A stretch of 64,000 bases of DNA, taken from the NCBI GenBank assembly GCA_027487735.1, contig JAIYDA010000130.1, forward strand, positions 1,930 to 65,929, given 5' to 3'. The notes under the pieces were generated by a model. It worked only from the letters and a program-made list of their open reading frames with translations. It did not search any database and was not told the DNA's origin. Below, piece after piece: positions 1 to 64,000 of the stretch (the first letter of the stretch is position 1; the number at the start of each line of letters is the position of its first letter). This stretch comes from Planctomycetaceae bacterium (GTDB lineage Bacteria; Planctomycetota; Phycisphaerae; Phycisphaerales; UBA1924). The position numbers were made by a program, and so were the translations under genes.

Positions 1-1378
1 GCCAGAAGATGTCCAGGTTCGCCTTGTCGCGCTTCATCAGCTCGTCATAGTCAAAGGCTCGCCAGCGTCCTTCGGGTCCGACGCCGCTTTTCCCTTCCGC
101 CTCCGCCCATGTCGGCTTTCTCGTGTGCCGCCCGTCCGGCTTGTAGCACGCCACAAAATCGTCGAGGTCGGCCCGTTTCAGCGGTCGCTCCTTCTGCGTG
201 AAATGCATGTTGGTCCGCAGGTCATAGACCCACAGCTTCTTCGTCCACGGTGCTTCTTGCGCAGGCTTCGCGTCGAAGAACAACACATTGGCCTTCACGC
301 CCTGCGCATAGAAGATGCCCGTGGGGAGGCGCAATAGCGTGTGCACGTCAAACTGCTTCAGCAGGTTGCGCCGCACCGTCTCCCCCGCGCCGCCCTCGAA
401 GAGCACGTTGTCGGGTAGCACGACCGCCGCGCGGCCGTTCACTTTCAGCAGCGTCTTGATGTGCTGTACGAAGTTGAGCTGCTTGTTCTTGGTTGTCGTC
501 CAAAAATCTTGCCGCTCGTATGAGTTGTCTTCCTTCTCCAGCTCGCCGCCCTCGCCGACGATCGAGATGCTGCTCTTCTTGCCGAAGGGCGGGTTGGTCA
601 GAATCATGCTGAACCGCTCGCCGGGGTCGCTGGCAAGCGAATCCACCCCGCTCTTCACCGGGCACGGGTCCGCGTCGATGCCGTGCAGGTACAGATTCAT
701 GATGCACAGCCGCGCCGTGGCGGCGACCAATTCCCAGGCGTGCACGAAGTTCCGTTTGAGGTGCCTCTTTTGGTCCGGGTCCAGGTCGTTGCCGAAGTGG
801 TCCACGACGTACTTGTGCGCCGCGAGCAGGAACCCGCCCGTGCCCGCCGCTGGATCGCAGACGGTGTCCTCGGGCGTCGGGCGCATGACATCGACCATCG
901 CCTTGATCAGTTCCCTCGGCGTGAAGTACTGACCCGCGCCCTTGGGGCTCTCCGCCGCCGAGCGTGCCAGCAGCCCCTCATAGATGTCCCCCTTGATGTC
1001 CGAGTCCATCCGCGTCCACTGCTCGGCTCCGATCAGGTCCACGATCAGCCGCTTGAGCGTGGCCGGATTCTGGATCTCCATCCGGGCCTTCTTAAAAATC
1101 TCACCGAGCATCCCCGGCTTGTTCCCCAGTGTTTCGAGCACAAGGCGGTAGTGCGTCTCCAGCTCCGCGCCATCGAGCTTGAGCAGCGACTCCCACGACC
1201 ACTTCGCCGGCACGATCGCCGGCCGGTTGTACGGCGGCCGCGTCATTTCATCGGCCATCTTCAGGAAGAGCAGAAACGTGATCTGCTCGGTGTACGCCAT
1301 GTACGAAAGCCCGTCGTCCCGCAGGACGTGGGCGTAGTTCCAGGCTTTATTGACGATCTGGGAGGTTTCTGGAGGCAT
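1..1378 (-). CDS. hsdM: Type I restriction-modification N6-adenine DNA methyltransferase subunit M; 3' end runs off the window
   Basis: Absent from the ORF track because the window edge truncates it. My translation of the minus strand from the ATG at 1378-1376 gives MPPETSQIVNKAWNYAHVLRDDGLSYMAYTEQITFLLFLKMADE... The SAM motif DPAAGTGGFL and catalytic NPPFG are present. It is co-directional with hsdR/hsdS. Confidence 0.9.
   Translation of the reverse strand, partial: MPPETSQIVNKAWNYAHVLRDDGLSYMAYTEQITFLLFLKMADEMTRPPYNRPAIVPAKWSWESLLKLDGAELETHYRLVLETLGNKPGMLGEIFKKARMEIQNPATLKRLIVDLIGAEQWTRMDSDIKGDIYEGLLARSAAESPKGAGQYFTPRELIKAMVDVMRPTPEDTVCDPAAGTGGFLLAAHKYVVDHFGNDLDPDQKRHLKRNFVHAWELVAATARLCIMNLYLHGIDADPCPVKSGVDSLASDPGERFSMILTNPPFGKKSSISIVGEGGELEKEDNSYERQDFWTTTKNKQLNFVQHIKTLLKVNGRAAVVLPDNVLFEGGAGETVRRNLLKQFDVHTLLRLPTGIFYAQGVKANVLFFDAKPAQEAPWTKKLWVYDLRTNMHFTQKERPLKRADLDDFVACYKPDGRHTRKPTWAEAEGKSGVGPEGRWRAFDYDELMKRDKANLDIFW
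1326..1378 (-). repeat. Copy 1 of a 53-nt direct repeat (the true hsdM start region); partner at 2521-2573
   Basis: Ungapped hand alignment of plus strand 1326-1378 against 2521-2573 gives 37 of the first 40 and 43 of 53 positions identical. Both copies end in the complement of an ATG. Confidence 0.85.
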
Positions 1379-1386
1379 AAATGTCG

Positions 1387-2460
1387 TCACCTTGCGATGT
1401 GTGCCGGAGTGAGCGCCATCAAAGTCTTCACCGCATCAGCGCCCTTGGGCAGGAGATAGTGTCTGCGGAGCTTCCGAAGGCTGATGTAGCCGCTCGGGTC
1501 GCTCTCCCACTCGCCAGAAATCTTGCGGTAGAGGGAAAAGCACCCGCCGTCACCGACAAGTATCTTTGAGCAGTTGTGGAGTTGGTGTTTCTCGCAATAG
1601 CCGACAGCTTGCTCGACAACATCCTGGAGGGGATTGTCCATGCCCTTGGCCTCGCACACGAGCCCGCACGAGGACGGAGTTGTTGGCGCGTGCGTAAACA
1701 CGGCCAAGTCAATCTTCCGCCATTCAACCGCCAAGAGCTGCTCGGACCACCCGAGGGCGAGCATGAGCGGGAGGATCATGTGGGCGACGACCTCGTGCTC
1801 GGTCGGTCGCCCCGGCGATCGTTCCTCGCCGTACCAAGCAAGCAGGCCACGGAGTTTCCGGATTGCGCGTTCAACGTGCAGGCAAGCCTCGTAGCCTAAT
1901 CCTTCTCGAAAGAGAGCGTCGGACAACTGCTCCGGGCTGAGCGGCGCGGGCGGCACTTCTGGCAGGTCTCGAAGAGAACGGCGCGTTACCTGCGGAAGAA
2001 GGTGGCGGATAGGGTCCAGACTCGTCGCATCTTTAACGCGCGAGAACGTTGTCACTCGTGGCCGATGTTGAAACAAGCCACTCGAAGACTGGATTTGTTG
2101 GAGCGCTGCATCGTGCTGCCGTTGCCAGATGACACGGCGGCAATGCTCAAGATCCCACCCGTAGATATCGTCGAAGAGCGTGGTGTGGAAGTAGTCACTC
2201 TCCACCACACCGATGGAAAGCACGTTGTACCCAGAGCGCAGGAGCACCAAGTCACCCGACTGCACCTCGGTCGCAATTTGACGGATGTACGTGATCTTGC
2301 CCTCGCCCTCCACTTGAGCCTCTGGATTCTCGTCATAGAGGCTCGATGAATAGGGCCCGAACCGGCCCGGTCCGAGGAACATCACATCGTGATCGAGAAA
2401 CAGGCGCTGATAGCGTCGTCCCTTCTCCCCGCACGCGATTTGCCATACCTGAGGATTCAC
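1387..2460 (-). CDS. Cassette gene B: hypothetical nuclease with an unassigned N-terminal module and an HsdR_N-like PD-(D/E)xK endonuclease domain
   Basis: The ORF track gives 1387..2466 with a TTG start. I prefer the GTG at 2460, preceded by AGGAG (2468-2472) at a 7-nt spacing. The C-terminal half reads EHEVVAHMILPLMLALGW...IDLAVF...VCEAKG, the same D...ExK pattern as the N-terminus of the hsdR in this window (FADYLL...VIEAKSEG). The N-terminal ~130 aa (VWQIACGEKG...GDLVLLRSGYNVLSIGVVESDY) are unassigned. Third-position GC looks lower than in the housekeeping genes. Confidence 0.6.
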   Translation of the reverse strand: MNPQVWQIACGEKGRRYQRLFLDHDVMFLGPGRFGPYSSSLYDENPEAQVEGEGKITYIRQIATEVQSGDLVLLRSGYNVLSIGVVESDYFHTTLFDDIYGWDLEHCRRVIWQRQHDAALQQIQSSSGLFQHRPRVTTFSRVKDATSLDPIRHLLPQVTRRSLRDLPEVPPAPLSPEQLSDALFREGLGYEACLHVERAIRKLRGLLAWYGEERSPGRPTEHEVVAHMILPLMLALGWSEQLLAVEWRKIDLAVFTHAPTTPSSCGLVCEAKGMDNPLQDVVEQAVGYCEKHQLHNCSKILVGDGGCFSLYRKISGEWESDPSGYISLRKLRRHYLLPKGADAVKTLMALTPAHIAR

Positions 2461-2573
2461 TCGCAAGCTCCTAGGGAACGGCCGATGGAAACGGTTTGCG
2501 ACCGCTCCTTACTCTGTAGAACGTGGGCGTACTTCGAGGCTTTGTTGACGATCTGGGAGGAGTTAGCCGTCAT
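2457..2573 (-). pseudogene. hsdM-prime: duplicated first ~19 codons of hsdM fused to 19 unrelated codons, forming a 38-codon leader ORF coupled to gene B
   Basis: Hand translation gives MTANSSQIVNKASKYAHVLQSKERSQTVSIGRSLGACE*, compared with the hsdM start MPPETSQIVNKAWNYAHVL. Its ATG (2573) lies 4 nt after the stop of gene A. Its TGA (2459-2457) overlaps the GTG start of B (2460-2458) as GTGA. Confidence 0.6.
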
Positions 2574-2577
2574 GCGT

Positions 2578-3981
2578 TCATGCTCGATGTTCTCTTGTCG
2601 AATCAAACGACTGTGCCAGCAGGCAAGCAATCCTGTACACAGTCCAAACGCGGGATATCAACGGCACATCAGGTAGGTTCCACCCATCGCCGTTCGACCA
2701 AGACCATTTCTCCAGCGCATTTCGATCATTCGCGGCCGCCGCCGCACCAAGCTCCGCTGCCACGGACTTAATGGAAGGTGTTGCTTCGGTGGACTTCGAA
2801 ACAAACAAGGCGCACGTGCGAAGCGCATCGCAGACGATCTTGTCTCGTACCGCTTCGCGCACACACGACCAATCGAAACGGCTCTCGAGGGCATTCAACA
2901 GATCTTCAATGGCTCGAAATTCCTCGGAGTTCATGTCGACAAGCCTGGCAGCGGCCTTGTCGCGTGTAAGCAAAGAACGCGCGGACGCCCACACCTCACC
3001 AGACTCTATGGCCTTCGCGAGAAGCGTGCGTGCGCTATTGCTCGTCTCGACGACAGGCGGCTTCTCCACAGGCGCCAAGCTTTGGGCTATAGCCTCGCGA
3101 CTGAGTGCTTTCAAGATCCGTGCACGCCAGCGAACGCGCTCAAACGCTGTCAGAGATGCAACATGGCCGGAATCCCCAGTGTCCGCGTCGTTCACGGCTC
3201 GGCGGTCATACCCGTGGACGTAGAGCGACCTGGATACATAAGCCCCATTGAAAAATGCGCGCCGTTCAGGATCATCGCCATACCGACTGCACAAAGCGTT
3301 CACGAATCGACGTTGCCCATCGCTTCTGGTGTCAATGCCCATTGCAGCTTCGATGGCAGCGCAGTGCGTGGCACAGTCATGCGCAAAGCTGCCAAATAGT
3401 TGGTCATTGAAATGAGTGCGAAAGTACTGGCGAACCGCGACGATGCGGCGGTCTTGCGGATCGTGAGCCATGAGCGCGAGTAGGGCGCTCGCGTCTGCTC
3501 GGTCAACATGAAGTCGCCTTGCTCTGTCCATTCCACGGATAGAGAGGGGCGGGAACACACGAAAGTATTTGGCGCTTTCCATGGCCCTCACGTACTTTGA
3601 GTATAAAGTAACGTTTTGCGACGGGTCACTGGCGTCGCCGGGCACAGACAATCCGTAACAGGCGAATTGCTCCGCCGCAATGCTTTGACGGCCATCGTCG
3701 GCCAACCAATGCAGTACGGCTGCGATCTCCTCCATGTATCGCTGCAGCCAGTCGGGATCATCCGAGCGCACCAAAGTGCCGTAGATGGGGTCGCCGTCGC
3801 GACCTTCCCATGTGTATGGCAATGTCCGAAAAATCGTCATGTATTCCGGACGCTTGCGACCCATCCGCGTGTTCCATACCTCGTCGCTGTCGTCCAAGAC
3901 CTCCGCTTTGCCAAGTGCCAACGACTGCGCTTCACCGTGCTTCCACTGAACCGACAAGTATGGTAACCACAAGAAAATCAC
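2578..3981 (-). CDS. Cassette gene A: hypothetical protein with a candidate HEPN-type Rx4H motif
   Basis: The ORF track gives 2578..4362, but everything upstream of 3981 overlaps hsdS. The GTG at 3981 overlaps the hsdS stop (GTGA) and follows AGGAAG. An alternative ATG lies at 3864. The motif SRSLYVHG (R-x4-H) follows the helical-looking FAHDCATHCAAIEAAMGI. There is no P-loop and no recognisable R, M or S domain. Confidence 0.55.
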   Translation of the reverse strand: MIFLWLPYLSVQWKHGEAQSLALGKAEVLDDSDEVWNTRMGRKRPEYMTIFRTLPYTWEGRDGDPIYGTLVRSDDPDWLQRYMEEIAAVLHWLADDGRQSIAAEQFACYGLSVPGDASDPSQNVTLYSKYVRAMESAKYFRVFPPLSIRGMDRARRLHVDRADASALLALMAHDPQDRRIVAVRQYFRTHFNDQLFGSFAHDCATHCAAIEAAMGIDTRSDGQRRFVNALCSRYGDDPERRAFFNGAYVSRSLYVHGYDRRAVNDADTGDSGHVASLTAFERVRWRARILKALSREAIAQSLAPVEKPPVVETSNSARTLLAKAIESGEVWASARSLLTRDKAAARLVDMNSEEFRAIEDLLNALESRFDWSCVREAVRDKIVCDALRTCALFVSKSTEATPSIKSVAAELGAAAAANDRNALEKWSWSNGDGWNLPDVPLISRVWTVYRIACLLAQSFDSTREHRA

Positions 3982-5588
3982 TTCTTGGTACTTCCTAGGG
4001 AGTGGACCTTTGCTTTGACCCGTGAAGCCGGAGGACAGGAACGTGGCGATGAACCTGCTTGAGTGTCCACGACAATCGGACGGTCGCTCGGGTCTTGCGG
4101 CACGAGTTCGCCCTCGAAGGCGCGTTTGAGGATGGCTTGGCGGAGGCGGGCGGCGCGCTGGAGGGCGTGCTCGACCTGCGTCTCGGCGGCGTCGGCGACG
4201 GAGAGGCGGCGATCGACCTCGGCGACGATCTCGGCTTGTTCGGCGAGCGGCGGCAACGGAAGCGGAAGCGCCCGCGACATGCTCACCGAAATGTTGTGCT
4301 GTCCAGCCGTTGCCTTCGCCTGAGAGGTGATCCATTGCAGAACCGGATCGGCGAGCAGGCATGTCGCCAGATAACGGTTAGTGATGCCTGGGCCTGCGCG
4401 GAAAGACACGATAGCTTGGTTCGTGTTCCATTCCGGGTAGAGGTCCGGCACGATCGACACTTTGCCCAGCGGAGGCCCCACGATGTTCATCAGCACATCG
4501 CCCGGAATCGCACGAGAGCGATTCAGTCTCCCGCGGTGTGTCTGCCGCGCGATGAATGTGGGCTTGATTGTGAAGTCCAATGCGCCGGTGAAGGTGAGGT
4601 TGTAGACCTTGATGAACGGCACTTCTCCGCTCCCCGCCTGCATCTCGTCAGGCGGCGGCGTGCTTCCGCTCTCGATACTCGTGCAAAGCTGAAGCGATCC
4701 CGCCCATGACCACGAGGGTGGCAGTTGGAAGGGGAATGGGGCATGGGGCGACGGCGGCTCCTCGTACTTCTCCCTCCACCCCTTCGGTGGCGTCTTCCCC
4801 GCCTCCTTGAACTTGCGGAGTTGGTCCTGCTCCCACTTGGCGCGGCGTTCGGCGAGGATGCGTTCGAGGAGCTTGGCGGCGGGCTCGGTGGCCGGGTGCC
4901 GCGTGCGCCATTCCTCGGTCAGACGCCCCTCGACGGCGGCCTTGAGCACGGCCGCGCGGTACCGCTTCAGGTTCGCCCTCACCCGCTCCAACGCGGCCAC
5001 GCCCGCATCGAGGTCGGAGAAGAGTTCCTCGATCTTGGCAACGATGCGGCGCTGTTCGGCAACAGGTGGCAGACCGATGCTCAGCGCCTTCGCCTCCGGA
5101 AAGTAGATCGTTGTGTGCGTGGTGCCCTTACCGAACTTGAGCAGGCTATCGCGCTCGGCGATTAGCAAGTACATCAAGAACTCTGGCGCGAGCGCATCGG
5201 AACACTTCCAGTTCACGAAGTCTTGGCTCGTCGCCATCGGTCGGTCCATGATGGTGACGTAGCCGACGGATGCCGTTCGAGAGAGGCAAACAGTGTTCGC
5301 TGGCAGCAGCACAGATGCCGAGTTGTCCAACCCGGCCTGCGTCACCGTCTGAAAGGTGGAGGTGATCCTGCGCCCGTGGAATACGCGGGCGTCCTTGATG
5401 CCGATCCACGCGATGTCGCCGTCCCAGTATTTCGGATGATTGCGACTCGGCGTATGGCCCGTCGCCATCTCCGCGACATCAGTGAGGCGCACCCACTTCC
5501 AGCCGCGGGCGAGCGGCATGTCGGGGATGCCCACCGCGATCGCGTACTTCCCTGGCGTAACGTCTGATGTGGCGGCGCGACCACTCAT
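3978..5588 (-). CDS. hsdS: Type I restriction-modification specificity subunit S (two target-recognition domains)
   Basis: The conserved-region signatures LPPVAEQRRIVAKIEELFSDLDAGVAALERVRANLKRYRAAVLKAAVEG and LPPLAEQAEIVAEVDRRLSVADAAE each follow a variable domain. The ATG at 5588 overlaps the hsdR stop (ATGA). Confidence 0.9.
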   Translation of the reverse strand: MSGRAATSDVTPGKYAIAVGIPDMPLARGWKWVRLTDVAEMATGHTPSRNHPKYWDGDIAWIGIKDARVFHGRRITSTFQTVTQAGLDNSASVLLPANTVCLSRTASVGYVTIMDRPMATSQDFVNWKCSDALAPEFLMYLLIAERDSLLKFGKGTTHTTIYFPEAKALSIGLPPVAEQRRIVAKIEELFSDLDAGVAALERVRANLKRYRAAVLKAAVEGRLTEEWRTRHPATEPAAKLLERILAERRAKWEQDQLRKFKEAGKTPPKGWREKYEEPPSPHAPFPFQLPPSWSWAGSLQLCTSIESGSTPPPDEMQAGSGEVPFIKVYNLTFTGALDFTIKPTFIARQTHRGRLNRSRAIPGDVLMNIVGPPLGKVSIVPDLYPEWNTNQAIVSFRAGPGITNRYLATCLLADPVLQWITSQAKATAGQHNISVSMSRALPLPLPPLAEQAEIVAEVDRRLSVADAAETQVEHALQRAARLRQAILKRAFEGELVPQDPSDRPIVVDTQAGSSPRSCPPASRVKAKVHSLGSTKK

Positions 5589-8410
5589 GCCACCAACCTC
5601 TCATTCATCTCGCTCAGCAGCGTCGGCAGCGACTCGCCGAAGACCTCGTACGCCGCGCCCAGCCCGCCCATCTGCTTGAAGGGCACATCCTCCAGCGCCT
5701 CGGCTTCGATGGCCAGCGATGCGGCGATGTGGTCCTTGATTGCATCGAGCCACTTGCGCTGCTGGGGGGCGAACGTCACTCCCGCCTTCGCTTTATCCGC
5801 CAGCCACGCCGCGTACCGCTCCTCCACGACCTCCTCAACCGGTACCAGCGGCGTCTTGCCATCGATCGCGTGTTTGACGAGCGCGACAAGATCGACGAGC
5901 TGTTTGCCACCTTTGCCCTTGGTAGTGCCTGTCTCAACGGCCTCGAAGGCGTTCCACAAGCGGCCGACTGTTTCGGGCTTCCTGGCATCGACAAAGAACG
6001 GTGACCCACTCAGTTTCAACGCGAGTTCCTTGACCTGTCCATACCGCAGGCCTGCACGGTAGGGCCGACTGTAGAGGATACGGATTGCCTCGATCTCGTC
6101 CTTGTTCTCTTCGACGAATGTCTTGAATGAAGTGACAACCGAACGTGCCTTTTCGAGTGCGGCCGCATCGAACCCTACTCGAACAAGCGAGTCATGATTG
6201 ACTTCGTCAAAAACCTGCTCGGCGGCGGCCTTTACACGGAGGATGGTGTTGCGGAGCTTTGGGTTGAGGAACGGCTTGAGTGCCTCGGCCATCGCCGCCC
6301 GCTCGACCTGTTCGATCTGATGCTCGGTGGGTTCTTGACCTGGCGGAAGCTTGAGAGCTTCTGCGGCTCGCGCGGCGTTGATGTCGGTGTCGATACTCGC
6401 GAGCAGCGCGGCTGCAAGGCTTGAGAGGCCCTTGCCGCCCGCTTCCTTGCTGATCTCTGCTTTGCGATCATCGTCAAGCTCGCGATCGAGTCGCGCGAGG
6501 CGAGAGGCGAGCGTTGAGACGAGATCGTCACTCACTGCACCTGCTGCAACGGTGTTGAGAACTTTCTCGAGCGCAACCGACGGCTGGCGGTCGAGGGGTT
6601 TGGAGAGGGACTTCTCAGATTCGGTGACGCCGACGGCATCGACGATGACGAAGTGGGTCTTTTTGCCGCCTGGAGCGTGCTTCGTCACAACCTCGAGCAT
6701 GTCGGGGTGAATAATGCGACACCCTCGCCCCTTCATTTGCTCAAAGTAAGCAGCCGAAGTGATGTTCCTCATGAATAACAAACACTCAAGAGGTTTTACA
6801 TCCGTTCCCGTTGCAATCATGTCAACAGTGACGGCGACGCGAGGAAAGTGCTGGTTGCGAAAATCAGACAACAACTCATCGGGCTTTTTGCCAGTAGACT
6901 TACTTGTGATCTTTTGACAGAAATCGTTTCCTTTGCCGAACTCTTCTCGGATAATGCGAGTGATATCGTCAGCGTGCAAGTCAGTCTTGGCGAAGACGAG
7001 CGTCTTGGGACATTCGTATGTGCCAGTTTCTGCATCGAAACGGCCTGGAAAGATCTCCGGCAGCTTATCTCGAAACGTGCGAATCACCAGACGTATCTGA
7101 CTCTCGTTTACGACATCTCGGTCGAGTTGGGTGCCGGTGTACTGGACATCATCGTCGAGCGCTTCGTATCGCTTCTTGCGGGTTGTGCGATCACGGCGGG
7201 GCACGAGATAGTCTGGCTTTTTCGCCAGCGTCGCCCCGTCCTTCGTGACTTTGGTTTCGATGCGATACACGTCGTATCCGACATTGACGCCATCGAGCAC
7301 GGCTTGCTCGTGCGTGTACTCCATCACGAGGTTGCCGTTGAAAAAACCGATGGTTTGGGCGCTTGGAGTGGCGGTCAGACCAACGAGCGTGGCGTCGAAG
7401 TACTCCAACACCTGACGCCACACGTTGTAGATGGAGCGATGACACTCGTCGATGATGATGAAGTCGAAGAACTCTGGGGGAATCTTGTCGTTGTACACAA
7501 CGGGCAGAGGCTGCTTGATGAGAGCGTTTGCGGCCTCAAACATCGACGACTCTTCGCCCGTGTCATCAAAGGCTTCCTCCCCTTTGAGGATCGAGTAGAG
7601 CCGCTGGATCGTGGTGATGACGACCTTCGAAGCCGGATCAATCGAGTTCTTCTTGAGATGCTGAACGCCGTACTCCTCCGTGAACTTGTATTGGTTGTAT
7701 GGCGAGGAAAACTGCTGAAACTCATTCAGCGTTTGGCGTCCCAGGTTGTTCCGGTCTACGAGAAAGAGAACGCGCTTTGCACCACCAAACTTGATGAGTC
7801 TATAGGCAATGTTGCAAGCGGTGAATGTCTTGCCCGCACCCATGACCATTTGAATGAGAGCGCGCGGATGGTCGGCAGCGAGTGATCGCTCGAGATTCGT
7901 TATTGCCGTAACCTGCTTCTCCCAGAGCCGTGAAGCGTCCAACGGGGGCATGCCGCGAAGACTGGCTCGAAGCTGCGAATCGAGGCTCGCGAGTCTCGCC
8001 AACTCTTCCGGGCGATGGAATGCAAAGACCTCGCGGCTGCGAGGGTGCGGATCAAGAGTATTGGTGAAGTGGGTAACCGCCCCGGTGGACTCGTATGCAA
8101 ACGGCAACGGTGTCCCTTCGGGCATCCACCTCGGAAGGCCCTTGGGCAACCCCGCCGTGTACTTTGCCGACTGAGTTTCGACGCCCCGAAGGGTGTGGCC
8201 CTCAGACTTGGCCTCAATGACCCCAATCGCCTTCCCCATCGAGTACAGGAGATAGTCGGCAAAGCCGGTCGCGAGCGGAAACTCGCGTACCGCGACCCCG
8301 ATGCCCGCTCGAAGGTCCATGTCGCGATAGTCCTGCACACTCCAGCCGCACTGCGCCAAGATCCGATCGATCGTCTGCCGCGCGAGTTGTTCCGGGGAAG
8401 ATGGTGGCAC
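5585..8410 (-). CDS. hsdR: Type I restriction enzyme R subunit (HsdR_N nuclease plus SF2 helicase/translocase)
   Basis: N-terminus is QTIDRILAQCGWSV...FADYLL...VIEAKSEG. Walker A is MVMGAGKTFT, the DEAH-like box is IIIDECHRS, and the helicase C motifs are MIATGTDV and QMKGRGCR. The start codon at 8410 is GTG. Confidence 0.9.
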   Translation of the reverse strand: MPPSSPEQLARQTIDRILAQCGWSVQDYRDMDLRAGIGVAVREFPLATGFADYLLYSMGKAIGVIEAKSEGHTLRGVETQSAKYTAGLPKGLPRWMPEGTPLPFAYESTGAVTHFTNTLDPHPRSREVFAFHRPEELARLASLDSQLRASLRGMPPLDASRLWEKQVTAITNLERSLAADHPRALIQMVMGAGKTFTACNIAYRLIKFGGAKRVLFLVDRNNLGRQTLNEFQQFSSPYNQYKFTEEYGVQHLKKNSIDPASKVVITTIQRLYSILKGEEAFDDTGEESSMFEAANALIKQPLPVVYNDKIPPEFFDFIIIDECHRSIYNVWRQVLEYFDATLVGLTATPSAQTIGFFNGNLVMEYTHEQAVLDGVNVGYDVYRIETKVTKDGATLAKKPDYLVPRRDRTTRKKRYEALDDDVQYTGTQLDRDVVNESQIRLVIRTFRDKLPEIFPGRFDAETGTYECPKTLVFAKTDLHADDITRIIREEFGKGNDFCQKITSKSTGKKPDELLSDFRNQHFPRVAVTVDMIATGTDVKPLECLLFMRNITSAAYFEQMKGRGCRIIHPDMLEVVTKHAPGGKKTHFVIVDAVGVTESEKSLSKPLDRQPSVALEKVLNTVAAGAVSDDLVSTLASRLARLDRELDDDRKAEISKEAGGKGLSSLAAALLASIDTDINAARAAEALKLPPGQEPTEHQIEQVERAAMAEALKPFLNPKLRNTILRVKAAAEQVFDEVNHDSLVRVGFDAAALEKARSVVTSFKTFVEENKDEIEAIRILYSRPYRAGLRYGQVKELALKLSGSPFFVDARKPETVGRLWNAFEAVETGTTKGKGGKQLVDLVALVKHAIDGKTPLVPVEEVVEERYAAWLADKAKAGVTFAPQQRKWLDAIKDHIAASLAIEAEALEDVPFKQMGGLGAAYEVFGESLPTLLSEMNERLVA

Positions 8411-8825
8411 GTGAGGGCTCGAACTTGAGAAAGTTACACGACGCGAAGTGTAACCAGGCTTCGATGAGCACAGCGGCTTGGGTGTAGAGCCGCGCAGAAG
8501 AGCGGGCAGACATCATGTACATACCTCGCAAGTACAGTCCCACGCCTGCAAGCCTGAGCATTCCGCTTAGTGTTTCCGAGACGGATGTGCAGCAGCACTT
8601 GCGCCGCTGATGCTGGCTTCAATCTGCTGCTACACCCATGGTCTGCATTCCGCTCAAGGCCCTTGTACAGCCTGAGCCTCCTCGACAGGCGGCTGAGCCT
8701 TCGGGAGTGTTCTTCCCGGTCCTCGCCCGTTCCATTCGGTGTGGTACGTCATCGTTGCCGCGCGAGCGTGCCGACTCTCAGGCTGTGGTTGCTCCGAAGT
8801 TGGCGCACTGACCGACTCGGCGCGC

Positions 8826-8886
8826 GTATGCGCTTGTGATTTGTGGCGATTGTGCGGCGTATGCGCTGGTATGCGCGGGTATGCGC
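8826..8886 (+). repeat. Iteron-like GTATGCGC repeats: one copy at 8826, then three copies phased at 10 bp (8859, 8869, 8879)
   Basis: Read directly from cgcGTATGCGCttg...ggcGTATGCGCtgGTATGCGCggGTATGCGCtac. The repeats lie 40-100 nt upstream of the first island HTH gene, in the divergent gap between hsdR and the integration module. Confidence 0.6.
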
Positions 8887-8954
8887 TACTCGTTTCTGGA
8901 TACTCCTGGCCGGCGAAAGGACGCGCTATGCGGCTGCCCACGGAAGTGTTCAAG

Positions 8955-9155
8955 ATGGCACAAGGAATGGAACTGTTGACGAGTCGAGAGTTGGCGAAGC
9001 ACCTTCGGGTGAAGCCCGAGACTGTGCGAGACTGGGCGCGGCGCGGGCGAATCCCCGTGCTGCGGCTTTCGCCAAAAGTGATCCGCTACAACGCCGACGC
9101 TGTAATCGCGGCGCTGTTGGCCACGCCAGTGGAGGGGGTGTCACATGGCAAGTGA
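8955..9155 (+). CDS. Excisionase/AlpA-type helix-turn-helix DNA-binding protein
   Basis: MAQGMELLTSRELAKHLRVKPETVRDWARRGRIPVLRLSPKVIRYNADAVIAAL. Alternative ATG starts lie at 8928 and 8967. The 8739 start in the ORF track is unlikely. Confidence 0.7.
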   Translation: MAQGMELLTSRELAKHLRVKPETVRDWARRGRIPVLRLSPKVIRYNADAVIAALLATPVEGVSHGK

Positions 9156-9390
9156 TGCAAGCACCTCAGCGACGACGGCCCCGTTGTTGATTGACGCCAA
9201 GGAGACGTGCGCCCTGCTGTGCCTTGGCGAACGGCGTGTTTGGGAGCTGTCGAACTGTCGCGCCATCCCGTCATTCAAGATCGGCAAGTCGCGTCGGTAC
9301 TGCCCGGATGAACTGCGAGCGTGGATTCGTGCCGGATGCCCCACCGAACCTGGCGCGGGCGATCGACTTCGGAAGGCGGTGCGCCCATGA
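9145..9390 (+). CDS. Second excisionase-family HTH DNA-binding protein
   Basis: LLIDAKETCALLCLGERRVWELSNCRAIPSFKIGKSRRYCPDELRAWI. It overlaps the previous gene by 11 nt and the next by ATGA. Confidence 0.7.
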   Translation: MASDASTSATTAPLLIDAKETCALLCLGERRVWELSNCRAIPSFKIGKSRRYCPDELRAWIRAGCPTEPGAGDRLRKAVRP

Positions 9391-11951
9391 CCCTGACGCG
9401 GAACCACGCGACCACCGCATCTAGGCCTGAAGGGTGGTGCGGCATGAGCGACCCCGTACAACGAATCCTCACAGCCCTCCGCGACCACGGCCACGAACCC
9501 CGCAAGGCGGGCGCGGGCTGGACTTGCAACTGTCCGGCCCACGATGATCGCGCCCCTTCCCTTTCAATCCGAGAGGGCGACGACGGCCGCGCGTTGGTGC
9601 ATTGCCACGCCGGTTGCACCGTCGATGCGGTGTGCGACGCGCTCGCGCTGCGACCCTCCGACCTGTTCGCACGCGACCCGAGTGGGCGGAACGGACACGC
9701 ACCCAAGTCGCGGCGACGTGGCGACGGCGACGAAACTACACGCAAGCCCGCGCGCGGCGGGGATTCTGTCACCGTCGCCAGTGACGCCACGGACGGGCGT
9801 ACGTTCCGCACGGCCCGCGAAGCCGTCGCCGAGTTGGAGCGGCGACACGGCCCACGATCGACATACTGGACCTATCACAACGCGGCGGGCGAGCCCGTGG
9901 GGCTGGCGGTGCGATGGAACACGCCCACCGGGAAAGAAATGCGCCCGGTGTCGCGGAAGGCGGACGGGTCGCGCTGGTACATCGGCGGGATGCCCACACC
10001 CCGACCGCTGTACGCGCTGCCCGAAGTGCTAGCGACGCCACCGGGAGGGCGAGTGTGGGTGTGCGAGGGCGAGAAGGCGGCGGACGCGGCCCGAGCAATC
10101 GGACTGCTGGCAACAACAAGCCCGCACGGCGCGAAGTCGGCAGCGAAGGCGGATTGGTCGCCGTTGGCTGGGCGCGAGGTTGTGATCCTGCCCGACCATG
10201 ACGACGCAGGCGAGGCGTACGCCGACGACGTGGCGCGGCTGGCGACAGCTGCGGGCGCGAGGTCGGTGAGGGTGGTTCGGCTGGTACAACTATGGGCAGA
10301 GATGCCCGAAGGGGGCGATATGGCGGACCTGCTTGAGCATCGCGGCGGGGAAGTGGACGGGACACGCGCGGCACTTGAGGCCCTCATCGACGCCTCCGAG
10401 GCGCGCAGTGTGGAGCCCGAGGCGAGAGAGGTTCCAGCGTTCAAACCCTTCCCGGTTGAGGTACTGCCCGAGCCGCTGCGCGCGTTCGTTATCCAGGCGG
10501 CAGATGCGATCGGGTGTGATGCGTCATTCGTGGCGTTGCCCCTGCTGTCTGGGCTCGCATCATCGATCGGGAACACCCACCGCATCGAGTTGAAGCGCGG
10601 ATGGACCGAGCCCGCGATCGTTTGGGCGGCGATTGTGGGCGAGAGCGGTACATCGAAGTCGCCCGCGATGGAGCTGGCCCTTCGTGCGATTCGCAAGCGG
10701 CAAGGCGCGGCGATGAAGGAACACGCCGAAGCGATGAAGCAGTACGAGGGTGCGCTCGCCCTGTACGAACGCGACTCGGGGAACTGGAAGAAGTCCAAGT
10801 CAAAAGAGCCCCCACCCGCGAAGCCCGACGCCCCGATCGCGGATCGGTGTTGGACCGACGACGCGACCACCGAAGCCCTTGCAGTTTTGCTGCAACAAAG
10901 CCCGCGCGGATTGCTCATGGTGCGCGATGAACTCGCCGGGTGGTTCAACTTCGACCGCTATGCGGGCGGCAAGGGCGGCGGCGACGCCGCGAAGTGGTTG
11001 GAGATGTTCGGCGGTCGCGAAATGGTGGTGGATCGCAAAGGGGGCGGCATGCTCTACGTGCCCCGCGCGGCAGTATCGATCGCAGGCGGTATCCAACCGG
11101 CGACGCTCCGGCGCGCGCTGGGGCAGGAACACCGCGACAACGGACTCGCGGCTCGGCTGCTGCTGGCCCATCCCCCCCGCAAGCCCAAGAAATGGACCGA
11201 AGCCGACATACAGCCCCACACAGAAGCTGCGCTGGCGGCGGTGTTCGATCGGCTCTTCGGACTGACGATGGAAACTGGCGACGAAGGCGACGAACGGCCC
11301 CGAGTCGTGACGCTCGCCGACGATGGAAAGTGGGCGTGGGTGCGGTTCTATAACGAACACGCGGGCGAGCAGGCGACCCTGTCGGGCGACGAGGCGGCAG
11401 CGTGGTCGAAGCTCGAGGGGTATGCGGCGCGGATTGCGTTGGTGGTTCACCTCACCCGCTGCGCAGCTGGCGATCCCACGATCGACGATCGGACCAAGGT
11501 TGACGCGTCGAGCGTCTCGGCAGGCGTCGTGCTAGCCCGATGGTTTGGTGACGAGGCCCGACGCGTCTACGCGATGCTTGGCGAGTCGGACGAAGAGCGG
11601 GCATTGCGCGAGCTGGTGGATTGGATCAGGCGCAAGGGCGGCACCGTGAGCGTGCGCGATCTGACGCGTGGACCGCGCGAGTATCGCAACGCTGAAAAGG
11701 CGAAGAAGGCACTCGGAGAACTGGTGACGCTGGGCGAGGGGCGGTGGGAAATCGATACCCACGCTGGCGGACGCGGGCGTCCTGTGGATCGGTTCCGGCT
11801 TGTCCAGCGTGGTGACACTGGTGACGGTGACACAAATGGAGGAAATGCGGCCGAGTATGGTATTTCTGTCGCCGTCACCACCGACGCCGATCGCAAGATG
11901 ACCACCGGCGCACGGGGAACTTTCGGGGATTGGCGCGCGGTGAATCGATGA
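9387..11951 (+). CDS. Island primase/replication protein: zinc-binding N-terminus, Toprim domain, DUF3987-like C-terminal domain
   Basis: Zn motif is CNCPAHDDRAPSLSI...VHCHAGC. Toprim is VWVCEGEKAADA...ILPDHDDAGEAYA. The DUF3987-like region is AAIVGESGTSKSPA...CWTDDATTEALAVLL...VRDELAGWF. I chose the ATG at 9387 (ATGA overlap with the upstream stop) over the track start at 9321. Confidence 0.75.
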   Translation: MTLTRNHATTASRPEGWCGMSDPVQRILTALRDHGHEPRKAGAGWTCNCPAHDDRAPSLSIREGDDGRALVHCHAGCTVDAVCDALALRPSDLFARDPSGRNGHAPKSRRRGDGDETTRKPARGGDSVTVASDATDGRTFRTAREAVAELERRHGPRSTYWTYHNAAGEPVGLAVRWNTPTGKEMRPVSRKADGSRWYIGGMPTPRPLYALPEVLATPPGGRVWVCEGEKAADAARAIGLLATTSPHGAKSAAKADWSPLAGREVVILPDHDDAGEAYADDVARLATAAGARSVRVVRLVQLWAEMPEGGDMADLLEHRGGEVDGTRAALEALIDASEARSVEPEAREVPAFKPFPVEVLPEPLRAFVIQAADAIGCDASFVALPLLSGLASSIGNTHRIELKRGWTEPAIVWAAIVGESGTSKSPAMELALRAIRKRQGAAMKEHAEAMKQYEGALALYERDSGNWKKSKSKEPPPAKPDAPIADRCWTDDATTEALAVLLQQSPRGLLMVRDELAGWFNFDRYAGGKGGGDAAKWLEMFGGREMVVDRKGGGMLYVPRAAVSIAGGIQPATLRRALGQEHRDNGLAARLLLAHPPRKPKKWTEADIQPHTEAALAAVFDRLFGLTMETGDEGDERPRVVTLADDGKWAWVRFYNEHAGEQATLSGDEAAAWSKLEGYAARIALVVHLTRCAAGDPTIDDRTKVDASSVSAGVVLARWFGDEARRVYAMLGESDEERALRELVDWIRRKGGTVSVRDLTRGPREYRNAEKAKKALGELVTLGEGRWEIDTHAGGRGRPVDRFRLVQRGDTGDGDTNGGNAAEYGISVAVTTDADRKMTTGARGTFGDWRAVNR

Positions 11952-12208
11952 TGGGAACGCTTGCACAATCCGAAGTAATGGGGTACAGTATGAGTATGGG
12001 AAGCATCACGGGAACACTTCGAAGGGCCTTGGAGCAGTGCGGGCAAACCCGCTATGCGGTCAGCAAGGCGACGGGGATACCCGAATCCACGTTGTCGCGG
12101 TTCGTGGCGGGTGGAAAGCCCTTACGGGGCGAAAACATGGACAAACTGGCGGACTACCTGGGGCTGGTGTTGGTGGCAAAGGCGGGCAAAGCTCGAAAGG
12201 ACCGGTGA
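11948..12208 (+). CDS. Small XRE-like HTH protein
   Basis: RYAVSKATGIPESTLSRFVAGGKPL. The ATG at 11948 overlaps the primase stop. Later in-frame ATGs are also possible starts. Confidence 0.55.
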   Translation: MMGTLAQSEVMGYSMSMGSITGTLRRALEQCGQTRYAVSKATGIPESTLSRFVAGGKPLRGENMDKLADYLGLVLVAKAGKARKDR

Positions 12209-12211
12209 GAC

Positions 12212-13738
<1,527 letters not shown>

Positions 13739-13858
13739 GGATGGACTGGGATGGGCCGGGCGGATGGTGGCCGACCGGGGGGCTGGCGGGGCTTTTTGGG
13801 GGCCCTGCGAGCTGGGAGGGATGATAGGCGGGGGCTGGCGGGGGGGAAAGTGGGGGGC

Positions 13859-13905
13859 AAAAAAGCAGAACCAAGGCGATGGGTTTTACACCCTTCGCCT
13901 TGGTT
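13859..13905 (-). terminator. Intrinsic-terminator-like hairpin on the minus strand
   Basis: A perfect 11-bp stem aaccaaggcga (13869-13879) / tcgccttggtt (13895-13905) with a 15-nt loop. On the minus strand it is followed by ctgc then TTTTTT (plus-strand A6 at 13859-13864). Confidence 0.5.
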
Positions 13906-14235
13906 TGCCTTTGTGCTGGCGCACTCTCACTTGGTGCATGCGGCGGCTTCGTCTGGCTTCGCTGGGGCGAAGCAGACCATCACGCGGGCACGTTCGTGGC
14001 GAGGCGGCGTGGCTGCTTGCGCAGCCGCGACGCACCGCGGGCCTGGCTTTGTGTGCGGTGCGGCTCGAGCTCGGCGCGGGAAGCCGCACGGGCGCGGACG
14101 GCGGGGAGAGCTAACCATCCCAAGTGCCTTTCCGTCGTTGCCCGCGATGCCGCGAAGAGCGCGAGACGCGGCAGGGGCCGGGCCTCGGAGGAGGGCGGGG
14201 AAGTGCCACGGCGCGCGCGCGCGGTGGGAAGAGAG

Positions 14236-14275
14236 AGTGGCAAAGTGGCGAAGTGGCAAAGTGGCAGAGTGGGGG
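14236..14275 (+). repeat. 8-mer tandem array AGTGGCAA/AGTGGCGA/AGTGGCAA/AGTGGCAG/AGTGGGGG
   Basis: Read directly; it lies in the ORF-free region downstream of the TPR-like gene. Confidence 0.7.
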
Positions 14276-14291
14276 AAATGCGTCGGAAATT

Positions 14292-14332
14292 GGGGGGTTT
14301 TGGGGGTGGGGTGGGGAGGGGGTGGGCGTGGG
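14292..14332 (+). other. Dense G-run cluster (potential G-quadruplex motif)
   Basis: ggggggttttgggggtggggtggggagggggtgggcgtggg has more than four G3+ tracts with 1-4 nt loops. This is a sequence pattern only. Confidence 0.4.
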
Positions 14333-14428
14333 AGAAGAATTTTTTTGGTCACGGTGTGCGCGCGGGTTTTGGGGCCGCGGTGTGCGCGCGCGGGGGGGCG
14401 GTGTGGGTGGGGGTGGGCGCGGAGACGA

Positions 14429-14492
14429 GGGGACAGGCGGGACGCCTATCCCACCGGGGAGGGGACAGGCGGGACGCCTGTTCCACCGGGGA
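14429..14492 (-). repeat. Two tandem 32-nt units, each with an ACAGGCG-N3-CGCCTGT hairpin, just 3' of the TPR-like gene stop
   Basis: ggggacaggcgggacgcctatcccaccgggga followed by ggggacaggcgggacgcctgttccaccgggga. The gene stop (TAG) is at 14517-14515. Likely terminator or REP-like. Confidence 0.5.
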
Positions 14493-14514
14493 GGGCAGAG
14501 GAGAGACGCGTGTG

Positions 14515-17214
14515 CTACTTGGGCGGGGCGGCTTCGAGGGCGGCGGCTTCGGCTTCGGTTTTGGCGATCCAGTTTTGGCGGGCTTGCCACTGGGAGCCTG
14601 GGGTGTCTTGGGTGAAGACCTCGCAGGCGGCACGCATGGCGGCGGCGGCGGAGCGGAGGTGGGTTGCGTTGGATGTTGCATTGCCGAGATCGCGGAGGGC
14701 GAGGGCGATGTTGCTTTGCGTCAAGGCTCGGTCTTGCGGCAGGGCGGTGCGGGTATACACCTGCAGCGCGAGGCGATACGCAGCGACCGCCTCGGCGAGC
14801 GAGCGTGCGCGGTCGGAGCCTTCCCTGGCCGCGGCTTGGTCACGGAGGGCGTTGGCAAGGTTGTTCTGCGTGCGTGCCCAGTCTTGCGGGAGGGTGGCGC
14901 GGGTGTGCACCTCCAGCGCGAGTTGGCAGGCAGCGACCGCCTCCGCGAGCAGGCGTGCGCGGTCGGTGCCTTCGCTCGCAGCGGCTTGGTCGCGGAGGGC
15001 AATGGCAAGGTTGTTCTGCGTCATGGCCCAGCTTTGCGCGAGGGCGGTGCGGGTGCGCACCTCCAGCGCGAGGCGGCAGGCAGCGACCGCGTCTGCGAGC
15101 AGGCGTGCGCGTTCGGTGCCTTTGCTGGCGCTGGCTTGGTCGCGAAGGGCATTGGCAAGGTTGTTCTGCGTGGCTGCCCAGTCCTGCGGGAGGGCGGTGC
15201 GGGTGTACACCTCCAGCGCGCGGCGGTAGGCAGCGACCGCCTCTGCGAGCAGGCGTGCGCGGTCGGGGCCTTCCCTGGCCGCAGCTTGGTTGCGGAGGGC
15301 AGCGGCAAGGTTGTTCTGCGTGGCTGCCCAGCTTTGCGGGAGGGCGGAGCGGGTACGAACCTCGAGCGCGAGGCGAAGGGCAGCGACCGCCTCGTCGAGC
15401 AAGAGTATGCGGTCGGGGCCTTCACTGGCGGCGGCTTGGTCGCGGAGGGCAGCGGCAAGGTTGTTCTGCGTCATTGCCCAATCATGCGGGAGGGCGGTGC
15501 GGGTGTACACCTGCAGCGCGAGGCGATACGCAGCGACCGCCTCGGCGAGCGAGCGTGCGCGGTCGGCGCCTTCGGTGCCAGCGGCTTGAGCGCTGAGGGC
15601 AACGGCAAGGTTGTTCTGCGTCATGGCCCAGTCTTGCGGGAGGGCGGTGTGGGTGAAAACCTCTAGCGCGAGGCGGAAGGCAACGACCGCCTCGGCGAGC
15701 AATCGTGCACGGTCGGCGCCTTCGGTGGCGGCGGCTTGGTCGCGGAGGGCATTGCCAAGGTTGTTCTGCGTGGCTGCCCAGCTTTGCGGGAGGGCGGAGC
15801 GGGTACGAACCTCGAGCGCGAGGCGGAAGGCAGTAACCGCCTCTGCGAGCAAGCCTGCGCGGTCGGCGCCTTCGCTGACGGCGGCGTGGTTGCAGAGGGC
15901 AATGGCAAGGTTGTTCTGCGTGCCTGCCCAGTCTTGCGGGAGGAAAGTGCGGGTGTAGAACGCGAGCACTTCGCGATAGAGGTCGATCGCTCGGGCTCTG
16001 CGCTTGGTGATGGGGGCACCTTCGCTGGTGCTTGCCCATTCGCTCAGTGTGTCCGCGAGCCATGACGTGGCATTGGCGTAGGAGACTGGTGCGGCGTCCT
16101 TGGGTGCGAGGGCGCGGGCTTGTTCGAAGGCGGTGGCGGCTTGCTCGAAGCTGCGCTGGGCGTGCAGGGAGCGGCCTTGGAGCATGCGGGCTTCGCGCTC
16201 GGCGGTGGTGGCGGCTTCGAGCTCGGCTTGCATCGTGGTGACCACTTGCTGCGCGGCGAGGCGTTTTTGTTGGGCTTGTTCGGCGGCGGCGCCAGCGTTC
16301 GTGGCGGCGCTCGCGAAGTTTTTGTCGGCGAAGTCGGCGAGGGCTTTATCAAGAAAAGCTGCGGCGGGGTCGGCGCGGATGGCGGCGATGAAGCTGGTGA
16401 TGCCGGTGCGGAGCGTGTCTTGGGAGATGCCAAACTCGGTGGCGACGTGCTCGATGGCTTTGTCTTGGATTTGTGCGGGCGTGAGCGGGGGTGTTGCGTG
16501 CAGATTGGCGGATCGCTGGCTTTCGAGCTTGCCGTAGGCCTCGACGACGAACTCGGTCATTTTTCGCTGCTGGCGCAATGCTTCTTCGGCAGTGTCGCAC
16601 TTTGCTTGCAAGAGCTCTCTGTCCTTCTTGGCTTGGGCTCGCACGCGGCGGAGCTTTTGCTGCACGAGGTGCAACTCCTCGCGGATGGCGTTGACCCTCT
16701 CTTGCAGTGCTAGGACGCGCTCTTTGAGTGAGGCGTGGGTTGCAACGGGCTCAAAGATGTGGTCCGTGCCCATGAGGGCTGCGCGGTGGGCGTGTTGGAG
16801 GGCACGTTTGTCGGCGGGTTCGGCGGGCTCCCGCGAGCCGTCGGGCAGGGTGCGTGGGGGGTCGTAGGGAAAGTTGTCGGCGCAGATGAAGACGTAGACG
16901 GGGAGACCGAGTTGCTTGGCGATGTCGAACTCGAGCTGGGTGTAGCTGCGGCGTGGGTCGGTCTCGGCGCGCTGGGTGGGTTCGAAGCCGTAGGCCTCGC
17001 CCACGATGTGGATGACGGCGCGGCATTCGCCGATTGTTTTGGTGAGCATTTCGCGCACGGTGGCGGCGCTGGGTGGGAAGTCTGTCTGCTCGACGGAGAT
17101 GCAGCCGAGCTTTCTGAGTGCGTCGCTGGCGATCTGGCGGCAGGAGCGAAGGTCGCGCGAGGTGGCGCTGATGAAGATTTTGGGGGAGATGTCGGGCGGG
17201 GCGGGGGGAGCCAT
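14515..17214 (-). CDS. DUF4062/TIR-like N-terminal domain, coiled coil, and ~9 x 50-residue TPR-like repeats
   Basis: N-terminus is KIFISATSRDLRSCRQIASDALRKLGCISVEQTDF...VIHIVGEAYG...YTQLEFDIAKQLGLPVYVFI. The coiled coil is RVNAIREELHLVQQKLRRVRAQAKKDRELLQAK. Repeated units have the form ALPQDWAxTQNNLAxALRDQAAAxEGxDRARLLAEAVAAYRLALEVxTRT. No NTPase motif is present. Confidence 0.8.
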   Translation of the reverse strand: MAPPAPPDISPKIFISATSRDLRSCRQIASDALRKLGCISVEQTDFPPSAATVREMLTKTIGECRAVIHIVGEAYGFEPTQRAETDPRRSYTQLEFDIAKQLGLPVYVFICADNFPYDPPRTLPDGSREPAEPADKRALQHAHRAALMGTDHIFEPVATHASLKERVLALQERVNAIREELHLVQQKLRRVRAQAKKDRELLQAKCDTAEEALRQQRKMTEFVVEAYGKLESQRSANLHATPPLTPAQIQDKAIEHVATEFGISQDTLRTGITSFIAAIRADPAAAFLDKALADFADKNFASAATNAGAAAEQAQQKRLAAQQVVTTMQAELEAATTAEREARMLQGRSLHAQRSFEQAATAFEQARALAPKDAAPVSYANATSWLADTLSEWASTSEGAPITKRRARAIDLYREVLAFYTRTFLPQDWAGTQNNLAIALCNHAAVSEGADRAGLLAEAVTAFRLALEVRTRSALPQSWAATQNNLGNALRDQAAATEGADRARLLAEAVVAFRLALEVFTHTALPQDWAMTQNNLAVALSAQAAGTEGADRARSLAEAVAAYRLALQVYTRTALPHDWAMTQNNLAAALRDQAAASEGPDRILLLDEAVAALRLALEVRTRSALPQSWAATQNNLAAALRNQAAAREGPDRARLLAEAVAAYRRALEVYTRTALPQDWAATQNNLANALRDQASASKGTERARLLADAVAACRLALEVRTRTALAQSWAMTQNNLAIALRDQAAASEGTDRARLLAEAVAACQLALEVHTRATLPQDWARTQNNLANALRDQAAAREGSDRARSLAEAVAAYRLALQVYTRTALPQDRALTQSNIALALRDLGNATSNATHLRSAAAAMRAACEVFTQDTPGSQWQARQNWIAKTEAEAAALEAAPPK
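14690..16040 (-). repeat. About nine tandem 150-bp coding repeats (the TPR-like units)
   Basis: The anchor ggcaaggttgttctgcgt (or a variant) recurs at 14704, 14854, 15004, 15154, 15304, 15454, 15604, 15754 and 15904, exactly 150 bp apart. Confidence 0.85.
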
Positions 17215-17257
17215 GCGCGGGGGCCTTTCTTGGGGGGAGGGTAGAGGGGAGATGTTT

Positions 17258-17330
17258 CAAATTTGCAAATGGGCAAATCATCAAATGGGCAAATGGGCAG
17301 AGGGGGAGAGGGGCAAGTGGGTGGGGCGGA
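17258..17330 (+). repeat. Short-period array (GGGCAAAT-type 7-8-mers running into G-runs) in a divergent promoter gap
   Basis: caaatttgcaaatgggcaaatcatcaaatgggcaaatgggcagagggggagaggggcaagtgggtggggcgg, lying between the TPR-like gene start (17214) and the CNNM start (17369). Confidence 0.7.
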
Positions 17331-17368
17331 AGCGAGGGGGAGAGAAGGTGGGGGTGGTTCAAACTACT

Positions 17369-18673
17369 ATGGGGGACATGGTTGCTGCTTTTCTTATCTT
17401 GCTTGCGCTGCTGGTGCTGAATGGGATCTTTGCGATGGCAGAGCTCGCGATGATGACCAGCCGTCAGTCGCGGTTGCAGGCGGCGGCGTCGCGGGGGTCG
17501 AAGGGTGCGGCGGCGGCGCTTGCGCTCTCGCGCGATCCGACGCGGTTTCTCTCGACGGTGCAGGTGGGGATCACGCTGATCGGGATTCTTGCGGGAGCGT
17601 TTGGGGAGAATGCGCTGTCGGGGCTGCTTGAGCCGCAGATCAAGCGAATCGAGCTGCTTGCGCCGTATTCGGACAAGATCGCGCTCGTGATCGTCGTCGT
17701 GGTCATCACGTACTTCTCGCTGGTGATTGGCGAGCTTGTGCCCAAGCGGATTGCGCTCGCATTTCCTGAGGCGATTGCCTCGGTGATCTCGCGCCCGCTG
17801 AACTTTCTTTCGGTGATTGCGGCGTGGCCTGTGCGGCTGCTGTCTGCTTCGAGCACGGCGATCCTGGGCGTGCTACGCATCAAGCCTCGCACGCACGATG
17901 ATGTGTCGGAAGATGACGTGAAGGCGCTCATCGCGCGGGCGGCGACGACGGGGGTTTTCACGCCGCAGGAGCTGACGCTGTTTCAGCGCACCATGCGCGC
18001 GGGCGACCTCATCGTGCGCGACCTGATGGTTTCGCGGCGCGACATCATCTGGCTGGATGTGAAGGACGACATCGACACAGTGCGCGTGGTGCTGGGCACG
18101 AGCCCGCACTCGCACTTCCCGATCTGTGAGGGCGACATCGACAAGCTGCGCGGCGTCGTGCACATCAAGGACCTCATCGCGTATGGGTTGTTGGCGGGCA
18201 AGAGCTTTCAGGTGAGCAACGTGGCGAGCAAGCCCTTGTTTGTTCCGGGCACGATGCCCGCGCTGCGGCTGCTCGACCAGTTTCAGAACACCAAAAACCA
18301 CGTCGCGTTCGTTGTTGATGAGTACGGCTCGGTGCAGGGCATGCTCACGCTGAACGACGTGACGGCGGCGGTTGTTGGGGATATTCGGCGGCGGAACGTG
18401 CACGAGTTGCCCAGGCTCGTGCAGCGGTCGGATCGCAGCTGGCTGGTGGATGGCAGGCTGCCCTTGCACGAGCTTGTGGTCGGGCTCAGCCTCTCCACGA
18501 CTGCGGAGGAGGACCTGCCTGATGTCAGCACGGTTGCGGGGCTTGTCACCACGGTGCTCGGGCACATCCCGCGCGAGGGCGAGCGCCTGGAGTGGCAGGG
18601 GTACAACATCGAGGTGATCGATATGGATGGTGCACGCGTGGACAAGGTGCTCGTCGTTGCGCCCAGCAAGTGA
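17369..18673 (+). CDS. Hemolysin-family/CNNM transporter-like protein (DUF21, CBS pair, CorC_HlyC)
   Basis: MGDMVAAFLILLALLVLNGIFAMAELAMMTSRQSRL...GELVPKRIAL...; CBS region, then C-terminal YNIEVIDMDGARVDKVLV. The ATG at 17369 was verified; the track start at 17006 is antisense overlap. Confidence 0.85.
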   Translation: MGDMVAAFLILLALLVLNGIFAMAELAMMTSRQSRLQAAASRGSKGAAAALALSRDPTRFLSTVQVGITLIGILAGAFGENALSGLLEPQIKRIELLAPYSDKIALVIVVVVITYFSLVIGELVPKRIALAFPEAIASVISRPLNFLSVIAAWPVRLLSASSTAILGVLRIKPRTHDDVSEDDVKALIARAATTGVFTPQELTLFQRTMRAGDLIVRDLMVSRRDIIWLDVKDDIDTVRVVLGTSPHSHFPICEGDIDKLRGVVHIKDLIAYGLLAGKSFQVSNVASKPLFVPGTMPALRLLDQFQNTKNHVAFVVDEYGSVQGMLTLNDVTAAVVGDIRRRNVHELPRLVQRSDRSWLVDGRLPLHELVVGLSLSTTAEEDLPDVSTVAGLVTTVLGHIPREGERLEWQGYNIEVIDMDGARVDKVLVVAPSK

Positions 18674-18722
18674 GCACGGCGGGCAACGCGGCTTTGCAGG
18701 GCACGCTGACGGCGAGTCGAAC

Positions 18723-20123
18723 TCACGGCAAGTTGATCGGTGGTTGTGCCGCCATCAGCGCTGTGGCTGCCCATTCAAAGGCTGGCTTGGCGAAGAACAC
18801 GAGCATGGTGCCCAGCGCGAGGTAGGGGCCGTAGGGCAGCACCGCTTTGGTGTTGCGGAAGAAGACCTTGCCTATGCCAAAGCCCAGCATGCCCAGGAAG
18901 GCAGCGCCGAAGAACGCCAGCACCGGATCGATCCAGCCCAGACATACGCCCACGGCACCCATCATGTGCACGTCGCCCAGGCCCAGCGCTTCTTTGCCAA
19001 AGAGCAAGCTGCCGAGGATGCGCATCAGCCAGACCACGCCCGCGCCGATGAGATAGCCCAGCAAGCACCCGGCAAGCACGCAGAGCCAGAGCGGTGCCTC
19101 GACGCTGGGCTCGTTTCGCAGGGTCGCTGGGTTGTAGATCCAGGGGCCCGTGAGCTTCATTGCCAGCCATGCGCCGCCGCCCGCGAGGCCGATCGCGGGC
19201 GCGAGAAACGAGATCTCCCGCAGCATTTCTTTGCGAGCGTGGGGGTAGGCCTGCCAGTAGTCTTGCTGGTCGAGCGGCACCGCGCTCGCATCGCCCGCGG
19301 GCGTTGCGGCGCTCTGCAAGCGAGCGGCTTCTGCGGTCCGGGCCTGCTCTTCCCAGGCGTTGTACTCGCTGCCAAAGCTCTGCGTGAGCACGCCCTTCCA
19401 GAGCAGCAGATTCGCGATGGCGACTCCGAGCACGCCCCCCAGCGCGGCTCCGATCATGGGCCAGTCATAGATGCCCGGCGCGGGGATGCTCCAGAGCGCG
19501 TCGGGTGCGCGGATGCTGAGGGCGGGCCTGCCTTGACCATATTGCACCCAGAGCGCCCACCCCACGTGCCCGGCAAGCCCGACCAGCAGCGGAAAGGTCG
19601 TGAACTGGTGCGGAATCGTGAAGGTCTTGGCGTCGACGAGCGTCATGCCAAACAAGAAGCTCATCAGCATGACGACGACGATGAACAGAGGCCAGGTCTC
19701 GATGAACCCGTTGATGCCCCACTCGGGCTGCAAGGGCTGCAAAAAGCTCACCACCGAGCTGTAGTCGACGTAGAGCAGCGCGAAGGTGAAGGCCCAGAGC
19801 AGCGCCATCCCAAACTCGACCAGTGGGTATTCAGGCGAGATCTTCGTGCGACAAAATCGGCATTTGCCTCGCAGCAGGAGCCACCCCAGGATCGGGATGT
19901 TCTCATTCGCGGTGAGCTTGGTCTCGCAGCTTGGACACCGGCTTGTCGGGCGGACGTAGTCCAGCCCGAGGGGGATGCGATAGACCAGCACATTCATGAG
20001 CGAGCCCATGCACGCGCCGAACGCGAACACAAACAGCAGCTTCACGCACTCAAGGATCGAGAGCTGCACGTTTGGGTTGGCGAGCCAGTGGGACTGGGCG
20101 AGGAGAAGTGGGGGAGCATCCAT
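18723..20123 (-). CDS. pilD: Prepilin leader peptidase/N-methyltransferase (A24 family)
   Basis: CPSCETKL...GKCRFCRTKISPEYPLVE (Cys-pair domain) and GKEALGLGDVHMMGAVG. The track start at 20183 is TTG; the ATG at 20123 gives MDAPPLLL. Confidence 0.8.
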   Translation of the reverse strand: MDAPPLLLAQSHWLANPNVQLSILECVKLLFVFAFGACMGSLMNVLVYRIPLGLDYVRPTSRCPSCETKLTANENIPILGWLLLRGKCRFCRTKISPEYPLVEFGMALLWAFTFALLYVDYSSVVSFLQPLQPEWGINGFIETWPLFIVVVMLMSFLFGMTLVDAKTFTIPHQFTTFPLLVGLAGHVGWALWVQYGQGRPALSIRAPDALWSIPAPGIYDWPMIGAALGGVLGVAIANLLLWKGVLTQSFGSEYNAWEEQARTAEAARLQSAATPAGDASAVPLDQQDYWQAYPHARKEMLREISFLAPAIGLAGGGAWLAMKLTGPWIYNPATLRNEPSVEAPLWLCVLAGCLLGYLIGAGVVWLMRILGSLLFGKEALGLGDVHMMGAVGVCLGWIDPVLAFFGAAFLGMLGFGIGKVFFRNTKAVLPYGPYLALGTMLVFFAKPAFEWAATALMAAQPPINLP

Positions 20124-20254
20124 GCGCGGGCAGCGTATGGGAGCGAAGCCCGGAGGGGACTTGATGGGCCCCGCGGGCCCCAAGATGGCTCAGCAGGAGC
20201 AAACCGAACCAACCTTGCGGCCCAAGCGGTGGGGGAGGGCCGATACAGTGGAGC

Positions 20255-21868
20255 ATGACAACGGCAACCGCGGCGGGTTCGAGTGGCACTGGGGGTGGCG
20301 TTGGGGGTGGAGTTGGTGGTGGTCCGGGCAGTCTGTCTGCGGGCACCGCCGGTGCGGCGCTGCACGGCAGCGGCGTGATCGCCCAGCACATTGGCGCGAT
20401 CGTGCAGCAGGTGCGCGATGCCCGCGCGACCCTGACGCAGGAGCGCGCACCCAACCCAGCGCTGAAGGCTGAGTACGACCAGCTCATGGCCCGCGCCACG
20501 AGCGTGCGGGGCAAGCCCTTGCTCTACCCCTTCCTTGGCAGCGGGCTGGGGAATGGCCCGCTCGTGGAGCTGGCAGATGGCAGCGTGAAGTGGGACATGG
20601 CAACGGGCATCGGCGTGCACTTCTTTGGGCACAGCGACGAGGACCTCATCGAGGCCTCGCTGCGCGGCGCGATCGACGACACCGTGAAGCATGGCAACCT
20701 TGTCAGCAACTTCGACGCCTACGCCTTTGGCGAAGAGCTGCTGCGGCACCTGGGCAAGGGCAGCCCGCTCAAGCACGCGTACATCTCGACCAGCGGCGCG
20801 ATGGCCAACGAGAACGCGCTCAAGGTCTGCTTCCACCGTCTCTATCAGCGTCACGCCGAGGGGAGCAACGCGAACGACCCCGCGAAGCTGCTTGCAGGGT
20901 TTGGCGCCACGCCCCGCGTGCTGGCGTTCAAGGACTGCTTCATGGGCCGCAGCGCGATGATGTACAGCATCGGCGACAACCACGCCGGTCGCGAGGGGCT
21001 GCCGCTCGTGGGCAACGTGGACTACATGCCCTTCTGGGATGCTGCGGCGGCGGAGCGCATGGGCCCGGGTGCCTCGGGCAAGAAGCGCTTCATCGATATG
21101 TGCCTGTGGCACCTGGATCAGTACGTGACGCGCTACCCCGGGTCGCACGCGTGCTTCATCTTCGAGCTGGTGCAGGGCGAGGGAGGGTTTAATGTGGGGG
21201 ACCGCGACTACTTCAAGGCGCTCATGGAGTATTGCAAGGCTAAGAAGATCGCGGTGTGGGACGATGAGATTCAGACCTTTGGGCGCACCACGCGGATGTT
21301 TGCCTACGAGCACTTTGACCTGGGGGAGTATGTCGACGTCTTCTGCGTGGGCAAGATGACCCAGGCGTGCGCGACAGCGTGGACGAGCGACTTCAACCCC
21401 AAGACCAACATCCTCAGCGGCACCTTCACGGGCGAGGGGAGCAGCTTCCGCGTGGGCACGCGCGTGCTCCAGCGCCTCGCCTCGGGGCAGGTGGGGGGCA
21501 CGAACGAGGAGGGCACGTTTTATGGCGAGCAGGGCAGCTTCGCGAAGCACCACGCTCTCTTTCGAGAGCACGCCGCGGCCCTCATCGCGAAGCACCCGTC
21601 CTGGTTCCCGGTGGTGCGCGAGCTGGGCGAGAGCACCACGCGCCTTGCCGATGGCATCGGCGGCATGATGCGCCTCACGCCCTTTGGCGGCGACAAAAAG
21701 AAGGTGATGGACGCGTGCAAGCACATCTTTGATGAGGGGGCGATTGTGTTTTATTGCGGGCACGGGCCTTATCACATCCGCATGCTGCCCCCGATGCCCG
21801 TGATGCGCGAGGAGCACTGGGCGAGGGTGTTTGGGTGTATTGAGCGCGGCTTGGCACGTATCGCCTAA
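20255..21868 (+). CDS. Class-III PLP-dependent aminotransferase
   Basis: STSGAMANENALKV, FIFELVQGEGGF, DEIQTFGRTTRMFA, and VFCVGKMTQ (candidate PLP lysine). Gly-rich N-terminal tail. Confidence 0.75.
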   Translation: MTTATAAGSSGTGGGVGGGVGGGPGSLSAGTAGAALHGSGVIAQHIGAIVQQVRDARATLTQERAPNPALKAEYDQLMARATSVRGKPLLYPFLGSGLGNGPLVELADGSVKWDMATGIGVHFFGHSDEDLIEASLRGAIDDTVKHGNLVSNFDAYAFGEELLRHLGKGSPLKHAYISTSGAMANENALKVCFHRLYQRHAEGSNANDPAKLLAGFGATPRVLAFKDCFMGRSAMMYSIGDNHAGREGLPLVGNVDYMPFWDAAAAERMGPGASGKKRFIDMCLWHLDQYVTRYPGSHACFIFELVQGEGGFNVGDRDYFKALMEYCKAKKIAVWDDEIQTFGRTTRMFAYEHFDLGEYVDVFCVGKMTQACATAWTSDFNPKTNILSGTFTGEGSSFRVGTRVLQRLASGQVGGTNEEGTFYGEQGSFAKHHALFREHAAALIAKHPSWFPVVRELGESTTRLADGIGGMMRLTPFGGDKKKVMDACKHIFDEGAIVFYCGHGPYHIRMLPPMPVMREEHWARVFGCIERGLARIA

Positions 21869-22137
21869 AGCGGGCGTGTCTGGCCGCTGATTATCGGGTT
21901 TGGTTCGGGGCGGGCCGGGCAAGCTGGTCGTGCGCCCGGCGCATTCGCCCCCGCCCTGCGGAGTGCCTATCGTTGCAGTCCCACTCTCGCGGTTGCCGCG
22001 GGCATGGGGATGCGGTGAAGTTTCCGGGAGGACCGGCCCGCAGAAGGCTTGTGTCGGCGGCGAGTGCCCGAAGGGTTGATCTGACGTGTGGACGCCAGAC
22101 CCCAAAGGCCCGCGATCGCGGCGAGCAGGAGTGTCGC

Positions 22138-22350
22138 ATGCTTCCTCCACAGAGAGTCAGCCACGGTCGTACGCGTCGTCGTCGCAATCACCACGCCCTT
22201 GAAGCCAAGAACCTCGCGACCGACCCGGTCTCGGGCATGCCCCGCATGTCTCACCGTGCCAGCCAGCAGAGCGGGTATGTCCGCGCTGGGCTGACGATCA
22301 AGGTGCCCAAGCTGGGCATCGGCGTTGCGAAGAAGACCAAGCGCAAGTAA
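22138..22350 (+). CDS. rpmF: 50S ribosomal protein L32 (Cys-less form)
   Basis: MLPPQRVSHGRTRRRRNHHALEAKNLATDPVSGMPRMSHRASQQSGYVRAG, immediately upstream of plsX as in many bacteria. Confidence 0.8.
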   Translation: MLPPQRVSHGRTRRRRNHHALEAKNLATDPVSGMPRMSHRASQQSGYVRAGLTIKVPKLGIGVAKKTKRK

Positions 22351-22515
22351 GCAGCGCGATGGTTGGTAAGCGGCGCGGTCTTGCGTCAGCGGCGCGGCCG
22401 TGGGGACAAGGCAGAGCGGTTCATTTGAAGCGCCCGCGTGCGAACATCTTCGCTGCGCGGGCGTATTTTCCAAGCGGCGCGACGAGCGCAGCACAAGACA
22501 GGTGCGAAGCAAGCG

Positions 22516-23589
22516 ATGCGCATCGGCATAGACATCATGGGGGGCGATCACTCGCCCGAGGCGATCATGAAGGGCGCGTGCATGGCCCTCGAGCAGCTGC
22601 AGCCGGGCGAGGTGCTGGTGCTGTTCGGCCCCCAGGGGCTGATGCGCGAGATGCTCGACGAGAAGGGCATCCGCAAGGATGACCCACGCATCGAGCTCGT
22701 GCACTGCGCCGACGTGATCGAGATGGGCGACAGCGCCGCCAAGGCGGTGCGGAGCAAGACCGAGAGCACGATCGTGAAGATGCACCAGTTTGGTGCTCAC
22801 GACCATCCGAGCCGGTGCGATGTCGTGCTGAGCGCGGGCAACACGGGCGCGTGCGTGGCGGCCGCGATGCTGCACATGCGCCGCCTGCCCAACGTGATTC
22901 GCCCGGGCATCGCGGTGACCATCCCCGCGTTCCACGGGCCCGTGGTGCTGCTGGATGCGGGCGCAAACCCCGAGCCCAAGCCCGAGCACCTCTGGCAGTA
23001 TGGCGTGATGGCGGACGTCTTCGCGAAGCGCACGCTCGGGCTCGCGGCCCCGCGCATCGCCCTGATGAACATTGGTAGCGAAGAGGCCAAGGGCACGGGC
23101 GAGATCAAGCAAGCCCGCGACCTGCTGAAGGCCACGCCCGGCATCAACTACATCGGATACGTGGAAGGTCGCGACTTCTTTGAAGGCGCGGCGGACGTGG
23201 TCATCACCGATGGGCTGGTGGGCAACACCGTGCTCAAGGCTGCAGAGGGCATGGCGAAGAGCCTGTTCAAGGCGATCGCTGCGGAGATTCTGGAGCAGAA
23301 GCCCGAGCTCATGCTCGAGTTTGAGCCCATCGTCAAGGCGATCTACGCGAAGAACGACTACCACGAGTATGGCGGCGCGCCCCTGCTGGGCGTGAACGGG
23401 GCCTGCTTCATCGCGCACGGCAGCAGCGAGGCCCGCACGATTCGTGCCGCCGTCCGCAACTGCCGCCGCTTCGTGCAGCTGGGCATTAACGCCGAGGTCG
23501 TCCGTCGGCTGGAAGAGACCGCGGGCGTGCTGGAGCAGGTGCAGGCGTTGCAGGGTGCAGAGGTGAAGCCGGCGAGCGTGCGGGTGTGA
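22516..23589 (+). CDS. plsX: Phosphate acyltransferase PlsX
   Basis: MRIGIDIMGGDHSPEAI...SAGNTGA...ITDGLVGNTVLKAAEG...GAPLLGVNG...HGSS. Confidence 0.9.
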   Translation: MRIGIDIMGGDHSPEAIMKGACMALEQLQPGEVLVLFGPQGLMREMLDEKGIRKDDPRIELVHCADVIEMGDSAAKAVRSKTESTIVKMHQFGAHDHPSRCDVVLSAGNTGACVAAAMLHMRRLPNVIRPGIAVTIPAFHGPVVLLDAGANPEPKPEHLWQYGVMADVFAKRTLGLAAPRIALMNIGSEEAKGTGEIKQARDLLKATPGINYIGYVEGRDFFEGAADVVITDGLVGNTVLKAAEGMAKSLFKAIAAEILEQKPELMLEFEPIVKAIYAKNDYHEYGGAPLLGVNGACFIAHGSSEARTIRAAVRNCRRFVQLGINAEVVRRLEETAGVLEQVQALQGAEVKPASVRV

Positions 23590-23649
23590 TTGTTATAAGA
23601 CTAATTCTGCGATCGTCAGATCGTATGTGAACCGAACTCACGTTGCGAC

Positions 23650-23665
23650 GTATCGTATACGATAC
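23650..23665. promoter_or_regulatory. Perfect 16-bp palindrome GTATCGTATACGATAC, candidate operator for the downstream HTH gene
   Basis: Read directly. It ends 4 nt before the ATG at 23670, inside a locally AT-rich leader (23588-23670). Confidence 0.4.
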
Positions 23666-23669
23666 TGGC

Positions 23670-24053
23670 ATGGTGAGTCAGACTTCAACGTCGATGGAGC
23701 TTGCAAGCCTGCGGGCTCAGCTTGGCATGACGCACGACGATGTCGCGCGTCGCAGCGGCGTCTCGGTGCCCACCGTGAAGCGAATCTTGGGAGGACAGCT
23801 GGCGCAGGCGTCGTTTGGTCATGTCGCCGCTGTCGCGGCAGCTCTTGGCGCGCCGATTGGTCTTGAACCGACCGATCCCGAGGAGCTCTGCCGGGTGCAG
23901 GCGCGGGCAAAGGCGGAGGCGATCGCCCGGCTTGTGCAAGGGACGAGCGGGCTGGAGGGGCAAGGCCTCGACAGTGCGGAGTTTGCACGTCTGGTCGAGC
24001 GAAGCTACCACGAGCTGCTCGCTGGCCCGCGGAGGCGCTTGTGGGCTCCGTGA
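23670..24053 (+). CDS. XRE-type HTH protein ('mobile mystery protein A'-like), partner of the Fic gene
   Basis: LRAQLGMTHDDVARRSGVSVPTVKRILGG. The track start at 23643 is TTG; the ATG at 23670 gives MVSQTSTS. It overlaps the Fic gene by 13 nt. Confidence 0.7.
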   Translation: MVSQTSTSMELASLRAQLGMTHDDVARRSGVSVPTVKRILGGQLAQASFGHVAAVAAALGAPIGLEPTDPEELCRVQARAKAEAIARLVQGTSGLEGQGLDSAEFARLVERSYHELLAGPRRRLWAP

Positions 24054-24691
24054 CTGAGCCAGACGATGGGCACCTGAAGCGGCTGAGCGCTGGCTTGTCG
24101 CGGCTTGCTGGGCAGACGCCGCTCGATGACATCAGCGGGCTGCGCAGGCGAGACGTGCGCAGCATCGCGCAGCTGAACGTCGCGGAGGCGGAGAACATCC
24201 GCAAGGCGGTGATGCGGCACGTGGTGGCGAGCGGCCCCGGGGCGCGCGTGCGATTTGGTGTCGCGTGGTCGCGCCGTGTTCACAAGGACATGTTTGGTGA
24301 CGTGTGGGCTTGGGCGGGCACCTTTCGCGGTCATGAGACAAATCTGGGCGCATCGCCCGGGCAGATCGAGACTTTGCTGCATGAGCTCTTTGAGGACTTT
24401 TCTGCGTGGCGCGCAAGCGGCATGGAAGCGATTGAGCAGGCGGCGCGCCTGCACCACCGCGCGGTGCTGATCCATCCTTTCGCAAACGGCAACGGACGCT
24501 GGGCGCGGATGCTCGCAACGATCGTGCTCCGCGTGCACGATGGGAGCGTGCTGGCGTGGCCCGAGGCGACCCTTGGCGGGACGAGTGATGTGCGTGGCGA
24601 GTACCTGCGCGTCATGCGCGACGCGGATCGGGGCGACATCGCTGGTTTGCTCGCGATGCACAGGCGATACCAGGCGCGCACGCTGGGCTGA
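24041..24691 (+). CDS. Fic-domain protein ('mobile mystery protein B'-like)
   Basis: Fic motif HPFANGNGRWAR within LHHRAVLIHPFANGNGRWARMLATIVL. GTG start. Confidence 0.85.
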   Translation: MGSVTEPDDGHLKRLSAGLSRLAGQTPLDDISGLRRRDVRSIAQLNVAEAENIRKAVMRHVVASGPGARVRFGVAWSRRVHKDMFGDVWAWAGTFRGHETNLGASPGQIETLLHELFEDFSAWRASGMEAIEQAARLHHRAVLIHPFANGNGRWARMLATIVLRVHDGSVLAWPEATLGGTSDVRGEYLRVMRDADRGDIAGLLAMHRRYQARTLG

Positions 24692-24724
24692 GCTTGGGCT
24701 GTGCACGGGCTGAGCACGGGCTGC

Positions 24725-25786
24725 TTAGCTGCCCGGCACCATCGCAATGTACAGCGGAATCCCGATCGCGATGTTGAACGGAAACGTCACCGCCAGGGCC
24801 ATTGGCACATACAGCCCGGGCGTTGCCTGCGGGATCACGAGGCGAACCGCGGCGGGCACGGCGATGTAGCTCGCGCTGCTTGCGAGTGTGATGAGCAAGA
24901 TGGCATCGCCCCGGGGCATCTGGAGTGCTCGGGCCAGCAGCATCGCGAGCAGCGCGTTCGCGAGCGGGATGGCGATGCCAAGGGCCGCGACCTTCCAGCC
25001 CGCGCTGCGCAGGTCTTTCAGCCTGCGTGCTGCGAGCAGCCCAAGGTCGAGCAGGAAGAAGACAAGCACGCCAGGAAAGACATCGCCCGCGAGGGGCTTG
25101 AAGGTGGCATAGCCGCGGTCGCCTGTGAGGATGCCGATGAGCAGGCTGCCCAGCAGCACGATCACCGCGCCGTTGAGGAACGCCTCGTGCAGCAGCTTGC
25201 CCCAGCCGTGCGGGGTTTGGTTTGCGTCGGTTGCGTGTGTTCCCCCCGCAGCCTGGCCTTTCTCTTGCTGGCCCTTCTCTTGCTGGGCTTTCTGGCGCTG
25301 GGCCCGGCGCAGCAGCACGACTGCGATCACAATCGCCGGGCTCTCCATGAGCGCCATGACCGCGACCATGTGCCCGCCGAAGGGAATGCCGCGCGCTTCG
25401 AGCACCGTGCTCGCGGCCATGAACGTGACCGCAGAGATGGAGCCATAGGTCGCGGCGAGCGCGGCCGCGTTGGGCAGGCTCGTGAGCCTTCGCATGCAGG
25501 CAAAGGTGTACAGCGGCACGATGCACGCGAGCGCGATGCCCGCGAAGACGGCCTTCAGCGCATAGGGCGAAAGGCCGCTGTGCGTGAGTTCCACTCCGCC
25601 CTTGAAGCCAATGGCCCAGAGCAGGTAGAGCGATAGCAGCTTTGTGACGGGCTTGGGGACGCTGAGGTTGCTCTTCACGAGGGCCGCGAACGCGCCCAGA
25701 AAGAAGAACAGCACAGGCGGGCTTGCAAAGAGCGAGTCCTTCGCCTGCGACAGGAGCGCCACCGCACTCTGGGCGAGTGTGAGCAT
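24725..25786 (-). CDS. Sodium-dependent bicarbonate transporter family permease (SbtA/DUF897-like)
   Basis: Polytopic membrane protein. LVKSNLSVPKPVTKLLSLYLLWAIGFKGGVEL and a second half ASSASYIAVPAAVR, joined by a hydrophilic central loop. Confidence 0.65.
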   Translation of the reverse strand: MLTLAQSAVALLSQAKDSLFASPPVLFFFLGAFAALVKSNLSVPKPVTKLLSLYLLWAIGFKGGVELTHSGLSPYALKAVFAGIALACIVPLYTFACMRRLTSLPNAAALAATYGSISAVTFMAASTVLEARGIPFGGHMVAVMALMESPAIVIAVVLLRRAQRQKAQQEKGQQEKGQAAGGTHATDANQTPHGWGKLLHEAFLNGAVIVLLGSLLIGILTGDRGYATFKPLAGDVFPGVLVFFLLDLGLLAARRLKDLRSAGWKVAALGIAIPLANALLAMLLARALQMPRGDAILLITLASSASYIAVPAAVRLVIPQATPGLYVPMALAVTFPFNIAIGIPLYIAMVPGS

Positions 25787-25878
25787 GAGGGCAGGATAGA
25801 GCGTGGGGCGGGGCGAGCGCGGCGCGAAATCGGGACAGGTGACAAGGGATTGCGGGGGGGCTCGGCGACCAGCGCGAG

Positions 25879-26169
25879 CTATGCCATCGGCGGGATGCGC
25901 TTTCCGGCCATCACAGCAGCCGCTGCCTGGGCCAGACGCTGCGTGTTGCGAGCGTCGCAGATCGCGGCGATGGTCGCCTCATCGGCCTTGCACTTTGCGA
26001 GATACTCGCGGGCCCGCTTCCAGAGCGTGTCGCGCTGCTTGTCGCTTTCGGCGAGCGCGATCGAGCCCACGAGCTCGGAGAGCTTGGTCGCGTAGATGGT
26101 GTCCTGATGCTCGTAGTAGCGATCAACGATCTTGCGTTGATAGGGGCTCAGGTTTGGTTGCTTGGCCAT
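25879..26169 (-). CDS. Hypothetical small helical protein (96 aa)
   Basis: Clean ATG ORF with host-like codon bias: MAKQPNLSPYQRKIVDRYYEHQDTIYATKLSELVG... No recognisable domain. Confidence 0.5.
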   Translation of the reverse strand: MAKQPNLSPYQRKIVDRYYEHQDTIYATKLSELVGSIALAESDKQRDTLWKRAREYLAKCKADEATIAAICDARNTQRLAQAAAAVMAGKRIPPMA

Positions 26170-26180
26170 GGGGGAAGGTT

Positions 26181-26320
26181 AAGAGGTGTCGAGGAAGAAA
26201 GAGGTGTCGAGGTGTCAAGGTGTCGAGGTGTCAAGGGGGTGTGCGATCGGTTCCGTGGTGTGGTCCCAAGCGTCTCTTCCCTCGACACCTCGACACCTCT
26301 TGTCACCTCGACACCTCTTA
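26181..26320. repeat. Imperfect inverted repeat built from GGTGTC(G/A)A 8-mers
   Basis: Left arm 26181-26237 (aagaggtgtcgagg...ggtgtcgaggtgtcaaggtgtcgaggtgtcaaggg) and right arm 26278-26320 (ccctcgacacctcgacacctcttgtcacctcgacacctctta), with a ~40-nt spacer. It fills the divergent gap between starts at 26169 and 26330. Confidence 0.75.
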
Positions 26321-26329
26321 CTGTCCCCC

Positions 26330-27394
26330 ATGCTTCGCTGGTTCACCATCGTGCTCGCGGTTGCGGGCTTGTGCGTCGCGGTTTACGCCTCGCTCACGGG
26401 CAAGGACGCAACCCCGGTGCTTCCGCTGTCCAGGCCCGCGTCGGTCAATCCGTTTGCGAGCGGCATCGCGGCGCTGGGCATCGTCGAGCCTGCGGGGCGA
26501 GACGTTGCGATCGTTGCGCCCGAGCAGGCGCTGGTGACCAAGGTGCTGGTCGACGTGAACGACGAGGTTGTGGCGGGGCAGGCCTTGTTTGAGCTGGACG
26601 ATCGCCTGCTCGCTGCCGACCTGGTGCGGTCGCAGGCGGCTGTCGAGGCGGCAAGGGCGGAGCTTGCGCGCTGGCGCTCGCTGCCCCGCGCCGAGGATGT
26701 GCCGCCTTTGCAAGCGGCCGTGGCGCGTGCGGAGGCGCAACTGTCGGATCGGCGCGAGCAGCTTCGCCTCACGCGTGAGGCCCGCGCGGGCGGGGCGAAC
26801 ACCGACCGCGACGTGTCGATTGCGCAGTTCGCGTTCGATGCCGCGAAGGCCGAGGTCGATCGCACGCAGGCGGAGCTTGCCCGCGTGCGTGCGGGCGGGT
26901 GGGAGCCCGACAAGCTGGTGCTCGAAGCGCAGCTGCGGCAGCGCGAGGCGGAGGTGCGGAGCCTGGAGCTGCGCATGGAGCGGCTGAAGGTCCGCGCGCC
27001 GCGGAACGGACAGATTCTGCGGCGAAGCATCGAGGCGGGCGAGAGTGCCCCCATCGACCCCGCGCGCCCCGCGATGATTCTGGGCGACCTCAAGCAGCTG
27101 CGCGTGCGAGCCCAGGTGGACGAGGAGGACATCGCGCTGCTTGGGCCCATGCTCGCGGGCAAGACCCAGCGGGCAATCGCCCGCACGCGCGGCGCGATCG
27201 TGGTCGATGTGCCGCTGACGCTCGTGCGCGTCGAGCCCTTTGCGCGTGCCAAGATGGACATCAGCGGCGCGAACGTGGAGCGCGTCGACACGCGGGTTGT
27301 CGAGGTCGTGTTCGCGGTCGAGGGGGCGGTGGCGGTGCCTGTCTTCCCGGGGCAGGCGCTTGACGTGTTTATTGAGGCGACGCCCGGCACCTGA
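26330..27394 (+). CDS. HlyD-family membrane-fusion/periplasmic adaptor protein
   Basis: N-terminal TM MLRWFTIVLAVAGLCVAVYA, a long coiled-coil hairpin (AAVEAARAELARW...AEVDRTQAELARVRAG), and beta-barrel motifs VRAPRNGQIL. Confidence 0.8.
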   Translation: MLRWFTIVLAVAGLCVAVYASLTGKDATPVLPLSRPASVNPFASGIAALGIVEPAGRDVAIVAPEQALVTKVLVDVNDEVVAGQALFELDDRLLAADLVRSQAAVEAARAELARWRSLPRAEDVPPLQAAVARAEAQLSDRREQLRLTREARAGGANTDRDVSIAQFAFDAAKAEVDRTQAELARVRAGGWEPDKLVLEAQLRQREAEVRSLELRMERLKVRAPRNGQILRRSIEAGESAPIDPARPAMILGDLKQLRVRAQVDEEDIALLGPMLAGKTQRAIARTRGAIVVDVPLTLVRVEPFARAKMDISGANVERVDTRVVEVVFAVEGAVAVPVFPGQALDVFIEATPGT

Positions 27395-27503
27395 GCCCAA
27401 CCTGCGGCATCGAAGGGGCTTGTTGGACGCGTTGCGCGAGCCCCATCGGCATGTGGCTCGCTCCACGCGCCGCCCACCACGATCACCCCCCACCGAGGCA
27501 AGC

Positions 27504-27902
27504 ATGCAAGCATCCCAAACAGCACAGTCCGTCGTCGAGCAACAGCTCATCGCCTACAACGCGCGCGATCTGCACGGCTTTGCCGACACCTTCAGCGACG
27601 ACAGCATGGGGTTTGACCTGGACGGCGCGCAGGGCTTTGACCCATCGCATCCCGACGCTTGCCACGCCTCGACCATCCGCTGGGCGGGCAAGGCGGGGCT
27701 GCTGGCGCGATACGGGCCGCAGTTTGTGCAGTCGCCCACGCAGCGCAGCACGGTGGTGACACGCAGCGTGGTGGGGGAGTATGTGTTTGACCTGGAGTTC
27801 ATCACGGGCTCGACGGGTCGGGCGGACTTCCACATGATGGCGATCTACCGCGTGCGCGGCGGGCGGATCGACCGGGCGTGGTTTACGCCGCGCGTGCCCT
27901 AA
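27504..27902 (+). CDS. SnoaL/NTF2-like fold protein
   Basis: VVEQQLIAYNARDLHGFADTFSDD...MMAIYRVRGGRIDRAWF. ATG at 27504 verified. Confidence 0.55.
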   Translation: MQASQTAQSVVEQQLIAYNARDLHGFADTFSDDSMGFDLDGAQGFDPSHPDACHASTIRWAGKAGLLARYGPQFVQSPTQRSTVVTRSVVGEYVFDLEFITGSTGRADFHMMAIYRVRGGRIDRAWFTPRVP

Positions 27903-28096
27903 CGCGCAGCGATCGCGTTGGCGAGTGGCGTTGGGCGAGCGCAGGGGCGTGCACGTCTGAATAACTCGCGCAAAGTCGAGCGGTCTTTGCAATCGCTTTG
28001 CAGGCGAAGCGGGTTGCGGTCGATACACTCGCACGACTCGCAGCGCGCGGAGTGCGCGGCAATGCGCGAGGAATGGGCTTCACTTCGAGGATTCTC

Positions 28097-29434
<1,338 letters not shown>

Positions 29435-29473
29435 GGCACGGCGACAAGGCAAGCACCAAGGCACGTTCCCTCC

Positions 29474-29510
29474 AGCACCCGCGCCGCAAGCGCGGGTGCT
29501 TTGCCTTTGG
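29474..29510 (+). terminator. Rho-independent terminator after clpX
   Basis: Perfect 10-bp stem agcacccgcg (29474-29483) / cgcgggtgct (29491-29500) with a 7-nt loop, followed by ttgcctttgg. Confidence 0.65.
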
Positions 29511-29544
29511 AATCCGTCGCTTCGTGGTCGCGACGCAAGCTGTG

Positions 29545-32349
29545 TCAAGGTGCCGGGGCATCGCCGCGAGCGGCCGCTGCCTCAATGATGCCCGTCCACT
29601 CGAGCAGATAGAGCCCGCGGGAGGAGAGAGGCACGCGCGGAAAGTCCTCGGTCATGCTCGCGTGCCATGTCGCGGCGCGCAGGGCGTGGCGGGCCTCGGG
29701 CAGGCGTCCCTGGTCGTGCAGGCTTGCGGCAAGCTCTGTATACACCAGCACCTCGACCCAGCTCGGGCCCATGCTGTCCGAGCGTGGGCAACGCATCACG
29801 AGGCCAGTGGGGCTCGCGGACGCGTCAAGCTCGGGCGCGAAGCTGCTCGCCGCGAGCCACCCGGTGTCGCTGCCGCGAGCTGCGAGCATCCCTCGCAGCA
29901 TACGCTCGGCCTTCGGTGCCTCGCCCGTGGTGCGCACGATGGAGGCTTGCGCGAAGAGTGCGTAGCAATACCAGTCGGTGTCGGGGCGAGCGCCAAGGTT
30001 GTCCCACGTCTCGCGGGCTCGCTGCGCCGCGAGCGAGGCTTCTACAGGGTCCACGGCTCGCCACGCCAGCAGGCGCGCGAGCTGCGTCTGCGCCTTCGCA
30101 AACACGCCGCTCTCGTGCGCCGCGTTGCGTTGCAGCGCATCGAGCTTGTCGCGAGTCAGCAGGGTGGCGCGAGGGATGTCGCCCCGGGCAGCAGCGAGCA
30201 AAGACATCTGCGCGGCATACGAAAGCTCGTCTGCAGAGCGCAGCACCGCTGCCTGCGCAGCAAAGCTGTCGCATGCCTGCCAATCGCCGTCGTTCGCAGC
30301 GTGCAACGCGAGCTGGCAGAGGGCCTTGAGACGCCAGGCCAGGGCGAAACGGGAAGTGTGGGTCTGCGTTCGAGCGAGCATCTCGCTCGCGGCCTTCTGC
30401 GCATCCCCTTCGGAGCCGAACTGAGATGTGATTTCCAGGCATGACGCGTGCAGTGCCAGACCATCCAGCGAATCTCGCCCGAGCGCGCGGTCCGCATCGG
30501 CGCGCAGCCTTGCCATCGCCTCTTCGGCCGCGACGCGATCGCCCATGAAGAACTCGTACTGCGACTGCGCAAGGCGAGCGCTGAGCGTTCGCGCGTCGTC
30601 GGGCCCGAAGGCCCGCTCCATGCGCTCGGTCGTGCGCGAGAGAAACGCCGCGTCGAGGCCCGCAGCCTGCACCTCGTAGGGCATGGGCACGCGGACCACC
30701 GCGAGCATCGCCCGCAGCGTGCGCTCGTCGTCCGGGCCATAGAGCCGCTCGGCGATGTCGAAGGCTTCGCGCGTGAGCGATGCGCCTTGCAACTTCGTGG
30801 CCTCCATCGACGTCAGGCTCTGCCCGAGTGCTGGCAGCAGGTCCACCAGCACCTCGGGCTCGTTTGCGAAGGTCTCTTTCGCGGTGTTCGCCGCGGCGAT
30901 GAGCAGGTCCACACGGCCCGTCCCTTGCAAGCCCGGCAACGTGCTGCTGCCAGAGATCCAGCTCTCCACCGGCACAGCAGCGTCGCCACGTGATGGTGCG
31001 CGAGCGTCGAGCGCTGTGAGCATGCTGCGCAAAAAATCTCGCCCGCGCTTCGTACGGTCGGCCTCGAGCTGTGCCACTTGCCGCGCTGCCTCCGCGCGCT
31101 GCCGCGCCACCGAGCTGAAGACCGTGGCGAGCGCCAGCAGAGCCAAAAGCCCGCACGCCGCAAACACGAGCGGGCGGTTGCGCTTGGCGAGCATGCGCAG
31201 CTGCGCAAGCGTGCTCGGGGGCGCAGCATGAATGGGCAATCCATCGAGAAACGCCCGCAGATCCGCGCGAAGCTCGGACACCGATTGGTATCGCTGTGCG
31301 GGCAGCTTTGCGAGTGCTCGCAGCGTGATCGTGTCGAGGTCGCCCTTGCACGCGCGATCGAACGCGCTGGGGCGTGGGGGCTCCTGCGTTGCCACCAGCG
31401 CGAGCGCCTGCGGTACGGTGAGCCCTGTGTCGTCGAACGCGGGCTTGCCCGTGAGCAGTTCAAAGAGCATGAGCCCCAGCGCGTGCACATCCGCCCGCGC
31501 GTCGACATCATCGGGCCTGCCCTGGGCCTGCTCGGGGCTGAGGTAGCGCAGTGTGCCCAGCACCTGCCCGGGCAGCGTGAGGGCCTCGGCGCTCGTGCTG
31601 CTGTGCTGCTCGTCGCGCACGCGCGCGATGCCGAAGTCGATGATCTTGGGCTGCCCTTCTGCCGACACCAGGATGTTGTCGGGCTTCAGATCCCGGTGAA
31701 TCACCCCGCGTTGGTGAGCATGCTCCACGCCCTCGCACACGAGCGCCAGCAGCGCGACGCGCTCGCGAATGCCCAGCCCGCGCTGTTTCGCAAACGCCAG
31801 CAAGTTCAGCGCGCCCTCCACCAGCTCCATCGTGAGGTAGGGCGTGCCACCCTGCGCCGCGTCGCTCCCGGGCAGCGTGCACGCGCCAGCCTCATACACC
31901 TCGGCAATCGCCGGGTGCCGCAGCCGCGCCAGGAGCGTGGCCTCGCGCTCCAGCCGCTTCGCGGCCCCGCGCCCGCCCAGCCCGCCCGGCATGAGCTTGA
32001 GCGCCACCCTGCGCTCGAGCGTGCTGTCGAGCGCGACGTACACCGCGCCCATCCCGCCCCGCCCAAGCAGCTTCAGAAGGCGATACTTGCCCAGTGCTGC
32101 GCCCACCAGCTCGTGCGTTGCCTGCGTTGCGGCGTGCTGCAGGGCACGGGCCACGGTGGTCGCGGGTTCATCCAGCAGCAGCGTGCTGGTTTCATATCCG
32201 CGCAGCATGTCGAGCACGCGCGACCGCAGCGCAGCATCGCCCTCGCACGCACGCTCGATGAAGGGCGCACGCTCGGCATCGGGCAGGTCGAGGGCATCGC
32301 CCAGCACCTGCTTGATCCGCTGCCAGGATGGTTTTTGCTCGGTCGTCAT
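29545..32349 (-). CDS. Ser/Thr protein kinase with a TM segment and a large helical-repeat C-terminal domain
   Basis: GRGGMGAVYVA...VALK, HRDLKPDNILV, DFGIA, then the TM VFAACGLLALLALATVFSSV. ATG at 32349 (MTTEQKPSW) verified. Confidence 0.85.
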   Translation of the reverse strand: MTTEQKPSWQRIKQVLGDALDLPDAERAPFIERACEGDAALRSRVLDMLRGYETSTLLLDEPATTVARALQHAATQATHELVGAALGKYRLLKLLGRGGMGAVYVALDSTLERRVALKLMPGGLGGRGAAKRLEREATLLARLRHPAIAEVYEAGACTLPGSDAAQGGTPYLTMELVEGALNLLAFAKQRGLGIRERVALLALVCEGVEHAHQRGVIHRDLKPDNILVSAEGQPKIIDFGIARVRDEQHSSTSAEALTLPGQVLGTLRYLSPEQAQGRPDDVDARADVHALGLMLFELLTGKPAFDDTGLTVPQALALVATQEPPRPSAFDRACKGDLDTITLRALAKLPAQRYQSVSELRADLRAFLDGLPIHAAPPSTLAQLRMLAKRNRPLVFAACGLLALLALATVFSSVARQRAEAARQVAQLEADRTKRGRDFLRSMLTALDARAPSRGDAAVPVESWISGSSTLPGLQGTGRVDLLIAAANTAKETFANEPEVLVDLLPALGQSLTSMEATKLQGASLTREAFDIAERLYGPDDERTLRAMLAVVRVPMPYEVQAAGLDAAFLSRTTERMERAFGPDDARTLSARLAQSQYEFFMGDRVAAEEAMARLRADADRALGRDSLDGLALHASCLEITSQFGSEGDAQKAASEMLARTQTHTSRFALAWRLKALCQLALHAANDGDWQACDSFAAQAAVLRSADELSYAAQMSLLAAARGDIPRATLLTRDKLDALQRNAAHESGVFAKAQTQLARLLAWRAVDPVEASLAAQRARETWDNLGARPDTDWYCYALFAQASIVRTTGEAPKAERMLRGMLAARGSDTGWLAASSFAPELDASASPTGLVMRCPRSDSMGPSWVEVLVYTELAASLHDQGRLPEARHALRAATWHASMTEDFPRVPLSSRGLYLLEWTGIIEAAAARGDAPAP

Positions 32350-32439
32350 GAGAGAGAAAGAACGCCTCGCCCTACGGACAGAGCGAGGAAGAGCCTGGGA
32401 GTGGGACACCACCGGTCGCTTACCGGCCCCTACCGGCAT

Positions 32440-33078
32440 CTAGACCCCGCCCGGCAGCGTGCCCGCCTCCTCTCCCAACGCATCAATCAGCCATGCCCGC
32501 GCGACGTTCCAGCGGCGATCGACGGTTTTGGTCGACACCCCAAGTGCCCACGCAATCTCCTGCGTTTTCAGGCCCGCGAAGTAGCGCAGGTTCACCACCT
32601 CTGCCAGTTCGGGGTCCTCGCTTTGCAGCCGCGACAGAGCATCGTGGATCGCCTGCCAGGGGTGGTTGTCGTCCGCCGCTTCTGCGCTGAGGTCCGTCGA
32701 CGCCGGTGCGGCGTCGTCGAGGCCGATGCGGGCGCGGTCTCCGCCGTGCTTGGGGCTTGCGCGCTTGCGGGCGCGGTCGATGAGAATGCGTCGGATGGCG
32801 ATCGCCGCTGCGGCGTAAAAGTGCTTCGCGCCGTGCCAATCGACGTGTGCGCCGCTGACGAGCTTGAGGTAGGCCTCGTGCACGAGGGCGGTGGCTTGGA
32901 GCGTGGCGTTGCGACCGCGCAGCGACTCACGCGCGAGCTCGCTGGTAGCCCGGGCCCGCAACTCTTCATAGACCAAGGGCAGCAGCTCGCGCGCTGCGGC
33001 TTCGTCGCCACGCTGCGCCTGCTGCATGAGCAGGTGCACACGCGTGGGGTGCTGAGGTTGGGCAGAGTCGTGGCGCAA
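32440..33078 (-). CDS. ECF-type RNA polymerase sigma factor (the type found upstream of Ser/Thr kinases)
   Basis: LLMQQAQRGDEAAARELLPLVYEELRARA...ATALVHEAYLKL... and region 4 VVNLRYFAGLKTQEIAWALGVSTKTVDRRW. The track start is TTG at 33078; a GTG at 33039 is also possible. Confidence 0.8.
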   Translation of the reverse strand: MRHDSAQPQHPTRVHLLMQQAQRGDEAAARELLPLVYEELRARATSELARESLRGRNATLQATALVHEAYLKLVSGAHVDWHGAKHFYAAAAIAIRRILIDRARKRASPKHGGDRARIGLDDAAPASTDLSAEAADDNHPWQAIHDALSRLQSEDPELAEVVNLRYFAGLKTQEIAWALGVSTKTVDRRWNVARAWLIDALGEEAGTLPGGV

Positions 33079-33246
33079 TCGGGAAAGCGTGGGAGGGGGC
33101 GTGGGGCAATCCTACCACGATCGCTCACCACCTCGCCGCAGGCCGCGTGGGAATGCCCTGACTAAGGAAATGCCCCAAAGAAAAGCCCCGGCGATGCGGG
33201 CCGGGGCGAGCTTCCACAGGGCTGGGTTGAGCTTTGCGCGGCGCGA

Positions 33247-33924
33247 TCAGCGTGCGGCGCGGCGTCGGCGGGATGCGACCACGCCCGCAATGCTCAGCAG
33301 CCCCAGCGCGCTGGGAGATGGGATGTTGGCTGTCGCCCAGTCTTTCGCGGCGTCGTTGGTTGCTTCGTCGGTGTTGTTTGCCCACAGCATCCAGGTGGGC
33401 TGGCTCACTTCGCCTGTGCTCAGGGCCCACTGCACTTCGAGTAAGTAGACGCCAGCCGCCGCGGGCGTGCTCAGCGTCCAGTCTGGGTGCTCGTGGCTGC
33501 CCGTGGGGTTGAGCGCGATGGAGAAGCCTGCGGTCAGCACGTCGGTGGTTGGGCTCTGCACGCTCAGGGGCCCAAGGTCCGCCGTGATGCTCGGCGCAGC
33601 GAGCGTGCCAAAGTCGCTGCCGTTCCAGACGCGCAGGGCTTTCAGGATGTCAAACCGAAAGCTCGTCGCGCTGCCCAGGCCACCGGGCAGGCTCTGCACG
33701 CCCGGCTCATCGGTGAAGGGCGTGCCCGTGGTGGTGTCAAACTCCGCGAAGAAGACGCGCACGCCCCGATCGATGTCGGTGCCGTCCTCGCTGATGAGGC
33801 CTGTGCGGAGCTCGCCATTGACGAGTTCGAGGAAGACGTCGCCTTCGCCACCATCGGCGAGTGCGAGGGATGGGCAAAGGGTGGCGGTGGAAACGAGGGC
33901 GAGCAGGGCAGAACGAGTATGCAT
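33247..33924 (-). CDS. Secreted protein with a PEP-CTERM-like C-terminal anchor
   Basis: Signal peptide MHTRSALLALVSTATLCPSLALA. C-terminus is IPSPSALGLLSIAGVVASRRRRAAR. Paralogous to the 34074..34919 product. Confidence 0.6.
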   Translation of the reverse strand: MHTRSALLALVSTATLCPSLALADGGEGDVFLELVNGELRTGLISEDGTDIDRGVRVFFAEFDTTTGTPFTDEPGVQSLPGGLGSATSFRFDILKALRVWNGSDFGTLAAPSITADLGPLSVQSPTTDVLTAGFSIALNPTGSHEHPDWTLSTPAAAGVYLLEVQWALSTGEVSQPTWMLWANNTDEATNDAAKDWATANIPSPSALGLLSIAGVVASRRRRAAR

Positions 33925-34073
33925 GGAACACCTCTCTTCACTCAAAGGGACAAACTCTCGGAACGCGGACTGGTGTGCAAGGTCGTTCTTGCAAACCGAT
34001 TCTCACACAAAGGCTCGCGGGCGGCACGCCGGACCACACAGACCGGGTGCGAACACGAGAGCGTGACACTTGT

Positions 34074-34919
34074 TTAGACGTCGCAGCTGCCGCCCGCGAG
34101 CACGCGGAGGAAGGCGAGCAGGTCCGAGTCATCGGGAAACAACCCGTCGTTGTTGAAGTCGATGTCGTTGCAGGACTCGCAAGGGCTGCCCGCGAGCACG
34201 GCAAGAAACTCGACAAGGTCGGTATCGTCGGGAAACAGCGAGTCGTTGTTGAAGTCGATGCTGTCGCACGCAGCAGGAGGGCTGAGGAGCTCTGCGAGCA
34301 CCCACGCCTCCGCAGCCTGCACCTGCGACAACGGAGCGTTCTGATTGAACACGATGTAGAACGTCTCGCTCTCTGCGGGTGCGGTTGGGGCGGTGTTCCA
34401 GAGCGACATCGCGAGCAAGTAGACGCCATCGCTCGCGGGCGCTTGCAGCGTGAACTCGTAGTGCCGGTGCCACTGCCCGTTACTCCCGGCTTGCAGCGAG
34501 AACCCAGCCTGCGTGGAGGCAGTGGTGGGGGTGAGGGCGCTGAGCGGCCCCCTGGTCAGCAGCATGCGCTCGGGAGGGATGATGCCCTGCGCAATTCCAA
34601 AGTCCGTGCCCGTCCACTTGCGCAGCGCATCGCGCAGCGTGAAGCCCGTGCGCGAGCTTGGTGCGAAGGTGCCCGGCGCGTTGTCGAAGCCTGGGTCGCT
34701 GGAAAAGTCGGGCGCGATGAACCCCAGCGTGCTGACGAACACGCGCCGCTCGACAAAGCTCGCCCCCTGCAAGCTGCCCGTGCGGATTGTGCCGGTTGAG
34801 GTGTTGAGGATGATGTCGCCCTCGTGCACTTGCGCCTGAGCGGTGCCTGCAAGCAGCCCAGCCGCGCACGCAGTCCAGAAGCCCAACGTGCTGATGGTGT
34901 TTCGTCGTGTGGAGATCAT
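34074..34919 (-). CDS. Secreted paralogue ending in two Cys-bracketed dockerin/EF-hand-like repeats
   Basis: Signal peptide ...[10 protein letters not shown]-terminus is [30 protein letters not shown] then [30 protein letters not shown]. The start overlaps the upstream stop (ATGA). Confidence 0.65.
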
Positions 34920-35776
34920 CGGAAAAGTCCTGGGTCAAAGCTGTTCTTCGCGGCGTCGCCATACACATCCGCAAACGCACGCAGGGTTGCGTGCCCATCG
35001 AGATAGACGTAGTTGCTCTGGGCCTGCGCAGACTTGGGCTTGCCGCCCCAGCGGTTGGTCTGCACGTGCTCGGTGGCGCGGGCGGGTGCTTGCTGCGGGT
35101 TGCCCCAGCTCTCCACGTGCGGATGATCGCTCACCGCAAACGCCCCGGTCGCGTCCGCGGGGTTGGCTGGCTGCTGCGTCATGTGCACAAACTGCACGAG
35201 CTCGCTGGGCATGCCGATGCGCGACATCGTGTTCCACACGACGCTGTCGCCGTTTGCGTCGAGCCCCGCTGGGTAGTTGCCACTGAGAAAGTTGTTCATC
35301 CCGTAGCTCGTGCGGCGAAAGCTCTGCGTGCGCTCCCGCTGTCCCCCTTCCGACGCGAGAAACCACCTGCTGTTGTCGCTGGGGCTGCGCAGCACAGCGG
35401 GCGTGAAGTAGTCGGCGTTGCTCGCGCTGGGGTCGTAGCTGCGCTCATAGCCGATGTACGCCGAGAGCGTGTAGATGAAGCTCGCGCGCGGATCGCCAAT
35501 GCCCCCGTGGGGCAGGCCCACATCCACGAGCCGGTCGCGATGATCGTCGGCATAGGTCTGCTGCCCGATGCCCAGCGAGCGCATGTTCGCGAGGCACCGA
35601 ACCTGCCGCGCGCTGCCGCGTGCCTTCGCCAGGCTGGGCAGCAGCAGCCCCACCAGCACCGCGATGATGGCAATGACCACGAGCAGCTCAATCAGCGTGA
35701 AGCCCTGCGCGCCACGACGGCACCGCACGCCAAACCCGGGGTTGACCACAAAGCGAGAGGGCATTCTCAGCAACAT
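34916..35776 (-). CDS. Prepilin-type N-terminal cleavage/methylation domain protein (pseudopilin, H-X9-DG type)
   Basis: [25 protein letters not shown], with a C-terminal [12 protein letters not shown]. Confidence 0.85.
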
Positions 35777-35948
35777 GATACGCCGTTCTCACACGCCTGG
35801 TTGCACCACGAAGCCAGCAACCCCATCGCCAGGTGCGCACCTCGCCGTAAGACACTGCCGACACTGCGCTTGCATCCGGCCCGCCCCGCAAACCCCGCCC
35901 GAAGCGACCCTCCATCGCGCGCCCCTTGCCTAGAATCCCCTCCTACAC

Positions 35949-36023
35949 GCCGAGGTAGCTCAGCTGGTTTAGAGCGCTGGATTCATAACCCGGAGGTCGG
36001 CGGTTCAAGTCCGCCCCTCGGCA
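35949..36023 (+). tRNA. tRNA with CAT anticodon (elongator Met, or Ile2 if lysidine-modified)
   Basis: Hand-folded 75-nt cloverleaf: GCCGAGG-TA-GCTC-AGCTGGTTTA-GAGC-G-CTGGA-TTCATAA-CCCGG-AGGTC-GGCGG-TTCAAGT-CCGCC-CCTCGGC-A. The 1-72 pair is intact, so it is not an initiator. One 31-39 mismatch. Confidence 0.85.
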
Positions 36024-36146
36024 CTTGCCTGGTTCTGTTTTGCTCGGTTCTACTTTGCTTGGTTCTCCTTGAGTTGGTGCTGTGGTGGGCACGTGCGGCG
36101 CGCTGCGTTCGCGTAAAGGCGTTTGGGGCTGCGAGCGGAGCCGCGG

Positions 36147-37307
36147 ATGTTCAGGGTCATCGAGATTGCGTTCCGCCTGCTACTGGATGCGCTGCAACTC
36201 AAGAAGTCAGACAAGAACTCGGATCTGCGCCTCGTGGTCGAGGTGTTTTTGCTCATTGGCATGGTGATCGCTGGCTTCATGGCGCAGCTCCAGCCGCAGG
36301 TTGCGAAGCAGCGCGAGCAAGAGCAAAAGAACGAGATCGCAGCGCAGCGGGCCGAGAGTGGGCGCGCGATGCGGATGTGGCTGGCGCATGCGGATCGTCG
36401 CACGAAGCACGTGAGCACCAGGCCCGCGCTGGAGTTTGCGAAGGCGGTGCGGCAGATTGCCCCGCCGCCGCCGCTTCAGTTGTTTCACGATCCGCAGACA
36501 GACAAGTGGTATGCCAAGGGCGAGGTGATGAAGCAACCCGAGGCGGTGCGGACGCGGGTGCGGTCGCAGTGGCTTGCGCCGGAGGATGTGTACATCCGCG
36601 GCGACGACACCCGGATGGACTATGTGCGGATGCTCGACATCGCTGGGCAGTTTGGCACGACGGGGCTGCGCGGGTTGCACGTGCTGGACCTTGCGTTTGG
36701 CAGCCGTGCGCACGTGAACGTGCTCGCGTCCGCCGGCGCGGCGGTGCACGCGATCGACGCGGACGACCAGCTACGGGCGATGTGCGCCGGGTGGGGTGGG
36801 TATCGCGAGCCCGCGGAAGAATCGTCTCCTGTGGGGAGCTTGGTGCTGCACTTTGGTGCGTGGCCTGGCGATGCGAAGATCGTGGCGAATGTGCGGCGCT
36901 CGCTGAACACGCACGGGCGCAAGGGCTTTGACCTCATCACGGCACGCTCGGTGCTCTCGGGAAGCGTGAAATGGGCAGAACAGACGCACCCCCTGTGGGC
37001 GGGCGCGAGTGCCGAGCAGGTGCTCAGCGAGCTGCACCACGTGCTGCGCTCCGGGGGCTTGCTGGTGCTGCATAGCACCGCGCAACCTTTGTATGACGAT
37101 GCGCAGCAGCCCATTGCGCACGATGGCGAGCGGGCCCGCAGCGCGTTCACGCGCGAGGAGTTTTCGGCAGCGGGCTTTGAGGTGCTGGCGATGGACGTGG
37201 ACGACACCGAGTGGGTGCTGCGCGTGCAGGGCTTGGAGCGGTTGATCTCGCCTGGGCCGCTGCGCACGACCGAAGTTGCGTTTTATACGGTGGTGCAGAA
37301 GCCGTAG
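36147..37307 (+). CDS. Membrane-anchored putative class I SAM-dependent methyltransferase
   Basis: TM VVEVFLLIGMVIAGFMA. Degenerate motif I VLDLAFGSRAHVNVLASAGAAVHAIDAD, and later LRSGGLLVL. The track start at 36123 is TTG. Confidence 0.45.
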   Translation: MFRVIEIAFRLLLDALQLKKSDKNSDLRLVVEVFLLIGMVIAGFMAQLQPQVAKQREQEQKNEIAAQRAESGRAMRMWLAHADRRTKHVSTRPALEFAKAVRQIAPPPPLQLFHDPQTDKWYAKGEVMKQPEAVRTRVRSQWLAPEDVYIRGDDTRMDYVRMLDIAGQFGTTGLRGLHVLDLAFGSRAHVNVLASAGAAVHAIDADDQLRAMCAGWGGYREPAEESSPVGSLVLHFGAWPGDAKIVANVRRSLNTHGRKGFDLITARSVLSGSVKWAEQTHPLWAGASAEQVLSELHHVLRSGGLLVLHSTAQPLYDDAQQPIAHDGERARSAFTREEFSAAGFEVLAMDVDDTEWVLRVQGLERLISPGPLRTTEVAFYTVVQKP

Positions 37308-37412
37308 GCACAAAGTGGCGCACAGCTGCCAACTCGACGACAAACTCTCAATCGTGCTCGGCTGCGCAGACGATCAGCGATCGGCGTTGCGAAAGCGTCC
37401 CCGCTCCCCTCC

Positions 37413-38060
37413 TCACCCCCCAAACGCCTTCTTGTAATCGTTCACAAAGATCTCAATCCCCTTGTCCGTCAGCGGGTGCTTCATGCAGTCCGTAATCACC
37501 TTCAGCGGGCACGTCGCGACGTCCGCCCCAGCAAGGGCGCAGTGCAGCAGGTGGTTGGTGTGGCGAATGCTCGCGGCGAGCAGCTTGGTCTTCATGCCGT
37601 AGGTGTCGTAGATGGCGCGAATGTCGCGGATGAGCTGCATGCCATCTTGCCCGATGTCGTCCAGGCGCCCGATGAATGGGCTGACGAGAAACGCCCCGGC
37701 CTTCGCGACCATCATGGCTTGCAAGGGCTGGAAGCAGAGCGTGAGGTTGGTCTTGATGCCATCGTCGCTAAAGGCCTTGCACGCCTTGAGGCCATCGAGC
37801 GTGCTGGGCAGCTTGACGACGATCTGCGGAGCGATCTTCACGTGCTCCTTGCCCTCGCGCATCATCCCCGCGAAGTCGGTTGCGATGACTTCCGCGCTCA
37901 CGGGCCCGCTGCACACCTTGCAGATCTCTTCCAGGCGCTTGCTGTAGGGCACGCCCTCCTTCGCGATGAGGCTGGGGTTGGTCGTCACGCCATCGAGCAC
38001 GCCCAGGTCGGCGGCTTGCTTGACTTCGTTGAGGGATGCACTGTCGAGATAGAGCTGCAT
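37413..38060 (-). CDS. fsa: Fructose-6-phosphate aldolase/transaldolase (short TalC/Fsa type)
   Basis: MQLYLDSASLNEVKQAADLGVLDGVTTNPSL...VKLPST..GLKA...TNLTLCF...SPFIGRLDD. Confidence 0.9.
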   Translation of the reverse strand: MQLYLDSASLNEVKQAADLGVLDGVTTNPSLIAKEGVPYSKRLEEICKVCSGPVSAEVIATDFAGMMREGKEHVKIAPQIVVKLPSTLDGLKACKAFSDDGIKTNLTLCFQPLQAMMVAKAGAFLVSPFIGRLDDIGQDGMQLIRDIRAIYDTYGMKTKLLAASIRHTNHLLHCALAGADVATCPLKVITDCMKHPLTDKGIEIFVNDYKKAFGG

Positions 38061-38084
38061 GCCGCAGGGTACTCCGCTCGGAGA

Positions 38085-38213
38085 GAGTGACAAGCGACAA
38101 GGGGCAGGCGACAAGATGTGGCACGATGGCATGAAGCGGACGGAAGGCCCTGCAGCTTCCTGTCACTGGTCACCTGTTCCCTGTTCCCTATTCCCTGTCA
38201 CTGCTCCTCCTCC
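38085..38213. repeat. Heptamer arrays in inverted orientation: G(C/T)GACAA units (38087-38115), then CCTGT(C/T)(A/C) units (38158-38213)
   Basis: gtgacaagcgacaaggggcaggcgacaag ... cctgtcactggtcacctgttccctgttccctattccctgtcactgctcc, in the divergent gap between the fsa start (38060) and the EamA start (38231). Confidence 0.7.
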
Positions 38214-38230
38214 GTCCCATACGCTCTTGC

Positions 38231-38764
38231 ATGGAAGCAACACACAAAGCCGTGCTTTTCGCAACCCTTGCGGGCATCTGCTGGGGTCTGGGTGAGGTCG
38301 CGACCAAGCAGGTGATGGCCAGCGGCACGATCGGGCCTTTTTCGGTGCTGCTCGTGCGGGTCGCGGGGGCACTGCTGCCCACGATGATCGTCTATGCCAT
38401 CGCGATGTACGTGATGAAATCCGAGCCCGCGCAGTGGTGGACGATGCCCACCCCCATCATGCTCAAGCTGCTGCTGGGCACCACACTCATGGCGGGGTTC
38501 GCGGGCGTGCTGTTCTTTTACTTGGGCCTCAAGTTTGGCGAGATCAGCGTCGTGAAACCCATCGCCTTCGTGCTCGCGCCCTCGATCGCGGTGCTCGTGG
38601 GCTGGTTGTTTTTGAAGGAATCGATGAACTGGCAGCGCGGCATTGGCGTTGTGATGGGCCTCGCGAGCGTGATTTTGATCGCTACTAGCCACAAGTCGCA
38701 TGGCCCCGCCCACAGCCCAGCCCCCGCCCCGGCCCCGGCCCCTGCCCAGCAATCCCCGCAATGA
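38231..38764 (+). CDS. EamA/DMT-superfamily small membrane transporter
   Basis: Five hydrophobic segments, with LFATLAGICWGLGEVATK and EISVVKPIAFVLAPSIAVLVGWLFLKE. Confidence 0.6.
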   Translation: MEATHKAVLFATLAGICWGLGEVATKQVMASGTIGPFSVLLVRVAGALLPTMIVYAIAMYVMKSEPAQWWTMPTPIMLKLLLGTTLMAGFAGVLFFYLGLKFGEISVVKPIAFVLAPSIAVLVGWLFLKESMNWQRGIGVVMGLASVILIATSHKSHGPAHSPAPAPAPAPAQQSPQ

Positions 38765-39222
38765 GCCAGCGTGTCTTCATCTCTCGCGCCACCATGGCCG
38801 ACGCCCAGGCGATCGCCCCGCTGTTTGATGGCTACCGCCAGTTTTATGGCAAGCAAAGCGACTTCGACCGCGCGCACTGGTTCATCAGCGAGCGCCTGCT
38901 GCGGGGTGAGTCGGTCATCTTTGTCGCCACCGTGCCGCAAGTGCATGGCTTGGCTGGATTTACGCAGCTTTACCCCACGTTCACGAGCGTCAACACCGCC
39001 CGCATCTGGCACCTGAACGACCTGTTCGTCGCCCCCAGCGCGCGGCGGCTGGGCGTCGCGAAGGCCCTCATGCAGCACGCCATCGCCTTCGCGCGCCAAG
39101 ATGGCGCGCTGCGGCTCACGCTCGAAACCGCGGCGGACAACGCCCCGGCCCGGGCCTTGTACGAAAGCCTTGGGATGACGCTGGGCACGACGTTCGTGAA
39201 GTATGCCCTTGCGATGGAGTAG
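38761..39222 (+). CDS. GNAT-family N-acetyltransferase
   Basis: LNDLFVAPSARRLGVAKALMQHAIAFARQDGALRLTLETAADNAPARALYESLGM. ATGA overlap with the upstream gene. Confidence 0.85.
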   Translation: MSQRVFISRATMADAQAIAPLFDGYRQFYGKQSDFDRAHWFISERLLRGESVIFVATVPQVHGLAGFTQLYPTFTSVNTARIWHLNDLFVAPSARRLGVAKALMQHAIAFARQDGALRLTLETAADNAPARALYESLGMTLGTTFVKYALAME

Positions 39223-39393
39223 GGCTCTGGATTCAGGCGATGGAATGAGAGATTTTCGGAAAATGTGCGGGGGCGGGCTTTCGGTCCTCGCGCTTCTTCA
39301 ACTTGCCTTTTTCCTCGGACACTGTCTATCATCGAGGCCCCACACGCCTTGTTGGCTGCCTGGGACCCTGCTCTGTTTGCTTTCGGACCGCGT

Positions 39394-39774
39394 ATGCCCA
39401 CGATCAACCAACTCGTTCGCAAGCCCCGCCGCAGCCTGGCCAAGATCAACAAGGTCAAGGACCTCGTGGGCTGCCCCCAGCGTCGCGGCGTGTGCCAGAT
39501 CGTGCGAACGATGACGCCCAAGAAGCCCAACTCGGCTCTGCGCAAGATCGCCCGCGTCCGCCTGTCCAACGGCAAGGAAGTCACAGCGTACATCGGCGGT
39601 GAGGGCCACAACCTGCAGGAGCACAGCATTGTGCTCGTGCGTGGCGGCCGCGTGCGCGACCTTCCGGGCGTGCGCTACCACATCGTGCGCGGCACGCTGG
39701 ACTGCCTGGGCGTCGAAGGCCGCAAGCAGGGTCGCAGCAAGTATGGCGCGAAGGTCGCCAAGGCCAAGAAGTAA
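39394..39774 (+). CDS. rpsL: 30S ribosomal protein S12
   Basis: [13 protein letters not shown]...[22 protein letters not shown]...[19 protein letters not shown]. Confidence 0.95.
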
Positions 39775-39943
39775 GCACCACAAGCTTTTCCTCAGGCGAG
39801 GCGCCCGCGCGGGCCGCTTCGCACGGGTTTTCTCACCGTCCCGCGCATGGCAGTAATGCAACCCTCGCGGCTTTCCATGGCCCTCGCGTTGCATGAACGA
39901 GCGGTGCCGACTTCGGCATCGCCAGCCCAGATAGGAGTTTCTC

Positions 39944-40441
39944 ATGGGTGGCAAGCGTTTTACGTCGGCAGAGATGCAGCTTCGTCCGGACCCGCGGTAT
40001 GGTGATCGCGCTCTGTCGCGCTTCATCAACTGCCTCATGCGTCAGGGTCGCAAGAGCGTTGCCCAGCGCGTCGTCTACGACGCGATGGACATCATCCAGG
40101 ACAAGCTCGGCAAGGAAACCGCGCCCGAGGCCCCGAAGGAAGCGATCGAAGTTTTCCGCATGGCGGTCGAGAACGTGAAGCCCTTCGTCGAAGTGCGCAG
40201 CAAGCGTGTGGGGGGTGCGAACTATCAGGTGCCCCTGCCCGTGAAGCAGAAGCGCGCTCAGAGCCTTGCGTATCGCTGGATCATCGAAGCCGTCCGCGGC
40301 GAGAAGGGCCGCCCCATCGCCAACCGCCTCGCCGACGAGCTGTATGGCGCGGCAAAGAAGGAAGGCAAGGCGATGACGACCCGCGACCAGACGCACCGCA
40401 TGGCTGAGGCCAACCGCGCGTACGCCCACTTCGCGAACTGA
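39944..40441 (+). CDS. rpsG: 30S ribosomal protein S7
   Basis: LRPDPRYGDRALSRFINCLMRQGRKSVAQRVVYDAM...VEVRSKRVGGANYQVP...MAEANRAYAHF. Confidence 0.95.
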   Translation: MGGKRFTSAEMQLRPDPRYGDRALSRFINCLMRQGRKSVAQRVVYDAMDIIQDKLGKETAPEAPKEAIEVFRMAVENVKPFVEVRSKRVGGANYQVPLPVKQKRAQSLAYRWIIEAVRGEKGRPIANRLADELYGAAKKEGKAMTTRDQTHRMAEANRAYAHFAN

Positions 40442-40699
40442 TTGGTCGCCCGGTTGTGGCCAGCTTGTGGTCAGCCTCAGGGCTGGCTTGCGACCGGCCA
40501 GTGACGGCGTTCTCGCGTCGCTGGCTTCAAATGAACTTTGCGAAGTCTTCTCCTCGTGAACCTCATCAACCCCCGGGCCCATGGCTCGGGGGCTTTTCTT
40601 TCAGCACGCGTGCAGGCCAGCGAACACGCCAGAACTTCCGCACACAGCTTCGCGTACGGTGCGCTTCCGACCAGTGCCCGTTGCCCGCGCGAAGAACCG

Positions 40700-42037
40700 A
40701 TGCCCAGCCTTGTCCATGCCCTGGCCCGCCTCCGCACGCTCGTTCGCGGGCGCGATGTCGCTGTGGTGGCATTGCTCTATGTGCTGCTCGTCGCCCTCGG
40801 CACCTGGGAGGGGTACGCCTTCACCACCACGCTGCCCGAAGCCGTGAGCATGCCTCGACAGCGGCTGCACAACCTGCTCGATGGCCTGCTGCTCCACGGT
40901 CGGATCGCGGCGAAGCTCGTCCGCGAGCGCGTCTATCACGTGGGCGACCTTGGCTTTCCGCTCGTGATGCATGCCGTGGGGTGGGGCGTGCACGCGTGCG
41001 TGCTCGTCTTCTTTCTTGCTTGCCGGCGTGGGCTGGTGGCCTGGTGGACGAGGCGGGCGCTTGGTTCTGAGGCAGCGCCCCAGCCAGAACACGTCGCGGC
41101 GGGCGCGGCAACAGTCGCAATGGCGCAATCGACGCAGACGCTCGCGCCGCTGCCGCGCGTGGTGTCACGCCGTCGCATGTTGCTGGATGCGGGCGCTGGG
41201 CTCACAACGCTCGCGGGTGCGGGTCTTGCGTACGACGCGTTTGTGTACGAGCCCTTTGCGGTGCGGGTGGCGCGATACACGATCGCGATCAAGGGCTTGC
41301 CCAAGCAGCTTGAGGGCGTGCGCATGGTGCAACTGACGGACACGCACGTGGGGCGACGCGTGCCCGCGGTGTATGTGCGGCAGGTTGCGGAGCGGGCGAT
41401 TGGGCTGCGGCCCGATGTGGTGCTGCTGACGGGCGACTACGTGCACTCGGGCGAGGGGCACGTGCAGGCGAGCATCGCGAGCTTTGCGCCGGTATTGGGC
41501 GCGAAGGTGCCCGTGGTTGCGGTGCTGGGCAACCATGACTTTTATGGTGCGGACAAAGCCCTGCGGCGCGAGTTCGCGCGTTATGGCGTGCCCTTGCTCG
41601 AGAATGGGCGGTTGTTTCTCGATGCGGCAACGCGCACGCTGCTGGAGGTGCCCGCCGGCCCAGCGCTCTGCATCGCGGGCCTGAGCGACTACACCGAGGA
41701 TCGCATCATCCCAGCCAAGGCTCTTGCGGGCGTGGACGAGGCGATGCCGCGGATCGTGCTCTGTCATAACCCCGACGCCGCGGAGGATGCCACGCTGCTC
41801 GCAACGGGGCTGCGGATTGATCTGATGCTGAGCGGGCACACGCACGGCGGGCAGGTGCGCCTGCCCTTGCTTGGCACTCCGATCGTGCCCAGCAAGTTTG
41901 GCAGCAAGTATGCGGCGGGGCTCGTGGCTGGGCCTGCATTCCCAGTGCTCGTGTGCCGCGGGATCGGGATGTCGATCATCCCGGTGCGCTGGAATGTGCC
42001 GCCGGAGATTCTGGAGCTGACGCTGGTGGGGGCGTAG
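40700..42037 (+). CDS. Membrane-anchored metallophosphoesterase
   Basis: N-terminal TM segments, then LTDTHVG, LLTGDYVH, VLGNHDFY, LCHNPD, and SGHTHGGQ. Confidence 0.85.
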   Translation: MPSLVHALARLRTLVRGRDVAVVALLYVLLVALGTWEGYAFTTTLPEAVSMPRQRLHNLLDGLLLHGRIAAKLVRERVYHVGDLGFPLVMHAVGWGVHACVLVFFLACRRGLVAWWTRRALGSEAAPQPEHVAAGAATVAMAQSTQTLAPLPRVVSRRRMLLDAGAGLTTLAGAGLAYDAFVYEPFAVRVARYTIAIKGLPKQLEGVRMVQLTDTHVGRRVPAVYVRQVAERAIGLRPDVVLLTGDYVHSGEGHVQASIASFAPVLGAKVPVVAVLGNHDFYGADKALRREFARYGVPLLENGRLFLDAATRTLLEVPAGPALCIAGLSDYTEDRIIPAKALAGVDEAMPRIVLCHNPDAAEDATLLATGLRIDLMLSGHTHGGQVRLPLLGTPIVPSKFGSKYAAGLVAGPAFPVLVCRGIGMSIIPVRWNVPPEILELTLVGA

Positions 42038-42108
42038 AGGGGGGAGCGGGGAACGGGGAACGGGGAGCGGGAAACAGGGGACAGGAAACAAGGGACAGGA
42101 CAACGGAC
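42038..42108 (+). repeat. Heptamer array of G-runs (GAACGGG/GAGCGGG/GGACAGG types) directly after the stop codon
   Basis: ggggggagcggggaacggggaacggggagcgggaaacaggggacaggaaacaagggacaggacaacgg. This is the reverse-complement family of the 38158-38213 array and fits a G-quadruplex pattern. Confidence 0.7.
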
Positions 42109-42225
42109 GATGTCTGCTTCCTCGCATCTCCCACACATCTCTTCTCATCTTGCTCTGCATCTCTGAGTCTCTGTGCTAAAAACGGAACCGTCCGACTCGC
42201 TCGAACCTTCCCCGCGCGCAAGAGA

Positions 42226-42254
42226 AACACCCCGCGTTTGTCACGCGGGGTGTT
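42226..42254 (-). terminator. Strong hairpin, possible minus-strand terminator
   Basis: Perfect 11-bp stem aacaccccgcg / cgcggggtgtt with loop tttgtca. On the minus strand it is followed by tctctt. No convincing ORF ends next to it. Confidence 0.35.
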
Positions 42255-42725
42255 CGATGGTGGTGCGGCGGGAAAGTGGTGGTGAAGACACCCGCCGCGT
42301 GGGTTGAGCACCGCATGGGTTGAGCAGTGGGTGCAATGCCTTGCAGCGCGGGGGCGGTGCAAGACTGGTGGGCAAGGCCTGCGGGGACAGGGCTGTCGGA
42401 AGCTATTGCGTGCCGCCAAAGCCGGGCGACGTCCTTGTCGCTTGGGCACTGGTCGTTTGCACGCATGCTCGCTGCGCCAGGGATGCGTCCTTGCACCTTG
42501 GCTGCGACCCGCAAAGCTTGGGCTCGGGGCGGGCTCTTTCGAGCTCGCGGGGTCGAGCGGTCAATCAACAAACACAGGCTCAGCACACGCAGGCCCTGCA
42601 CGTCGAAGGTCTGCGGCTGGTGACACGTGGCAAGGAGGAAAGCGTGCAAACGACGCGCACACTGCATGCCAGATGTCACCAGCCACGCACCCTCAGGGCA
42701 ATCACGGGCACCACACTCAGCACGA

Positions 42726-43199
42726 TCACTCCTTCCGCGTCGCGGCGCCCGCGTCGGGCTTGCTCTCGGTGCGGCGCATCGTGCTGGGCAGGCGCTTGAA
42801 GCGTTCTGCCATGCCTTGCTCCCACGTCTCGCGGTCCCAGAGTTCCATCCGCTGCCCCGCGCCCACGAGCATGACGTCGCTGCGCAGGCCCGTGAGCTCG
42901 AGCTGAAACTTCGGAATCGCGATGCGACCGGCAGAATCGAGCTCGCTGCGATCGGCCATGCCGAAGTAGTCGGGCTCGCCCTCCTCTGCATCCTCGCTCG
43001 GGGCCAGGCTCTGGGCCCTTGCCCTGGTGAGGGCGATGAAGCTCGCCTCGGTGAAGATCAGCAAGCGCTGATGCTTCCAAGGCACGGTGTAGAAGGCGTT
43101 GCCATCCCTCTCAGGAACCAGCAACGCACGCTGCTTCGCCGGGATCGCCAGGCGAAACTTCGCGTCGATGGTGAGTGGTGCGTGACCCGTAAAGATCAT
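42726..43199 (-). CDS. mraZ: Transcriptional regulator MraZ
   Basis: MIFTGHAPLTIDAKFRLAIPAKQR... and a second SpoVT/AbrB-like repeat LDSAGRIAIPKFQ. Confidence 0.85.
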   Translation of the reverse strand: MIFTGHAPLTIDAKFRLAIPAKQRALLVPERDGNAFYTVPWKHQRLLIFTEASFIALTRARAQSLAPSEDAEEGEPDYFGMADRSELDSAGRIAIPKFQLELTGLRSDVMLVGAGQRMELWDRETWEQGMAERFKRLPSTMRRTESKPDAGAATRKE

Positions 43200-43405
43200 G
43201 CTGCGTTCTCATCACCGAGCGTGCACACCGTCGCGACGTCCGTGACGCGAGTGATGCACTTTGCGAAGGGAAGCCGATGCACGTCCTTGTGCACCACGAT
43301 GCGAGTCAAGCTCAAACAGCTTGCTTGCCTTGCTCGTGCGGGTCGTGCGATTTGTGGGCGAACGGCACACGCGAGCGGGCAACGAGCAGAGTTTACAACA
43401 TTTCG

Positions 43406-43431
43406 CCCCACAACGCAACACTTCACCCCAC
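43406..43431 (-). promoter_or_regulatory. Two GTGGGG boxes 20 bp apart upstream of mraZ (candidate MraZ operator)
   Basis: The minus strand reads aaaGTGGGGtgaagtgttgcgttGTGGGGcgaa, about 210-230 nt upstream of the mraZ ATG. The resemblance to the G-rich direct-repeat boxes bound by MraZ elsewhere is an inference. Confidence 0.25.
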
Positions 43432-43617
43432 TTTTTCTCACAAAATGGGAAGAAGTGACACAGTTCCTCACGCGTGACACCGAACGTGCCGCGAACAACT
43501 CGCTTCCGTTTGCAAGGTGTTTGGATTTATGGGTGGCGGGCTCGCTCGTGGCATGCACGTTGGCGGCTCGTTCATCGCTTCGAGCAAGCCGAAAGCTAAC
43601 TCCCCCAAAGCCAGAAT

Positions 43618-44814
43618 CTACGCCCCGCGCTCGCCAGCACTCTCCAGCGGCGCCACGCACAAGCTATCGATGTGCTGCAGCAGTGCGGCATCGAAGTGGC
43701 TCTCGTGGAACTTCTCCGCGTGTACGCGGCACGCTGCGTCGCAGCGCTGCGGGCAGCGGATGATCGCGGGCACGATGGCGTCGATCGAGTCGCTGTCGAA
43801 GAGCGAGCCCGTGACGCCATCCGCCACGGTGTCCATCGCGCCGCCCGCGCGGCGGGCCACCACGGGCAAGCCGCAGGCCTGGGCCTCGACCGCAGAGATG
43901 CCAAAGTCCTCGATCTGCGGGTAGAGCAGCAGCCTCGCGGAGCGGTAGTGCTCGCGCAGCGCTTCTTCGCTCACGCGACCCAAAAACTCCACGGTGTCGC
44001 CCGCGAGGGCGCGGAGGCGCTTCTCCATCGTGCCCGTGCCCACGATGAGCAGGCGATGGTGCAGCTTGTTCGCAGCCTGGATGGCAAGGTCGACGCGCTT
44101 GTAGGGCTCGAGCGCGCCGACGTAGAGCCAGTGCTCGCCCCGTGCCAAGCCCATGCGCTCGATGCTGGGGGAGAAAAAATCGGTGCGCACGGGCGGAAAC
44201 ACCACCTGCGCGGTGCGCTCATATGCCCGCGTCACCTGCTCCGCAGTGTGCGAACTGTTGGCGAGCATGCGCGTCACGCTGTCGCTGCTGCTGCTGATCT
44301 GGTCCCAGCGTCGGAAGCTCTCGGCCGCGTAGCGCAGCCCGATGCTGCGCAGGCTGAAGTCGCGCGTGTATTCTGCCTGCTGCCCGTAGATGTATCGCGC
44401 GGGCGCGTGGCAATAGCACAGGTGCGGCACGCCCTGGGGCGGGCGGATGCCCTTGGCAGCGCAGCTCGAGCTGCTGATGACCAGGTCGATGCGCTTCTGG
44501 CGGTGCATCGCATCGAGCTTGCGCGACAGGCTGCGCATCGCCTTGGGGTAGTAGCCCAGCAGGTAGCGCCGCATGGGGTTGGCAAAGGGCCAGCGGCCCA
44601 CGTTGCTCACGTAGCGAGGCGTCGCGTCGATCGCGGGCGCAACGGGCTTGCCATCGTCAAACATCACCAGCAGGCCCGCGAGGTCGTGGTAGGTGCGAAC
44701 GATCTTCACCATGCGTTCGAGCACGCCCTCGCCACCGCGATAGCCGCAGAGCCAGTCGTGCACGAGCACGATGCGCAGGGGCCTCTGGAGGTTGGAACGC
44801 AGCGGGCTGACCAC
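43618..44814 (-). CDS. GT-B glycosyltransferase (family 4-like)
   Basis: RIVLVHDWLCGYRGGE..., and C-terminal EDFGISAVEAQACGLPVVA (EX7E). GTG start. Confidence 0.8.
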   Translation of the reverse strand: MVSPLRSNLQRPLRIVLVHDWLCGYRGGEGVLERMVKIVRTYHDLAGLLVMFDDGKPVAPAIDATPRYVSNVGRWPFANPMRRYLLGYYPKAMRSLSRKLDAMHRQKRIDLVISSSSCAAKGIRPPQGVPHLCYCHAPARYIYGQQAEYTRDFSLRSIGLRYAAESFRRWDQISSSSDSVTRMLANSSHTAEQVTRAYERTAQVVFPPVRTDFFSPSIERMGLARGEHWLYVGALEPYKRVDLAIQAANKLHHRLLIVGTGTMEKRLRALAGDTVEFLGRVSEEALREHYRSARLLLYPQIEDFGISAVEAQACGLPVVARRAGGAMDTVADGVTGSLFDSDSIDAIVPAIIRCPQRCDAACRVHAEKFHESHFDAALLQHIDSLCVAPLESAGERGA

Positions 44815-44977
44815 AGGGTTGCACTTTACCCTCTTTGCCCCCCCGGCACCACGGGCACTTTCGAGAGATTATCGCCAGCGTGCCCTCGCGGCCCACACAA
44901 CAATCGCCCGCCCCCGCCCGCGATCCGCGGCAGGGGCAACCGCGGCTTGCTCGCGGCATCTTACCTGGTCTGTGCGC

Positions 44978-46249
44978 ATGCCCCAAACGCCCCCCTACGC
45001 CCTCACGCCCGCCCAGCGCCCGCAGCGCCCAGAGAACACGCTCGGGCTCGACTATGAGCGCGAGCTTGCCGCGCTCTCGGCCAGGCAGGCGGGACCAACT
45101 GGGCTCATGCCCCCGATCATCGACATCCACAACCACATCAATGGCGTGGAGGCACCGCGCATCTACGCCCGCGTGATGCGGGCAGCGAACATCTCGCACG
45201 CCTTCACGATGGTGCGGATTGATGAGGCGCACACGGTGCGACGGGTGATGCGTGAGGCCTACCCGATGCGGGAGGGGCAGAGCAACGCTCAATCCGGCAC
45301 GACATCGGGCACGACATCGGGCACGACACCGGGCACGACACCGACCAAGACCCCCGGCACTTCGCTCGACGAAAGCCCCGACCGCGTGCACTTCATCGCC
45401 TTTCCCAACTTCCGCCAAGAGAACCGGGCCCGCGCCTTTGGCGAGGGGTTCCTCACCGACATCGCGCGGTTTCACGCAGAGCTGGGCTCGCGGTGCATCA
45501 AGCTGTGGAACGCGCCGCGGCTGTATGAGGTGTTGCCGCGCGAGCAGTGGGGGGAGCTGATTCCGTTCGACGCGCCCTGGCGTGTGCGGCACGTGGAGCT
45601 TGCGCAGCAGCTGGGCATGGGCATCATGGTGCACGTGGCCGACCCCGACACGTGGTTCGCGACCAAGTACAACGACGCGAGCACGTTCCCTCCGAAGCCC
45701 GAGCACTACAAACCACTGGAGCGCATGCTCGACCGCTTCGCGGGCCCGTGGATCGCGGCCCACATGGGGGGCTGGCCCGAGGACCTCGCGTTTCTCGATG
45801 GGCTCTTGTCGCGCCACCCAAACCTCTGGCTCGACACCAGCGCAACGAAGTGGATCGTCCGCGAGCTGAGCAAACACCCCAAGGGCCGCGTGCTCGACTT
45901 TCTCCACAAGTTTCGCGGGCGCATCTGCTTCGGCAGCGACATCGTGACCACCGACGAGCACCTCGCACCCCACCCCAGCGGCACGACGCACCCCATGGGC
46001 GCACTCGCCGACAGCCCCGAGAGCGCGCACGACCTCTACGCCAGCCGCTACCTCGCGCTGCGGCTCATGTTCGAGACCGACTACGAGGGCCAGAGCCCCA
46101 TCGCCGACCCCGACCTGCGCATGGTCGATCCGAGCATCACGAGCCCGCTCGCGGCGCCGCCCCTGCGTGGCCTCGCGCTGCCGCCCGACATGCTCGACGA
46201 CCTGTATCGCCGGGCGTCGCGGGCTTTCCTGCGGGGCGTTGGGCTGTGA
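44978..46249 (+). CDS. Amidohydrolase-superfamily (TIM-barrel metal-dependent hydrolase) protein
   Basis: IIDIHNHI (HxH), MVHVAD, AAHMGGWP, and CFGSDIV. It contains a low-complexity SGTTSGTTSGTTPGTTP insert. Confidence 0.7.
   Translation: MPQTPPYALTPAQRPQRPENTLGLDYERELAALSARQAGPTGLMPPIIDIHNHINGVEAPRIYARVMRAANISHAFTMVRIDEAHTVRRVMREAYPMREGQSNAQSGTTSGTTSGTTPGTTPTKTPGTSLDESPDRVHFIAFPNFRQENRARAFGEGFLTDIARFHAELGSRCIKLWNAPRLYEVLPREQWGELIPFDAPWRVRHVELAQQLGMGIMVHVADPDTWFATKYNDASTFPPKPEHYKPLERMLDRFAGPWIAAHMGGWPEDLAFLDGLLSRHPNLWLDTSATKWIVRELSKHPKGRVLDFLHKFRGRICFGSDIVTTDEHLAPHPSGTTHPMGALADSPESAHDLYASRYLALRLMFETDYEGQSPIADPDLRMVDPSITSPLAAPPLRGLALPPDMLDDLYRRASRAFLRGVGL
45296..45343 (+). repeat. Four tandem 12-bp units GGCACGACA(T/C)CG, in frame (encoding (SGTT)n)
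   Basis: Read directly: ggcacgacatcg ggcacgacatcg ggcacgacaccg ggcacgacaccg. Confidence 0.85.
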
Positions 46250-46331
46250 GCGAAGTTCATCGGTGGGTGCAACCAGCGGCTTAGCCTTGTGCGGTGCCCA
46301 AGACCTCTGCCCGCGTGCCCAACCGCCTGAC

Positions 46332-48764
46332 ATGAAGGACTACATCCAAAGCATGTTCGTGCGACGCTTGCTGCTGCTGTGCGCAGTGGCCTCCGCCGGC
46401 GCGCTCGTGCTTGGGGGGCGCCTTGCGCAGCTCACCGTCGTGCGAGGCAGCGACCTGCGAGCCCAGGCCGAGGCAAGGCTCGTGCGCAGCCAGTGGCTGC
46501 CCACCACGCGCGGGCGCATCCTCGATCGCAAGGGCCGCGTGCTGGCGCAAGACCGCCCAAGCTACGACGTCGTCGTGAGCTACGCGAGCCTGAGCGCGAC
46601 ATGGGTGGACGAGCAAGCCCGCCTGCTCGCGGCGCGCGTCGCGGGCAAGCGATGGGTGGATGTCGACAAGCCCACGCGCGAGCAGGCAATCGCCCTCACG
46701 CGCCAGCGGCTGCTGCTGCACTGGGACGAAGGTTGGTCGCACCTCGCCCGCTCGCTGGGCATAGACCCCACGCAGCTCGACGTCGCACGCGACCGCATCC
46801 TGCGCGAGGTGCAGGCACGCCAGGACCGCATCGCCCAGCAGCGCGAAGCCAAGGAAGTGGCAGCCCTGCGCGAGAAGGGCGACGAGCCCGACGAGCAAAC
46901 CCTCGCCAAGATTCGCCGGCGCGCGAGCGAGCCCATCGCTGAGAAGCGCACCTCGCACGTCGTGCGGACACGCATCGACGACCAGACTGCGTTCAGCGTG
47001 CGCGAGCTCGCGAGCGAGCAGGTCTCGCTCGATCTCTCCGAGGTCGCGCAAGCGATGAACCTGCCGCCAACGGACTTGGGCTCCGCGGGCGTCATGGTGC
47101 CCGTGATTCCGGGCGTGGGCGTGCTCGACACGGGCGACCGTGAGTATCCGCTCGAAGCTCTCGACGTCGCGATCAGCAGGCGGACATTCCCGCTGCCCGA
47201 GTCGTCGTCGTTTGATGCCCAGGTGCGCGTCGAGGGGCTGGCGTGCCACATCATCGGGCGCATGCGCGACCGCGTGTTTGGCGATGAGTTCGCCGACGAT
47301 GGCACGCTGCTGAGGCTTGGGGACAAAGCAAAGCGCGAGCGCTTCCTCGCTCAAAGTCCGCAGCTCGCCGCCCAGACGCTCACGCCCGACGGAGCCGACC
47401 GCGGGGCATATCGCGAGGGCGACCGCGTGGGCGAGAGCGGCGTTGAGGCAAGCCTGGAGCCCTACCTGCGCGGGCTGCGTGGACGCTCGAGCACGCGCGT
47501 GGATGGCGTGCTCGGTGATTTTCTGCCCTCGCAGCCGGGGCAAGATGTGATGCTCGCCTTGGATGCGATGCTGCAAGCCCGCGTGCAAGCGCTGCTCGAC
47601 CCCGCGCTGGGCCTGGCCCGCGTGCAGCCCTGGCACGGCGTGCGGGGCGCGCCAGGCGGGCCCACGCTCGCGGTGGGTGAGCCCCTGTATGGCGCAGCCA
47701 TCGTGCTCGATGTCGCGAGCGGCGATGTGCTCGCAGCCGTCAGCACGCCCACGTTTACGAGCACGCAGATGCGCGAGGCCTTCGAGCAGCTTGCGCGAGA
47801 CGACCTGCGCAAGCCCCTGTCCAACCGCGCCTGGGGCGTCGACTATGCAGCCGGCTCGATCGTGAAGCCCATCGTGTACATCGGTGCCGTCGAGCGCGGG
47901 GTCTGCGGCGTCGAGGAGCGCATCGCGTGCGATGGGTTCCTCATTCCGGGCCAGCCCAACATCCTGCAGTGCCTCATCTGGAAGCGCGCCCGTGCCACGC
48001 ACAGCGCGGTCTTCGGCGGCCCGCTCTCTGCGGAGCAAGCCATCGGCGCAAGCTGCAACATCTACTTCTACACGCTGGGCCGCCGCCTGGGCCCGCGCGG
48101 CATCGTCGATGTCTACCGCGAGTTTGGCGTGGGCAGCACCTTTGGCCTGGGCGCAGGTGCGGAGTTTGCGGGGCACCTCGGTCCGTTGCCAACTTCGCCC
48201 GGCGCGCAGCCCGCTGCGCTCGAGCAGGGCGATGCCATCCAGATGGGCATCGGTCAGGGTCCGATTAGTTGGACGCCCCTGCACGCTGCCAGCAGCTATG
48301 CGACGCTCGCCAAGGGCGAACGTGTGCACCCCAGGCTCGTGCTCTCGCCCCAGCGAACTGGCGCGCCGCCCACGCCCGCGCGCCTTACTGCCCCCGCGCA
48401 GGCACAGCAGATGGCGCTCGCGGGCCTTTGGTTCAGCATCAACAACGAGCGCGGCACGGGCCACCACCTCGTGACCCAGGAAGGCATGCAAGAGCCCATC
48501 TTCAACGCGCCGGGCGTGCAGGTGTGGGGCAAGACGGGCACCGCCACCGCCCCCGCCCTGCTCGTCGACCCCGACGGCGATGGCCCGCTGCCCAAGCAGC
48601 TCGCGCGCGACGGCGACCACAGCTGGTTCGTCATCCTCGCAGGCCGCGACACGCCGCGATACGCCATCGCGGTGGTGATGGACTACGCAGGCAGCGGCGG
48701 CAAAGTGAGCGGCCCGATCGCGAACCAGATTCTGCACGCACTCATCGCCGAGGGCTACCTGTAG
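46332..48764 (+). CDS. mrdA: Penicillin-binding protein 2-type peptidoglycan D,D-transpeptidase, unusually long
   Basis: TM anchor RRLLLLCAVASAGALVLG and RGRILDRKGRVLA. Transpeptidase motifs are GSIVKP (SxxK), SCN (SxN) and KTGTA. Confidence 0.8.
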   Translation: MKDYIQSMFVRRLLLLCAVASAGALVLGGRLAQLTVVRGSDLRAQAEARLVRSQWLPTTRGRILDRKGRVLAQDRPSYDVVVSYASLSATWVDEQARLLAARVAGKRWVDVDKPTREQAIALTRQRLLLHWDEGWSHLARSLGIDPTQLDVARDRILREVQARQDRIAQQREAKEVAALREKGDEPDEQTLAKIRRRASEPIAEKRTSHVVRTRIDDQTAFSVRELASEQVSLDLSEVAQAMNLPPTDLGSAGVMVPVIPGVGVLDTGDREYPLEALDVAISRRTFPLPESSSFDAQVRVEGLACHIIGRMRDRVFGDEFADDGTLLRLGDKAKRERFLAQSPQLAAQTLTPDGADRGAYREGDRVGESGVEASLEPYLRGLRGRSSTRVDGVLGDFLPSQPGQDVMLALDAMLQARVQALLDPALGLARVQPWHGVRGAPGGPTLAVGEPLYGAAIVLDVASGDVLAAVSTPTFTSTQMREAFEQLARDDLRKPLSNRAWGVDYAAGSIVKPIVYIGAVERGVCGVEERIACDGFLIPGQPNILQCLIWKRARATHSAVFGGPLSAEQAIGASCNIYFYTLGRRLGPRGIVDVYREFGVGSTFGLGAGAEFAGHLGPLPTSPGAQPAALEQGDAIQMGIGQGPISWTPLHAASSYATLAKGERVHPRLVLSPQRTGAPPTPARLTAPAQAQQMALAGLWFSINNERGTGHHLVTQEGMQEPIFNAPGVQVWGKTGTATAPALLVDPDGDGPLPKQLARDGDHSWFVILAGRDTPRYAIAVVMDYAGSGGKVSGPIANQILHALIAEGYL

Positions 48765-48796
48765 CGCATCGTCCGTACGCTGCGCTCGATCTTCCC

Positions 48797-49666
48797 ATGC
48801 TTCCCCCTCCGCAAACGCTCACGTCGATCAAGGCCCTGCTCGCCGAGCGAGGCCTCTCACCCCGCAAGAACTTCGGGCAGAACTTCCTCATCGATGCCAA
48901 CATGCTGCGCAAACTCGTTGAGGTTGCCAGTGTGCAGCCCGGAGACCTTGTGCTCGAGGTTGGGCCAGGCACGGGCGTGCTCACCGACGCGCTGCTGAGC
49001 GCGGGCGCACACGTCGTCGCCTGCGAGATCGACCGAGGCCTCGCCCAGCACCTGCGCGAGCGCTACGCGGGCCTGCCCAACTTCACGCTCGTGGAGGGCG
49101 ACGCGATGCCCAAGCTCCAGCTCTCCGCAGCAACACAGGACGCGCTCGCGGGCAGGCCCTTTCGCCTCGTCGCAAACCTGCCCTACAACATCGCAAGCCC
49201 ATTGATGATCGAGCTGCTCGCGAGCTTTCCACAGTGCAGCTCGCAGACCGTAACCATCCAGAAAGAGGTCGCGCAGCGCTTGCTCGCTAAGCCCGGCACC
49301 GACGACTTTGGCACGCTGAGCATCCTCGCGCAGGCGATGGCGACAGTCAAGAAGATCGCCGACCTCTCCCCCGGGTGTTTTTGGCCCCAGCCCAGCATCA
49401 CCAGCAGCTTCGTGCAGCTCGTGCGGCTTGCAACGCCCCACACGACAGACCCGCAAGGCCTGGGCGACCTCTGCACCTGGCTCTTTAGCGGCAGGCGAAG
49501 GCAACTGGGCACCATGGTGGCGCACCGCGCCAAGGAACGCAACCTGCCCGTGCCCAGCCTGCCCGAGGGGATCGACCCGCAAGCCCGTGCGGAGACGCTG
49601 AGCATTGCCGACTTTGTCCGCCTGCACGCCGCGCTAAGGCAGCTCGTCGAGCCGCGCGGGGCGTGA
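48797..49666 (+). CDS. rsmA: 16S rRNA (adenine1518/1519-N6)-dimethyltransferase
   Basis: LSPRKNFGQNFLID...VLEVGPGTGVLT...VACEIDRGL...VANLPYNIASP. Confidence 0.9.
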   Translation: MLPPPQTLTSIKALLAERGLSPRKNFGQNFLIDANMLRKLVEVASVQPGDLVLEVGPGTGVLTDALLSAGAHVVACEIDRGLAQHLRERYAGLPNFTLVEGDAMPKLQLSAATQDALAGRPFRLVANLPYNIASPLMIELLASFPQCSSQTVTIQKEVAQRLLAKPGTDDFGTLSILAQAMATVKKIADLSPGCFWPQPSITSSFVQLVRLATPHTTDPQGLGDLCTWLFSGRRRQLGTMVAHRAKERNLPVPSLPEGIDPQARAETLSIADFVRLHAALRQLVEPRGA

Positions 49667-50010
49667 TGCGCGCGGCTTACCGTTCGCGCATGACGCATCA
49701 GTCGCTCGTGCCCGCTGCCAACCGCGCCGTCATCACGGTGGGGTGCTTTGCGCTGCTGTCGTTCCTGCTCATGCGCGTGCAGGGCACGATGAGCGGGCAG
49801 GCCCAGCACCTGCCCGGGCTGCTCATGTTTGTGCTGTTTGCCGTCGCGCTGCTGCTGCTGGGGAGCGATGTCATCACCCTGCACCAGGGGTGGCTCGCGC
49901 GGCGTGGCAGCACGCTTGGCCCGTGGCCCACCGTCTTCTGCTCGCTGCTGTGCGTGCTGGGCGCGATGGTGCTGCTCGCAGGCATGCTGGTGCTTATGCG
50001 CACGCTCTAA
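49663..50010 (+). CDS. Hypothetical small membrane protein (3 TM)
   Basis: The start overlaps the rsmA stop (GTGATG). Hydrophobic segments are VITVGCFALLSFLLM, LLMFVLFAVALLLLG and FCSLLCVLGAMVLLAGMLVL. Confidence 0.4.
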   Translation: MMRAAYRSRMTHQSLVPAANRAVITVGCFALLSFLLMRVQGTMSGQAQHLPGLLMFVLFAVALLLLGSDVITLHQGWLARRGSTLGPWPTVFCSLLCVLGAMVLLAGMLVLMRTL

Positions 50011-50143
50011 AGTGTGGGCGAGGGGCGGTTTGCAGTCCCGTGCCACCATCCGTTCGCAGTCCACCCGCGCTCTTCCCGCTTTCGCCCCCCGTGCCCCATA
50101 CACTCGCCCCGCTTTCGGAACCCCATTTCGCTACGGAAGACCC

Positions 50144-50599
50144 ATGAATCTGACGGACATCCTCACGGTCGATTGCATCCGCGTGCCCCTCCGGGCCACC
50201 ACCAAGCGCGAGGTCATCCACGAACTCGTGGACGTTTTGTACAGCGCGAAGCGCATCACCGAGCCGCAGCTCCTCAAGGACGCAGTCTGGCAGCGCGAGC
50301 AGACGCGCACCACGGGCCTCGGCGCCGGGCTCGCCATCCCGCACGGCAAGTGCGCTGGCATCCCCGCCCTCTCGCTCGCCATCGGCAAGCCCGCCAGCCC
50401 GATGGACTTTGAAGCAATCGACGGCAAGCCCGTCAAGCTCGTCGTGCTGCTCGCCAGCCCGCCCGATCGCACGAGCGACCACATCCAGGCCCTCGCCAAG
50501 GTCAGCCGCCTGATGACGATGGAAGAGTTCCGCGAGAGCGCCTACGCCGCGGGCAGCGCGCAGGAGCTGTTTGACCTGTTCAAGAGCCGCGAGCAGTGA
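50144..50599 (+). CDS. ptsN: PTS EIIA-Ntr-type nitrogen regulatory protein
   Basis: MNLTDILTVDCIRV...REQTRTTGLGAGLAIPHGK (phospho-His context)...KLVVLLASP. Confidence 0.8.
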   Translation: MNLTDILTVDCIRVPLRATTKREVIHELVDVLYSAKRITEPQLLKDAVWQREQTRTTGLGAGLAIPHGKCAGIPALSLAIGKPASPMDFEAIDGKPVKLVVLLASPPDRTSDHIQALAKVSRLMTMEEFRESAYAAGSAQELFDLFKSREQ

Positions 50600-51798
50600 A
50601 CGTGGGCACCATCCTCTTTGCAGGTGGAGGCACCGGGGGGCACATCTTTCCGGCGCTTGCGATTGCCCAGGCCTGTATCGCCCAGGCTTGTGTTGCGCAG
50701 GCCGCCTCCACCAGCACGCCCAACCTGCGCTGCGAGTTTGTCGTCTCGCAGCGTCCGCTCGATGCCAGCATCCTCTCGCAGCAATCTCTCGCTGGCGCGC
50801 CGGTGGTCTTCCACGCCATCCCCGCTCAACCAGCCGTCGCCACGCCCAAGGGCCTGTACCGATTCATCTCGTGCTGGGGTCTCGCCGTGCGCACGGCGCG
50901 CGCCATCATCGCGCGCGCCAAGGCCCACGGTCCTGTCGCGATCGTCTCGACGGGTGGCTTCGTCTCCGCTCCCGTCGCGCAGGCGGCGCGGGCGGAGCGC
51001 GTGCCGCTGGTCATGGTGAATCTCGACGCGGTGCCGGGCAAAGCCAACCGCTGGATCGGCAAGCACGCCACCACCCGCGTCACGGCTCTTGCCGTCGCGC
51101 CGCACGTGCAACTGCCCAGCCGCCAGCAATGGCAAAGCGTGCGACCGATCGTGCGCGAGGCGTTGCTCGTGCCGCACGAATCCAGCCTAGCCCGCGCGCA
51201 CTTTGGGCTCGCGCAGAGCACGCGCACGCTGCTCATCACAGGTGGCAGCCAAGGCGCAGGCAGCATGAACGCCCTGCTGCCCCACGCGCTCGCGAGCACT
51301 TCTAGCTCGCTCCGCGAAGCGCTGTCCGGTTGGCAAGTGCTGCACCAATGCGGCGCACAAGCCGACGCGGCTGCGATCCGCAGTGCGTACACCAGCGCAG
51401 GCGTCGCTGCCCACGTCACGCCCTTCATCGATCGGATGGACCTCGCGTGGCGTGCGACCGATCTCGCGCTGTGCCGCGCGGGTGCTGGCAACGTTGCCGA
51501 GGTATGGGCCACCAGCACGCCCGCGATTTTTCTGCCCTATCCCTATCACCGCGATCAGCACCAGCTGTGGAACGCCCGCCCCCTGCAAGATGCCGGTGCC
51601 GCGCACGTCGTGTCCGACGAGATCGAGCCCGGGCGCACGCTCGTCACGCTGGGTCCGCTGCTCTCAAAGTTGCTGCAAGACGATCATGCCCGCGCGGGGA
51701 TGCGAGCCGCACTCAATGGGCTCGGCCCTGCCGATGGCGCGAGCACGATTGCCTCGCTCGCGCTTGCCCAGCTTGCCGCAGCGGGCAAGACCGTCTGA
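50596..51798 (+). CDS. murG: Lipid II synthase MurG (UDP-GlcNAc:lipid I GlcNAc transferase)
   Basis: ILFAGGGTGGHIFPALAIA...GGFVSAP...ITGGSQGA...RAGAGNVAE. The GTG start overlaps the ptsN stop. Confidence 0.85.
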   Translation: MNVGTILFAGGGTGGHIFPALAIAQACIAQACVAQAASTSTPNLRCEFVVSQRPLDASILSQQSLAGAPVVFHAIPAQPAVATPKGLYRFISCWGLAVRTARAIIARAKAHGPVAIVSTGGFVSAPVAQAARAERVPLVMVNLDAVPGKANRWIGKHATTRVTALAVAPHVQLPSRQQWQSVRPIVREALLVPHESSLARAHFGLAQSTRTLLITGGSQGAGSMNALLPHALASTSSSLREALSGWQVLHQCGAQADAAAIRSAYTSAGVAAHVTPFIDRMDLAWRATDLALCRAGAGNVAEVWATSTPAIFLPYPYHRDQHQLWNARPLQDAGAAHVVSDEIEPGRTLVTLGPLLSKLLQDDHARAGMRAALNGLGPADGASTIASLALAQLAAAGKTV

Positions 51799-51925
51799 TA
51801 AATCCTGACATGCCCGCATAAACCGCAGCGAGCGTCCGAAGACGCGTCGGCGGACGCCATTTTGCAGCACGGACAGGGTCATTTCGCTTCGTGCCGAGTT
51901 CGCGTGCCTGTATGATGCCTTCAGC

Positions 51926-52762
51926 ATGGCTGCTTCGTTCGACGATTCTGCAACTTCTGGCTCGCTGGCGTGCGTGGTGCTCCTGAGCCCGGGCGGGCAG
52001 ACCCGCGCGCGGCTGGAGGCGGTGCTCCGCCGACCGGGCTTGCGCGCGATCTTTTGCGACGATGCCTTGGAGGCGCTGGGCGAAGTGACGCGGGCGGCGG
52101 CGGGCAAGGGCCCCGCGTCGTGCGTGCTGCTGCTCGACCAGCCCCGGACGCTGCCCGGCCTTGGGGAGTGTTTCGAGGCGATTGCCAAGTTCGTCGAGCC
52201 GCCCATCGTGTGGGTGTTTGAGCCCGGCCCGCCCGTGAGCCTGAAGGACACGCCTTGGGAGCAGGCAGCGCAGCTTGCGCATCAGATCGATCGCGAGCGG
52301 GCCCTTGGCGATGCGAGCCTGCGCGGGCTCGGCAATCCTTCGGGCAATCCTGCGGGCGAGCCCGTTTCCACAATGTTGCCCGCGACCATGCCCGTGACGA
52401 AGGGCAAGCCCAGCGCGAACGAGTGGGTTGCGAGCGCGACAGAGTCGTGGGCGATGCCAGGCTTGCCGGCTGGGGCGAAGGCGAGCACGCGTTCTGCGCC
52501 GCCTGCCCTGCGATTGACGGGCGAGCCTCTCGCTCCGTCCGCTGTGCAGCCGCCCATGCAGCCCAAGCCAGTCACAGCGCAGAGCACGGGCGGGTTCGAC
52601 GGGCCCGATGCCCTCGCCGAGGCAACGCCCCAGCCCAAGACCAGCTGGCTGGGCAGTGGCGCGGGGAGCGCGGGGCAGGTGCTGAGCGATGATGAGCTTG
52701 CGATGCTGCTGGGGCCTGATGGGCAGCCCGGGGCGGGGGGCTTCGCGGCTCCGAAGGACTGA
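51926..52762 (+). CDS. Hypothetical protein: receiver-like N-terminal module and a Pro/Ala-rich tail
   Basis: CVVLLSPGGQTRARLEAVLRRPGLRAIFCDDALEALGEV...CVLLLDQP. Host-like GC3. Confidence 0.45.
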   Translation: MAASFDDSATSGSLACVVLLSPGGQTRARLEAVLRRPGLRAIFCDDALEALGEVTRAAAGKGPASCVLLLDQPRTLPGLGECFEAIAKFVEPPIVWVFEPGPPVSLKDTPWEQAAQLAHQIDRERALGDASLRGLGNPSGNPAGEPVSTMLPATMPVTKGKPSANEWVASATESWAMPGLPAGAKASTRSAPPALRLTGEPLAPSAVQPPMQPKPVTAQSTGGFDGPDALAEATPQPKTSWLGSGAGSAGQVLSDDELAMLLGPDGQPGAGGFAAPKD

Positions 52763-52852
52763 GGACCGTGAACAGGGGCGAGCTGAGCAAAGTATTGAAG
52801 TGAACGACACGGGGAACGAGCAAGGCCGGTTTCGAGGATCGAGGGAACGACC

Positions 52853-54679
52853 ATGACACAGGTTTCGACAAGCAGCGTGGCAGGCGATGCGCCGTCGGTG
52901 GTGGTGTTGGTTGGGCGCACGGGGCTCGATGCCGCGCTGCGGCTCGACCCCAGCATCGAGCTCGTGCGCGTGAAGACCGCGAGCGAGGCGATCGCAGCGG
53001 TCGCGACCGAGAGCGCAGCCCGGGCTGAGGTGCCGACGCCCATGGCGGTGATCGTGAGCGAAGAGGTGCGCGATGGGCTGAGCGTGCACGACCAATCGGG
53101 CGTGACGGGGCAGCAGCGTTTTACGCGCGTGCTCCGCAACCTCCGCCCGGGCATCGAGGTGATGTTTTTGGGCGAGGACGGTGTGACGGCGGACGCGATC
53201 GCGCAAGCTGCGCGTGGCGGTTCGCGGGCCGAGACGCAGGTTGAAGCGGGTGCATCCGAAGCTGCGCCGCAGAGCGCGTTTGCCGCGCCTGGCGTGGTTG
53301 CCGAGGTGCCGGCTCAGGTCGCTGCGCAGGCTCAGATCGCTGCGCCAGCGCAGCCCGCGATGCAAGCGAGCGGTGGCGCGATGGTGCCTCCGCGCGCGAT
53401 CTTGGATGATGGCGCACCGGGCGTGCTGGAGCCTGTTGCGCCCCCCACGCGCGTGGGCGAGGTGGGGTTTGTCGGTGCGCCCGTTGCCCCGAGCATGCCC
53501 GTGCTGGCGGCACCGCCCCTGGGCGGGCCTGAGGCACCGGTGCAGACGCCGCGCGTGGAGGTTGTCGCCCCGCTGGCGACCACCGGACTTGCGGCGGCTG
53601 GCCTGAGCGCTGGCAGCGGCCTCAGCAGCGTGCAACCGCCCGTCGTGGTGGCACCGGCGCGGGTGCAAGCACTCGCGAGCGAGCAGGCTGGTCAGGCAGT
53701 CGGAACAGTGAGCGCAAGTCAGCCTTCGGTGCAGTCCAGCGGCCAGGGCCTCGCGCGCGGCATCCTCACGCCTCCCCTCGCGCCGCCTGCGGTGGCGAGC
53801 GCTGCCGCACTCGGCGCGCTGGCAGAGCTTGGCGCGCCCGCGCTGTTTGGCGTTCGCAAGGAAGATGCATCGCTGGAGATTGGGCCGGGCAGCCCGGGCG
53901 ATGCGCTCCTCGTGCGCACCTTGCTGCGCGGGCAGGATGTGCAGGGCGTGGCGATGGAGCTGCTGCGGGCCCGCGCGAGCGACAGCTCGCTCGAGGTGGT
54001 GCCCGAGCCCGCGCAGGGCAGGCTGAGCGTGCCACTGGGCGACGGGGCGGGCTGGCTGACGAGTGCGCGGGCGGAGCGTGCCGACCAGCTTCGCGCGCAC
54101 GCGGCGTGGCTTGCGGGCTGGCTGCGGCTGCGCGATCAGCAGGCGGTGCTTGCCGATGCGGCGCTGAAGGATGCGCTGACGGGAGCTTGGAACAGGCGGT
54201 ATCTCGACGCGTTTCTTGCGAGTGCGCTGCGATCGGCGCGGGATGCGCGGCAGTTTGTCACGGTGCTGCTGTTTGACATCGACAACTTCAAGAGCTTCAA
54301 CGACCGCCACGGGCACGACGCGGGCGATGCGATCTTGCGTGAGGTGGTCGAGCTCATGCGTTCGATGGTGCGCCCGAGCGATCGGGTCTGCCGCGTCGGG
54401 GGCGATGAGTTTGCGGTCGTGTTCCACGACCCGCAGGGCCCGCGGCAACTGGGCAGCCGCCACCCGAGCACGGTGGAGGACATCGCGCAGCGCTTCCAGC
54501 AGCGCGTCGCTTCGCACAGCTTCTCGCGGCTGCAAGCGGGCACCAAGCTCACGATCTCGGGCGGGCTGGCGACCTTCCCGTGGGATGGGCTGCACGCGGC
54601 GGACCTGCTGGCGCACGCGGACCAACTGAGCCTTGCGAGCAAGCGGGCTGGGAAGAACGCGATTGTGCTTGGGGGATGA
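52853..54679 (+). CDS. GGDEF-domain diguanylate cyclase with a receiver-like N-terminus and a long Ala/Pro-rich linker
   Basis: DALTGAWNRRYLD...LLFDIDNFKSFNDRHGHDAGDAILREV...RVGGDEFAVVF. Confidence 0.8.
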   Translation: MTQVSTSSVAGDAPSVVVLVGRTGLDAALRLDPSIELVRVKTASEAIAAVATESAARAEVPTPMAVIVSEEVRDGLSVHDQSGVTGQQRFTRVLRNLRPGIEVMFLGEDGVTADAIAQAARGGSRAETQVEAGASEAAPQSAFAAPGVVAEVPAQVAAQAQIAAPAQPAMQASGGAMVPPRAILDDGAPGVLEPVAPPTRVGEVGFVGAPVAPSMPVLAAPPLGGPEAPVQTPRVEVVAPLATTGLAAAGLSAGSGLSSVQPPVVVAPARVQALASEQAGQAVGTVSASQPSVQSSGQGLARGILTPPLAPPAVASAAALGALAELGAPALFGVRKEDASLEIGPGSPGDALLVRTLLRGQDVQGVAMELLRARASDSSLEVVPEPAQGRLSVPLGDGAGWLTSARAERADQLRAHAAWLAGWLRLRDQQAVLADAALKDALTGAWNRRYLDAFLASALRSARDARQFVTVLLFDIDNFKSFNDRHGHDAGDAILREVVELMRSMVRPSDRVCRVGGDEFAVVFHDPQGPRQLGSRHPSTVEDIAQRFQQRVASHSFSRLQAGTKLTISGGLATFPWDGLHAADLLAHADQLSLASKRAGKNAIVLGG

Positions 54680-54720
54680 GGCGTCGGGGCGCGGGTTGTC
54701 TGCGGGTGCCTCAATGAGGC

Positions 54721-54748
54721 ATTCGGGATTCGGGATTCGGCATTCGGG
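54721..54748 (+). repeat. Four tandem ATTCGG(G/C) heptamers in a convergent gap
   Basis: attcggg attcggg attcggc attcggg. cggcattc (54738-54745) can also pair with gaatgccg (54759-54766). Confidence 0.7.
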
Positions 54749-54771
54749 AAGGAAGAAAGAATGCCGCTTGC

Positions 54772-55791
54772 TTAGCGCTTGGCTTGGCCCATGGGCTTGA
54801 CGAGCAGGGTGAGCACGCACTTGCCTGCCATGTCGTCGCGCTTGGTGAGCGCTCCCGTGTCGAGCGTCGCGGTGCTGGCGTTGGCAGCGAGCTCTTTGCG
54901 AGCGGGCGCGAGCACCTCGATCGCGCGCACGCTGCTGGTGAGGGCAATGTCCCAGGGCAGCAGCGTCGCGGCGATGGTGATGGTGCCCTCGATCACGCGC
55001 ACCTCGTCGTCGCTTGCGCCCATCAGCAGCTCTTCGCGCTTCTCTTCCCAGGCTTGAGCGAGCGAGCCGCTGGCGTTGTGCAGCTCGCTCATGTCGTCGC
55101 TGCCCACGAGGCTGTCGTGCTCGAAGCGCGGATCGCTTGCGCGGCGCGCTAGCGGCGCAACCACCTGCCCAAGGTCTGCCAGCTCGCTCGCCAGCACCTC
55201 GCGCGCGTGGAGCAGACGCGGCGCGCTGGCTTGCAGAAAGCCCGGCACCGCGATGGTGAACAGCGCGCGACCCATGCGGACCTCGGCTTGCTGCGCAAGG
55301 CTCTGCGGGCGGCTGCGGGCCACGACAAGCCCGTGGCGAGCGGCGAAACGGTCCAGCCCTGCGTAGACGGGCAGGCTGATGCCCGGGTCGGGCCCGCCCT
55401 TGAGAACGTCGGTCGCGACGGCGTGCAGATACATCTCGCGGTTGTCGAAGCTCTCTTCGTCTTTCACGAAGTGGCGCAGGGGCAGAAAGCTCTGCTCGCT
55501 GCGCAGGTGCTCGCAGACGCGCAGCACGTCCTCGGTCGCGGATTGGCGGTTGTGCTGGGCGTGCAGCACGCCTTGCTTCCATAGCCGCTCGCTCCAATGC
55601 CAGCTTCGCACAAACTCGGCGAATGCGGGCACGCGCCGGCCTGCCGCGATGGGGTCGATCGTCGCGCTGCCCGCCTGGGCGAGGTCCAGGGGCGGGGGCA
55701 CCACCGTCACGGCCCGCTGCGCGAGCAGCAGCGCGGTGAGCGCGGCGGGCTCGCGGCTGGTGAGGTGATAGGGAGAGAGCGCGAGGATCAT
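54772..55791 (-). CDS. Hypothetical protein (339 aa), translationally coupled to the upstream hydrolase
   Basis: The ATG at 55791 overlaps the hydrolase stop (ATGA). Strong host-like GC3. No domain recognised: MILALSPYHLTSREPAALTALLLAQRAVTVVPPP... Confidence 0.6.
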   Translation of the reverse strand: MILALSPYHLTSREPAALTALLLAQRAVTVVPPPLDLAQAGSATIDPIAAGRRVPAFAEFVRSWHWSERLWKQGVLHAQHNRQSATEDVLRVCEHLRSEQSFLPLRHFVKDEESFDNREMYLHAVATDVLKGGPDPGISLPVYAGLDRFAARHGLVVARSRPQSLAQQAEVRMGRALFTIAVPGFLQASAPRLLHAREVLASELADLGQVVAPLARRASDPRFEHDSLVGSDDMSELHNASGSLAQAWEEKREELLMGASDDEVRVIEGTITIAATLLPWDIALTSSVRAIEVLAPARKELAANASTATLDTGALTKRDDMAGKCVLTLLVKPMGQAKR

Positions 55792-57257
55792 GGGACTGGC
55801 TGGGGGGCTGGCTGGGGAGTTGGCTTTGCTTCTGGTTTCGTGGTTGGTGCTTCGGCGGGCGCAAGGGCCGCGATGATCCAGTCGGCGATTGCGCGGTTGC
55901 GCTGGCCCAGCTGCGCAAAGAGCAGCTCGTGCCCCACGGGATAGGTCTCGCGGTCGCGCTCACCCAGCCTCTGCCAGAGCTGATCTGCAAGCGGGCTGGG
56001 CACGGCTTCGTCGATCGTGCCGTAGATGTTGAGCGAGGGCATGTGTTGCAGAGCCTTGGCGGTGTGGAAGGCATCGAGCGTGGCGTGCTGGATGAACGCG
56101 TCGTAGGCCCGTGCCTTCACGGCCTTCAGCGCGTCGCCCTCAAGGGCTGGCCAGGTTGGGCCATCGCCTCCGAGAAAGCTGGTGTAGTTGCTCGTGTCGA
56201 TCATGTGAAAGAAGTTCGTGCCGCCGCCCACGAGGACAGCGGCTTTGTATCGCTCTGCTTCGAGCGCCACGACGGTGGGGAGCGTGATCGCTCCACCACT
56301 GAATCCGATTGCAACGCGGGGCTGTGCGGCAAGCTGCGGCACAAGGCGCTCCAGCTCAGCGAGTGCGCTCGCGACGGCGTACGCACACTCCGCGGAGCGA
56401 TTGTCGAGCACGCGCGCGATCTCGGCGACGCTGCCGTCGACGTCGTCCTGGCGCACGACCATGGGGGTGCGCTCGATGAAGCGTGCGGGCTGGGCGACCA
56501 TCTGCAGCACGACAAAGCCCTCCTCGCGCAGCACGCGTGCGAGCGCGAGCAAGGGCCCCTCGGGCGTGCCCAGCAGGCCCGGCATGATGAGCACGGTGCC
56601 GCGAGCTTCTGCTGCCGGCTTGCCGCGAGGCGGGTAGGCAAGGAATGCGGTGCTGTCGATGAGCCACGACGCGGGCTTGCCTTGCTCTGCGGCGGGCGTT
56701 TCGCTCGCGCTCACGACGCGGATGGCAGCGAGCACGCTGCGGGCGTTGCGGGGTGTGAGCTCTTCGCCCGGCTCGGCAGAGCGGAGCGAGACGAGGAACG
56801 CGCCGACGCTGTAGGGCACGACATCGGGGAGTTTGGTCGTGAGGTCGTCTTCGCTCATGCCCAGGGCGCGGGCGAAGCGCTGAGCATCGAGCATGGTGCG
56901 CATGGCGAGCACCTCGCCCTGACCTTCGCGCGCGAAGGTGCGCTGCGGGTTGGGCATCAACCCTTCGGGCTGAAAGGTCTGGACGGCGTGGAACCACTTT
57001 GCGGTGTGGCCTTGTGGCACCACGCGCGTAGGCCACTGGGCGGGCAGAAATGGGGCGCCGTCGCCCGCGAGCGAGAACGCAGCGAATGTGCCCGGGTCGG
57101 CTTGGGCGCCTTTGGGCCAGCCTGTGGGGGCGGGGGCTTCGGTCTGGGCTTCGGTCTGGGCTGTGGTCTGGGCGTGGCAAACCCCCGCATGCGCGGCAAG
57201 CAGCATCGCGGCCGAAAGCAGGTGCACAACTCTCCGTGGCAGAGCAAGACGTTGCAT
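55788..57257 (-). CDS. Secreted alpha/beta-fold hydrolase
   Basis: Signal peptide MQRLALPRRVVHLLSAAMLLAAHAGVCHA, nucleophile elbow AIGFSGGA (GxSxG), and a Pro-rich C-terminal tail. Confidence 0.7.
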   Translation of the reverse strand: MQRLALPRRVVHLLSAAMLLAAHAGVCHAQTTAQTEAQTEAPAPTGWPKGAQADPGTFAAFSLAGDGAPFLPAQWPTRVVPQGHTAKWFHAVQTFQPEGLMPNPQRTFAREGQGEVLAMRTMLDAQRFARALGMSEDDLTTKLPDVVPYSVGAFLVSLRSAEPGEELTPRNARSVLAAIRVVSASETPAAEQGKPASWLIDSTAFLAYPPRGKPAAEARGTVLIMPGLLGTPEGPLLALARVLREEGFVVLQMVAQPARFIERTPMVVRQDDVDGSVAEIARVLDNRSAECAYAVASALAELERLVPQLAAQPRVAIGFSGGAITLPTVVALEAERYKAAVLVGGGTNFFHMIDTSNYTSFLGGDGPTWPALEGDALKAVKARAYDAFIQHATLDAFHTAKALQHMPSLNIYGTIDEAVPSPLADQLWQRLGERDRETYPVGHELLFAQLGQRNRAIADWIIAALAPAEAPTTKPEAKPTPQPAPQPVP

Positions 57258-57348
57258 AGCAAAGAGCCTAGCCTCGGCGTGTCGGGTTTGCCGATGGATG
57301 GCGTCGGCGGTTCGCGTCGGCGTCCTTGCTCCCCAACCACACCCAAAC

Positions 57349-58368
57349 ATGCCTCAGCATTCCACCGCACCCTCAGATTCGTCGCAGCCGCAGGACACGC
57401 GCGTGTTTCCGGTGCGGGCCCCGCTGGGCGGGCTGCTCATGGGCTTTGCGAACATCGTGCCCGGCATCAGCGGCGGGGCGATGCTCCTGATGGTGGGGGT
57501 GTATCAGCGGTTTGTCGAGGCGGTTGCGCAGTGCAGCACGCTGCGGTTTCGGGCGCGGTCGGTGCTGTTTCTCATGCTGGTGGGGCTGGGGGCGGGCACG
57601 ACGATTCTGCTCAGCGCGGGGCCCATCAAGCGGTTGATTCTCGAGCACACTTGGCAGGCGCTTGCGCTGTTCATCGGGCTGCGGCTGGGGGCGATTCCCA
57701 TCGTTTGGAAGTGGTGCAAGCCCTTTGAGGGGCAGAACGCGCGGCGTGTGATCGCGGGCATTGTGGGGGGGCTCGTGGTTACGGGCTTGCTTGCGATCTC
57801 GCAGTATGCGGGCGCGGGCGCTGGGGGCGCGGCTCACACGTCCACGCCCATCACGCGGTTTGCGGCGGGGCTTGCGGGCGCGAGCGCCACGATTCTGCCT
57901 GGCATGGACGGGAGTTACTTTTTGCTGCTCATGGGTGAGTATGTGCCCATTCTCAGCGGCATCGAGCGATTCAAGGACGCGCTGGTGTCGCGGGATGTCG
58001 GGGCGATCTGGCAGGCGGGGTTGTATCTCGTGCCCGTGGGGCTGGGCGTTGCGCTGGGGCTTGGGGGCGTGAGCATCTTGCTGCGCTGGCTGTTTCAGAA
58101 GCACAAGGCGGTGGTGGGGGGCGTGCTGCTGGGCGTGGTGGTGGGGGCGGTGGGCGGGCTGTGGCCCTTTCGAGAGAGCGTGCCGCCCGCGGTGGGCGAT
58201 GTCATCAAGGGCGTGACCGTGACGGCAGAGAACCTCGCGAGCTTTGACATTGGCGATTGGCGCACGCGGTTCTTCTCGCCCAGCGGCGTGCAGATGGGCA
58301 TCTCGCTCGCGCTCGCGGCTCTTGGGTTTGCGATCGCGTGGGGATTTAGCAAGGTTGACCCCGAGTGA
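57349..58368 (+). CDS. DUF368-family membrane protein (the family proposed to act as undecaprenyl-phosphate translocases)
   Basis: Duplicated signature GFANIVPGISGGAMLLMVGVY and ASATILPGMDGSYFLLLMGEY. Confidence 0.75.
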   Translation: MPQHSTAPSDSSQPQDTRVFPVRAPLGGLLMGFANIVPGISGGAMLLMVGVYQRFVEAVAQCSTLRFRARSVLFLMLVGLGAGTTILLSAGPIKRLILEHTWQALALFIGLRLGAIPIVWKWCKPFEGQNARRVIAGIVGGLVVTGLLAISQYAGAGAGGAAHTSTPITRFAAGLAGASATILPGMDGSYFLLLMGEYVPILSGIERFKDALVSRDVGAIWQAGLYLVPVGLGVALGLGGVSILLRWLFQKHKAVVGGVLLGVVVGAVGGLWPFRESVPPAVGDVIKGVTVTAENLASFDIGDWRTRFFSPSGVQMGISLALAALGFAIAWGFSKVDPE

Positions 58369-58440
58369 GGCCTGGGCCCGGCGCAGCACTGCCCACTGCG
58401 GCAGCGCGTTGGCGGAAGGGCATCACGGGTGTTACTGGCA

Positions 58441-59745
58441 TTACTTGACGCCCGCTCGCCCGCCTCGCAAAAAATACTCCATCAGGTCGTGCCCGGGGTC
58501 GATCTTCAGGTCGCTCGCAAGGGCGGCTTCCTCGGTGAAGGGCCTTGCCACCGTGCTGCGCACCCACGCACCCGCGATGAGGAAGGGCACGGGCGTCGCG
58601 TCGTGCTTGCGGGTGCTGCACAGGGTGTAGTGGTCGGGCATGATGAGCAAGCGCCACCCCGGGGCGTGCGAGTCGTGCTCGGGGTCGCCAAAGCGGGCAA
58701 GCCCACGCACGATCGGCGCGACGATGTGCTCGTCGATGGCTTCGAGGCTTGCGACCTTGGTGCGGTAGTCGCCCTGGTGGCTCGCCTCGTCGGGTGCCTC
58801 GACGTGGCAGCAGACCACGTCGAACTTGCTGAGTGCCTCGACCGTTGCCAACCCCTGCGCGACATAGTCGGTGTCGTGATAGCTCGTGAGCCCGGGCACG
58901 TGCAGACGCTCCCACCCGATGTAGCTCGCAATCCCCGCGAGCAGGTCCACGCTCGTGATCATCGCGCCGCGCAGCCCGAAGCGGCTCGCAAACGTCGGCA
59001 CGCTGGGCTTGGTGCCCTGGCCCCAGAGCCATGCCATGTTCGCCGGGCGCTGCCCCTTGGCGATCCGCGCCTGGTTCACGGGGTGCTCGGGCAGAAAGTG
59101 TGCGCTCAGCAGCATGAGCTCGCGGAGCGCGAGGCTTGCCTGGCCCCCCGCGGGCAGGTGCTGCTGCCAGGGCTCGCGCGGGATGGCGTGCGGAGGAGTC
59201 GTCTGCACGTCGGCGTAGGTTCGCGGGCCGCTATCCACAAAGATGTTGCGATAGCTCACGCCCGGCGTAACGGCGATAGCTCTCGCGAGCTCGGGCACCT
59301 TTGCGTGCCAGTGCGACACAAGGTCCGCAACCAGCGTGCGTGCCTCCGCGTCGGAGATTGCCCCCGCGCTGTGGTCGAGCATCAGCCCCGCATCGCTGCT
59401 GCCCGAGGACTGCGCGGAGCTGTCGTGGGGCGGGAAGCCCCCGGTCGTCACGAGGTTGAGCCGAAAGATCCAGTCGCTCGGGGCAAGGGCAAGGCCCAGG
59501 GCGGCAGCCTCGAGCGGTGCACGCCCGGTGTGATACTTCTCCGGGCTGTAGCCCAGCAGGCTCATGCTGCAAACGTCGCTGCCCGCCTCAAAGCCCTCGG
59601 GGGTGGTCATGGCGCACCCCACGCGGCCTTTGCGGGCCAGTTCCTGCGTGTGGGGCATGTGCGCAACCTCAAAGGGGGTGCGATCGCCCAATGCCGCGAG
59701 GGGCAGGTCGGCGGCTCCGTCGGGGATGATGACGACGTACTTCAC
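58441..59745 (-). CDS. apgM: Cofactor-independent phosphoglycerate mutase, archaeal-type (ApgM-like)
   Basis: KYVVIIPDGAADLPL...TPF..A.MP....LA..G..G...T.PEGFEAGSDVCSMSLLGY...TGRAPLEAAALG. I prefer the GTG at 59745 (VKYVVII); the track start at 59937 adds 64 non-conserved residues. Confidence 0.75.
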   Translation of the reverse strand: MKYVVIIPDGAADLPLAALGDRTPFEVAHMPHTQELARKGRVGCAMTTPEGFEAGSDVCSMSLLGYSPEKYHTGRAPLEAAALGLALAPSDWIFRLNLVTTGGFPPHDSSAQSSGSSDAGLMLDHSAGAISDAEARTLVADLVSHWHAKVPELARAIAVTPGVSYRNIFVDSGPRTYADVQTTPPHAIPREPWQQHLPAGGQASLALRELMLLSAHFLPEHPVNQARIAKGQRPANMAWLWGQGTKPSVPTFASRFGLRGAMITSVDLLAGIASYIGWERLHVPGLTSYHDTDYVAQGLATVEALSKFDVVCCHVEAPDEASHQGDYRTKVASLEAIDEHIVAPIVRGLARFGDPEHDSHAPGWRLLIMPDHYTLCSTRKHDATPVPFLIAGAWVRSTVARPFTEEAALASDLKIDPGHDLMEYFLRGGRAGVK

Positions 59746-59877
59746 GGGTCGCGTGGGTGCGGGGGCGGACGGTGAGGGCGATGCTACGCAGCGTGGGCGG
59801 GCGGGCGAAGTGAGGCGTTGGGACGCAAATGCCGAGAAATGGCGAAGCGAAAGCCCGCAAGACGCGAATAATGGAGC

Positions 59878-60573
59878 ATGGGCAACTTCCTTCGTGGCGT
59901 CGGTGGGCGGGCAGCGTGGGGCGTGTCGCGTCAGCACTTGACACGGTCAAGCTTGACACGGCTGGGCGTCGTCGTCGTCGCTGCCTTGCTCGCGGGGTGC
60001 CAAGCGCCGAGTGTTTGGGAGACCAACCTCGAGCACGGGCCCGAGGGCTCAGGCCCAGCCAGCATGATGAAGGCCGCGGCACCCGAGCAGGTCGCGAGCG
60101 TGAAGGTGCGTCGCGCGCCGTGGGAGCGCGTGCAGAGCGCACTCATAGAGATCGAACGCAGCGCAGCAGCGAGTGACGTGCCCATGGAAGAGTGGACGCC
60201 CGACAAGCTCGCCGAGAGTGAGGCTCGCCTGCTGAAGGGCTTGCAAGTGACGGCCCCTGCCTCGCGCGTGCAGGTGCTTGCCCGCAGCACCTTCCGCACG
60301 ACGGATGAGCTGCCCAAGGAAGACACCCTGCAGGCCCTCGGCGCCCGCCTTGGCGCAACGCACGTCGTGTGGAGTTCGCAGGTCGTCGGGCAGGTGAACA
60401 AAGTGGTGAGCACGCCCGTGACCAGCAGCACCTTCGGCACGCGCTATCGCCGCGATCGCGACGGCAACCGCGAGCCCGACAGCTATCACGAGAACACCAC
60501 GACGTACGTCCCTGTGAGCGTGACGGCGGACGAGGTGGGCGCGATCGCGTACTTCTTGCGGATCGAAGAGTGA
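59878..60573 (+). CDS. Hypothetical lipoprotein
   Basis: Lipobox VVVVAALLAGCQ after a basic N-terminus. No recognisable domain. Confidence 0.55.
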   Translation: MGNFLRGVGGRAAWGVSRQHLTRSSLTRLGVVVVAALLAGCQAPSVWETNLEHGPEGSGPASMMKAAAPEQVASVKVRRAPWERVQSALIEIERSAAASDVPMEEWTPDKLAESEARLLKGLQVTAPASRVQVLARSTFRTTDELPKEDTLQALGARLGATHVVWSSQVVGQVNKVVSTPVTSSTFGTRYRRDRDGNREPDSYHENTTTYVPVSVTADEVGAIAYFLRIEE

Positions 60574-60583
60574 CGCAGCGAGG

Positions 60584-61393
60584 CTAGCGCTTCCACGCCG
60601 CTGGTAGCATCGCGCGCTCCTCGGCTCCGCCCACGAGGGTGAGGCTGGCTTGCAACGCGCGCTCGCTCGCGGGAGGCGTGCGCAGGGCACCTTCGGCATC
60701 GAAGGCTGTCGGCGCATCGTCGAGAGCCGCGAGCCTTTGGCACCACCTTCGGGTTGCTTGCAGGGCGTGCGGGGGCTTGCTTGCGAGCTGCTGGGCGAGG
60801 GCGAGGGCCCGGGCCTCGCAGGCTGATGCATCTGCCTGCACCTCGTGCACGAGCCCAAGCGCAAGGGCCTGCTCGCCCGAGACGAGCTGCGTGTCGAGCA
60901 GCCTTGCCCGCGCCACGCCGGTGCCCGCCTGCTCCACGAGCGTGGGCGCGCTCACGGCGGGCGAGATGCCGAGCTTGACCACGGGATAGCCAATCTTTGC
61001 GTCGCGCGTGCTCACGATGCAGTCTGCCGCGCCCAGCAGCGCGCACGCGCCAGCAACCGCCGCGCCATGTGCGCTCAGCACCACGGGCAGGGGCTGCCGC
61101 CGGAGCGCAGCGATGCAGCGAGCAAGGCCCGTGAGCAGCGTGGCAAGGGCTGTGTCGTCGTGCTGGCAGAGGGAGAGGTCAAAGCCTGCGCAGAAGACAT
61201 CGCCCGTGCCCGTGAGCAGGATGGCGCGGGGTTGCGCGGGCTCGCTTGCGTCGATGCTGCGCAGGGCCTTAGCCTCGTGCCAGAGTGCATCGAGCATCGC
61301 TGGCGTGAGGGCGTTGCGCTTCTCGGGGCGATCGAAGCGCAGCACACGCACGGGGGCTGAGGCGAGGATGGTGTCGGCGCGAAAGGCTTGCAT
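60584..61393 (-). CDS. Enoyl-CoA hydratase/isomerase (crotonase) family protein
   Basis: VRVLRFDRPEKRNAL...LLTGTGDVFCAGFDL...AHGAAVAGACALL. Only the last 269 codons of the 852-aa track ORF are credible. Confidence 0.8.
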   Translation of the reverse strand: MQAFRADTILASAPVRVLRFDRPEKRNALTPAMLDALWHEAKALRSIDASEPAQPRAILLTGTGDVFCAGFDLSLCQHDDTALATLLTGLARCIAALRRQPLPVVLSAHGAAVAGACALLGAADCIVSTRDAKIGYPVVKLGISPAVSAPTLVEQAGTGVARARLLDTQLVSGEQALALGLVHEVQADASACEARALALAQQLASKPPHALQATRRWCQRLAALDDAPTAFDAEGALRTPPASERALQASLTLVGGAEERAMLPAAWKR

Positions 61394-61522
61394 GCGGGAT
61401 TTGTGGGAAGCGAGGAAACGATAAGGCCCGTGCTGCGCCGGGGGCAACGCGGGGTGTGGACGTGAGCAAGCAGAACGCAGCGCACGCGTCGCCTTTCGTG
61501 ATCCCCTCCCTATCCTCGACCC

Positions 61523-62653
61523 ATGCTTCGCATCGCCCTCCGCATGCTGCTTGGCGATCGCACCAAGTACGTCACCCTCGTGCTCGGGCTCGCGTTTGCC
61601 GCGCTGCTGATGAACCAGCAGGGCGCGATCTTTCTTGGCCTGCTGCGGCAGGCGACGGGCCCCTTGCAGAACGTGACGCAGCCCGACCTGTGGGTGACCG
61701 ACCCCGACACGCCCTGGATCGCGGAGTTTCGCTCCCTGAGCGATCAGAAGCTCGCACGCGTGCGCAGCGTGCCGGGCGTGGAGTGGGCAGAGCCCATGCT
61801 GAGCGCGTACGCGGTGTGCGAGCTCAAGAGCGGCAGCTTCAAGCGATTGCAGATGTTGGGCATCGCGCGCTCGACGCTCGCGGGCAGACCCCCGCGGATG
61901 GTGCAGGGATCGATCGAAGACCTGCGCCTGCCCGATGCGATCATCGTCGAAGAGACGAGCATGGCGATGCTCGAGGGCGCGAAGGTGGGCGACGAGCTGA
62001 AGATCAACGACCGCCGCGCGGTGATCGTGGGCGTGTGCGAGGCCCGCAAGGGCTTTGAGAGCAACGCGATCATCTACACGACCTTCGACAACGCCGTGAG
62101 CTTTGCGCCCATCGGGCGCGAGCGCATCAGCTATGTGCTCGTGAAGGTGAAGCCCAACATCGCGATTGGCGATGTGCAGGCACGCATCGACGCGCTGGGA
62201 GACGTGCGAGCCTTCACCACGCAGCAGTTCCGCGAACGCAGCGTGCAGTTCATCGTGGTCGCGACGGGCATCGGCATCAACTTTGGCATCACCATCTTGC
62301 TGGGCATCGTGGTGGGGCTGCTGCTGAGTGCCAGCATCTTCTACCAGTTCACCATCGAGAACCTGAGGAACTTTGCGGTGCTGAAGGCGATGGGCGCGGG
62401 GACGCGCACGCTGCTGGGCATGATCATGCTGCAAGCGCTGGTGGTGGGCGTGGTGGGCTTTGGCATAGGCAGCGGCGTCGCGGGCATCTTCGCCATCGCG
62501 TCGCGCGTGTCGCGATCGGAGCTGCAGGTGCTGTTCCCGTGGCAGCTGCTCGCGGGCACGTTCGTCGCGACGCTGCTCACCATTCTGCTGGGCAGCGTGC
62601 TGAGCGTGCGGCGGGTGCTGCGCGTGAGCCCGGGCACGGTGTTTAGCAGCTGA
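61523..62653 (+). CDS. ABC exporter permease, DevC/FtsX-like
   Basis: MLRIALRMLLGDRTKYVTLVLGLAFAALLM..., a periplasmic domain, then NFAVLKAMGAGTRTLLGMIMLQALVVG. Confidence 0.75.
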   Translation: MLRIALRMLLGDRTKYVTLVLGLAFAALLMNQQGAIFLGLLRQATGPLQNVTQPDLWVTDPDTPWIAEFRSLSDQKLARVRSVPGVEWAEPMLSAYAVCELKSGSFKRLQMLGIARSTLAGRPPRMVQGSIEDLRLPDAIIVEETSMAMLEGAKVGDELKINDRRAVIVGVCEARKGFESNAIIYTTFDNAVSFAPIGRERISYVLVKVKPNIAIGDVQARIDALGDVRAFTTQQFRERSVQFIVVATGIGINFGITILLGIVVGLLLSASIFYQFTIENLRNFAVLKAMGAGTRTLLGMIMLQALVVGVVGFGIGSGVAGIFAIASRVSRSELQVLFPWQLLAGTFVATLLTILLGSVLSVRRVLRVSPGTVFSS

Positions 62654-62674
62654 GCGATCGCTGCCCAAGCTGGT

Positions 62675-62697
62675 GGCACAGGCGTCTCGCCTGTGCC
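62675..62697 (+). terminator. Hairpin GGCACAGGCG-tct-CGCCTGTGCC, 22 nt after the permease stop
   Basis: Perfect 10-bp stem with the same ACAGGCG/CGCCTGT core as the hairpins at 14429-14492. No U-tract. Confidence 0.4.
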
Positions 62698-62825
62698 CGC
62701 CCTGCAACCACCGCGCTCGAGAGTGCCTCGATGGGTAGCGCGAGCGACACCTGCCCCACGATACCCCGAGCATGCACCCACGCAGAACGCACCCGCAAGG
62801 AACGCCGCGTACGCTCGCCCTGCCT

Positions 62826-63905
<1,080 letters not shown>

Positions 63906-63919
63906 TCGCACGACTTTTC

Positions 63920-64000
63920 ATGCCCAGTTGCAGCATGCACACCTGGCTCGCCCATCTCTCGCTTGCTTATGTCGCGGTGTCCGCGGGCACTGTCCTCGCG
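63920..64000 (+). CDS. Start of a further ORF running off the window (a DUF58-type MoxR partner would be expected here)
   Basis: MPSCSMHTWLAHLSLAYVAVSAGTVLA, open to the window end. Only 27 codons are visible. Confidence 0.25.
   Translation, partial: MPSCSMHTWLAHLSLAYVAVSAGTVLA

What the first reader, a model, noticed from the sequence alone, without database searches (positions are those of the whole stretch)
1..8410. Type I R-M operon with two unrelated genes wedged between hsdS and hsdM as one coupled unit
The minus strand reads hsdR (8410-5585) > hsdS (5588-3978) > A (3981-2578) > 38-codon leader (2573-2457) > B (2460-1387) > hsdM (1378-<1). The junctions are ATGA, GTGA, a 4-nt gap, GTGA and an 8-nt gap. 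A and B are therefore built to be translated together with the R, S and M subunits. Neither resembles an R-M subunit: A carries an Rx4H (HEPN-like) motif and B a PD-(D/E)xK nuclease core. There is an established precedent in the anticodon nuclease PrrC, which sits inside the EcoprrI type I R-M locus and is kept latent by the R-M complex; HEPN and nuclease genes also recur in R-M loci. My inference is that A plus B form a guarded backup (abortive-infection or modification-dependent) arm of this R-M system. I do not recognise this pair as a named defence system.
Basis: partly seen in the sequence, partly recalled or inferred. Interest (0 to 1): 0.85.

Follow-up and report, generated by a model that had tools for sequence, protein, structure and literature searches.

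The report
Mosaic type I restriction operon, two add-ons
A bacterial restriction-modification operon on a mobile island has picked up two separate extra defence genes (a likely nuclease against chemically modified phage DNA, and an unnamed possible RNA-cutting toxin). They are not a matched pair, and the layout is a known way of stacking defences.

Summary
On the minus strand, hsdR, hsdS, A, a 38-codon ORF, B and hsdM lie with exactly the junctions described. A has an invariant Rx4H motif and B an invariant D…ExK core.

In 22 related loci they never co-occur outside this window.
- **B** (Pfam DUF8426; 383 relatives) folds confidently as an N-terminal EVE/YTH-like modified-base reader plus a C-terminal PD-(D/E)xK nuclease. 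That is the known architecture of type IV, modification-dependent restriction enzymes. It occurs alone, beside BREX or Cas9, or just upstream of hsdM in this R-M lineage.
- **A** belongs to a small family (81 clusters) absent from Pfam, NCBIfam and PADLOC. Its confident model has no fold match. Relatives sit beside methyltransferase genes of type I, BREX and DISARM-like systems, beside GmrSD, or alone.
- **The "leader"** is a decayed copy of the hsdM 5′ end. It looks like the scar of a join between an hsdS–A–hsdM locus (as in L007) and a B–hsdM locus (as in L001/L002).

Stacking of this kind has precedents (PrrC, TgvAB in Vibrio, HEPN genes in R-M operons). The locus is a new member of a known kind. 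Family A is the one part worth testing.

The parts
1..1378 (-). hsdM, the type I N6-adenine methyltransferase subunit. Its 3' end runs off the window.
   Evidence: N6_Mtase E 8.7e-65 plus HsdM_N. PADLOC MTase_I E 6.5e-171. 88-91% identical to hsdM of L001, L002, L003 and L007.
1387..2460 (-). B: a DUF8426 protein of 357 aa. Residues 1 to about 160 form an EVE/YTH-like PUA reader domain and about 215-357 form a PD-(D/E)xK nuclease (D251, E270, K272). Predicted type IV, modification-dependent restriction endonuclease.
   Evidence: 383 homologues, precomputed Pfam PF28530, named DUF8426. AF2 model pLDDT 94.4. Foldseek top hit is the VcaM4I EVE-HNH enzyme (E 2.9e-4), followed by EVE, YTH and restriction-endonuclease-like folds. 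Invariant residues. Weak PADLOC PDC-S02 hits in up to 17 of 49 members per model.
2457..2573 (-). The 38-codon ORF. Its 5' part (about 2517-2573) is a decayed copy of the hsdM 5' end and marks a recombination scar. Its 3' part contains B's AGGAG ribosome-binding site.
   Evidence: 45 of 57 nt identical to the window's hsdM 5' end. DNA alignment. tblastn of the peptide hits hsdM codons 1-20 in four loci.
2578..3981 (-). A: a 467-aa member of an unnamed family. It has an N-terminal beta-rich domain (1 to about 160) and an all-helical domain (about 160-467) with invariant R251-S-x3-H256. Predicted HEPN-like effector.
   Evidence: 81 homologous clusters, best 36% identity, full length. Alignment A3. 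AF2 model pLDDT 90.1. No hit in Pfam, NCBIfam, PADLOC, PDB or BFVD.
3978..5588 (-). hsdS, the specificity subunit with two target-recognition domains.
   Evidence: Methylase_S in two stretches. PADLOC Specificity_I E 1e-103.
5585..8410 (-). hsdR, the restriction and translocase subunit of the EcoAI/EcoEI-like type.
   Evidence: ResIII E 1e-37 and EcoEI_R_C E 1e-32. PADLOC REase_I. NF008521 and NF046051 match below their cut-offs.
8955..9155 (+). Excisionase/AlpA-type HTH gene of the island, divergent from the operon.
   Evidence: HTH_17 E 1.2e-9.
9321..11951 (+). DUF3987 protein belonging to the island module.
   Evidence: PF13148 E 2.4e-72.
12212..13732 (+). Tyrosine integrase of the island.
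   Evidence: Phage_integrase E 3.9e-11.
13665..13738 (-). tRNA-Lys (CTT), the probable integration site of the island.
   Evidence: ARAGORN.

Best explanation
The locus is a mosaic, multi-layer defence operon carried on an integrative island at tRNA-Lys.

**Layer 1.** An ordinary type I R-M enzyme (HsdR, HsdS, HsdM) cuts DNA that lacks the host's m6A mark.

**Layer 2.** B is a self-contained type IV, modification-dependent restriction endonuclease.
- Its N-terminal EVE/YTH-like PUA barrel is predicted to flip out and read a modified base.
- Its C-terminal PD-(D/E)xK domain (D251, E270, K272) is predicted to cut the DNA.
- It would therefore catch phages whose hypermodified DNA escapes layer 1.
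- By inference, it does not read the m6A that HsdM places on host DNA.

**Layer 3.** A belongs to an unnamed family of about 460 aa whose helical domain carries an invariant HEPN-type R-S-x3-H. I predict it is a metal-independent RNase effector of the abortive-infection or toxin type, recruited repeatedly next to the methyltransferase genes of methylation-based defence systems.

**How the parts came together.**
- A and B are independent modules that meet only in this locus.
- An hsdS-A-hsdM operon (as in L007) was joined to a B-hsdM unit (as in L001 and L002).
- That join left the first 20 or so codons of an hsdM gene as the '38-codon leader'.

**Shown and inferred.**
- Shown: gene identities, folds, conserved residues, the genomic contexts of relatives, and the relic.
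- Inferred: the enzymatic activities, the substrate of B, RNase activity for A, and any regulation by the R-M complex.
For: **Anatomy and R-M identity:**

**B**
- The model is confident (pLDDT 94.4).
- Foldseek returns VcaM4I, other EVE domains and YTH domains for the N-terminal half. For the C-terminal half it returns restriction-endonuclease-like folds, an HsdR N-terminal fragment and DrdV.
- The order of secondary-structure elements in residues 5-112 matches the EVE barrel pattern quoted in PMC7641849.
- E223, D251 and E270-x-K272 are invariant and sit on an alpha-beta-beta-beta-alpha-beta core.
- A relative of the C-terminal half in Photobacterium is named by PGAP 'HsdR N-terminal domain-containing protein'.
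- B relatives stand alone (L017-L019, L022), lie beside BREX (L004/L005), beside Cas9 (L021) or beside a helicase conflict island (L020), or are embedded upstream of hsdM (L001-L003).

**A**
- The family is real and full length.
- R251 and H256 are invariant. The motif sits at the C-terminal end of helix 238-256. Near-invariant E211 lies in the preceding helix, and an insert helix lies between them. This matches the HEPN description in PMC3710099.
- A relatives sit between hsdS and hsdM (L007) and between PglXI and BrxH (L011, L016).
- Others sit behind a DrmMI-like methyltransferase and a LmuB-like ATPase (L010), and behind an MmeI-TRD protein (L014).
- Others sit beside GmrSD (L013, L015) and beside an FRG/PDC-S15 protein (L012).

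**Independence of A and B, and the scar:**

**Precedents:** TgvAB inside a type I operon (PMC11411939). HEPN families embedded in R-M and Pgl operons (PMC3710099). EVE-PD(D/E)XK enzymes and links between EVE domains and type I R-M (PMC7641849).
Against: - No biochemical or phenotypic data exist for any of these proteins.
- A has no profile or structural match to any HEPN family. There are only two isolated sub-threshold hits (HEPN_Apea 0.053 and Csx1/Csm6 0.052), each in one of 39 members. Foldseek finds nothing. The HEPN call therefore rests on the motif, its position in the helices and the gene contexts.
- Three of the eleven A relatives (L006, L008, L009) sit among housekeeping genes.
- B's Foldseek E-values are modest (3e-4 to 1e-2) and its whole-protein TM-scores are low, because the matches are to single domains.
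- The B-hsdM linkage is seen in only one R-M lineage, so it may reflect a single ancestral event.
- The census is small: 22 loci, gathered by pattern-limited searches.
Confidence: 0.62

Rival explanations
1. A and B together form one dedicated two-gene backup (abortive-infection or modification-dependent) system. The type I R-M complex holds it latent, as EcoprrI holds PrrC.
For: The junctions inside a single operon are tight. A has a HEPN-type motif and B a nuclease core. The PrrC precedent is described in PMC3710099.
Against: A and B never co-occur in 22 related loci. The same R-M lineage carries A alone (L007) or B alone (L001-L003). Most relatives of each gene have no hsd genes nearby. The hsdM relic between A and B points to a secondary join. 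A has no detectable ATPase domain.
Confidence: 0.07
2. B is an accessory subunit of the type I enzyme rather than a free-standing type IV enzyme. Its EVE-like domain would give the HsdR/M/S complex the ability to recognise modified DNA, as Bell et al. proposed for type I systems linked to EVE domains.
For: B lies directly upstream of hsdM with a conserved 8-nt junction in the window, L001 and L002/L003. Its nuclease domain is of the HsdR N-terminal type. The proposal is made in PMC7641849.
Against: Most sampled B relatives (L004/L005, L017-L022) have no hsd genes within 8 kb. B carries its own complete catalytic triad. The hsdM linkage is confined to one closely related R-M lineage.
Confidence: 0.12
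3. A is not a HEPN RNase. It would be a different kind of protein, such as a sensor, regulator, anti-anti-restriction factor or selfish hitchhiker. Its conserved R and H would serve another role, and the conserved N-terminal domain would carry the real activity.
For: No HEPN profile or fold match was found despite a confident model. The N-terminal domain has its own invariant residues (R44, P45, G68) and near-invariant D31, E104, K129 and R149. Three relatives lie in non-defence neighbourhoods.
Against: R-S-x3-H-G is invariant and sits at the end of a helix. An upstream conserved Glu and an insert helix fit the HEPN layout. Eight of eleven relatives lie inside or beside defence systems.
Confidence: 0.3

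Closest known systems
TgvAB inside the Vibrio cholerae VPI-2 type I R-M operon (PMC11411939)
   Same: Two non-hsd genes interrupt a five-gene type I operon. At least one layer is a modification-dependent restriction activity that complements the R-M. The embedded genes are far commoner outside type I clusters than inside them.
   Different: TgvA and TgvB are a true two-protein system of the GmrSD family. Here the two inserts are unrelated, independent single genes: an EVE-PD-(D/E)xK protein and a HEPN-like protein. Nothing here has been tested experimentally.
PUA/EVE-nuclease type IV restriction enzymes (VcaM4I EVE-HNH; predicted EVE-PD(D/E)XK enzymes; PMC7897488, PMC6765204, PMC7641849)
   Same: B has an N-terminal EVE/YTH-like barrel fused to a nuclease domain, works as a single chain and lives in defence islands. 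VcaM4I is its best structural match.
   Different: B's nuclease is a PD-(D/E)xK domain of the HsdR N-terminal type, not HNH. No EVE or other Pfam model in the local copy detects B by sequence. It is catalogued only as DUF8426. The modified base it reads is unknown.
PrrC/RloC anticodon nucleases in type I R-M loci (PMC3710099)
   Same: A gene carrying a HEPN-type Rx4H motif is embedded between hsd genes, suggesting a second-line RNA-targeting defence.
   Different: A lacks the N-terminal ABC ATPase and has an uncharacterised beta-rich domain instead. It has no detectable sequence or fold similarity to PrrC. Latency under the R-M complex is not shown.
Other HEPN families embedded in R-M or Pgl/BREX operons (Abi2/AbiD/AbiF, AbiU2, ApeA, pEK499_p136; PMC3710099)
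   Same: The range of contexts is the same: R-M operons and Pgl/BREX operons. The Rx4H motif is conserved.
   Different: No member of family A matches the Pfam models of these families above noise. A is much larger (about 460 aa) and has an extra conserved N-terminal domain.

Membership tests
Type I restriction-modification system | HsdR with an SF2 helicase/translocase core, HsdS with two target-recognition domains, and HsdM as an N6-adenine methyltransferase, all encoded together | tested here: met
   Pfam, PADLOC and NCBIfam hits. All three genes lie on one strand with overlapping junctions.
Type IV (modification-dependent) restriction endonuclease, PUA/EVE-nuclease class (B) | A PUA-superfamily (EVE/YTH/SRA-like) modified-base reader domain | tested here: met
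   Foldseek returns VcaM4I (E 2.9e-4), PH1033, Atu2648 and many YTH domains. [quoted passage not shown] No sequence-profile hit to EVE was found.
Type IV (modification-dependent) restriction endonuclease, PUA/EVE-nuclease class (B) | A fused nuclease domain with intact catalytic residues | tested here: met
   E223, D251 and E270-A-K272 are invariant in 49 sequences. Restriction-endonuclease-like, HsdR N-terminal and DrdV structural hits. PGAP name of a relative.
Type IV (modification-dependent) restriction endonuclease, PUA/EVE-nuclease class (B) | Works without a cognate methyltransferase (occurs as a stand-alone gene) | tested here: met
   L004/L005 and L017-L022 have no detectable HsdM relative within 8 kb by tblastn, and no methyltransferase is adjacent to B.
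Type IV (modification-dependent) restriction endonuclease, PUA/EVE-nuclease class (B) | Cleavage depends on a modified base in the substrate DNA | not testable with these tools
   Needs enzyme assays on modified and unmodified DNA.
HEPN superfamily (A) | A conserved Rx4-6H motif with a polar residue after the R | tested here: met
   R251-S252-x3-H256-G257. R and H are invariant, and S is conserved in at least 90% of 39 sequences.
HEPN superfamily (A) | The motif lies at the end of helix 3 of a four-helix bundle, with an upstream acidic residue in helix 2 and often an insert between helices 2 and 3 | tested here: inconclusive
   The predicted helices 178-188, 199-214 (with E211), 222-234 (insert) and 238-256 (motif at its C-terminal end) fit the description. 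Model coordinates could not be superposed on a HEPN structure.
HEPN superfamily (A) | Detectable profile or fold similarity to an established HEPN family | tested here: not met
   Pfam on 39 members gives one hit, HEPN_Apea at 0.053. PADLOC gives one hit, Csx1/Csm6 at 0.052. Foldseek against PDB and BFVD finds nothing below E 0.4. The profile search against PDB sequences finds nothing.
PrrC/RloC anticodon nuclease (A) | An N-terminal ABC/Rad50-like ATPase fused to the HEPN domain | tested here: not met
   No ATPase domain was detected. The N-terminal 160 residues are predicted to be beta-rich.
PrrC/RloC anticodon nuclease (A) | Held latent by physical association with the type I R-M enzyme | not testable with these tools
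   Needs co-purification and activation assays.
Dedicated two-gene embedded system (TgvAB-like) formed by A and B | The two genes co-occur as a conserved unit across genomes | tested here: not met
   None of 22 related loci carries both genes.

The most novel reading that the evidence does not exclude
Family A is a new class of defence effector that 'guards' DNA methyltransferase-based immunity in general.
- It would be held inactive through contact with the methyltransferase module (HsdM/S, PglXI or DrmMI-like).
- It would be released as a HEPN-like RNase when a phage anti-restriction protein disables that module.
- In effect this is a PrrC-like logic without the ATPase, reused across type I R-M, BREX and DISARM-like systems.
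- The unmatched N-terminal domain would be the sensor.
Probability: 0.12. Interest if true: 0.75.

Novelty: new member of a known kind. Interest (0 to 1): 0.38.

Why it matters
- The locus shows how defence layers are assembled by cut-and-paste inside one type I operon. It preserves a visible recombination scar, and closely related operons (L001, L002, L007) show the same two insertion slots filled with different cargo.
- It gives DUF8426 a concrete and testable function: an EVE/YTH-like reader fused to a PD-(D/E)xK nuclease, acting as a type IV restriction enzyme.
- It flags a small family (A) that is absent from Pfam, NCBIfam and PADLOC. Its relatives are repeatedly wedged next to the methyltransferase genes of type I, BREX and DISARM-like systems. 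That makes A a reasonable candidate for a new defence gene.
- None of this changes current concepts. Embedded type IV and HEPN genes in R-M operons are already documented.

Tried and rejected
1. **A as an orphan.** The word-indexed search found only A itself, and again when run with the profile. The exhaustive HMMER search then found 81 homologous clusters, so the orphan idea was dropped.
2. **Naming A.** I tried Pfam, NCBIfam and PADLOC on the whole protein, on all 39 family members and on the two halves. I also tried a profile search against PDB sequences and Foldseek against PDB and BFVD. All were negative.
3. **A shared junction sequence.** A TCCCTAGGA 9-mer lies upstream of both the A and B starts. 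It might have meant that the 3' half of the relic derives from the hsdS tail. The local alignment score was reached by 111 of 500 shuffles, so I treat it as chance.
4. **Phage origin.** Pattern scans of IMG/VR found no relative of A or B.
5. **Plasmid records.** A has no match. B has a 32%-identical relative on the Cupriavidus metallidurans CH34 megaplasmid, where the held table has no annotation, and a relative of its C-terminal half in Photobacterium.
6. **Internal signals.** The promoter and terminator scan found no enrichment.
7. **Failed look-ups.** The first related-loci run with the wide alignment A3 failed for lack of a conserved stretch and was rerun with the closer set A4. The exact-match look-up of the window's own B protein found no record.

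Full report
**1. The observation**

The minus strand of window 1-8410 carries six consecutive ORFs:
- hsdR, 8410-5585
- hsdS, 5588-3978
- A, 3981-2578
- a 38-codon ORF, 2573-2457
- B, 2460-1387
- hsdM, 1378 to beyond position 1

The three R-M subunits are unambiguous. HsdR carries ResIII and EcoEI_R_C, HsdS carries two Methylase_S repeats, and HsdM carries HsdM_N and N6_Mtase.

A simple consensus scan finds no excess of promoter- or terminator-like sites, and none at a junction.

Both start codons are supported by the N-termini of homologues.

**2. The 'leader' is a relic**

The first 19 residues of the 38-codon ORF (MTANSSQIVNKASKYAHVL) are a diverged copy of the HsdM N-terminus (MPPETSQIVNKAWNYAHVL).
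- At DNA level, 45 of the first 57 nt match the window's own hsdM. Similarity then decays.
- By tblastn the peptide hits exactly codons 1-20 of hsdM in L001, L002, L003 and L007.
- B has its own AGGAG 8 nt upstream of its GTG, and part of that short upstream stretch is shared with L001.

The ORF is therefore a recombination scar, not a purpose-built coupling device. It may still be translated.

**3. What B is**

B has 383 full-length relatives, mostly from Planctomycetota and Verrucomicrobiota metagenomes. They are catalogued as PF28530, DUF8426. The local Pfam copy, NCBIfam and a profile search of PDB sequences find nothing.

The AlphaFold model is confident, with pLDDT 94.4 and pTM 0.89. Foldseek against the PDB returns:
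- the EVE-HNH type IV enzyme VcaM4I as the top hit (E 2.9e-4);
- then EVE/PUA proteins (1wmm, 1zce, 2gbs) and many YTH m6A readers for the N-terminal half;
- restriction-endonuclease-like folds (9y1l, 3ijm), an HsdR N-terminal fragment (3h1t) and DrdV for the C-terminal half.

Further support:
- E223, D251 and E270-A-K272 are invariant in 49 sequences and lie on an alpha-beta-beta-beta-alpha-beta core.
- PGAP names a Photobacterium relative of the C-terminal half 'type I restriction enzyme HsdR N-terminal domain-containing protein'.
- Members give weak but recurrent PADLOC hits to the candidate defence family PDC-S02.

EVE-PD(D/E)XK fusions are a described class of predicted type IV enzyme, and EVE domains are known to associate with type I R-M loci (PMC7641849; PMC6765204).

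**4. Where B occurs**

| Loci | Identity to B | Context |
|---|---|---|
| L001, L002, L003 | 80-83% | Immediately upstream of hsdM in the same R-M lineage (hsdR 78-81%, hsdM 89-91% identical). The 8-nt junction is the same. No A. |
| L004/L005 | 70% | Beside a BREX locus |
| L020 | 75% | Beside a large SF1 helicase, in a region with conflict-system domains |
| L021 | 72% | Beside a Cas9 locus |
| L017, L018, L019, L022 | about 50% | A lone gene near TA modules, IS elements or recombinases |

B behaves as a self-sufficient single-gene module. Its link to hsdM is confined to one lineage.

**5. What A is**

The word-indexed search found only A itself. The exhaustive search then found 81 homologous clusters. 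The best is 36% identical, and the matches are full length and start at residues 1-6.
- The alignment (A3) shows invariant R44, P45, G68, R251 and H256.
- The motif reads R-S-x3-H-G.
- The model is confident (pLDDT 90.1, pTM 0.90). It has a beta-rich N-terminal domain (1 to about 160) and an all-helical remainder.
- The motif sits at the C-terminal end of helix 238-256. Near-invariant E211 lies in helix 199-214, and an extra helix (222-234) lies between them.

This agrees with the HEPN description in PMC3710099: the motif at the end of helix 3, an acidic residue in helix 2, and inserts between helices 2 and 3.

Every direct test of HEPN membership failed, however. These were Pfam on all 39 members, PADLOC, a profile search of PDB sequences, Foldseek against PDB and BFVD, and Pfam on the split domains. 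'HEPN-like' is therefore an inference from motif, topology and context.

**6. Where A occurs**

Eleven related loci were recovered.

| Loci | Context |
|---|---|
| L007 | hsdR-hsdS-A'-hsdM in the same R-M lineage as the window. No B. |
| L011, L016 | BrxC, an AlbA_2 protein, PglXI, A', then BrxH, with very strong PADLOC scores |
| L010 | DpdE/DrmD-like helicase, DrmMI-like methyltransferase, LmuB-like ATPase, then A' |
| L014 | Behind a protein with an MmeI target-recognition domain |
| L013, L015 | Directly upstream of GmrSD |
| L012 | Directly downstream of an FRG / PDC-S15 protein |
| L006, L008, L009 | A lone gene among housekeeping genes (aminotransferase and amylase; DnaK and ClpB) |

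Eight of the eleven relatives are in defence contexts. Five of those (L007, L010, L011, L014, L016) lie within one gene of a methyltransferase gene or a methyltransferase-associated target-recognition gene.

**7. A and B are not a pair**

None of the 22 loci carries both genes. Neither family turned up in viral contigs.

The simplest history is that an hsdS-A-hsdM operon (L007 type) was joined to a B-hsdM unit (L001/L002 type). The join kept about 20 codons of one hsdM.

The lineage has two cargo slots:
- **Between hsdR and hsdS:** empty in the window and L007, DUF4160 in L001, and a 237-aa unknown protein in L002.
- **Between hsdS and hsdM:** A, B, or in L001 a 258-aa PDC-M68A-like endonuclease.

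**8. Setting**

The operon is cargo of an integrative island.
- An HTH_17 excisionase-like gene (8955-9155), a DUF3987 gene and a tyrosine integrase lie divergently upstream.
- They end at tRNA-Lys, 13665-13738.
- Operon GC is 0.57-0.64 against 0.657 for the window.

**9. Mechanism and comparison**

The best reading is three stacked and largely independent layers:
- type I R-M against unmodified DNA;
- B as a type IV enzyme against hypermodified DNA;
- A as a probable HEPN-like RNase effector.

This matches the logic shown experimentally for TgvAB inside the Vibrio cholerae type I operon (PMC11411939). It also matches the logic long proposed for HEPN genes in R-M and Pgl operons (PMC3710099).

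The PrrC analogy holds for position and motif only, because A lacks the ATPase. The alternative that B is an accessory subunit of the type I enzyme is not excluded, but B's many hsd-free occurrences make it less likely.

**10. Verdict**

- The locus is a new member of a known kind.
- B is a recognisable type IV architecture hidden under a DUF name.
- A is a family absent from every library searched here, with good contextual evidence for defence. It is the only part that could lead somewhere new.
- Interest is moderate to low (0.38).

Noticed in passing
window 8955-13738: The R-M operon is cargo of an integrative island. An HTH_17 excisionase-like gene (8955-9155, +), a DUF3987 gene (9321-11951, +) and a tyrosine integrase (12212-13732, +) lie upstream of it. 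The integrase ORF's 3' end overlaps tRNA-Lys(CTT) at 13665-13738 (-). Operon GC is 0.57-0.64 against 0.657 for the window.
   Followed up: partly
L001 7027-9963; L002 7400-8113; L007: The same hsdRSM lineage has two variable cargo slots. Between hsdR and hsdS, L001 has DUF4160 and L002 has a 237-aa unknown protein. Between hsdS and hsdM, L001 has a 258-aa PDC-M68A-like endonuclease plus B, L002 has B alone, and L007 has A' alone.
   Followed up: partly
L010 5981-9311: In a DISARM-like locus, the A relative directly follows a 664-aa ATPase that resembles LmuB and PDC-M68B. The S|M slot protein of L001 matches PDC-M68A. This hints that A could sometimes act as the effector partner of an SMC-like ATPase.
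   Followed up: no
L012 5830-6657; L004 5761-6597: FRG-domain proteins lie next to an A relative (L012, where PADLOC calls it PDC-S15) and near a B relative (L004, Pfam FRG only).
   Followed up: no
L016 3730-5093: The A relative inside this BREX locus is split into two tblastn pieces (3730-4086 and 4092-5093). This is probably a frameshift or a pseudogene.
   Followed up: no
L019 15680-16264: A second, truncated DUF8426 gene (194 aa) lies beside transposase genes, about 7 kb from the full-length copy.
   Followed up: no
P0020: One B-family protein also has hits to RAMA (PF18755) and DUF4357 (PF14267). In L002, a separate HSDR_N/RAMA protein lies upstream of hsdR.
   Followed up: no
window 35949-36024: A second tRNA gene, tRNA-Met(CAT), lies elsewhere in the window. 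The rest of the window (about 14-64 kb) was not examined.
   Followed up: no
L023 (Cupriavidus metallidurans CH34 megaplasmid NC_007974.2, 2212019-2213032): A full-length relative of B, 32% identical, occurs in a betaproteobacterium. The family therefore extends beyond the Planctomycetota and Verrucomicrobiota. The held table has no annotation for this region.
   Followed up: partly

Follow-up and report, generated by a model that had tools for sequence, protein, structure and literature searches.

The DNA analysed here (64,000 nt, referred to below as the window) carries a type I restriction-modification (R-M) operon that probably combines two variants of a single type I R-M family, an A-type block having been joined into a B-type operon. 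Two accessory genes, here called A and B, stand between hsdS and hsdM and are separated by a short leader open reading frame (ORF) that opens with a diverged copy of the hsdM start. The most fitting reading of this relic is a piece of a second hsdM gene, now decaying, at the join of two alternative embedded genes; A and the adjoining hsdM fragment are more likely to be the derived element. The scar is ordinary molecular evolution, a tidy recombination scar and not a new regulatory device or mechanism.

Results

A diverged copy of the hsdM start lies upstream of gene B

On the plus strand, positions 1326-1378 and 2521-2573 aligned without gaps, with identity at 43 of 53 positions overall and at 37 of the first 40, exactly as the first-pass annotation of this DNA had counted by hand. 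This repeat far exceeds chance, as the runner-up ungapped match of the 53-mer across the whole 64-kb window and both strands had 29 of 53 positions identical and the top match in shuffled sequence (100 shuffles) had 31. A repeat search returned a core of 43 nt with 91% identity (1323-1365 and 2518-2560). The upstream copy encodes MTANSSQIVNKASKYAHVL, for which the hsdM counterpart is MPPETSQIVNKAWNYAHVL.

All genes of the operon are on the minus strand and are tightly coupled (Table 1). The first-pass annotation had also placed the start codon in each copy a few nucleotides after the preceding stop, and we found the leader ATG (2573-2571) 4 nt past the TGA of A (2580-2578) and the hsdM ATG (1378-1376) 8 nt past the TGA of B (1389-1387). 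Its description of the leader held as well: the 38-codon ORF passes through an AGGAG (2472-2468) and ends in a GTGA (2460-2457) that overlaps the GTG start of B (2460).

An assembly artefact was ruled out, since 10 of the 53 positions distinguish the two copies, the relic has private substitutions, and the relic runs on into sequence common to neither parent path. A transposon or insertion sequence (IS) target-site duplication likewise produces direct repeats that bracket a gene; unlike such a duplication, the repeat here is 53 nt (53-90 nt with its probable extension) and merely 81% identical, and the bracketed B is ancestral at its position (see below). No inverted repeats were found at the ends of B by the repeat search, no transposase was present, and B was not a transposase by domain and fold searches.

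Table 1. Features of the type I R-M operon, in order of transcription. Coordinates are positions in the window.
Feature	Coordinates	Strand	Details
hsdR	5585..8410	-	941 aa; first gene of the operon
hsdS core	4083..5588	-	ends with the conserved C-terminal region; Pfam Methylase_S 4.6e-27
New hsdS tail	3981..4082	-	RPIVVDTQ...STKK; TGA 3980-3978; left end of the putative foreign block
Gene A	2578..3981	-	467 aa; starts with GTG, overlapping the hsdS stop (GTGA)
Leader ORF	2457..2573	-	38 codons; chimera of hsdM relic and B upstream region
Well-preserved hsdM 5' relic	2517..2573	-	leader codons 1-19; 43/53 to 1326-1378
Probable degraded continuation of the relic	2484..2516	-	leader nt 58-90; contains the putative junction
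Putative native B upstream region	2461..2493	-	Shine-Dalgarno AGGAG 2472-2468, 7 nt before GTG
Gene B	1387..2460	-	357 aa; DUF8426
Downstream repeat copy	1326..1378	-	5' end of functional hsdM
hsdM	2..1378	-	first 459 codons; runs off the window edge

The leader is a decaying hsdM fragment, probably joined to the upstream region of B

When compared with every hsdM start of the clade, the relic was identical at 43-47 of 57 positions and is thus no closer to the hsdM of its own operon than to the others; an attempt to pick the nearest hsdM failed, as all clade members were equidistant. Two of its changes, W13S and N14K, fall at residues that are invariant among all HsdM proteins compared. Beyond the well-preserved part, leader nt 58-90 matched hsdM in register at 16 of 33 positions (null mean 8.9, P = 0.0055), and similarity then dropped to 4 of 27 past nt 90. 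Divergence along the relic was uneven, with 87% identity over nt 13-57 vs ~48% over nt 58-90. This pattern is not predicted by simple neutral decay; explaining it requires gene conversion, selection acting on the initiation region, or a junction that lies closer to nt 57.

The last ~33 nt before B matched the B upstream region of L049, the closest relative (end-anchored alignment, p = 0.012). We also considered whether the 3' half of the leader was an hsdS tail. The sole feature that it shared with the window's own hsdS tail was the 9-mer TCCCTAGGA, which precedes the two GTGA overlaps (hsdS/A and leader/B) by a comparable distance (p ~0.06), and it had no match in the hsdS tails of L002, L050 and L052.

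The leader ORF had no match in Pfam, NCBIfam or PADLOC, and neither a leader nor an hsdM-like fragment was present upstream of B in ~50 B loci. The leader is a fragment of hsdM and not a conserved independent gene, and no relative has it, in agreement with the earlier suggestion of a recombination scar involving the 5' end of hsdM.

A tandem duplication of the segment from the hsdS tail to hsdM nt ~90, with B in between, would give an intermediate hsdS-B-hsdM' followed by tail-B-hsdM, in which the first B was later swapped for A, and would account for the occurrence of the shared 9-mer followed by GTGA before both A and B. We regard this history as highly improbable, however, as it calls for an extra replacement step and the 33 nt before B fit the non-coding B upstream region of L049 better than an hsdS tail. 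It would also make A and B paralogs, and BLASTP found no similarity between them. Under the favoured history of a joined A-type block, the recurrence of TCCCTAGGA before both overlaps is left to chance.

The operon is a type I system whose hsdS breaks abruptly

The hsdR product was recognised by its identity to relatives, being 74-82% identical to those of L001, L002, L050 (partial), L052 and L056 (78-82% to L001, L002 and L052); ResIII, DEAD, SWI2_SNF2 and EcoEI_R_C are Pfam records of the relatives' products. HsdS has Methylase_S in two stretches, corresponding to two target-recognition domains, and HsdM matched Pfam N6_Mtase (8.7e-65) and HsdM_N (9.6e-09) and was 88-94% identical to its relatives.

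At the DNA level, hsdS was near-identical to those of L001, L002, L049, L050, L052 and L056 up to ...CAAGACCCGAGCGAC and then broke abruptly between 4083 and 4082. All of these relatives go on with DEPAAALLER..., and the window is unrelated beyond this point. The third-position GC content (GC3) was 0.47 in the new tail vs 0.80 in the hsdS core.

A gene counts as embedded when genes of a known system flank it and share its orientation (Payne et al. 2024, 10.1101/2024.01.29.577857). This applies to both A and B, which occupy the interval between hsdS and hsdM and are encoded on the strand of these genes. The operon is part of an island with a tRNA-Lys, an integrase and DUF3987.

Gene A belongs to a rare family and gene B is predicted to have a modified-base reader and a nuclease-like domain

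The start of A is preceded by AGGAAG, followed by the GTGA overlap, and is backed by the N-termini of homologs. The family is rare, with 81 representatives among 1.84 billion proteins and a best identity of 36%. A had no match in Pfam, NCBIfam, PADLOC or PDB sequence profiles, and its structure model (pLDDT 81) had no fold match in a Foldseek search against the PDB. A word-indexed protein search returned the window's own A alone, and a profile search added one protein. A contains an invariant pair, R251-x4-H256, which may resemble a HEPN motif. We also considered A as a guardian of the PrrC/RloC type (ABC-ATPase plus anticodon nuclease), and the Pfam, NCBIfam, PADLOC and PDB fold searches showed neither domain. 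An exhaustive search found no donor with a close A homolog (36% identity at best); an intact hsdM beginning ATGACGGCTAACTCCTCCCAGATCGTCAACAAAGCC... located 3' of a close A homolog would, if found, point to the donor type.

B belongs to a family of 383 homologs with PF28530, and its predicted make-up is an EVE/YTH-like modified-base reader joined to a PD-(D/E)xK-like nuclease. The top Foldseek matches of its structure model (pLDDT 93.8) were VcaM4I (an EVE-HNH enzyme; E 3.8e-4), many EVE and YTH domains (probability 0.95-1.0) and the McrB N-terminal domain, in keeping with a reader fold of the PUA superfamily; the query-normalised TM-scores were low (0.2-0.26) because only one domain aligns. 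Residues D251 and E270-A-K272 are invariant. Similarity to nuclease domains stayed below curated thresholds in every case, namely HSDR_N (3 of 42 B-family members, best E 0.032), MmeI_N (2 of 42, best E 0.0023) and the putative restriction endonuclease domain 9y1l (Foldseek against the B model, E 0.013). B also matched the PADLOC candidate PDC-S02 weakly, had no match among solved structures by sequence, and DUF8426 was not found in the literature searched.

B is ancestral at its position and the A-type arrangement occurs in the same clade

The architecture hsdR-(x)-hsdS-(x)-B-hsdM was observed in L001, L002/L003, L050, L052-54 and, in part, L049, that is, in six ingroup lineages (five complete loci and the partial L049). 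The outgroup L024 shares it, at 54% identity to the window for hsdR, 47% for B and 63% for hsdM. All of these loci are colinear across the B-hsdM junction, and B has diverged in step with hsdR and hsdM. Because B lies between hsdS and hsdM in all close relatives and in the outgroup, without a leader, it is ancestral and a conserved partner in this type I family. The proposal of the first-pass annotation that B arrived after the R-M operon was therefore not supported, whereas the related locus that it had predicted, lacking B and having a single copy of the hsdM start, does exist: L056, a member of the same clade (hsdR 80%, hsdM 89%), reads hsdS-A'-hsdM. In L059, hsdS is followed after 9 nt by another A homolog. 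The contents of the slot thus vary (L001, L049, L056, L059), and the A-relic-B arrangement was seen once, the A and B of the window both being singletons in the collection.

B was also found outside R-M contexts with pieces of hsd genes attached, comprising ~40 hsdM codons in L023 and L034, and pseudogene pieces of the hsdS tail and hsdM start in L023, L031 and L034.

An A-type block probably entered a B-type operon

In the history that we favour, two versions of the locus would differ by the accessory gene in the hsdS-hsdM slot, one A-type and the other carrying B, and a block of ~1.6 kb (4082 to roughly 2484-2517) would have been joined into an hsdR-hsdS-B-hsdM operon. Because hsdS tracks its relatives to 4083 and then breaks, the block would start with a new hsdS tail, continue with A and finish 57-90 nt into the hsdM that A preceded at its former locus. 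On the left, the junction would lie at the end of the conserved hsdS region, which may have served as a homology anchor; on the right, the foreign hsdM fragment would have been joined illegitimately to the ~33 nt upstream of B. With a foreign hsdM start joined upstream of B, the leader would therefore be a pseudogene fragment in the old hsdM frame, open by descent and chance, and ending at a TGA that is built into every B start (NTGA) and was probably the hsdS stop originally.

The reverse event, which is essentially the history proposed by the first-pass annotation, would have a resident hsdR-hsdS-A-hsdM locus take in the B upstream region, B and hsdM from a B-type relative, with homologous exchange inside hsdM at the right end and illegitimate joining at hsdM nt 57-90 at the left end, stranding the resident hsdM start upstream of B. 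The structure is symmetric and the anatomy of the junction fits equally well, a B-less locus exists in the clade (L056), and B does end up elsewhere with a 5' piece of hsdM attached (L023 and L034). Nonetheless, this direction requires two events, in which the ancestral B was lost or replaced by A and then regained, instead of one; B holds its position in six ingroup lineages and the outgroup; and the break in the hsdS tail would still require a separate insertion of A. It is less parsimonious than entry of an A block, and we consider it unlikely.

The incoming half of the join would be assigned by parsimony only, because the clade phylogeny is star-like. Incongruent identities were considered as an indicator of direction, as L052 has the closest hsdM and the most distant B; this holds relative to every locus, which makes it a branch-length effect and not a breakpoint.

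B has its own Shine-Dalgarno site in loci with and without the leader

We examined the start region of B in loci with different upstream contexts. The start site RGGAGY-N6-NTGA was identical in L001 and L049, in which no ORF precedes B, and the NTGA at the B start was universal whatever lay upstream, serving as the hsdS stop in L002 and L050. Because B has its own AGGAG-N7-GTG, as do its leaderless relatives, the sequence makes it unlikely that translation of B depends on the leader, and with this Shine-Dalgarno site in place the leader would be at most a helpful bridge. No RNA fold hiding the Shine-Dalgarno site of B was found in 2430-2600, which was no stabler than its shuffles (z = +1.15), and no promoters, terminators or RNA structure above shuffles were found near the leader.

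Ribosomes leaving A could plausibly reinitiate at the leader ATG and be delivered to B. In a secondary reading, the relic may have been kept because it carries translation over from A to B and hsdM. Another reading would make the leader a selected functional element, either a translated bridging ORF that couples A to B and hsdM or a peptide mimicking the HsdM N-terminus. The ORF is intact, its ATG lies close behind the A stop and its own stop overlaps the B start, the whole operon is tightly coupled, and preservation is better over the first 57 nt than beyond them. We think selection for such a role very unlikely, however, as the leader is absent from all relatives and has lost invariant HsdM residues, B starts from its own Shine-Dalgarno site just as in leaderless loci, no structure sequesters that site, and by our estimate an open frame of 38 codons at 56% GC that was inherited from a coding frame is unsurprising.

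Discussion

Accessory defence genes have been described in type I R-M operons, including PrrC in EcoprrI, TgvAB in Vibrio cholerae VPI-2 and the guilt-by-embedding candidates of Payne et al. 2024 (PMC11411939; 10.1101/2024.01.29.577857; PMC12707154). As in these cases, A and B are enclosed by an hsdR-hsdS-...-hsdM operon and share its orientation. Neither is homologous to PrrC or TgvAB, and two unrelated genes are stacked in this operon. In these reports we found no description of a piece of an hsd gene preserved at the junction between embedded genes, as it is here, and the route of gene embedding was left open, with the idea of a 'genomic sink' (PMC11411939; 10.1101/2024.01.29.577857; PMC12707154). 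EVE proteins adjoining type I R-M systems have also been described (PMC7641849), and the best PDB matches of the B model include VcaM4I, one of the EVE/YTH modification-dependent restriction enzymes. Unlike VcaM4I, the C-terminal domain of B is not HNH and has a D...ExK pattern with sub-threshold similarity to HSDR_N and MmeI_N. With a predicted modified-base reader fold and a nuclease-like domain, B would follow the logic of a type IV enzyme placed within a type I system.

The anatomy of the join also recalls homology-facilitated illegitimate recombination, in that one end has a possibly homologous anchor (the conserved hsdS end or hsdM) and the other an illegitimate junction, and that the foreign DNA would have a truncated resident-type gene copy at its flank. 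This process, and the gene-fragment relics that such events leave behind, were reportedly described by de Vries and Wackernagel in 2002. Here, the organism is an uncultured planctomycete-like MAG, and the mechanism is suggested by anatomy only.

Genes embedded in R-M and other defence operons are now used for finding new immune systems, and the route by which they enter is largely unexplored. This locus keeps a datable junction, which suggests that one embedded gene came from, or merged with, another type I locus and probably brought the start of that locus's hsdM along. It also flags two uncharacterised candidates, B (DUF8426) and A, a rare family with no recognisable fold match. Tentatively, the relic could be a trace of a general process that swaps accessory defence genes and stacks them within type I R-M operons, a possibility hinted at by B carrying hsd pseudogene pieces (L023, L031 and L034) and by the variable slots (L001, L049, L056 and L059), although we would put it at less than even. 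If so, the hsdS-hsdM interval would be a cassette slot in which segments move between related loci, anchored by the highly conserved 3' end of hsdS and 5' end of hsdM, and imperfect events would leave hsd fragments on the cargo. Fragments of hsd genes between stacked accessory genes provide a concrete, searchable signature with which cassette exchange can be traced.

Architecture of the operon and origin of the leader

The type I R-M genes form one closely packed, co-oriented operon with two accessory genes, A and B, embedded between hsdS and hsdM and a short leader ORF between A and B. Pfam and NCBIfam scans of A, B and the leader returned no match; among these three, PADLOC gave a match for B alone, a weak one to PDC-S02.

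Coordinates of features at the R-M operon, its flank and related loci (L-numbers; empty cells, no entry)
Locus	Feature	Coordinates	Strand	Remarks
Window	hsdR	8410..5585	minus	
Window	hsdS	5588..3978	minus	Pfam match
Window	Gene A	3981..2578	minus	GTG start within GTGA overlapping hsdS stop
Window	Leader ORF	2573..2457	minus	38 codons
Window	Gene B	2460..1387	minus	GTG start within GTGA overlapping leader stop
Window	hsdM	1378 to past window edge	minus	Pfam N6_Mtase, HsdM_N
Window	53-nt repeat	1326-1378 and 2521-2573		
Window	Integrative-island hallmarks	8739-13738		Adjoin R-M operon
Window	HTH_17 excisionase-like ORF	8739-9155		
Window	DUF3987 protein	9321-11951		
Window	Tyrosine integrase	12212-13732		
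Window	tRNA-Lys	13665-13738	minus	At island end
Window	ORF, 899 aa	14515-17214	minus	N-terminal DUF4062/TIR_2-like domain; just past tRNA-Lys
L001	DUF4160 gene	5027-5599		hsdR-hsdS slot
L001	258-aa gene	7187-7963		Between hsdS and B; no Pfam match
L002	237-aa gene	5808-6521		hsdR-hsdS slot; no Pfam match
L004	B homolog, BREX cluster	7291-17083		
L023	hsdS-tail ORF	4746-5099		Upstream of B
L023	~40 hsdM codons	7071-7193		Downstream of B; in-frame stop
L031	Short hsdS piece	5762-5839		Upstream of B
L031	hsdM match	7098-7625		Ends at codon 178
L034	39 hsdM codons	7083-7199		Start codon replaced by ATA
L049	Six CCRCGTGG boxes	1246-1379		Between hsdS and embedded gene
L056	Two CCRCGTGG boxes	5841-5869		Spacer homologous to that of L049
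L059	Stacked slot	1-4274		

The first-pass annotation had accurately described an ungapped 53-nt repeat of the hsdM start flanking B: the copies are identical at 43 of 53 positions (37/40 at one end), far above the best other match to the 53-mer across the window (29/53), and the maximum in 100 shuffles was 31. Also confirmed were its peptide comparison and AGGAG, the overlap at GTGA, and the distance of each ATG codon from the stop before it. The hsdM-like part of the leader (the relic) is strongly similar to hsdM across nt 1–57 and retains 16 of 33 positions in register from nt ~57 to ~90 (null mean 8.9, P = 0.0055), after which the similarity is gone (4/27). An end-anchored alignment pairs the final ~33 nt before B with the non-coding DNA that precedes B in L049 (P = 0.012). 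Because hsdM similarity runs to about nt 90 and is followed by L049-like sequence, the leader is a two-piece chimera that joins an hsdM 5′ end to the native B upstream region and contains nothing else. The relic is equidistant from every hsdM start of the clade, including the window's own (43–47/57), and carries W13S and N14K at residues invariant among all HsdM proteins compared, a pattern that marks it as an unconstrained fragment.

Gene B in related loci

B belongs to DUF8426 (PF28530), of which no mention was found in the literature searched; it has 383 detectable homologs, many from Planctomycetota and Verrucomicrobia, and its nearest relatives sit within the same type I family. The order is hsdR-(x)-hsdS-B-hsdM, with hsdS overlapping B, in L002/L003, L050 and L052-54; a 258-aa gene separates hsdS from B in L001; and L049, which has the closest B (85–86% identity), carries a 380-nt hsdS-B spacer full of CCACGTGG boxes. 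The outgroup L024 also has the order hsdR-hsdS-B-hsdM (identities of 54% for hsdR, 63% for hsdM and 47% for B). The B-hsdM junction is colinear throughout these loci, and a leader or second hsdM-like fragment is absent from L001, L002/L003, L024, L049, L050 and L052-54. Since B precedes hsdM in its relatives, outgroup included, B is an old resident of this slot, and its proposed late arrival is not supported.

The CCRCGTGG palindromes of L049 recur at 21- or 42-nt spacing (11 strand-matches vs 0.4 expected) and are not present as an array at the window's own locus; they may be arrayed operators or a tandem repeat with a 21-nt unit. In the relatives, gene content also varies at a second slot, which lies between hsdR and hsdS. 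Away from intact R-M loci, B homologs keep hsd fragments on their flanks (L023, L031, L034), reflecting either repeated R-M decay around a retained B or travel of B with its hsd flanks. A B homolog with 70% identity (L004, L005) has as neighbours a BREX cluster (BrxE, BrxA, BrxB, BrxC) and part of a tyrosine integrase gene rather than a type I system, so B is not confined to type I hosts.

The left junction and the direction of exchange

The window's hsdS DNA is near-identical to that of L001, L002, L049, L050, L052 and L056 as far as position 4083 (...CAAGACCCGAGCGAC) and unrelated to them past that point. The relatives all continue with DEPAAALLER...; the window instead has a 32-codon tail (RPIVVDTQ...STKK; GC3 0.47) that closes with the GTGA at the start of A. 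This break marks the left boundary of a foreign block. Probably, the block, made up of the new hsdS tail, A and the initial 57–90 nt of another hsdM, was joined into an hsdR-hsdS-B-hsdM operon, which would have merged A-type and B-type loci via one illegitimate junction, with the conserved hsdS end as a possible homology anchor. The opposite direction implied by the first-pass annotation, in which an A-type resident locus regained B via an hsdM anchor, requires loss and then regain of an ancestral gene and seems rather unlikely; the recombination scar that it recognized stands, with B as the older occupant. The clade is star-like, and incongruence of L052, considered as a sign of the direction of the event, was rejected as a branch-length effect.

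A word-indexed protein search with A returned nothing beyond the window's own A; an exhaustive HMMER scan identified a family of 81 representatives with full-length matches (best identity 36%). L056, a Planctomycetota MAG as close to the window as the B-type loci (hsdR 80%, hsdM 89%), has an A homolog between hsdS and hsdM, with hsdM starting 14 nt after it, and no B. Because the A homologs of L056 and L059 sit just after hsdS (9 nt past it in L059), A-type and B-type genes are alternative occupants of one slot. Other A homologs are solitary, among housekeeping genes. In L059, the next gene overlaps the A homolog, encodes 256 aa and matches PDDEXK_4 weakly; after it comes a gene starting MSTEAKTIQIFLPDGDPRGIRI.

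Translation of B

NTGA is universal at the start of B, its TGA being the hsdS stop in L002 and L050; the GTGA stop overlap of the leader is thus inherited, not newly created. RGGAGY-N6-start precedes B in the window, L001 and L049, and no upstream ORF runs into B in L001 or L049. Neither stable RNA structure (z = +1.15) nor promoter or terminator signals above chance were found around the leader and B start. It is plausible that translation restarts after A and proceeds via the relic to B; dependence of B upon this route is unlikely.

Predicted nature of A and B

The structure model of A (pLDDT 81) and profile searches gave no match. R251, S252, H256 and G257 (RSxxVHG, residues 251–257) are invariant across the A family and lie in a mostly helical C-terminal region; we take the R-x4-H spacing to be reminiscent of HEPN RNase motifs. 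For B (pLDDT 93.8), the best PDB matches were the EVE-HNH enzyme VcaM4I, EVE and YTH readers and the McrB N-terminal domain, and in its C-terminal half a D...E-x-K pattern is invariant and similarity to HSDR_N and MmeI_N stays below threshold. B is predicted to be a modification-dependent nuclease complementing the type I system, paralleling TgvAB, which is embedded in the type I system of Vibrio cholerae VPI-2 (PMC11411939), and the EVE proteins that occur in association with type I R-M (PMC7641849).

Genomic setting and significance

The R-M operon adjoins hallmarks of an integrative island, and the 899-aa ORF past tRNA-Lys may be a further defence gene. Embedding of accessory genes is documented for type I R-M, BREX, DISARM and Hma systems, with 96.7% of embedded genes co-oriented with the host system and its origin loosely ascribed to a 'genomic sink' (10.1101/2024.01.29.577857). 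The feature described here is a recombination scar and a fresh instance of this known type of arrangement, of some value for tracing the exchange of embedded defence genes among type I loci.

Follow-up and report, generated by a model that had tools for sequence, protein, structure and literature searches.

The Type I restriction-modification operon described here lies on the minus strand of a 64,000-nucleotide window, the whole stretch of DNA that was analyzed, and reads hsdR-hsdS-A-B-hsdM, with a dead hsdM start between the two embedded genes A and B. The restriction subunit is encoded by the first gene of the operon, hsdR (positions 5585-8410), which matches the Pfam families ResIII, EcoEI_R_C and HSDR_N; immediately upstream of gene A lies hsdS (3978-5588), encoding the specificity subunit, which matches Pfam Methylase_S in two repeats (E = 4.6e-27). 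The second embedded gene, B (1387-2466), encodes 359 amino acids and has a weak match to the PADLOC model PDC-S02 (E = 7e-5), and the last operon gene visible is the Type I methylase gene hsdM (1-1378), identified from its translation and cut by the window edge. The whole operon sits within an integrative element adjoining tRNA-Lys, together with an integrase gene, an HTH_3 gene, a DUF3987 gene and two HTH_17 genes.

Gene A itself (2578-3981, minus strand) runs from a GTG start codon at 3981-3979 to a TGA stop codon at 2578-2580 and encodes 467 amino acids. These coordinates had already been given in a preliminary description of the locus, with a product of about 467 residues, and they are borne out by the translation and by the starts of homologous proteins, the full-length members of which span residue 1-7 to the C-terminus. 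The overlap with hsdS reported in that description is seen directly in the sequence: the GTG of gene A and the TGA of hsdS (3980-3978) have two bases in common within a GTGA tetranucleotide (3978-3981, minus strand), an arrangement which suggests translational coupling of gene A with hsdS. An AGGA is read about 9 nt upstream of the GTG. A longer reading of 594 amino acids, starting at position 4362, was rejected; it overlaps hsdS, and the homologues begin at the GTG. Since the homologue alignments begin at residue 1-7 of gene A, with the pattern MxxxWLPY (more generally M-x-x-x-W-L/M-P-Y), the GTG start at 3981 is favored.

A sister operon from a Planctomycetota genome (locus L002) has the order hsdR-hsdS-A-hsdM, with a member of the same protein family in the slot occupied by gene A; the stop codon of this homologue is followed by 6 nt and then by the hsdM ATG. 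The two operons are 77.5% identical in the amino acid sequence of hsdR, 88% identical in that of hsdM, and 84-86% identical in DNA across the conserved parts of hsdS. Whereas the flanks of the slot share 72-86% DNA identity, gene A and its counterpart show no detectable DNA similarity and only 32% amino acid identity. Divergent alleles amid conserved flanks are a pattern typical of arms-race genes, and the comparison of the window and L002 alleles suggests cassette exchange driven by such an arms race. The GC content of gene A (0.55-0.59) is lower than that of the flanking hsdS and hsdM (0.61-0.66). Four nucleotides past the gene A stop codon there is a dead copy of the 5' end of hsdM (2518-2573, minus strand; ATG at 2573-2571), recognized by alignment to the true hsdM start, of which a stretch of 46 nt (2518-2563) is 87% identical to the L002 hsdM start and in frame with this ATG. 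Because gene B is absent from L002 and is preceded by the dead hsdM start, we consider gene B to have been inserted later, and hsdS-A-hsdM to be the ancestral order. The pairing of genes A and B is not conserved, as the downstream genes at other loci have no similarity to gene B.

The product of gene A had been taken for an orphan, an impression explained by a word-indexed protein search that retrieved the gene A protein alone when it was used as the query, and itself plus one further member when the family alignment was used. This proved wrong: an exhaustive HMMER scan of 1.84 billion representative proteins, with a cut-off of E<=1e-3 and clusters at 50% identity, recovered 81 clusters of the gene A family, 30 of these at E<=1e-30. 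The best match is only 36% identical to gene A, and most members are 450-480 amino acids long; the clusters hold 1-6 members, mostly of metagenomic origin, and the only name given to them, where a source gives any, is 'hypothetical protein'. The GTDB species genomes, searched for related loci with a 9-sequence family alignment, yielded four family matches, all in Planctomycetota metagenome-assembled genomes, and tblastn against plasmid and phage collections yielded no family match. Gene A has no match at E<=1 in Pfam, NCBIfam, PADLOC or PHROGs; no model in Pfam, PADLOC or NCBIfam was matched consistently by the family members; the family consensus, both for the whole protein and for each domain, retrieved nothing from Pfam; and sequence and profile searches of the PDB retrieved nothing. 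Gene A is a member of a rare, unannotated family of three-domain proteins of about 460 amino acids, which is undescribed in Pfam, NCBIfam, PADLOC and PHROGs and has a new domain architecture. Current defense-finding tools miss the family because it is absent from these four collections.

The surroundings of the homologues were compared across 11 informative loci, at five of which restriction-modification genes adjoin the homologue. The homologue stands directly after hsdS in three places: in the window, in L002, and in a further locus (L008), where it begins 9 nt after hsdS and precedes a gene for a weakly matching PDDEXK_4 protein. Elsewhere it follows genes for an SNF2 helicase, a 1423-residue MmeI-like methylase and a 661-residue protein (L012/13), lies 1.4 kb from genes for a DEAD helicase, a 385-residue protein, HsdM and HsdS (L007), or forms part of a defense island with CTD3/MComp1, AAA_15, DO-GTPase and MZB helicase genes (L009). 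Two homologues have a mobile-element context, one placed between an HTH_17 gene and a DUF4365 gene (L010) and the other adjoining an integrase fragment (L016), and the surroundings are of a housekeeping kind at four of the 11 loci (L001, L003, L004 and L014). At several loci the gene that follows the homologue overlaps it, and some of these genes are PD-(D/E)xK-like, as with the PDDEXK_4 protein of L008 and the DUF4365 protein of L010. A conserved downstream partner, as expected of a toxin-antitoxin or other two-gene system, was considered and rejected; the downstream proteins are dissimilar to each other and to the product of gene B. As the downstream genes are mutually unrelated, the family has no fixed partner gene.

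An AlphaFold model of the gene A protein built with the 81-sequence alignment reached a pLDDT of 93.5 and a pTM of 0.92 (a single-sequence run gave a pLDDT of 38), and divides the protein into three domains: an alpha/beta domain formed by residues 1-160, a helical domain of residues 162-302 and a second helical domain of residues 317-466. The N-terminal alpha/beta domain (residues 1-160; positions 3502-3981, minus strand), delimited by the secondary structure of the model and by conservation, contains 12 columns that are at least 90% conserved across its 160 residues, including P7, D31, W36, R44, P45, G68, W78, E104, K129, P144 and R149. It has no Pfam or Foldseek match, and we infer that it may act as a sensor or in partner binding. 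The central helical domain (residues 161-305; 3067-3501, minus strand), which we describe as HEPN-like on the basis of the model, conservation and published descriptions of the HEPN domain (PMC3710099), likewise has 12 such columns, in 145 residues. In the model it consists of helices 162-173, 178-188, 199-214, 222-234, 238-256, 260-265, 271-282 and 286-302, of which helix 178-188 bears R178, helix 199-214 bears D202, C207 and E211, helix 222-234 forms an insert, and the R-x4-H motif closes helix 238-256. The helical segments that the preliminary description had placed ahead of the motif can be recognized as helices 199-214 and 222-234. The C-terminal helical domain (residues 306-467; 2581-3066, minus strand), delimited by the model and by conservation, is the most variable part of the protein, with only three columns at or above 90% in 160 residues (S327, W331 and W371).

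The putative catalytic site, R251-S-L-Y-V-H256, is encoded at positions 3214-3231 on the minus strand, with the R251 codon at 3231-3229 and the H256 codon at 3216-3214; it lies within the segment SRSLYVHG, to which attention had been drawn from the outset. As a signature the motif by itself carries no weight, for the composition of gene A (47 arginines and 10 histidines in 467 residues) predicts about 3.0 R-x(4-6)-H matches, and three occur; what sets the R251/H256 pair apart is that it alone is conserved, the other two matches, at residues 153 and 184, showing no conservation among homologues. The family block around the motif reads [LI]Y-x-x-R-S-x-x-V-H-G. Over the 81-member family, with denominators of 65-71, the two residues whose conservation was named at the outset as decisive for the HEPN reading are both retained, R251 in 62 of 66 homologues and H256 in 62 of 65. 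The neighboring columns are also well kept: S252 (56/66; replaced by N in P0081, the most distant member, which has RNRYTH), G257 (63/65), Y248 (58/65) and G246 (61/65); further upstream, so are D202 (65/70), C207 (59/70), R178 (63/68) and E211. The last of these, encoded by a gaa codon at 3349-3351 on the minus strand, lies in the CAxLEAAL helix, is a glutamate in 66 of 71 homologues, and is a candidate for the acidic residue of HEPN helix-2. Among the 36 full-length homologues, which are 17-35% identical to gene A, the only invariant columns are D31, R44, P45, G68, R251 and H256.

The HEPN domain is a four-helix up-down bundle in which the Rx4-6H motif closes helix-3 and runs into the loop toward helix-4; the arginine is followed by a polar residue, typically N, D or H, and helix-2 contains a conserved acidic residue (PMC3710099). 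In the gene A family the Rx4-6H motif is present and invariant in the 36 full-length members, and the residue after the arginine is the polar S252, although serine falls outside the typical N, D and H. In the secondary structure of the model the motif stands at the end of a helix (DSSP helix 238-256, followed by a loop at 257-259), and the acidic residues E211 and D202 lie in a helix upstream of it, with helix 222-234 between the two. Inserts of 40-60 amino acids occur precisely between the acidic helix and the motif helix in four members (P0011, P0033, P0036 and P0054). Gene A lacks the Ex3[KR] version of the acidic motif, there being no K or R at position +4 relative to E211. As far as secondary structure and conservation can show, the predicted layout of gene A otherwise fits the published HEPN features, with E211 as a candidate for the acidic one.

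Pfam gave two sub-threshold matches to the HEPN_Apea model, in P0060 (residues 235-268, E = 0.053) and P0081 (residues 290-313, E = 0.22), both below the gathering score of 24.4 bits; these are two of the most divergent members of the family, and the matches put the R and H at profile positions of about 91 and 96. For a profile-profile comparison, E. coli ApeA was recovered from its first 399 nt, given in the supplement of bioRxiv 10.64898/2026.03.20.713152, and the gene was located in NZ_CP042899; the resulting profile, of the sole HEPN family tested in this way, comprises 18 aligned sequences, namely ApeA and 17 of 21 collected relatives, with Y518, R521, N522, H526 and, in WIALExLF, E389 as invariant residues. 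The outcome of this comparison, which the preliminary description had proposed, was negative: hhalign scored the gene A family against ApeA at E = 0.13, 0.083 and 0.8, which is not significant against a reversed-sequence control of 0.11-0.3, and even the range of 0.08-0.13 is no better than the control value of 0.11. With full domains the two R-x4-H motifs were not aligned with each other. The gene A CAxLEAAL helix was paired with the ApeA WIALExLF helix that bears E389, with a score that is not significant, and comparison of helix-3 fragments paired LY-x-x-RS-x-x-VHG with IY-x-LRNKI-x-H. No HEPN-clan profile is matched significantly, then, whether by Pfam (sub-threshold), by the consensus (nothing) or by hhalign (control level).

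The PDB contains many HEPN structures, and a Foldseek search with the pLDDT 93.5 model found no structural neighbor, the best values being E = 1.3 in the PDB and 1.2 in BFVD. The lone small-domain entry was 2q00_B (E = 4.8, TM 0.39; far from significant), a PaREP1-type HEPN structure (PMC3710099). One family member has a PADLOC match to Csx1/Csm6 at E = 0.052, which raised the idea of a CARF-HEPN protein with a Csm6-like N-terminal domain; this was rejected, as CARF-HEPN structures, although numerous, are absent from the Foldseek matches. The idea that the C-terminal region contains another, degenerate HEPN domain, as in Cas13, was likewise set aside, the hhalign comparison of the central with the C-terminal domain (E = 0.023, with negative similarity) being unconvincing. 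The HEPN reading of the preliminary description therefore stands in part: it is upheld by the conservation of R and H and by the local layout, but finds no significant match in profiles (hhalign against ApeA) or structures (Foldseek). Motif, layout and context favor HEPN; neither statistical homology nor fold similarity is established.

Weighing these data, we put at about even chances the reading of gene A as a probable divergent HEPN-type defense RNase of new architecture. In this model the central helical domain would be a highly divergent, metal-independent RNase of the HEPN type, in which R251, S252 and H256 make up the active site, E211 contributes to it and D202 and Y248 possibly do so too. 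As in other proteins with one HEPN domain, this site would probably be formed between the two subunits of a homodimer. Sensing of infection or binding of a partner may fall to the conserved N-terminal alpha/beta domain and the variable C-terminal helical one, which would hold the RNase off until it is triggered. Presumably co-transcribed and translationally coupled with hsdS, gene A could then provide a second line of defense that cuts RNA if restriction fails, following the backup logic proposed for restriction-modification-linked HEPN genes and the single-gene logic of ApeA. The best-supported description of gene A is a self-contained single-gene defense module that is often, not always, nested in restriction-modification operons.

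The main rival to the HEPN reading holds the conserved site to be something other than HEPN, a possibility we consider somewhat unlikely. Gene A would then encode a defense-associated protein of new fold in which the conserved R, H, E and Y form a site other than that of a HEPN RNase, for instance that of a different hydrolase, a pocket that binds a nucleotide or a signal, or a contact surface for the N-terminal domain, and the R-x4-H would be convergent or coincidental. A very confident model that lacks any structural neighbor is what this proposal would lead one to expect, as are the non-significant results of all HEPN profile tests; moreover, the equal conservation of the N-terminal and central domains, with charged D31, R44, E104, K129 and R149 among the N-terminal columns, suggests a site built from both domains, and the pTM of 0.92 implies tight packing between domains. 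Against it, the HEPN description is matched by where the motif lies, by the polar residue after the arginine, by the acidic residue upstream and by the variable insert, and two independent members match HEPN_Apea in the same register, if below threshold. A bolder reading, which we hold to be unlikely, is a structurally new single-gene immune protein of three domains, in which the equally conserved N-terminal and central domains jointly form an undescribed active or sensing site, the R-x4-H being a look-alike, and which is selected specifically for the place between hsdS and hsdM in one lineage of Type I systems, with distant alleles replacing one another there; if true, this would point to a functional dialogue with the restriction complex unlike the PrrC paradigm.

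The coupling of the gene A start to hsdS, the filling of the L002 slot by a divergent allele of the same family and the position of the L008 homologue directly after hsdS would also suit a non-catalytic accessory or regulator of the Type I complex, not itself toxic, that modulates the assembly of HsdS, HsdM and HsdR or serves as a decoy or sensor for anti-restriction proteins. We regard such a role as distinctly doubtful, since many homologues have no restriction-modification genes nearby (as at L001, L003, L004 and L014) and the L012 homologue adjoins a different restriction type: a family that occurs without restriction systems, or beside other ones, cannot rely on a single partner complex. 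Catalysis is also the more usual reason for R, S, H, E, D and Y residues to be nearly invariant. More improbable still is a cellular function unrelated to defense, with gene A as a passenger of the mobile island. The housekeeping neighbors at four loci and the occurrence of the family mainly in Planctomycetota and environmental samples are compatible with it, but across 11 informative loci the three placements directly after hsdS and at least three more beside restriction or defense genes greatly exceed what would be expected, and the patchy distribution in clusters of 1-6 members, the GC content of gene A below that of its flanks and the replacement of the allele within a conserved operon all speak against it.

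Should the reading as a HEPN RNase hold, the family would represent a new restriction-modification-coupled RNase architecture, made up of an alpha/beta domain, a HEPN domain and a variable helical domain, from the Planctomycetota, a phylum in which immune systems have been little surveyed. The sister operon offers a natural experiment, in which an allele only 32% identical occupies the corresponding slot of a shared hsdR, hsdS and hsdM backbone.

ApeA, reportedly described by Gao and colleagues in 2020 as a single-gene HEPN anti-phage protein (Pfam HEPN_Apea, PF18739), is the known system indicated by such Pfam signals as the gene A family gives, all of them sub-threshold. Like gene A it is a single polypeptide with one R-x4-H and additional non-HEPN domains of undescribed function, and neither requires a set partner gene. 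Both have [LI]-Y-x-x-R-[NS]-x-x-x-H in common, together with an upstream helix of the form A-L-E-x-x-F/L, the glutamate of which is invariant in ApeA. The differences lie in the domain order and spacing: ApeA has about 600 amino acids and a C-terminal HEPN domain, whereas the corresponding domain of gene A is central and followed by a 160-residue helical domain; the acidic residue and the motif arginine are about 130 residues apart in ApeA (E389 to R521) and 40 in gene A (E211 to R251); and the N-terminal domains are unrelated (hhalign E = 0.28). With this different domain order and no PADLOC or NCBIfam match, gene A is not classed as an ApeA; both libraries presumably include an ApeA model. 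ApeA is predicted to act as a homodimer that has its active site across the dimer and is triggered by RNA structure, a pocket outside the HEPN domain sensing the structure of phage RNA (bioRxiv 10.64898/2026.03.20.713152).

The preliminary description had also drawn a comparison with PrrC and RloC, of which the operon position stands, gene A being embedded in a Type I restriction-modification operon as they are (in the window and L002, with hsdS-A at L008). A HEPN-type R...H catalytic motif is present in PrrC/RloC and is a candidate only in gene A, and the logic proposed for them, of an RNase that is silenced by the restriction system or backs it up (PMC3710099), could apply to gene A as well. 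The N-terminal ABC/NTPase domain of PrrC/RloC is missing from gene A, which has no Pfam or NCBIfam NTPase match at E<=1, so the likeness is limited to operon position. Embedding in Type I systems is the near-universal rule for PrrC (bioRxiv 10.1101/2024.01.29.577857), whereas the gene A family is embedded at only about a third to a half of its loci.

The same kind of reasoning that singled out gene A, termed 'guilt by embedding' by Payne et al. (2024), led to HEC-08, a HEPN-domain protein nested in a multi-gene defense system, in which mutation of the H in Rx4-6H abolishes defense (bioRxiv 10.1101/2024.01.29.577857). Unlike gene A, HEC-08 has an N-terminal DUF3644 HEPN domain and zinc ribbons and is embedded in Hma systems, and none of the HEC/PDC models of PADLOC v2 consistently matches gene A or its family. 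A 2013 catalogue listed at least 16 clades of HEPN genes with linkage to restriction-modification systems (PMC3710099), and embedded defense genes were surveyed systematically in 2024 (bioRxiv 10.1101/2024.01.29.577857). Because both the linkage of HEPN genes to restriction and the embedding principle were already known from this work, gene A is less a surprise than a sound candidate for experimental work.

Gene A (2578-3981, minus strand), the candidate divergent HEPN-type RNase gene between hsdS and hsdM, and its counterpart in the sister Planctomycetota operon at locus L002 (7974-9359) occupy the same slot and belong to the same family, yet their products share only 32% identity and the two genes show no similarity at the DNA level. 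The flanks of the slot, by contrast, retain 72-86% DNA identity between these two closely related Type I operons. Because the alleles are so dissimilar while their surroundings are conserved, the comparison suggests replacement of the cassette rather than divergence in place.

The window operon carries a second embedded gene, gene B (1387-2466, minus strand; 359 aa), and the sister operon is without it. Between genes A and B the 5' end of hsdM recurs as a dead copy (2518-2573, minus strand), in frame with an ATG at 2573-2571 that falls 4 nt past the gene A stop. The dead copy reads MTANSSQIVNKASKYAHVL, and the corresponding stretch of the real hsdM reads MPPETSQIVNKAWNYAHVL. This remnant is a recombination scar, from which the insertion of gene B between gene A and hsdM is evident. 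Searches of Pfam and NCBIfam returned no match for gene B; the PADLOC candidate PDC-S02 weakly matches its N-terminal part (residues 54-131, E = 7e-5). In the C-terminal part a D...E-x-K pattern (IDLAVF...LVCEAKG), spotted by eye, is reminiscent of PD-(D/E)xK nucleases.

The Type I operon of the window is carried on an integrative element with parts at 8739-13738: a tRNA-Lys (13665-13738, minus strand), a tyrosine integrase (12212-13732), an HTH_3 regulator (11930-12208), a DUF3987 protein (9321-11951) and two HTH_17 excisionase-like genes (8739-9390). Just past the tRNA-Lys comes a possible further immune gene (14515-17214, minus strand), whose 899-aa product carries a DUF4062/TIR_2 domain at its N-terminus.

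Some members of the gene A family look decayed in their sequences: P0056 (321 aa) is missing the entire R-x4-H region, and in P0054 the motif arginine is replaced by cysteine (LYACCVKFVHG). A PADLOC scan of the family alignment (A3) gave a ThsB/TIR-like match in two of the 81 members (best E = 9.4e-5).

The homologue P0015 sits within a dense conflict-system island (L009, 1-17407), where its neighbors include CTD3 and MComp1 (ABC-3C type), an AAA_15/SMC_N ATPase, a HEAT-repeat protein, a MotA_ExbB protein, a DO-GTPase and a giant DEAD/MZB/Peptidase_S24 helicase. Another homologue, P0003, takes fourth place in what looks like an operon (L012, 756-9169, and L013), which runs from an SNF2 helicase through an MmeI/Eco57I-like methylase of 1423 aa that includes a target-recognition domain and a 661-aa protein without annotation to P0003 and a 236-aa protein. 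The restriction type that accompanies P0003 at these loci differs from the Type I system of the window.
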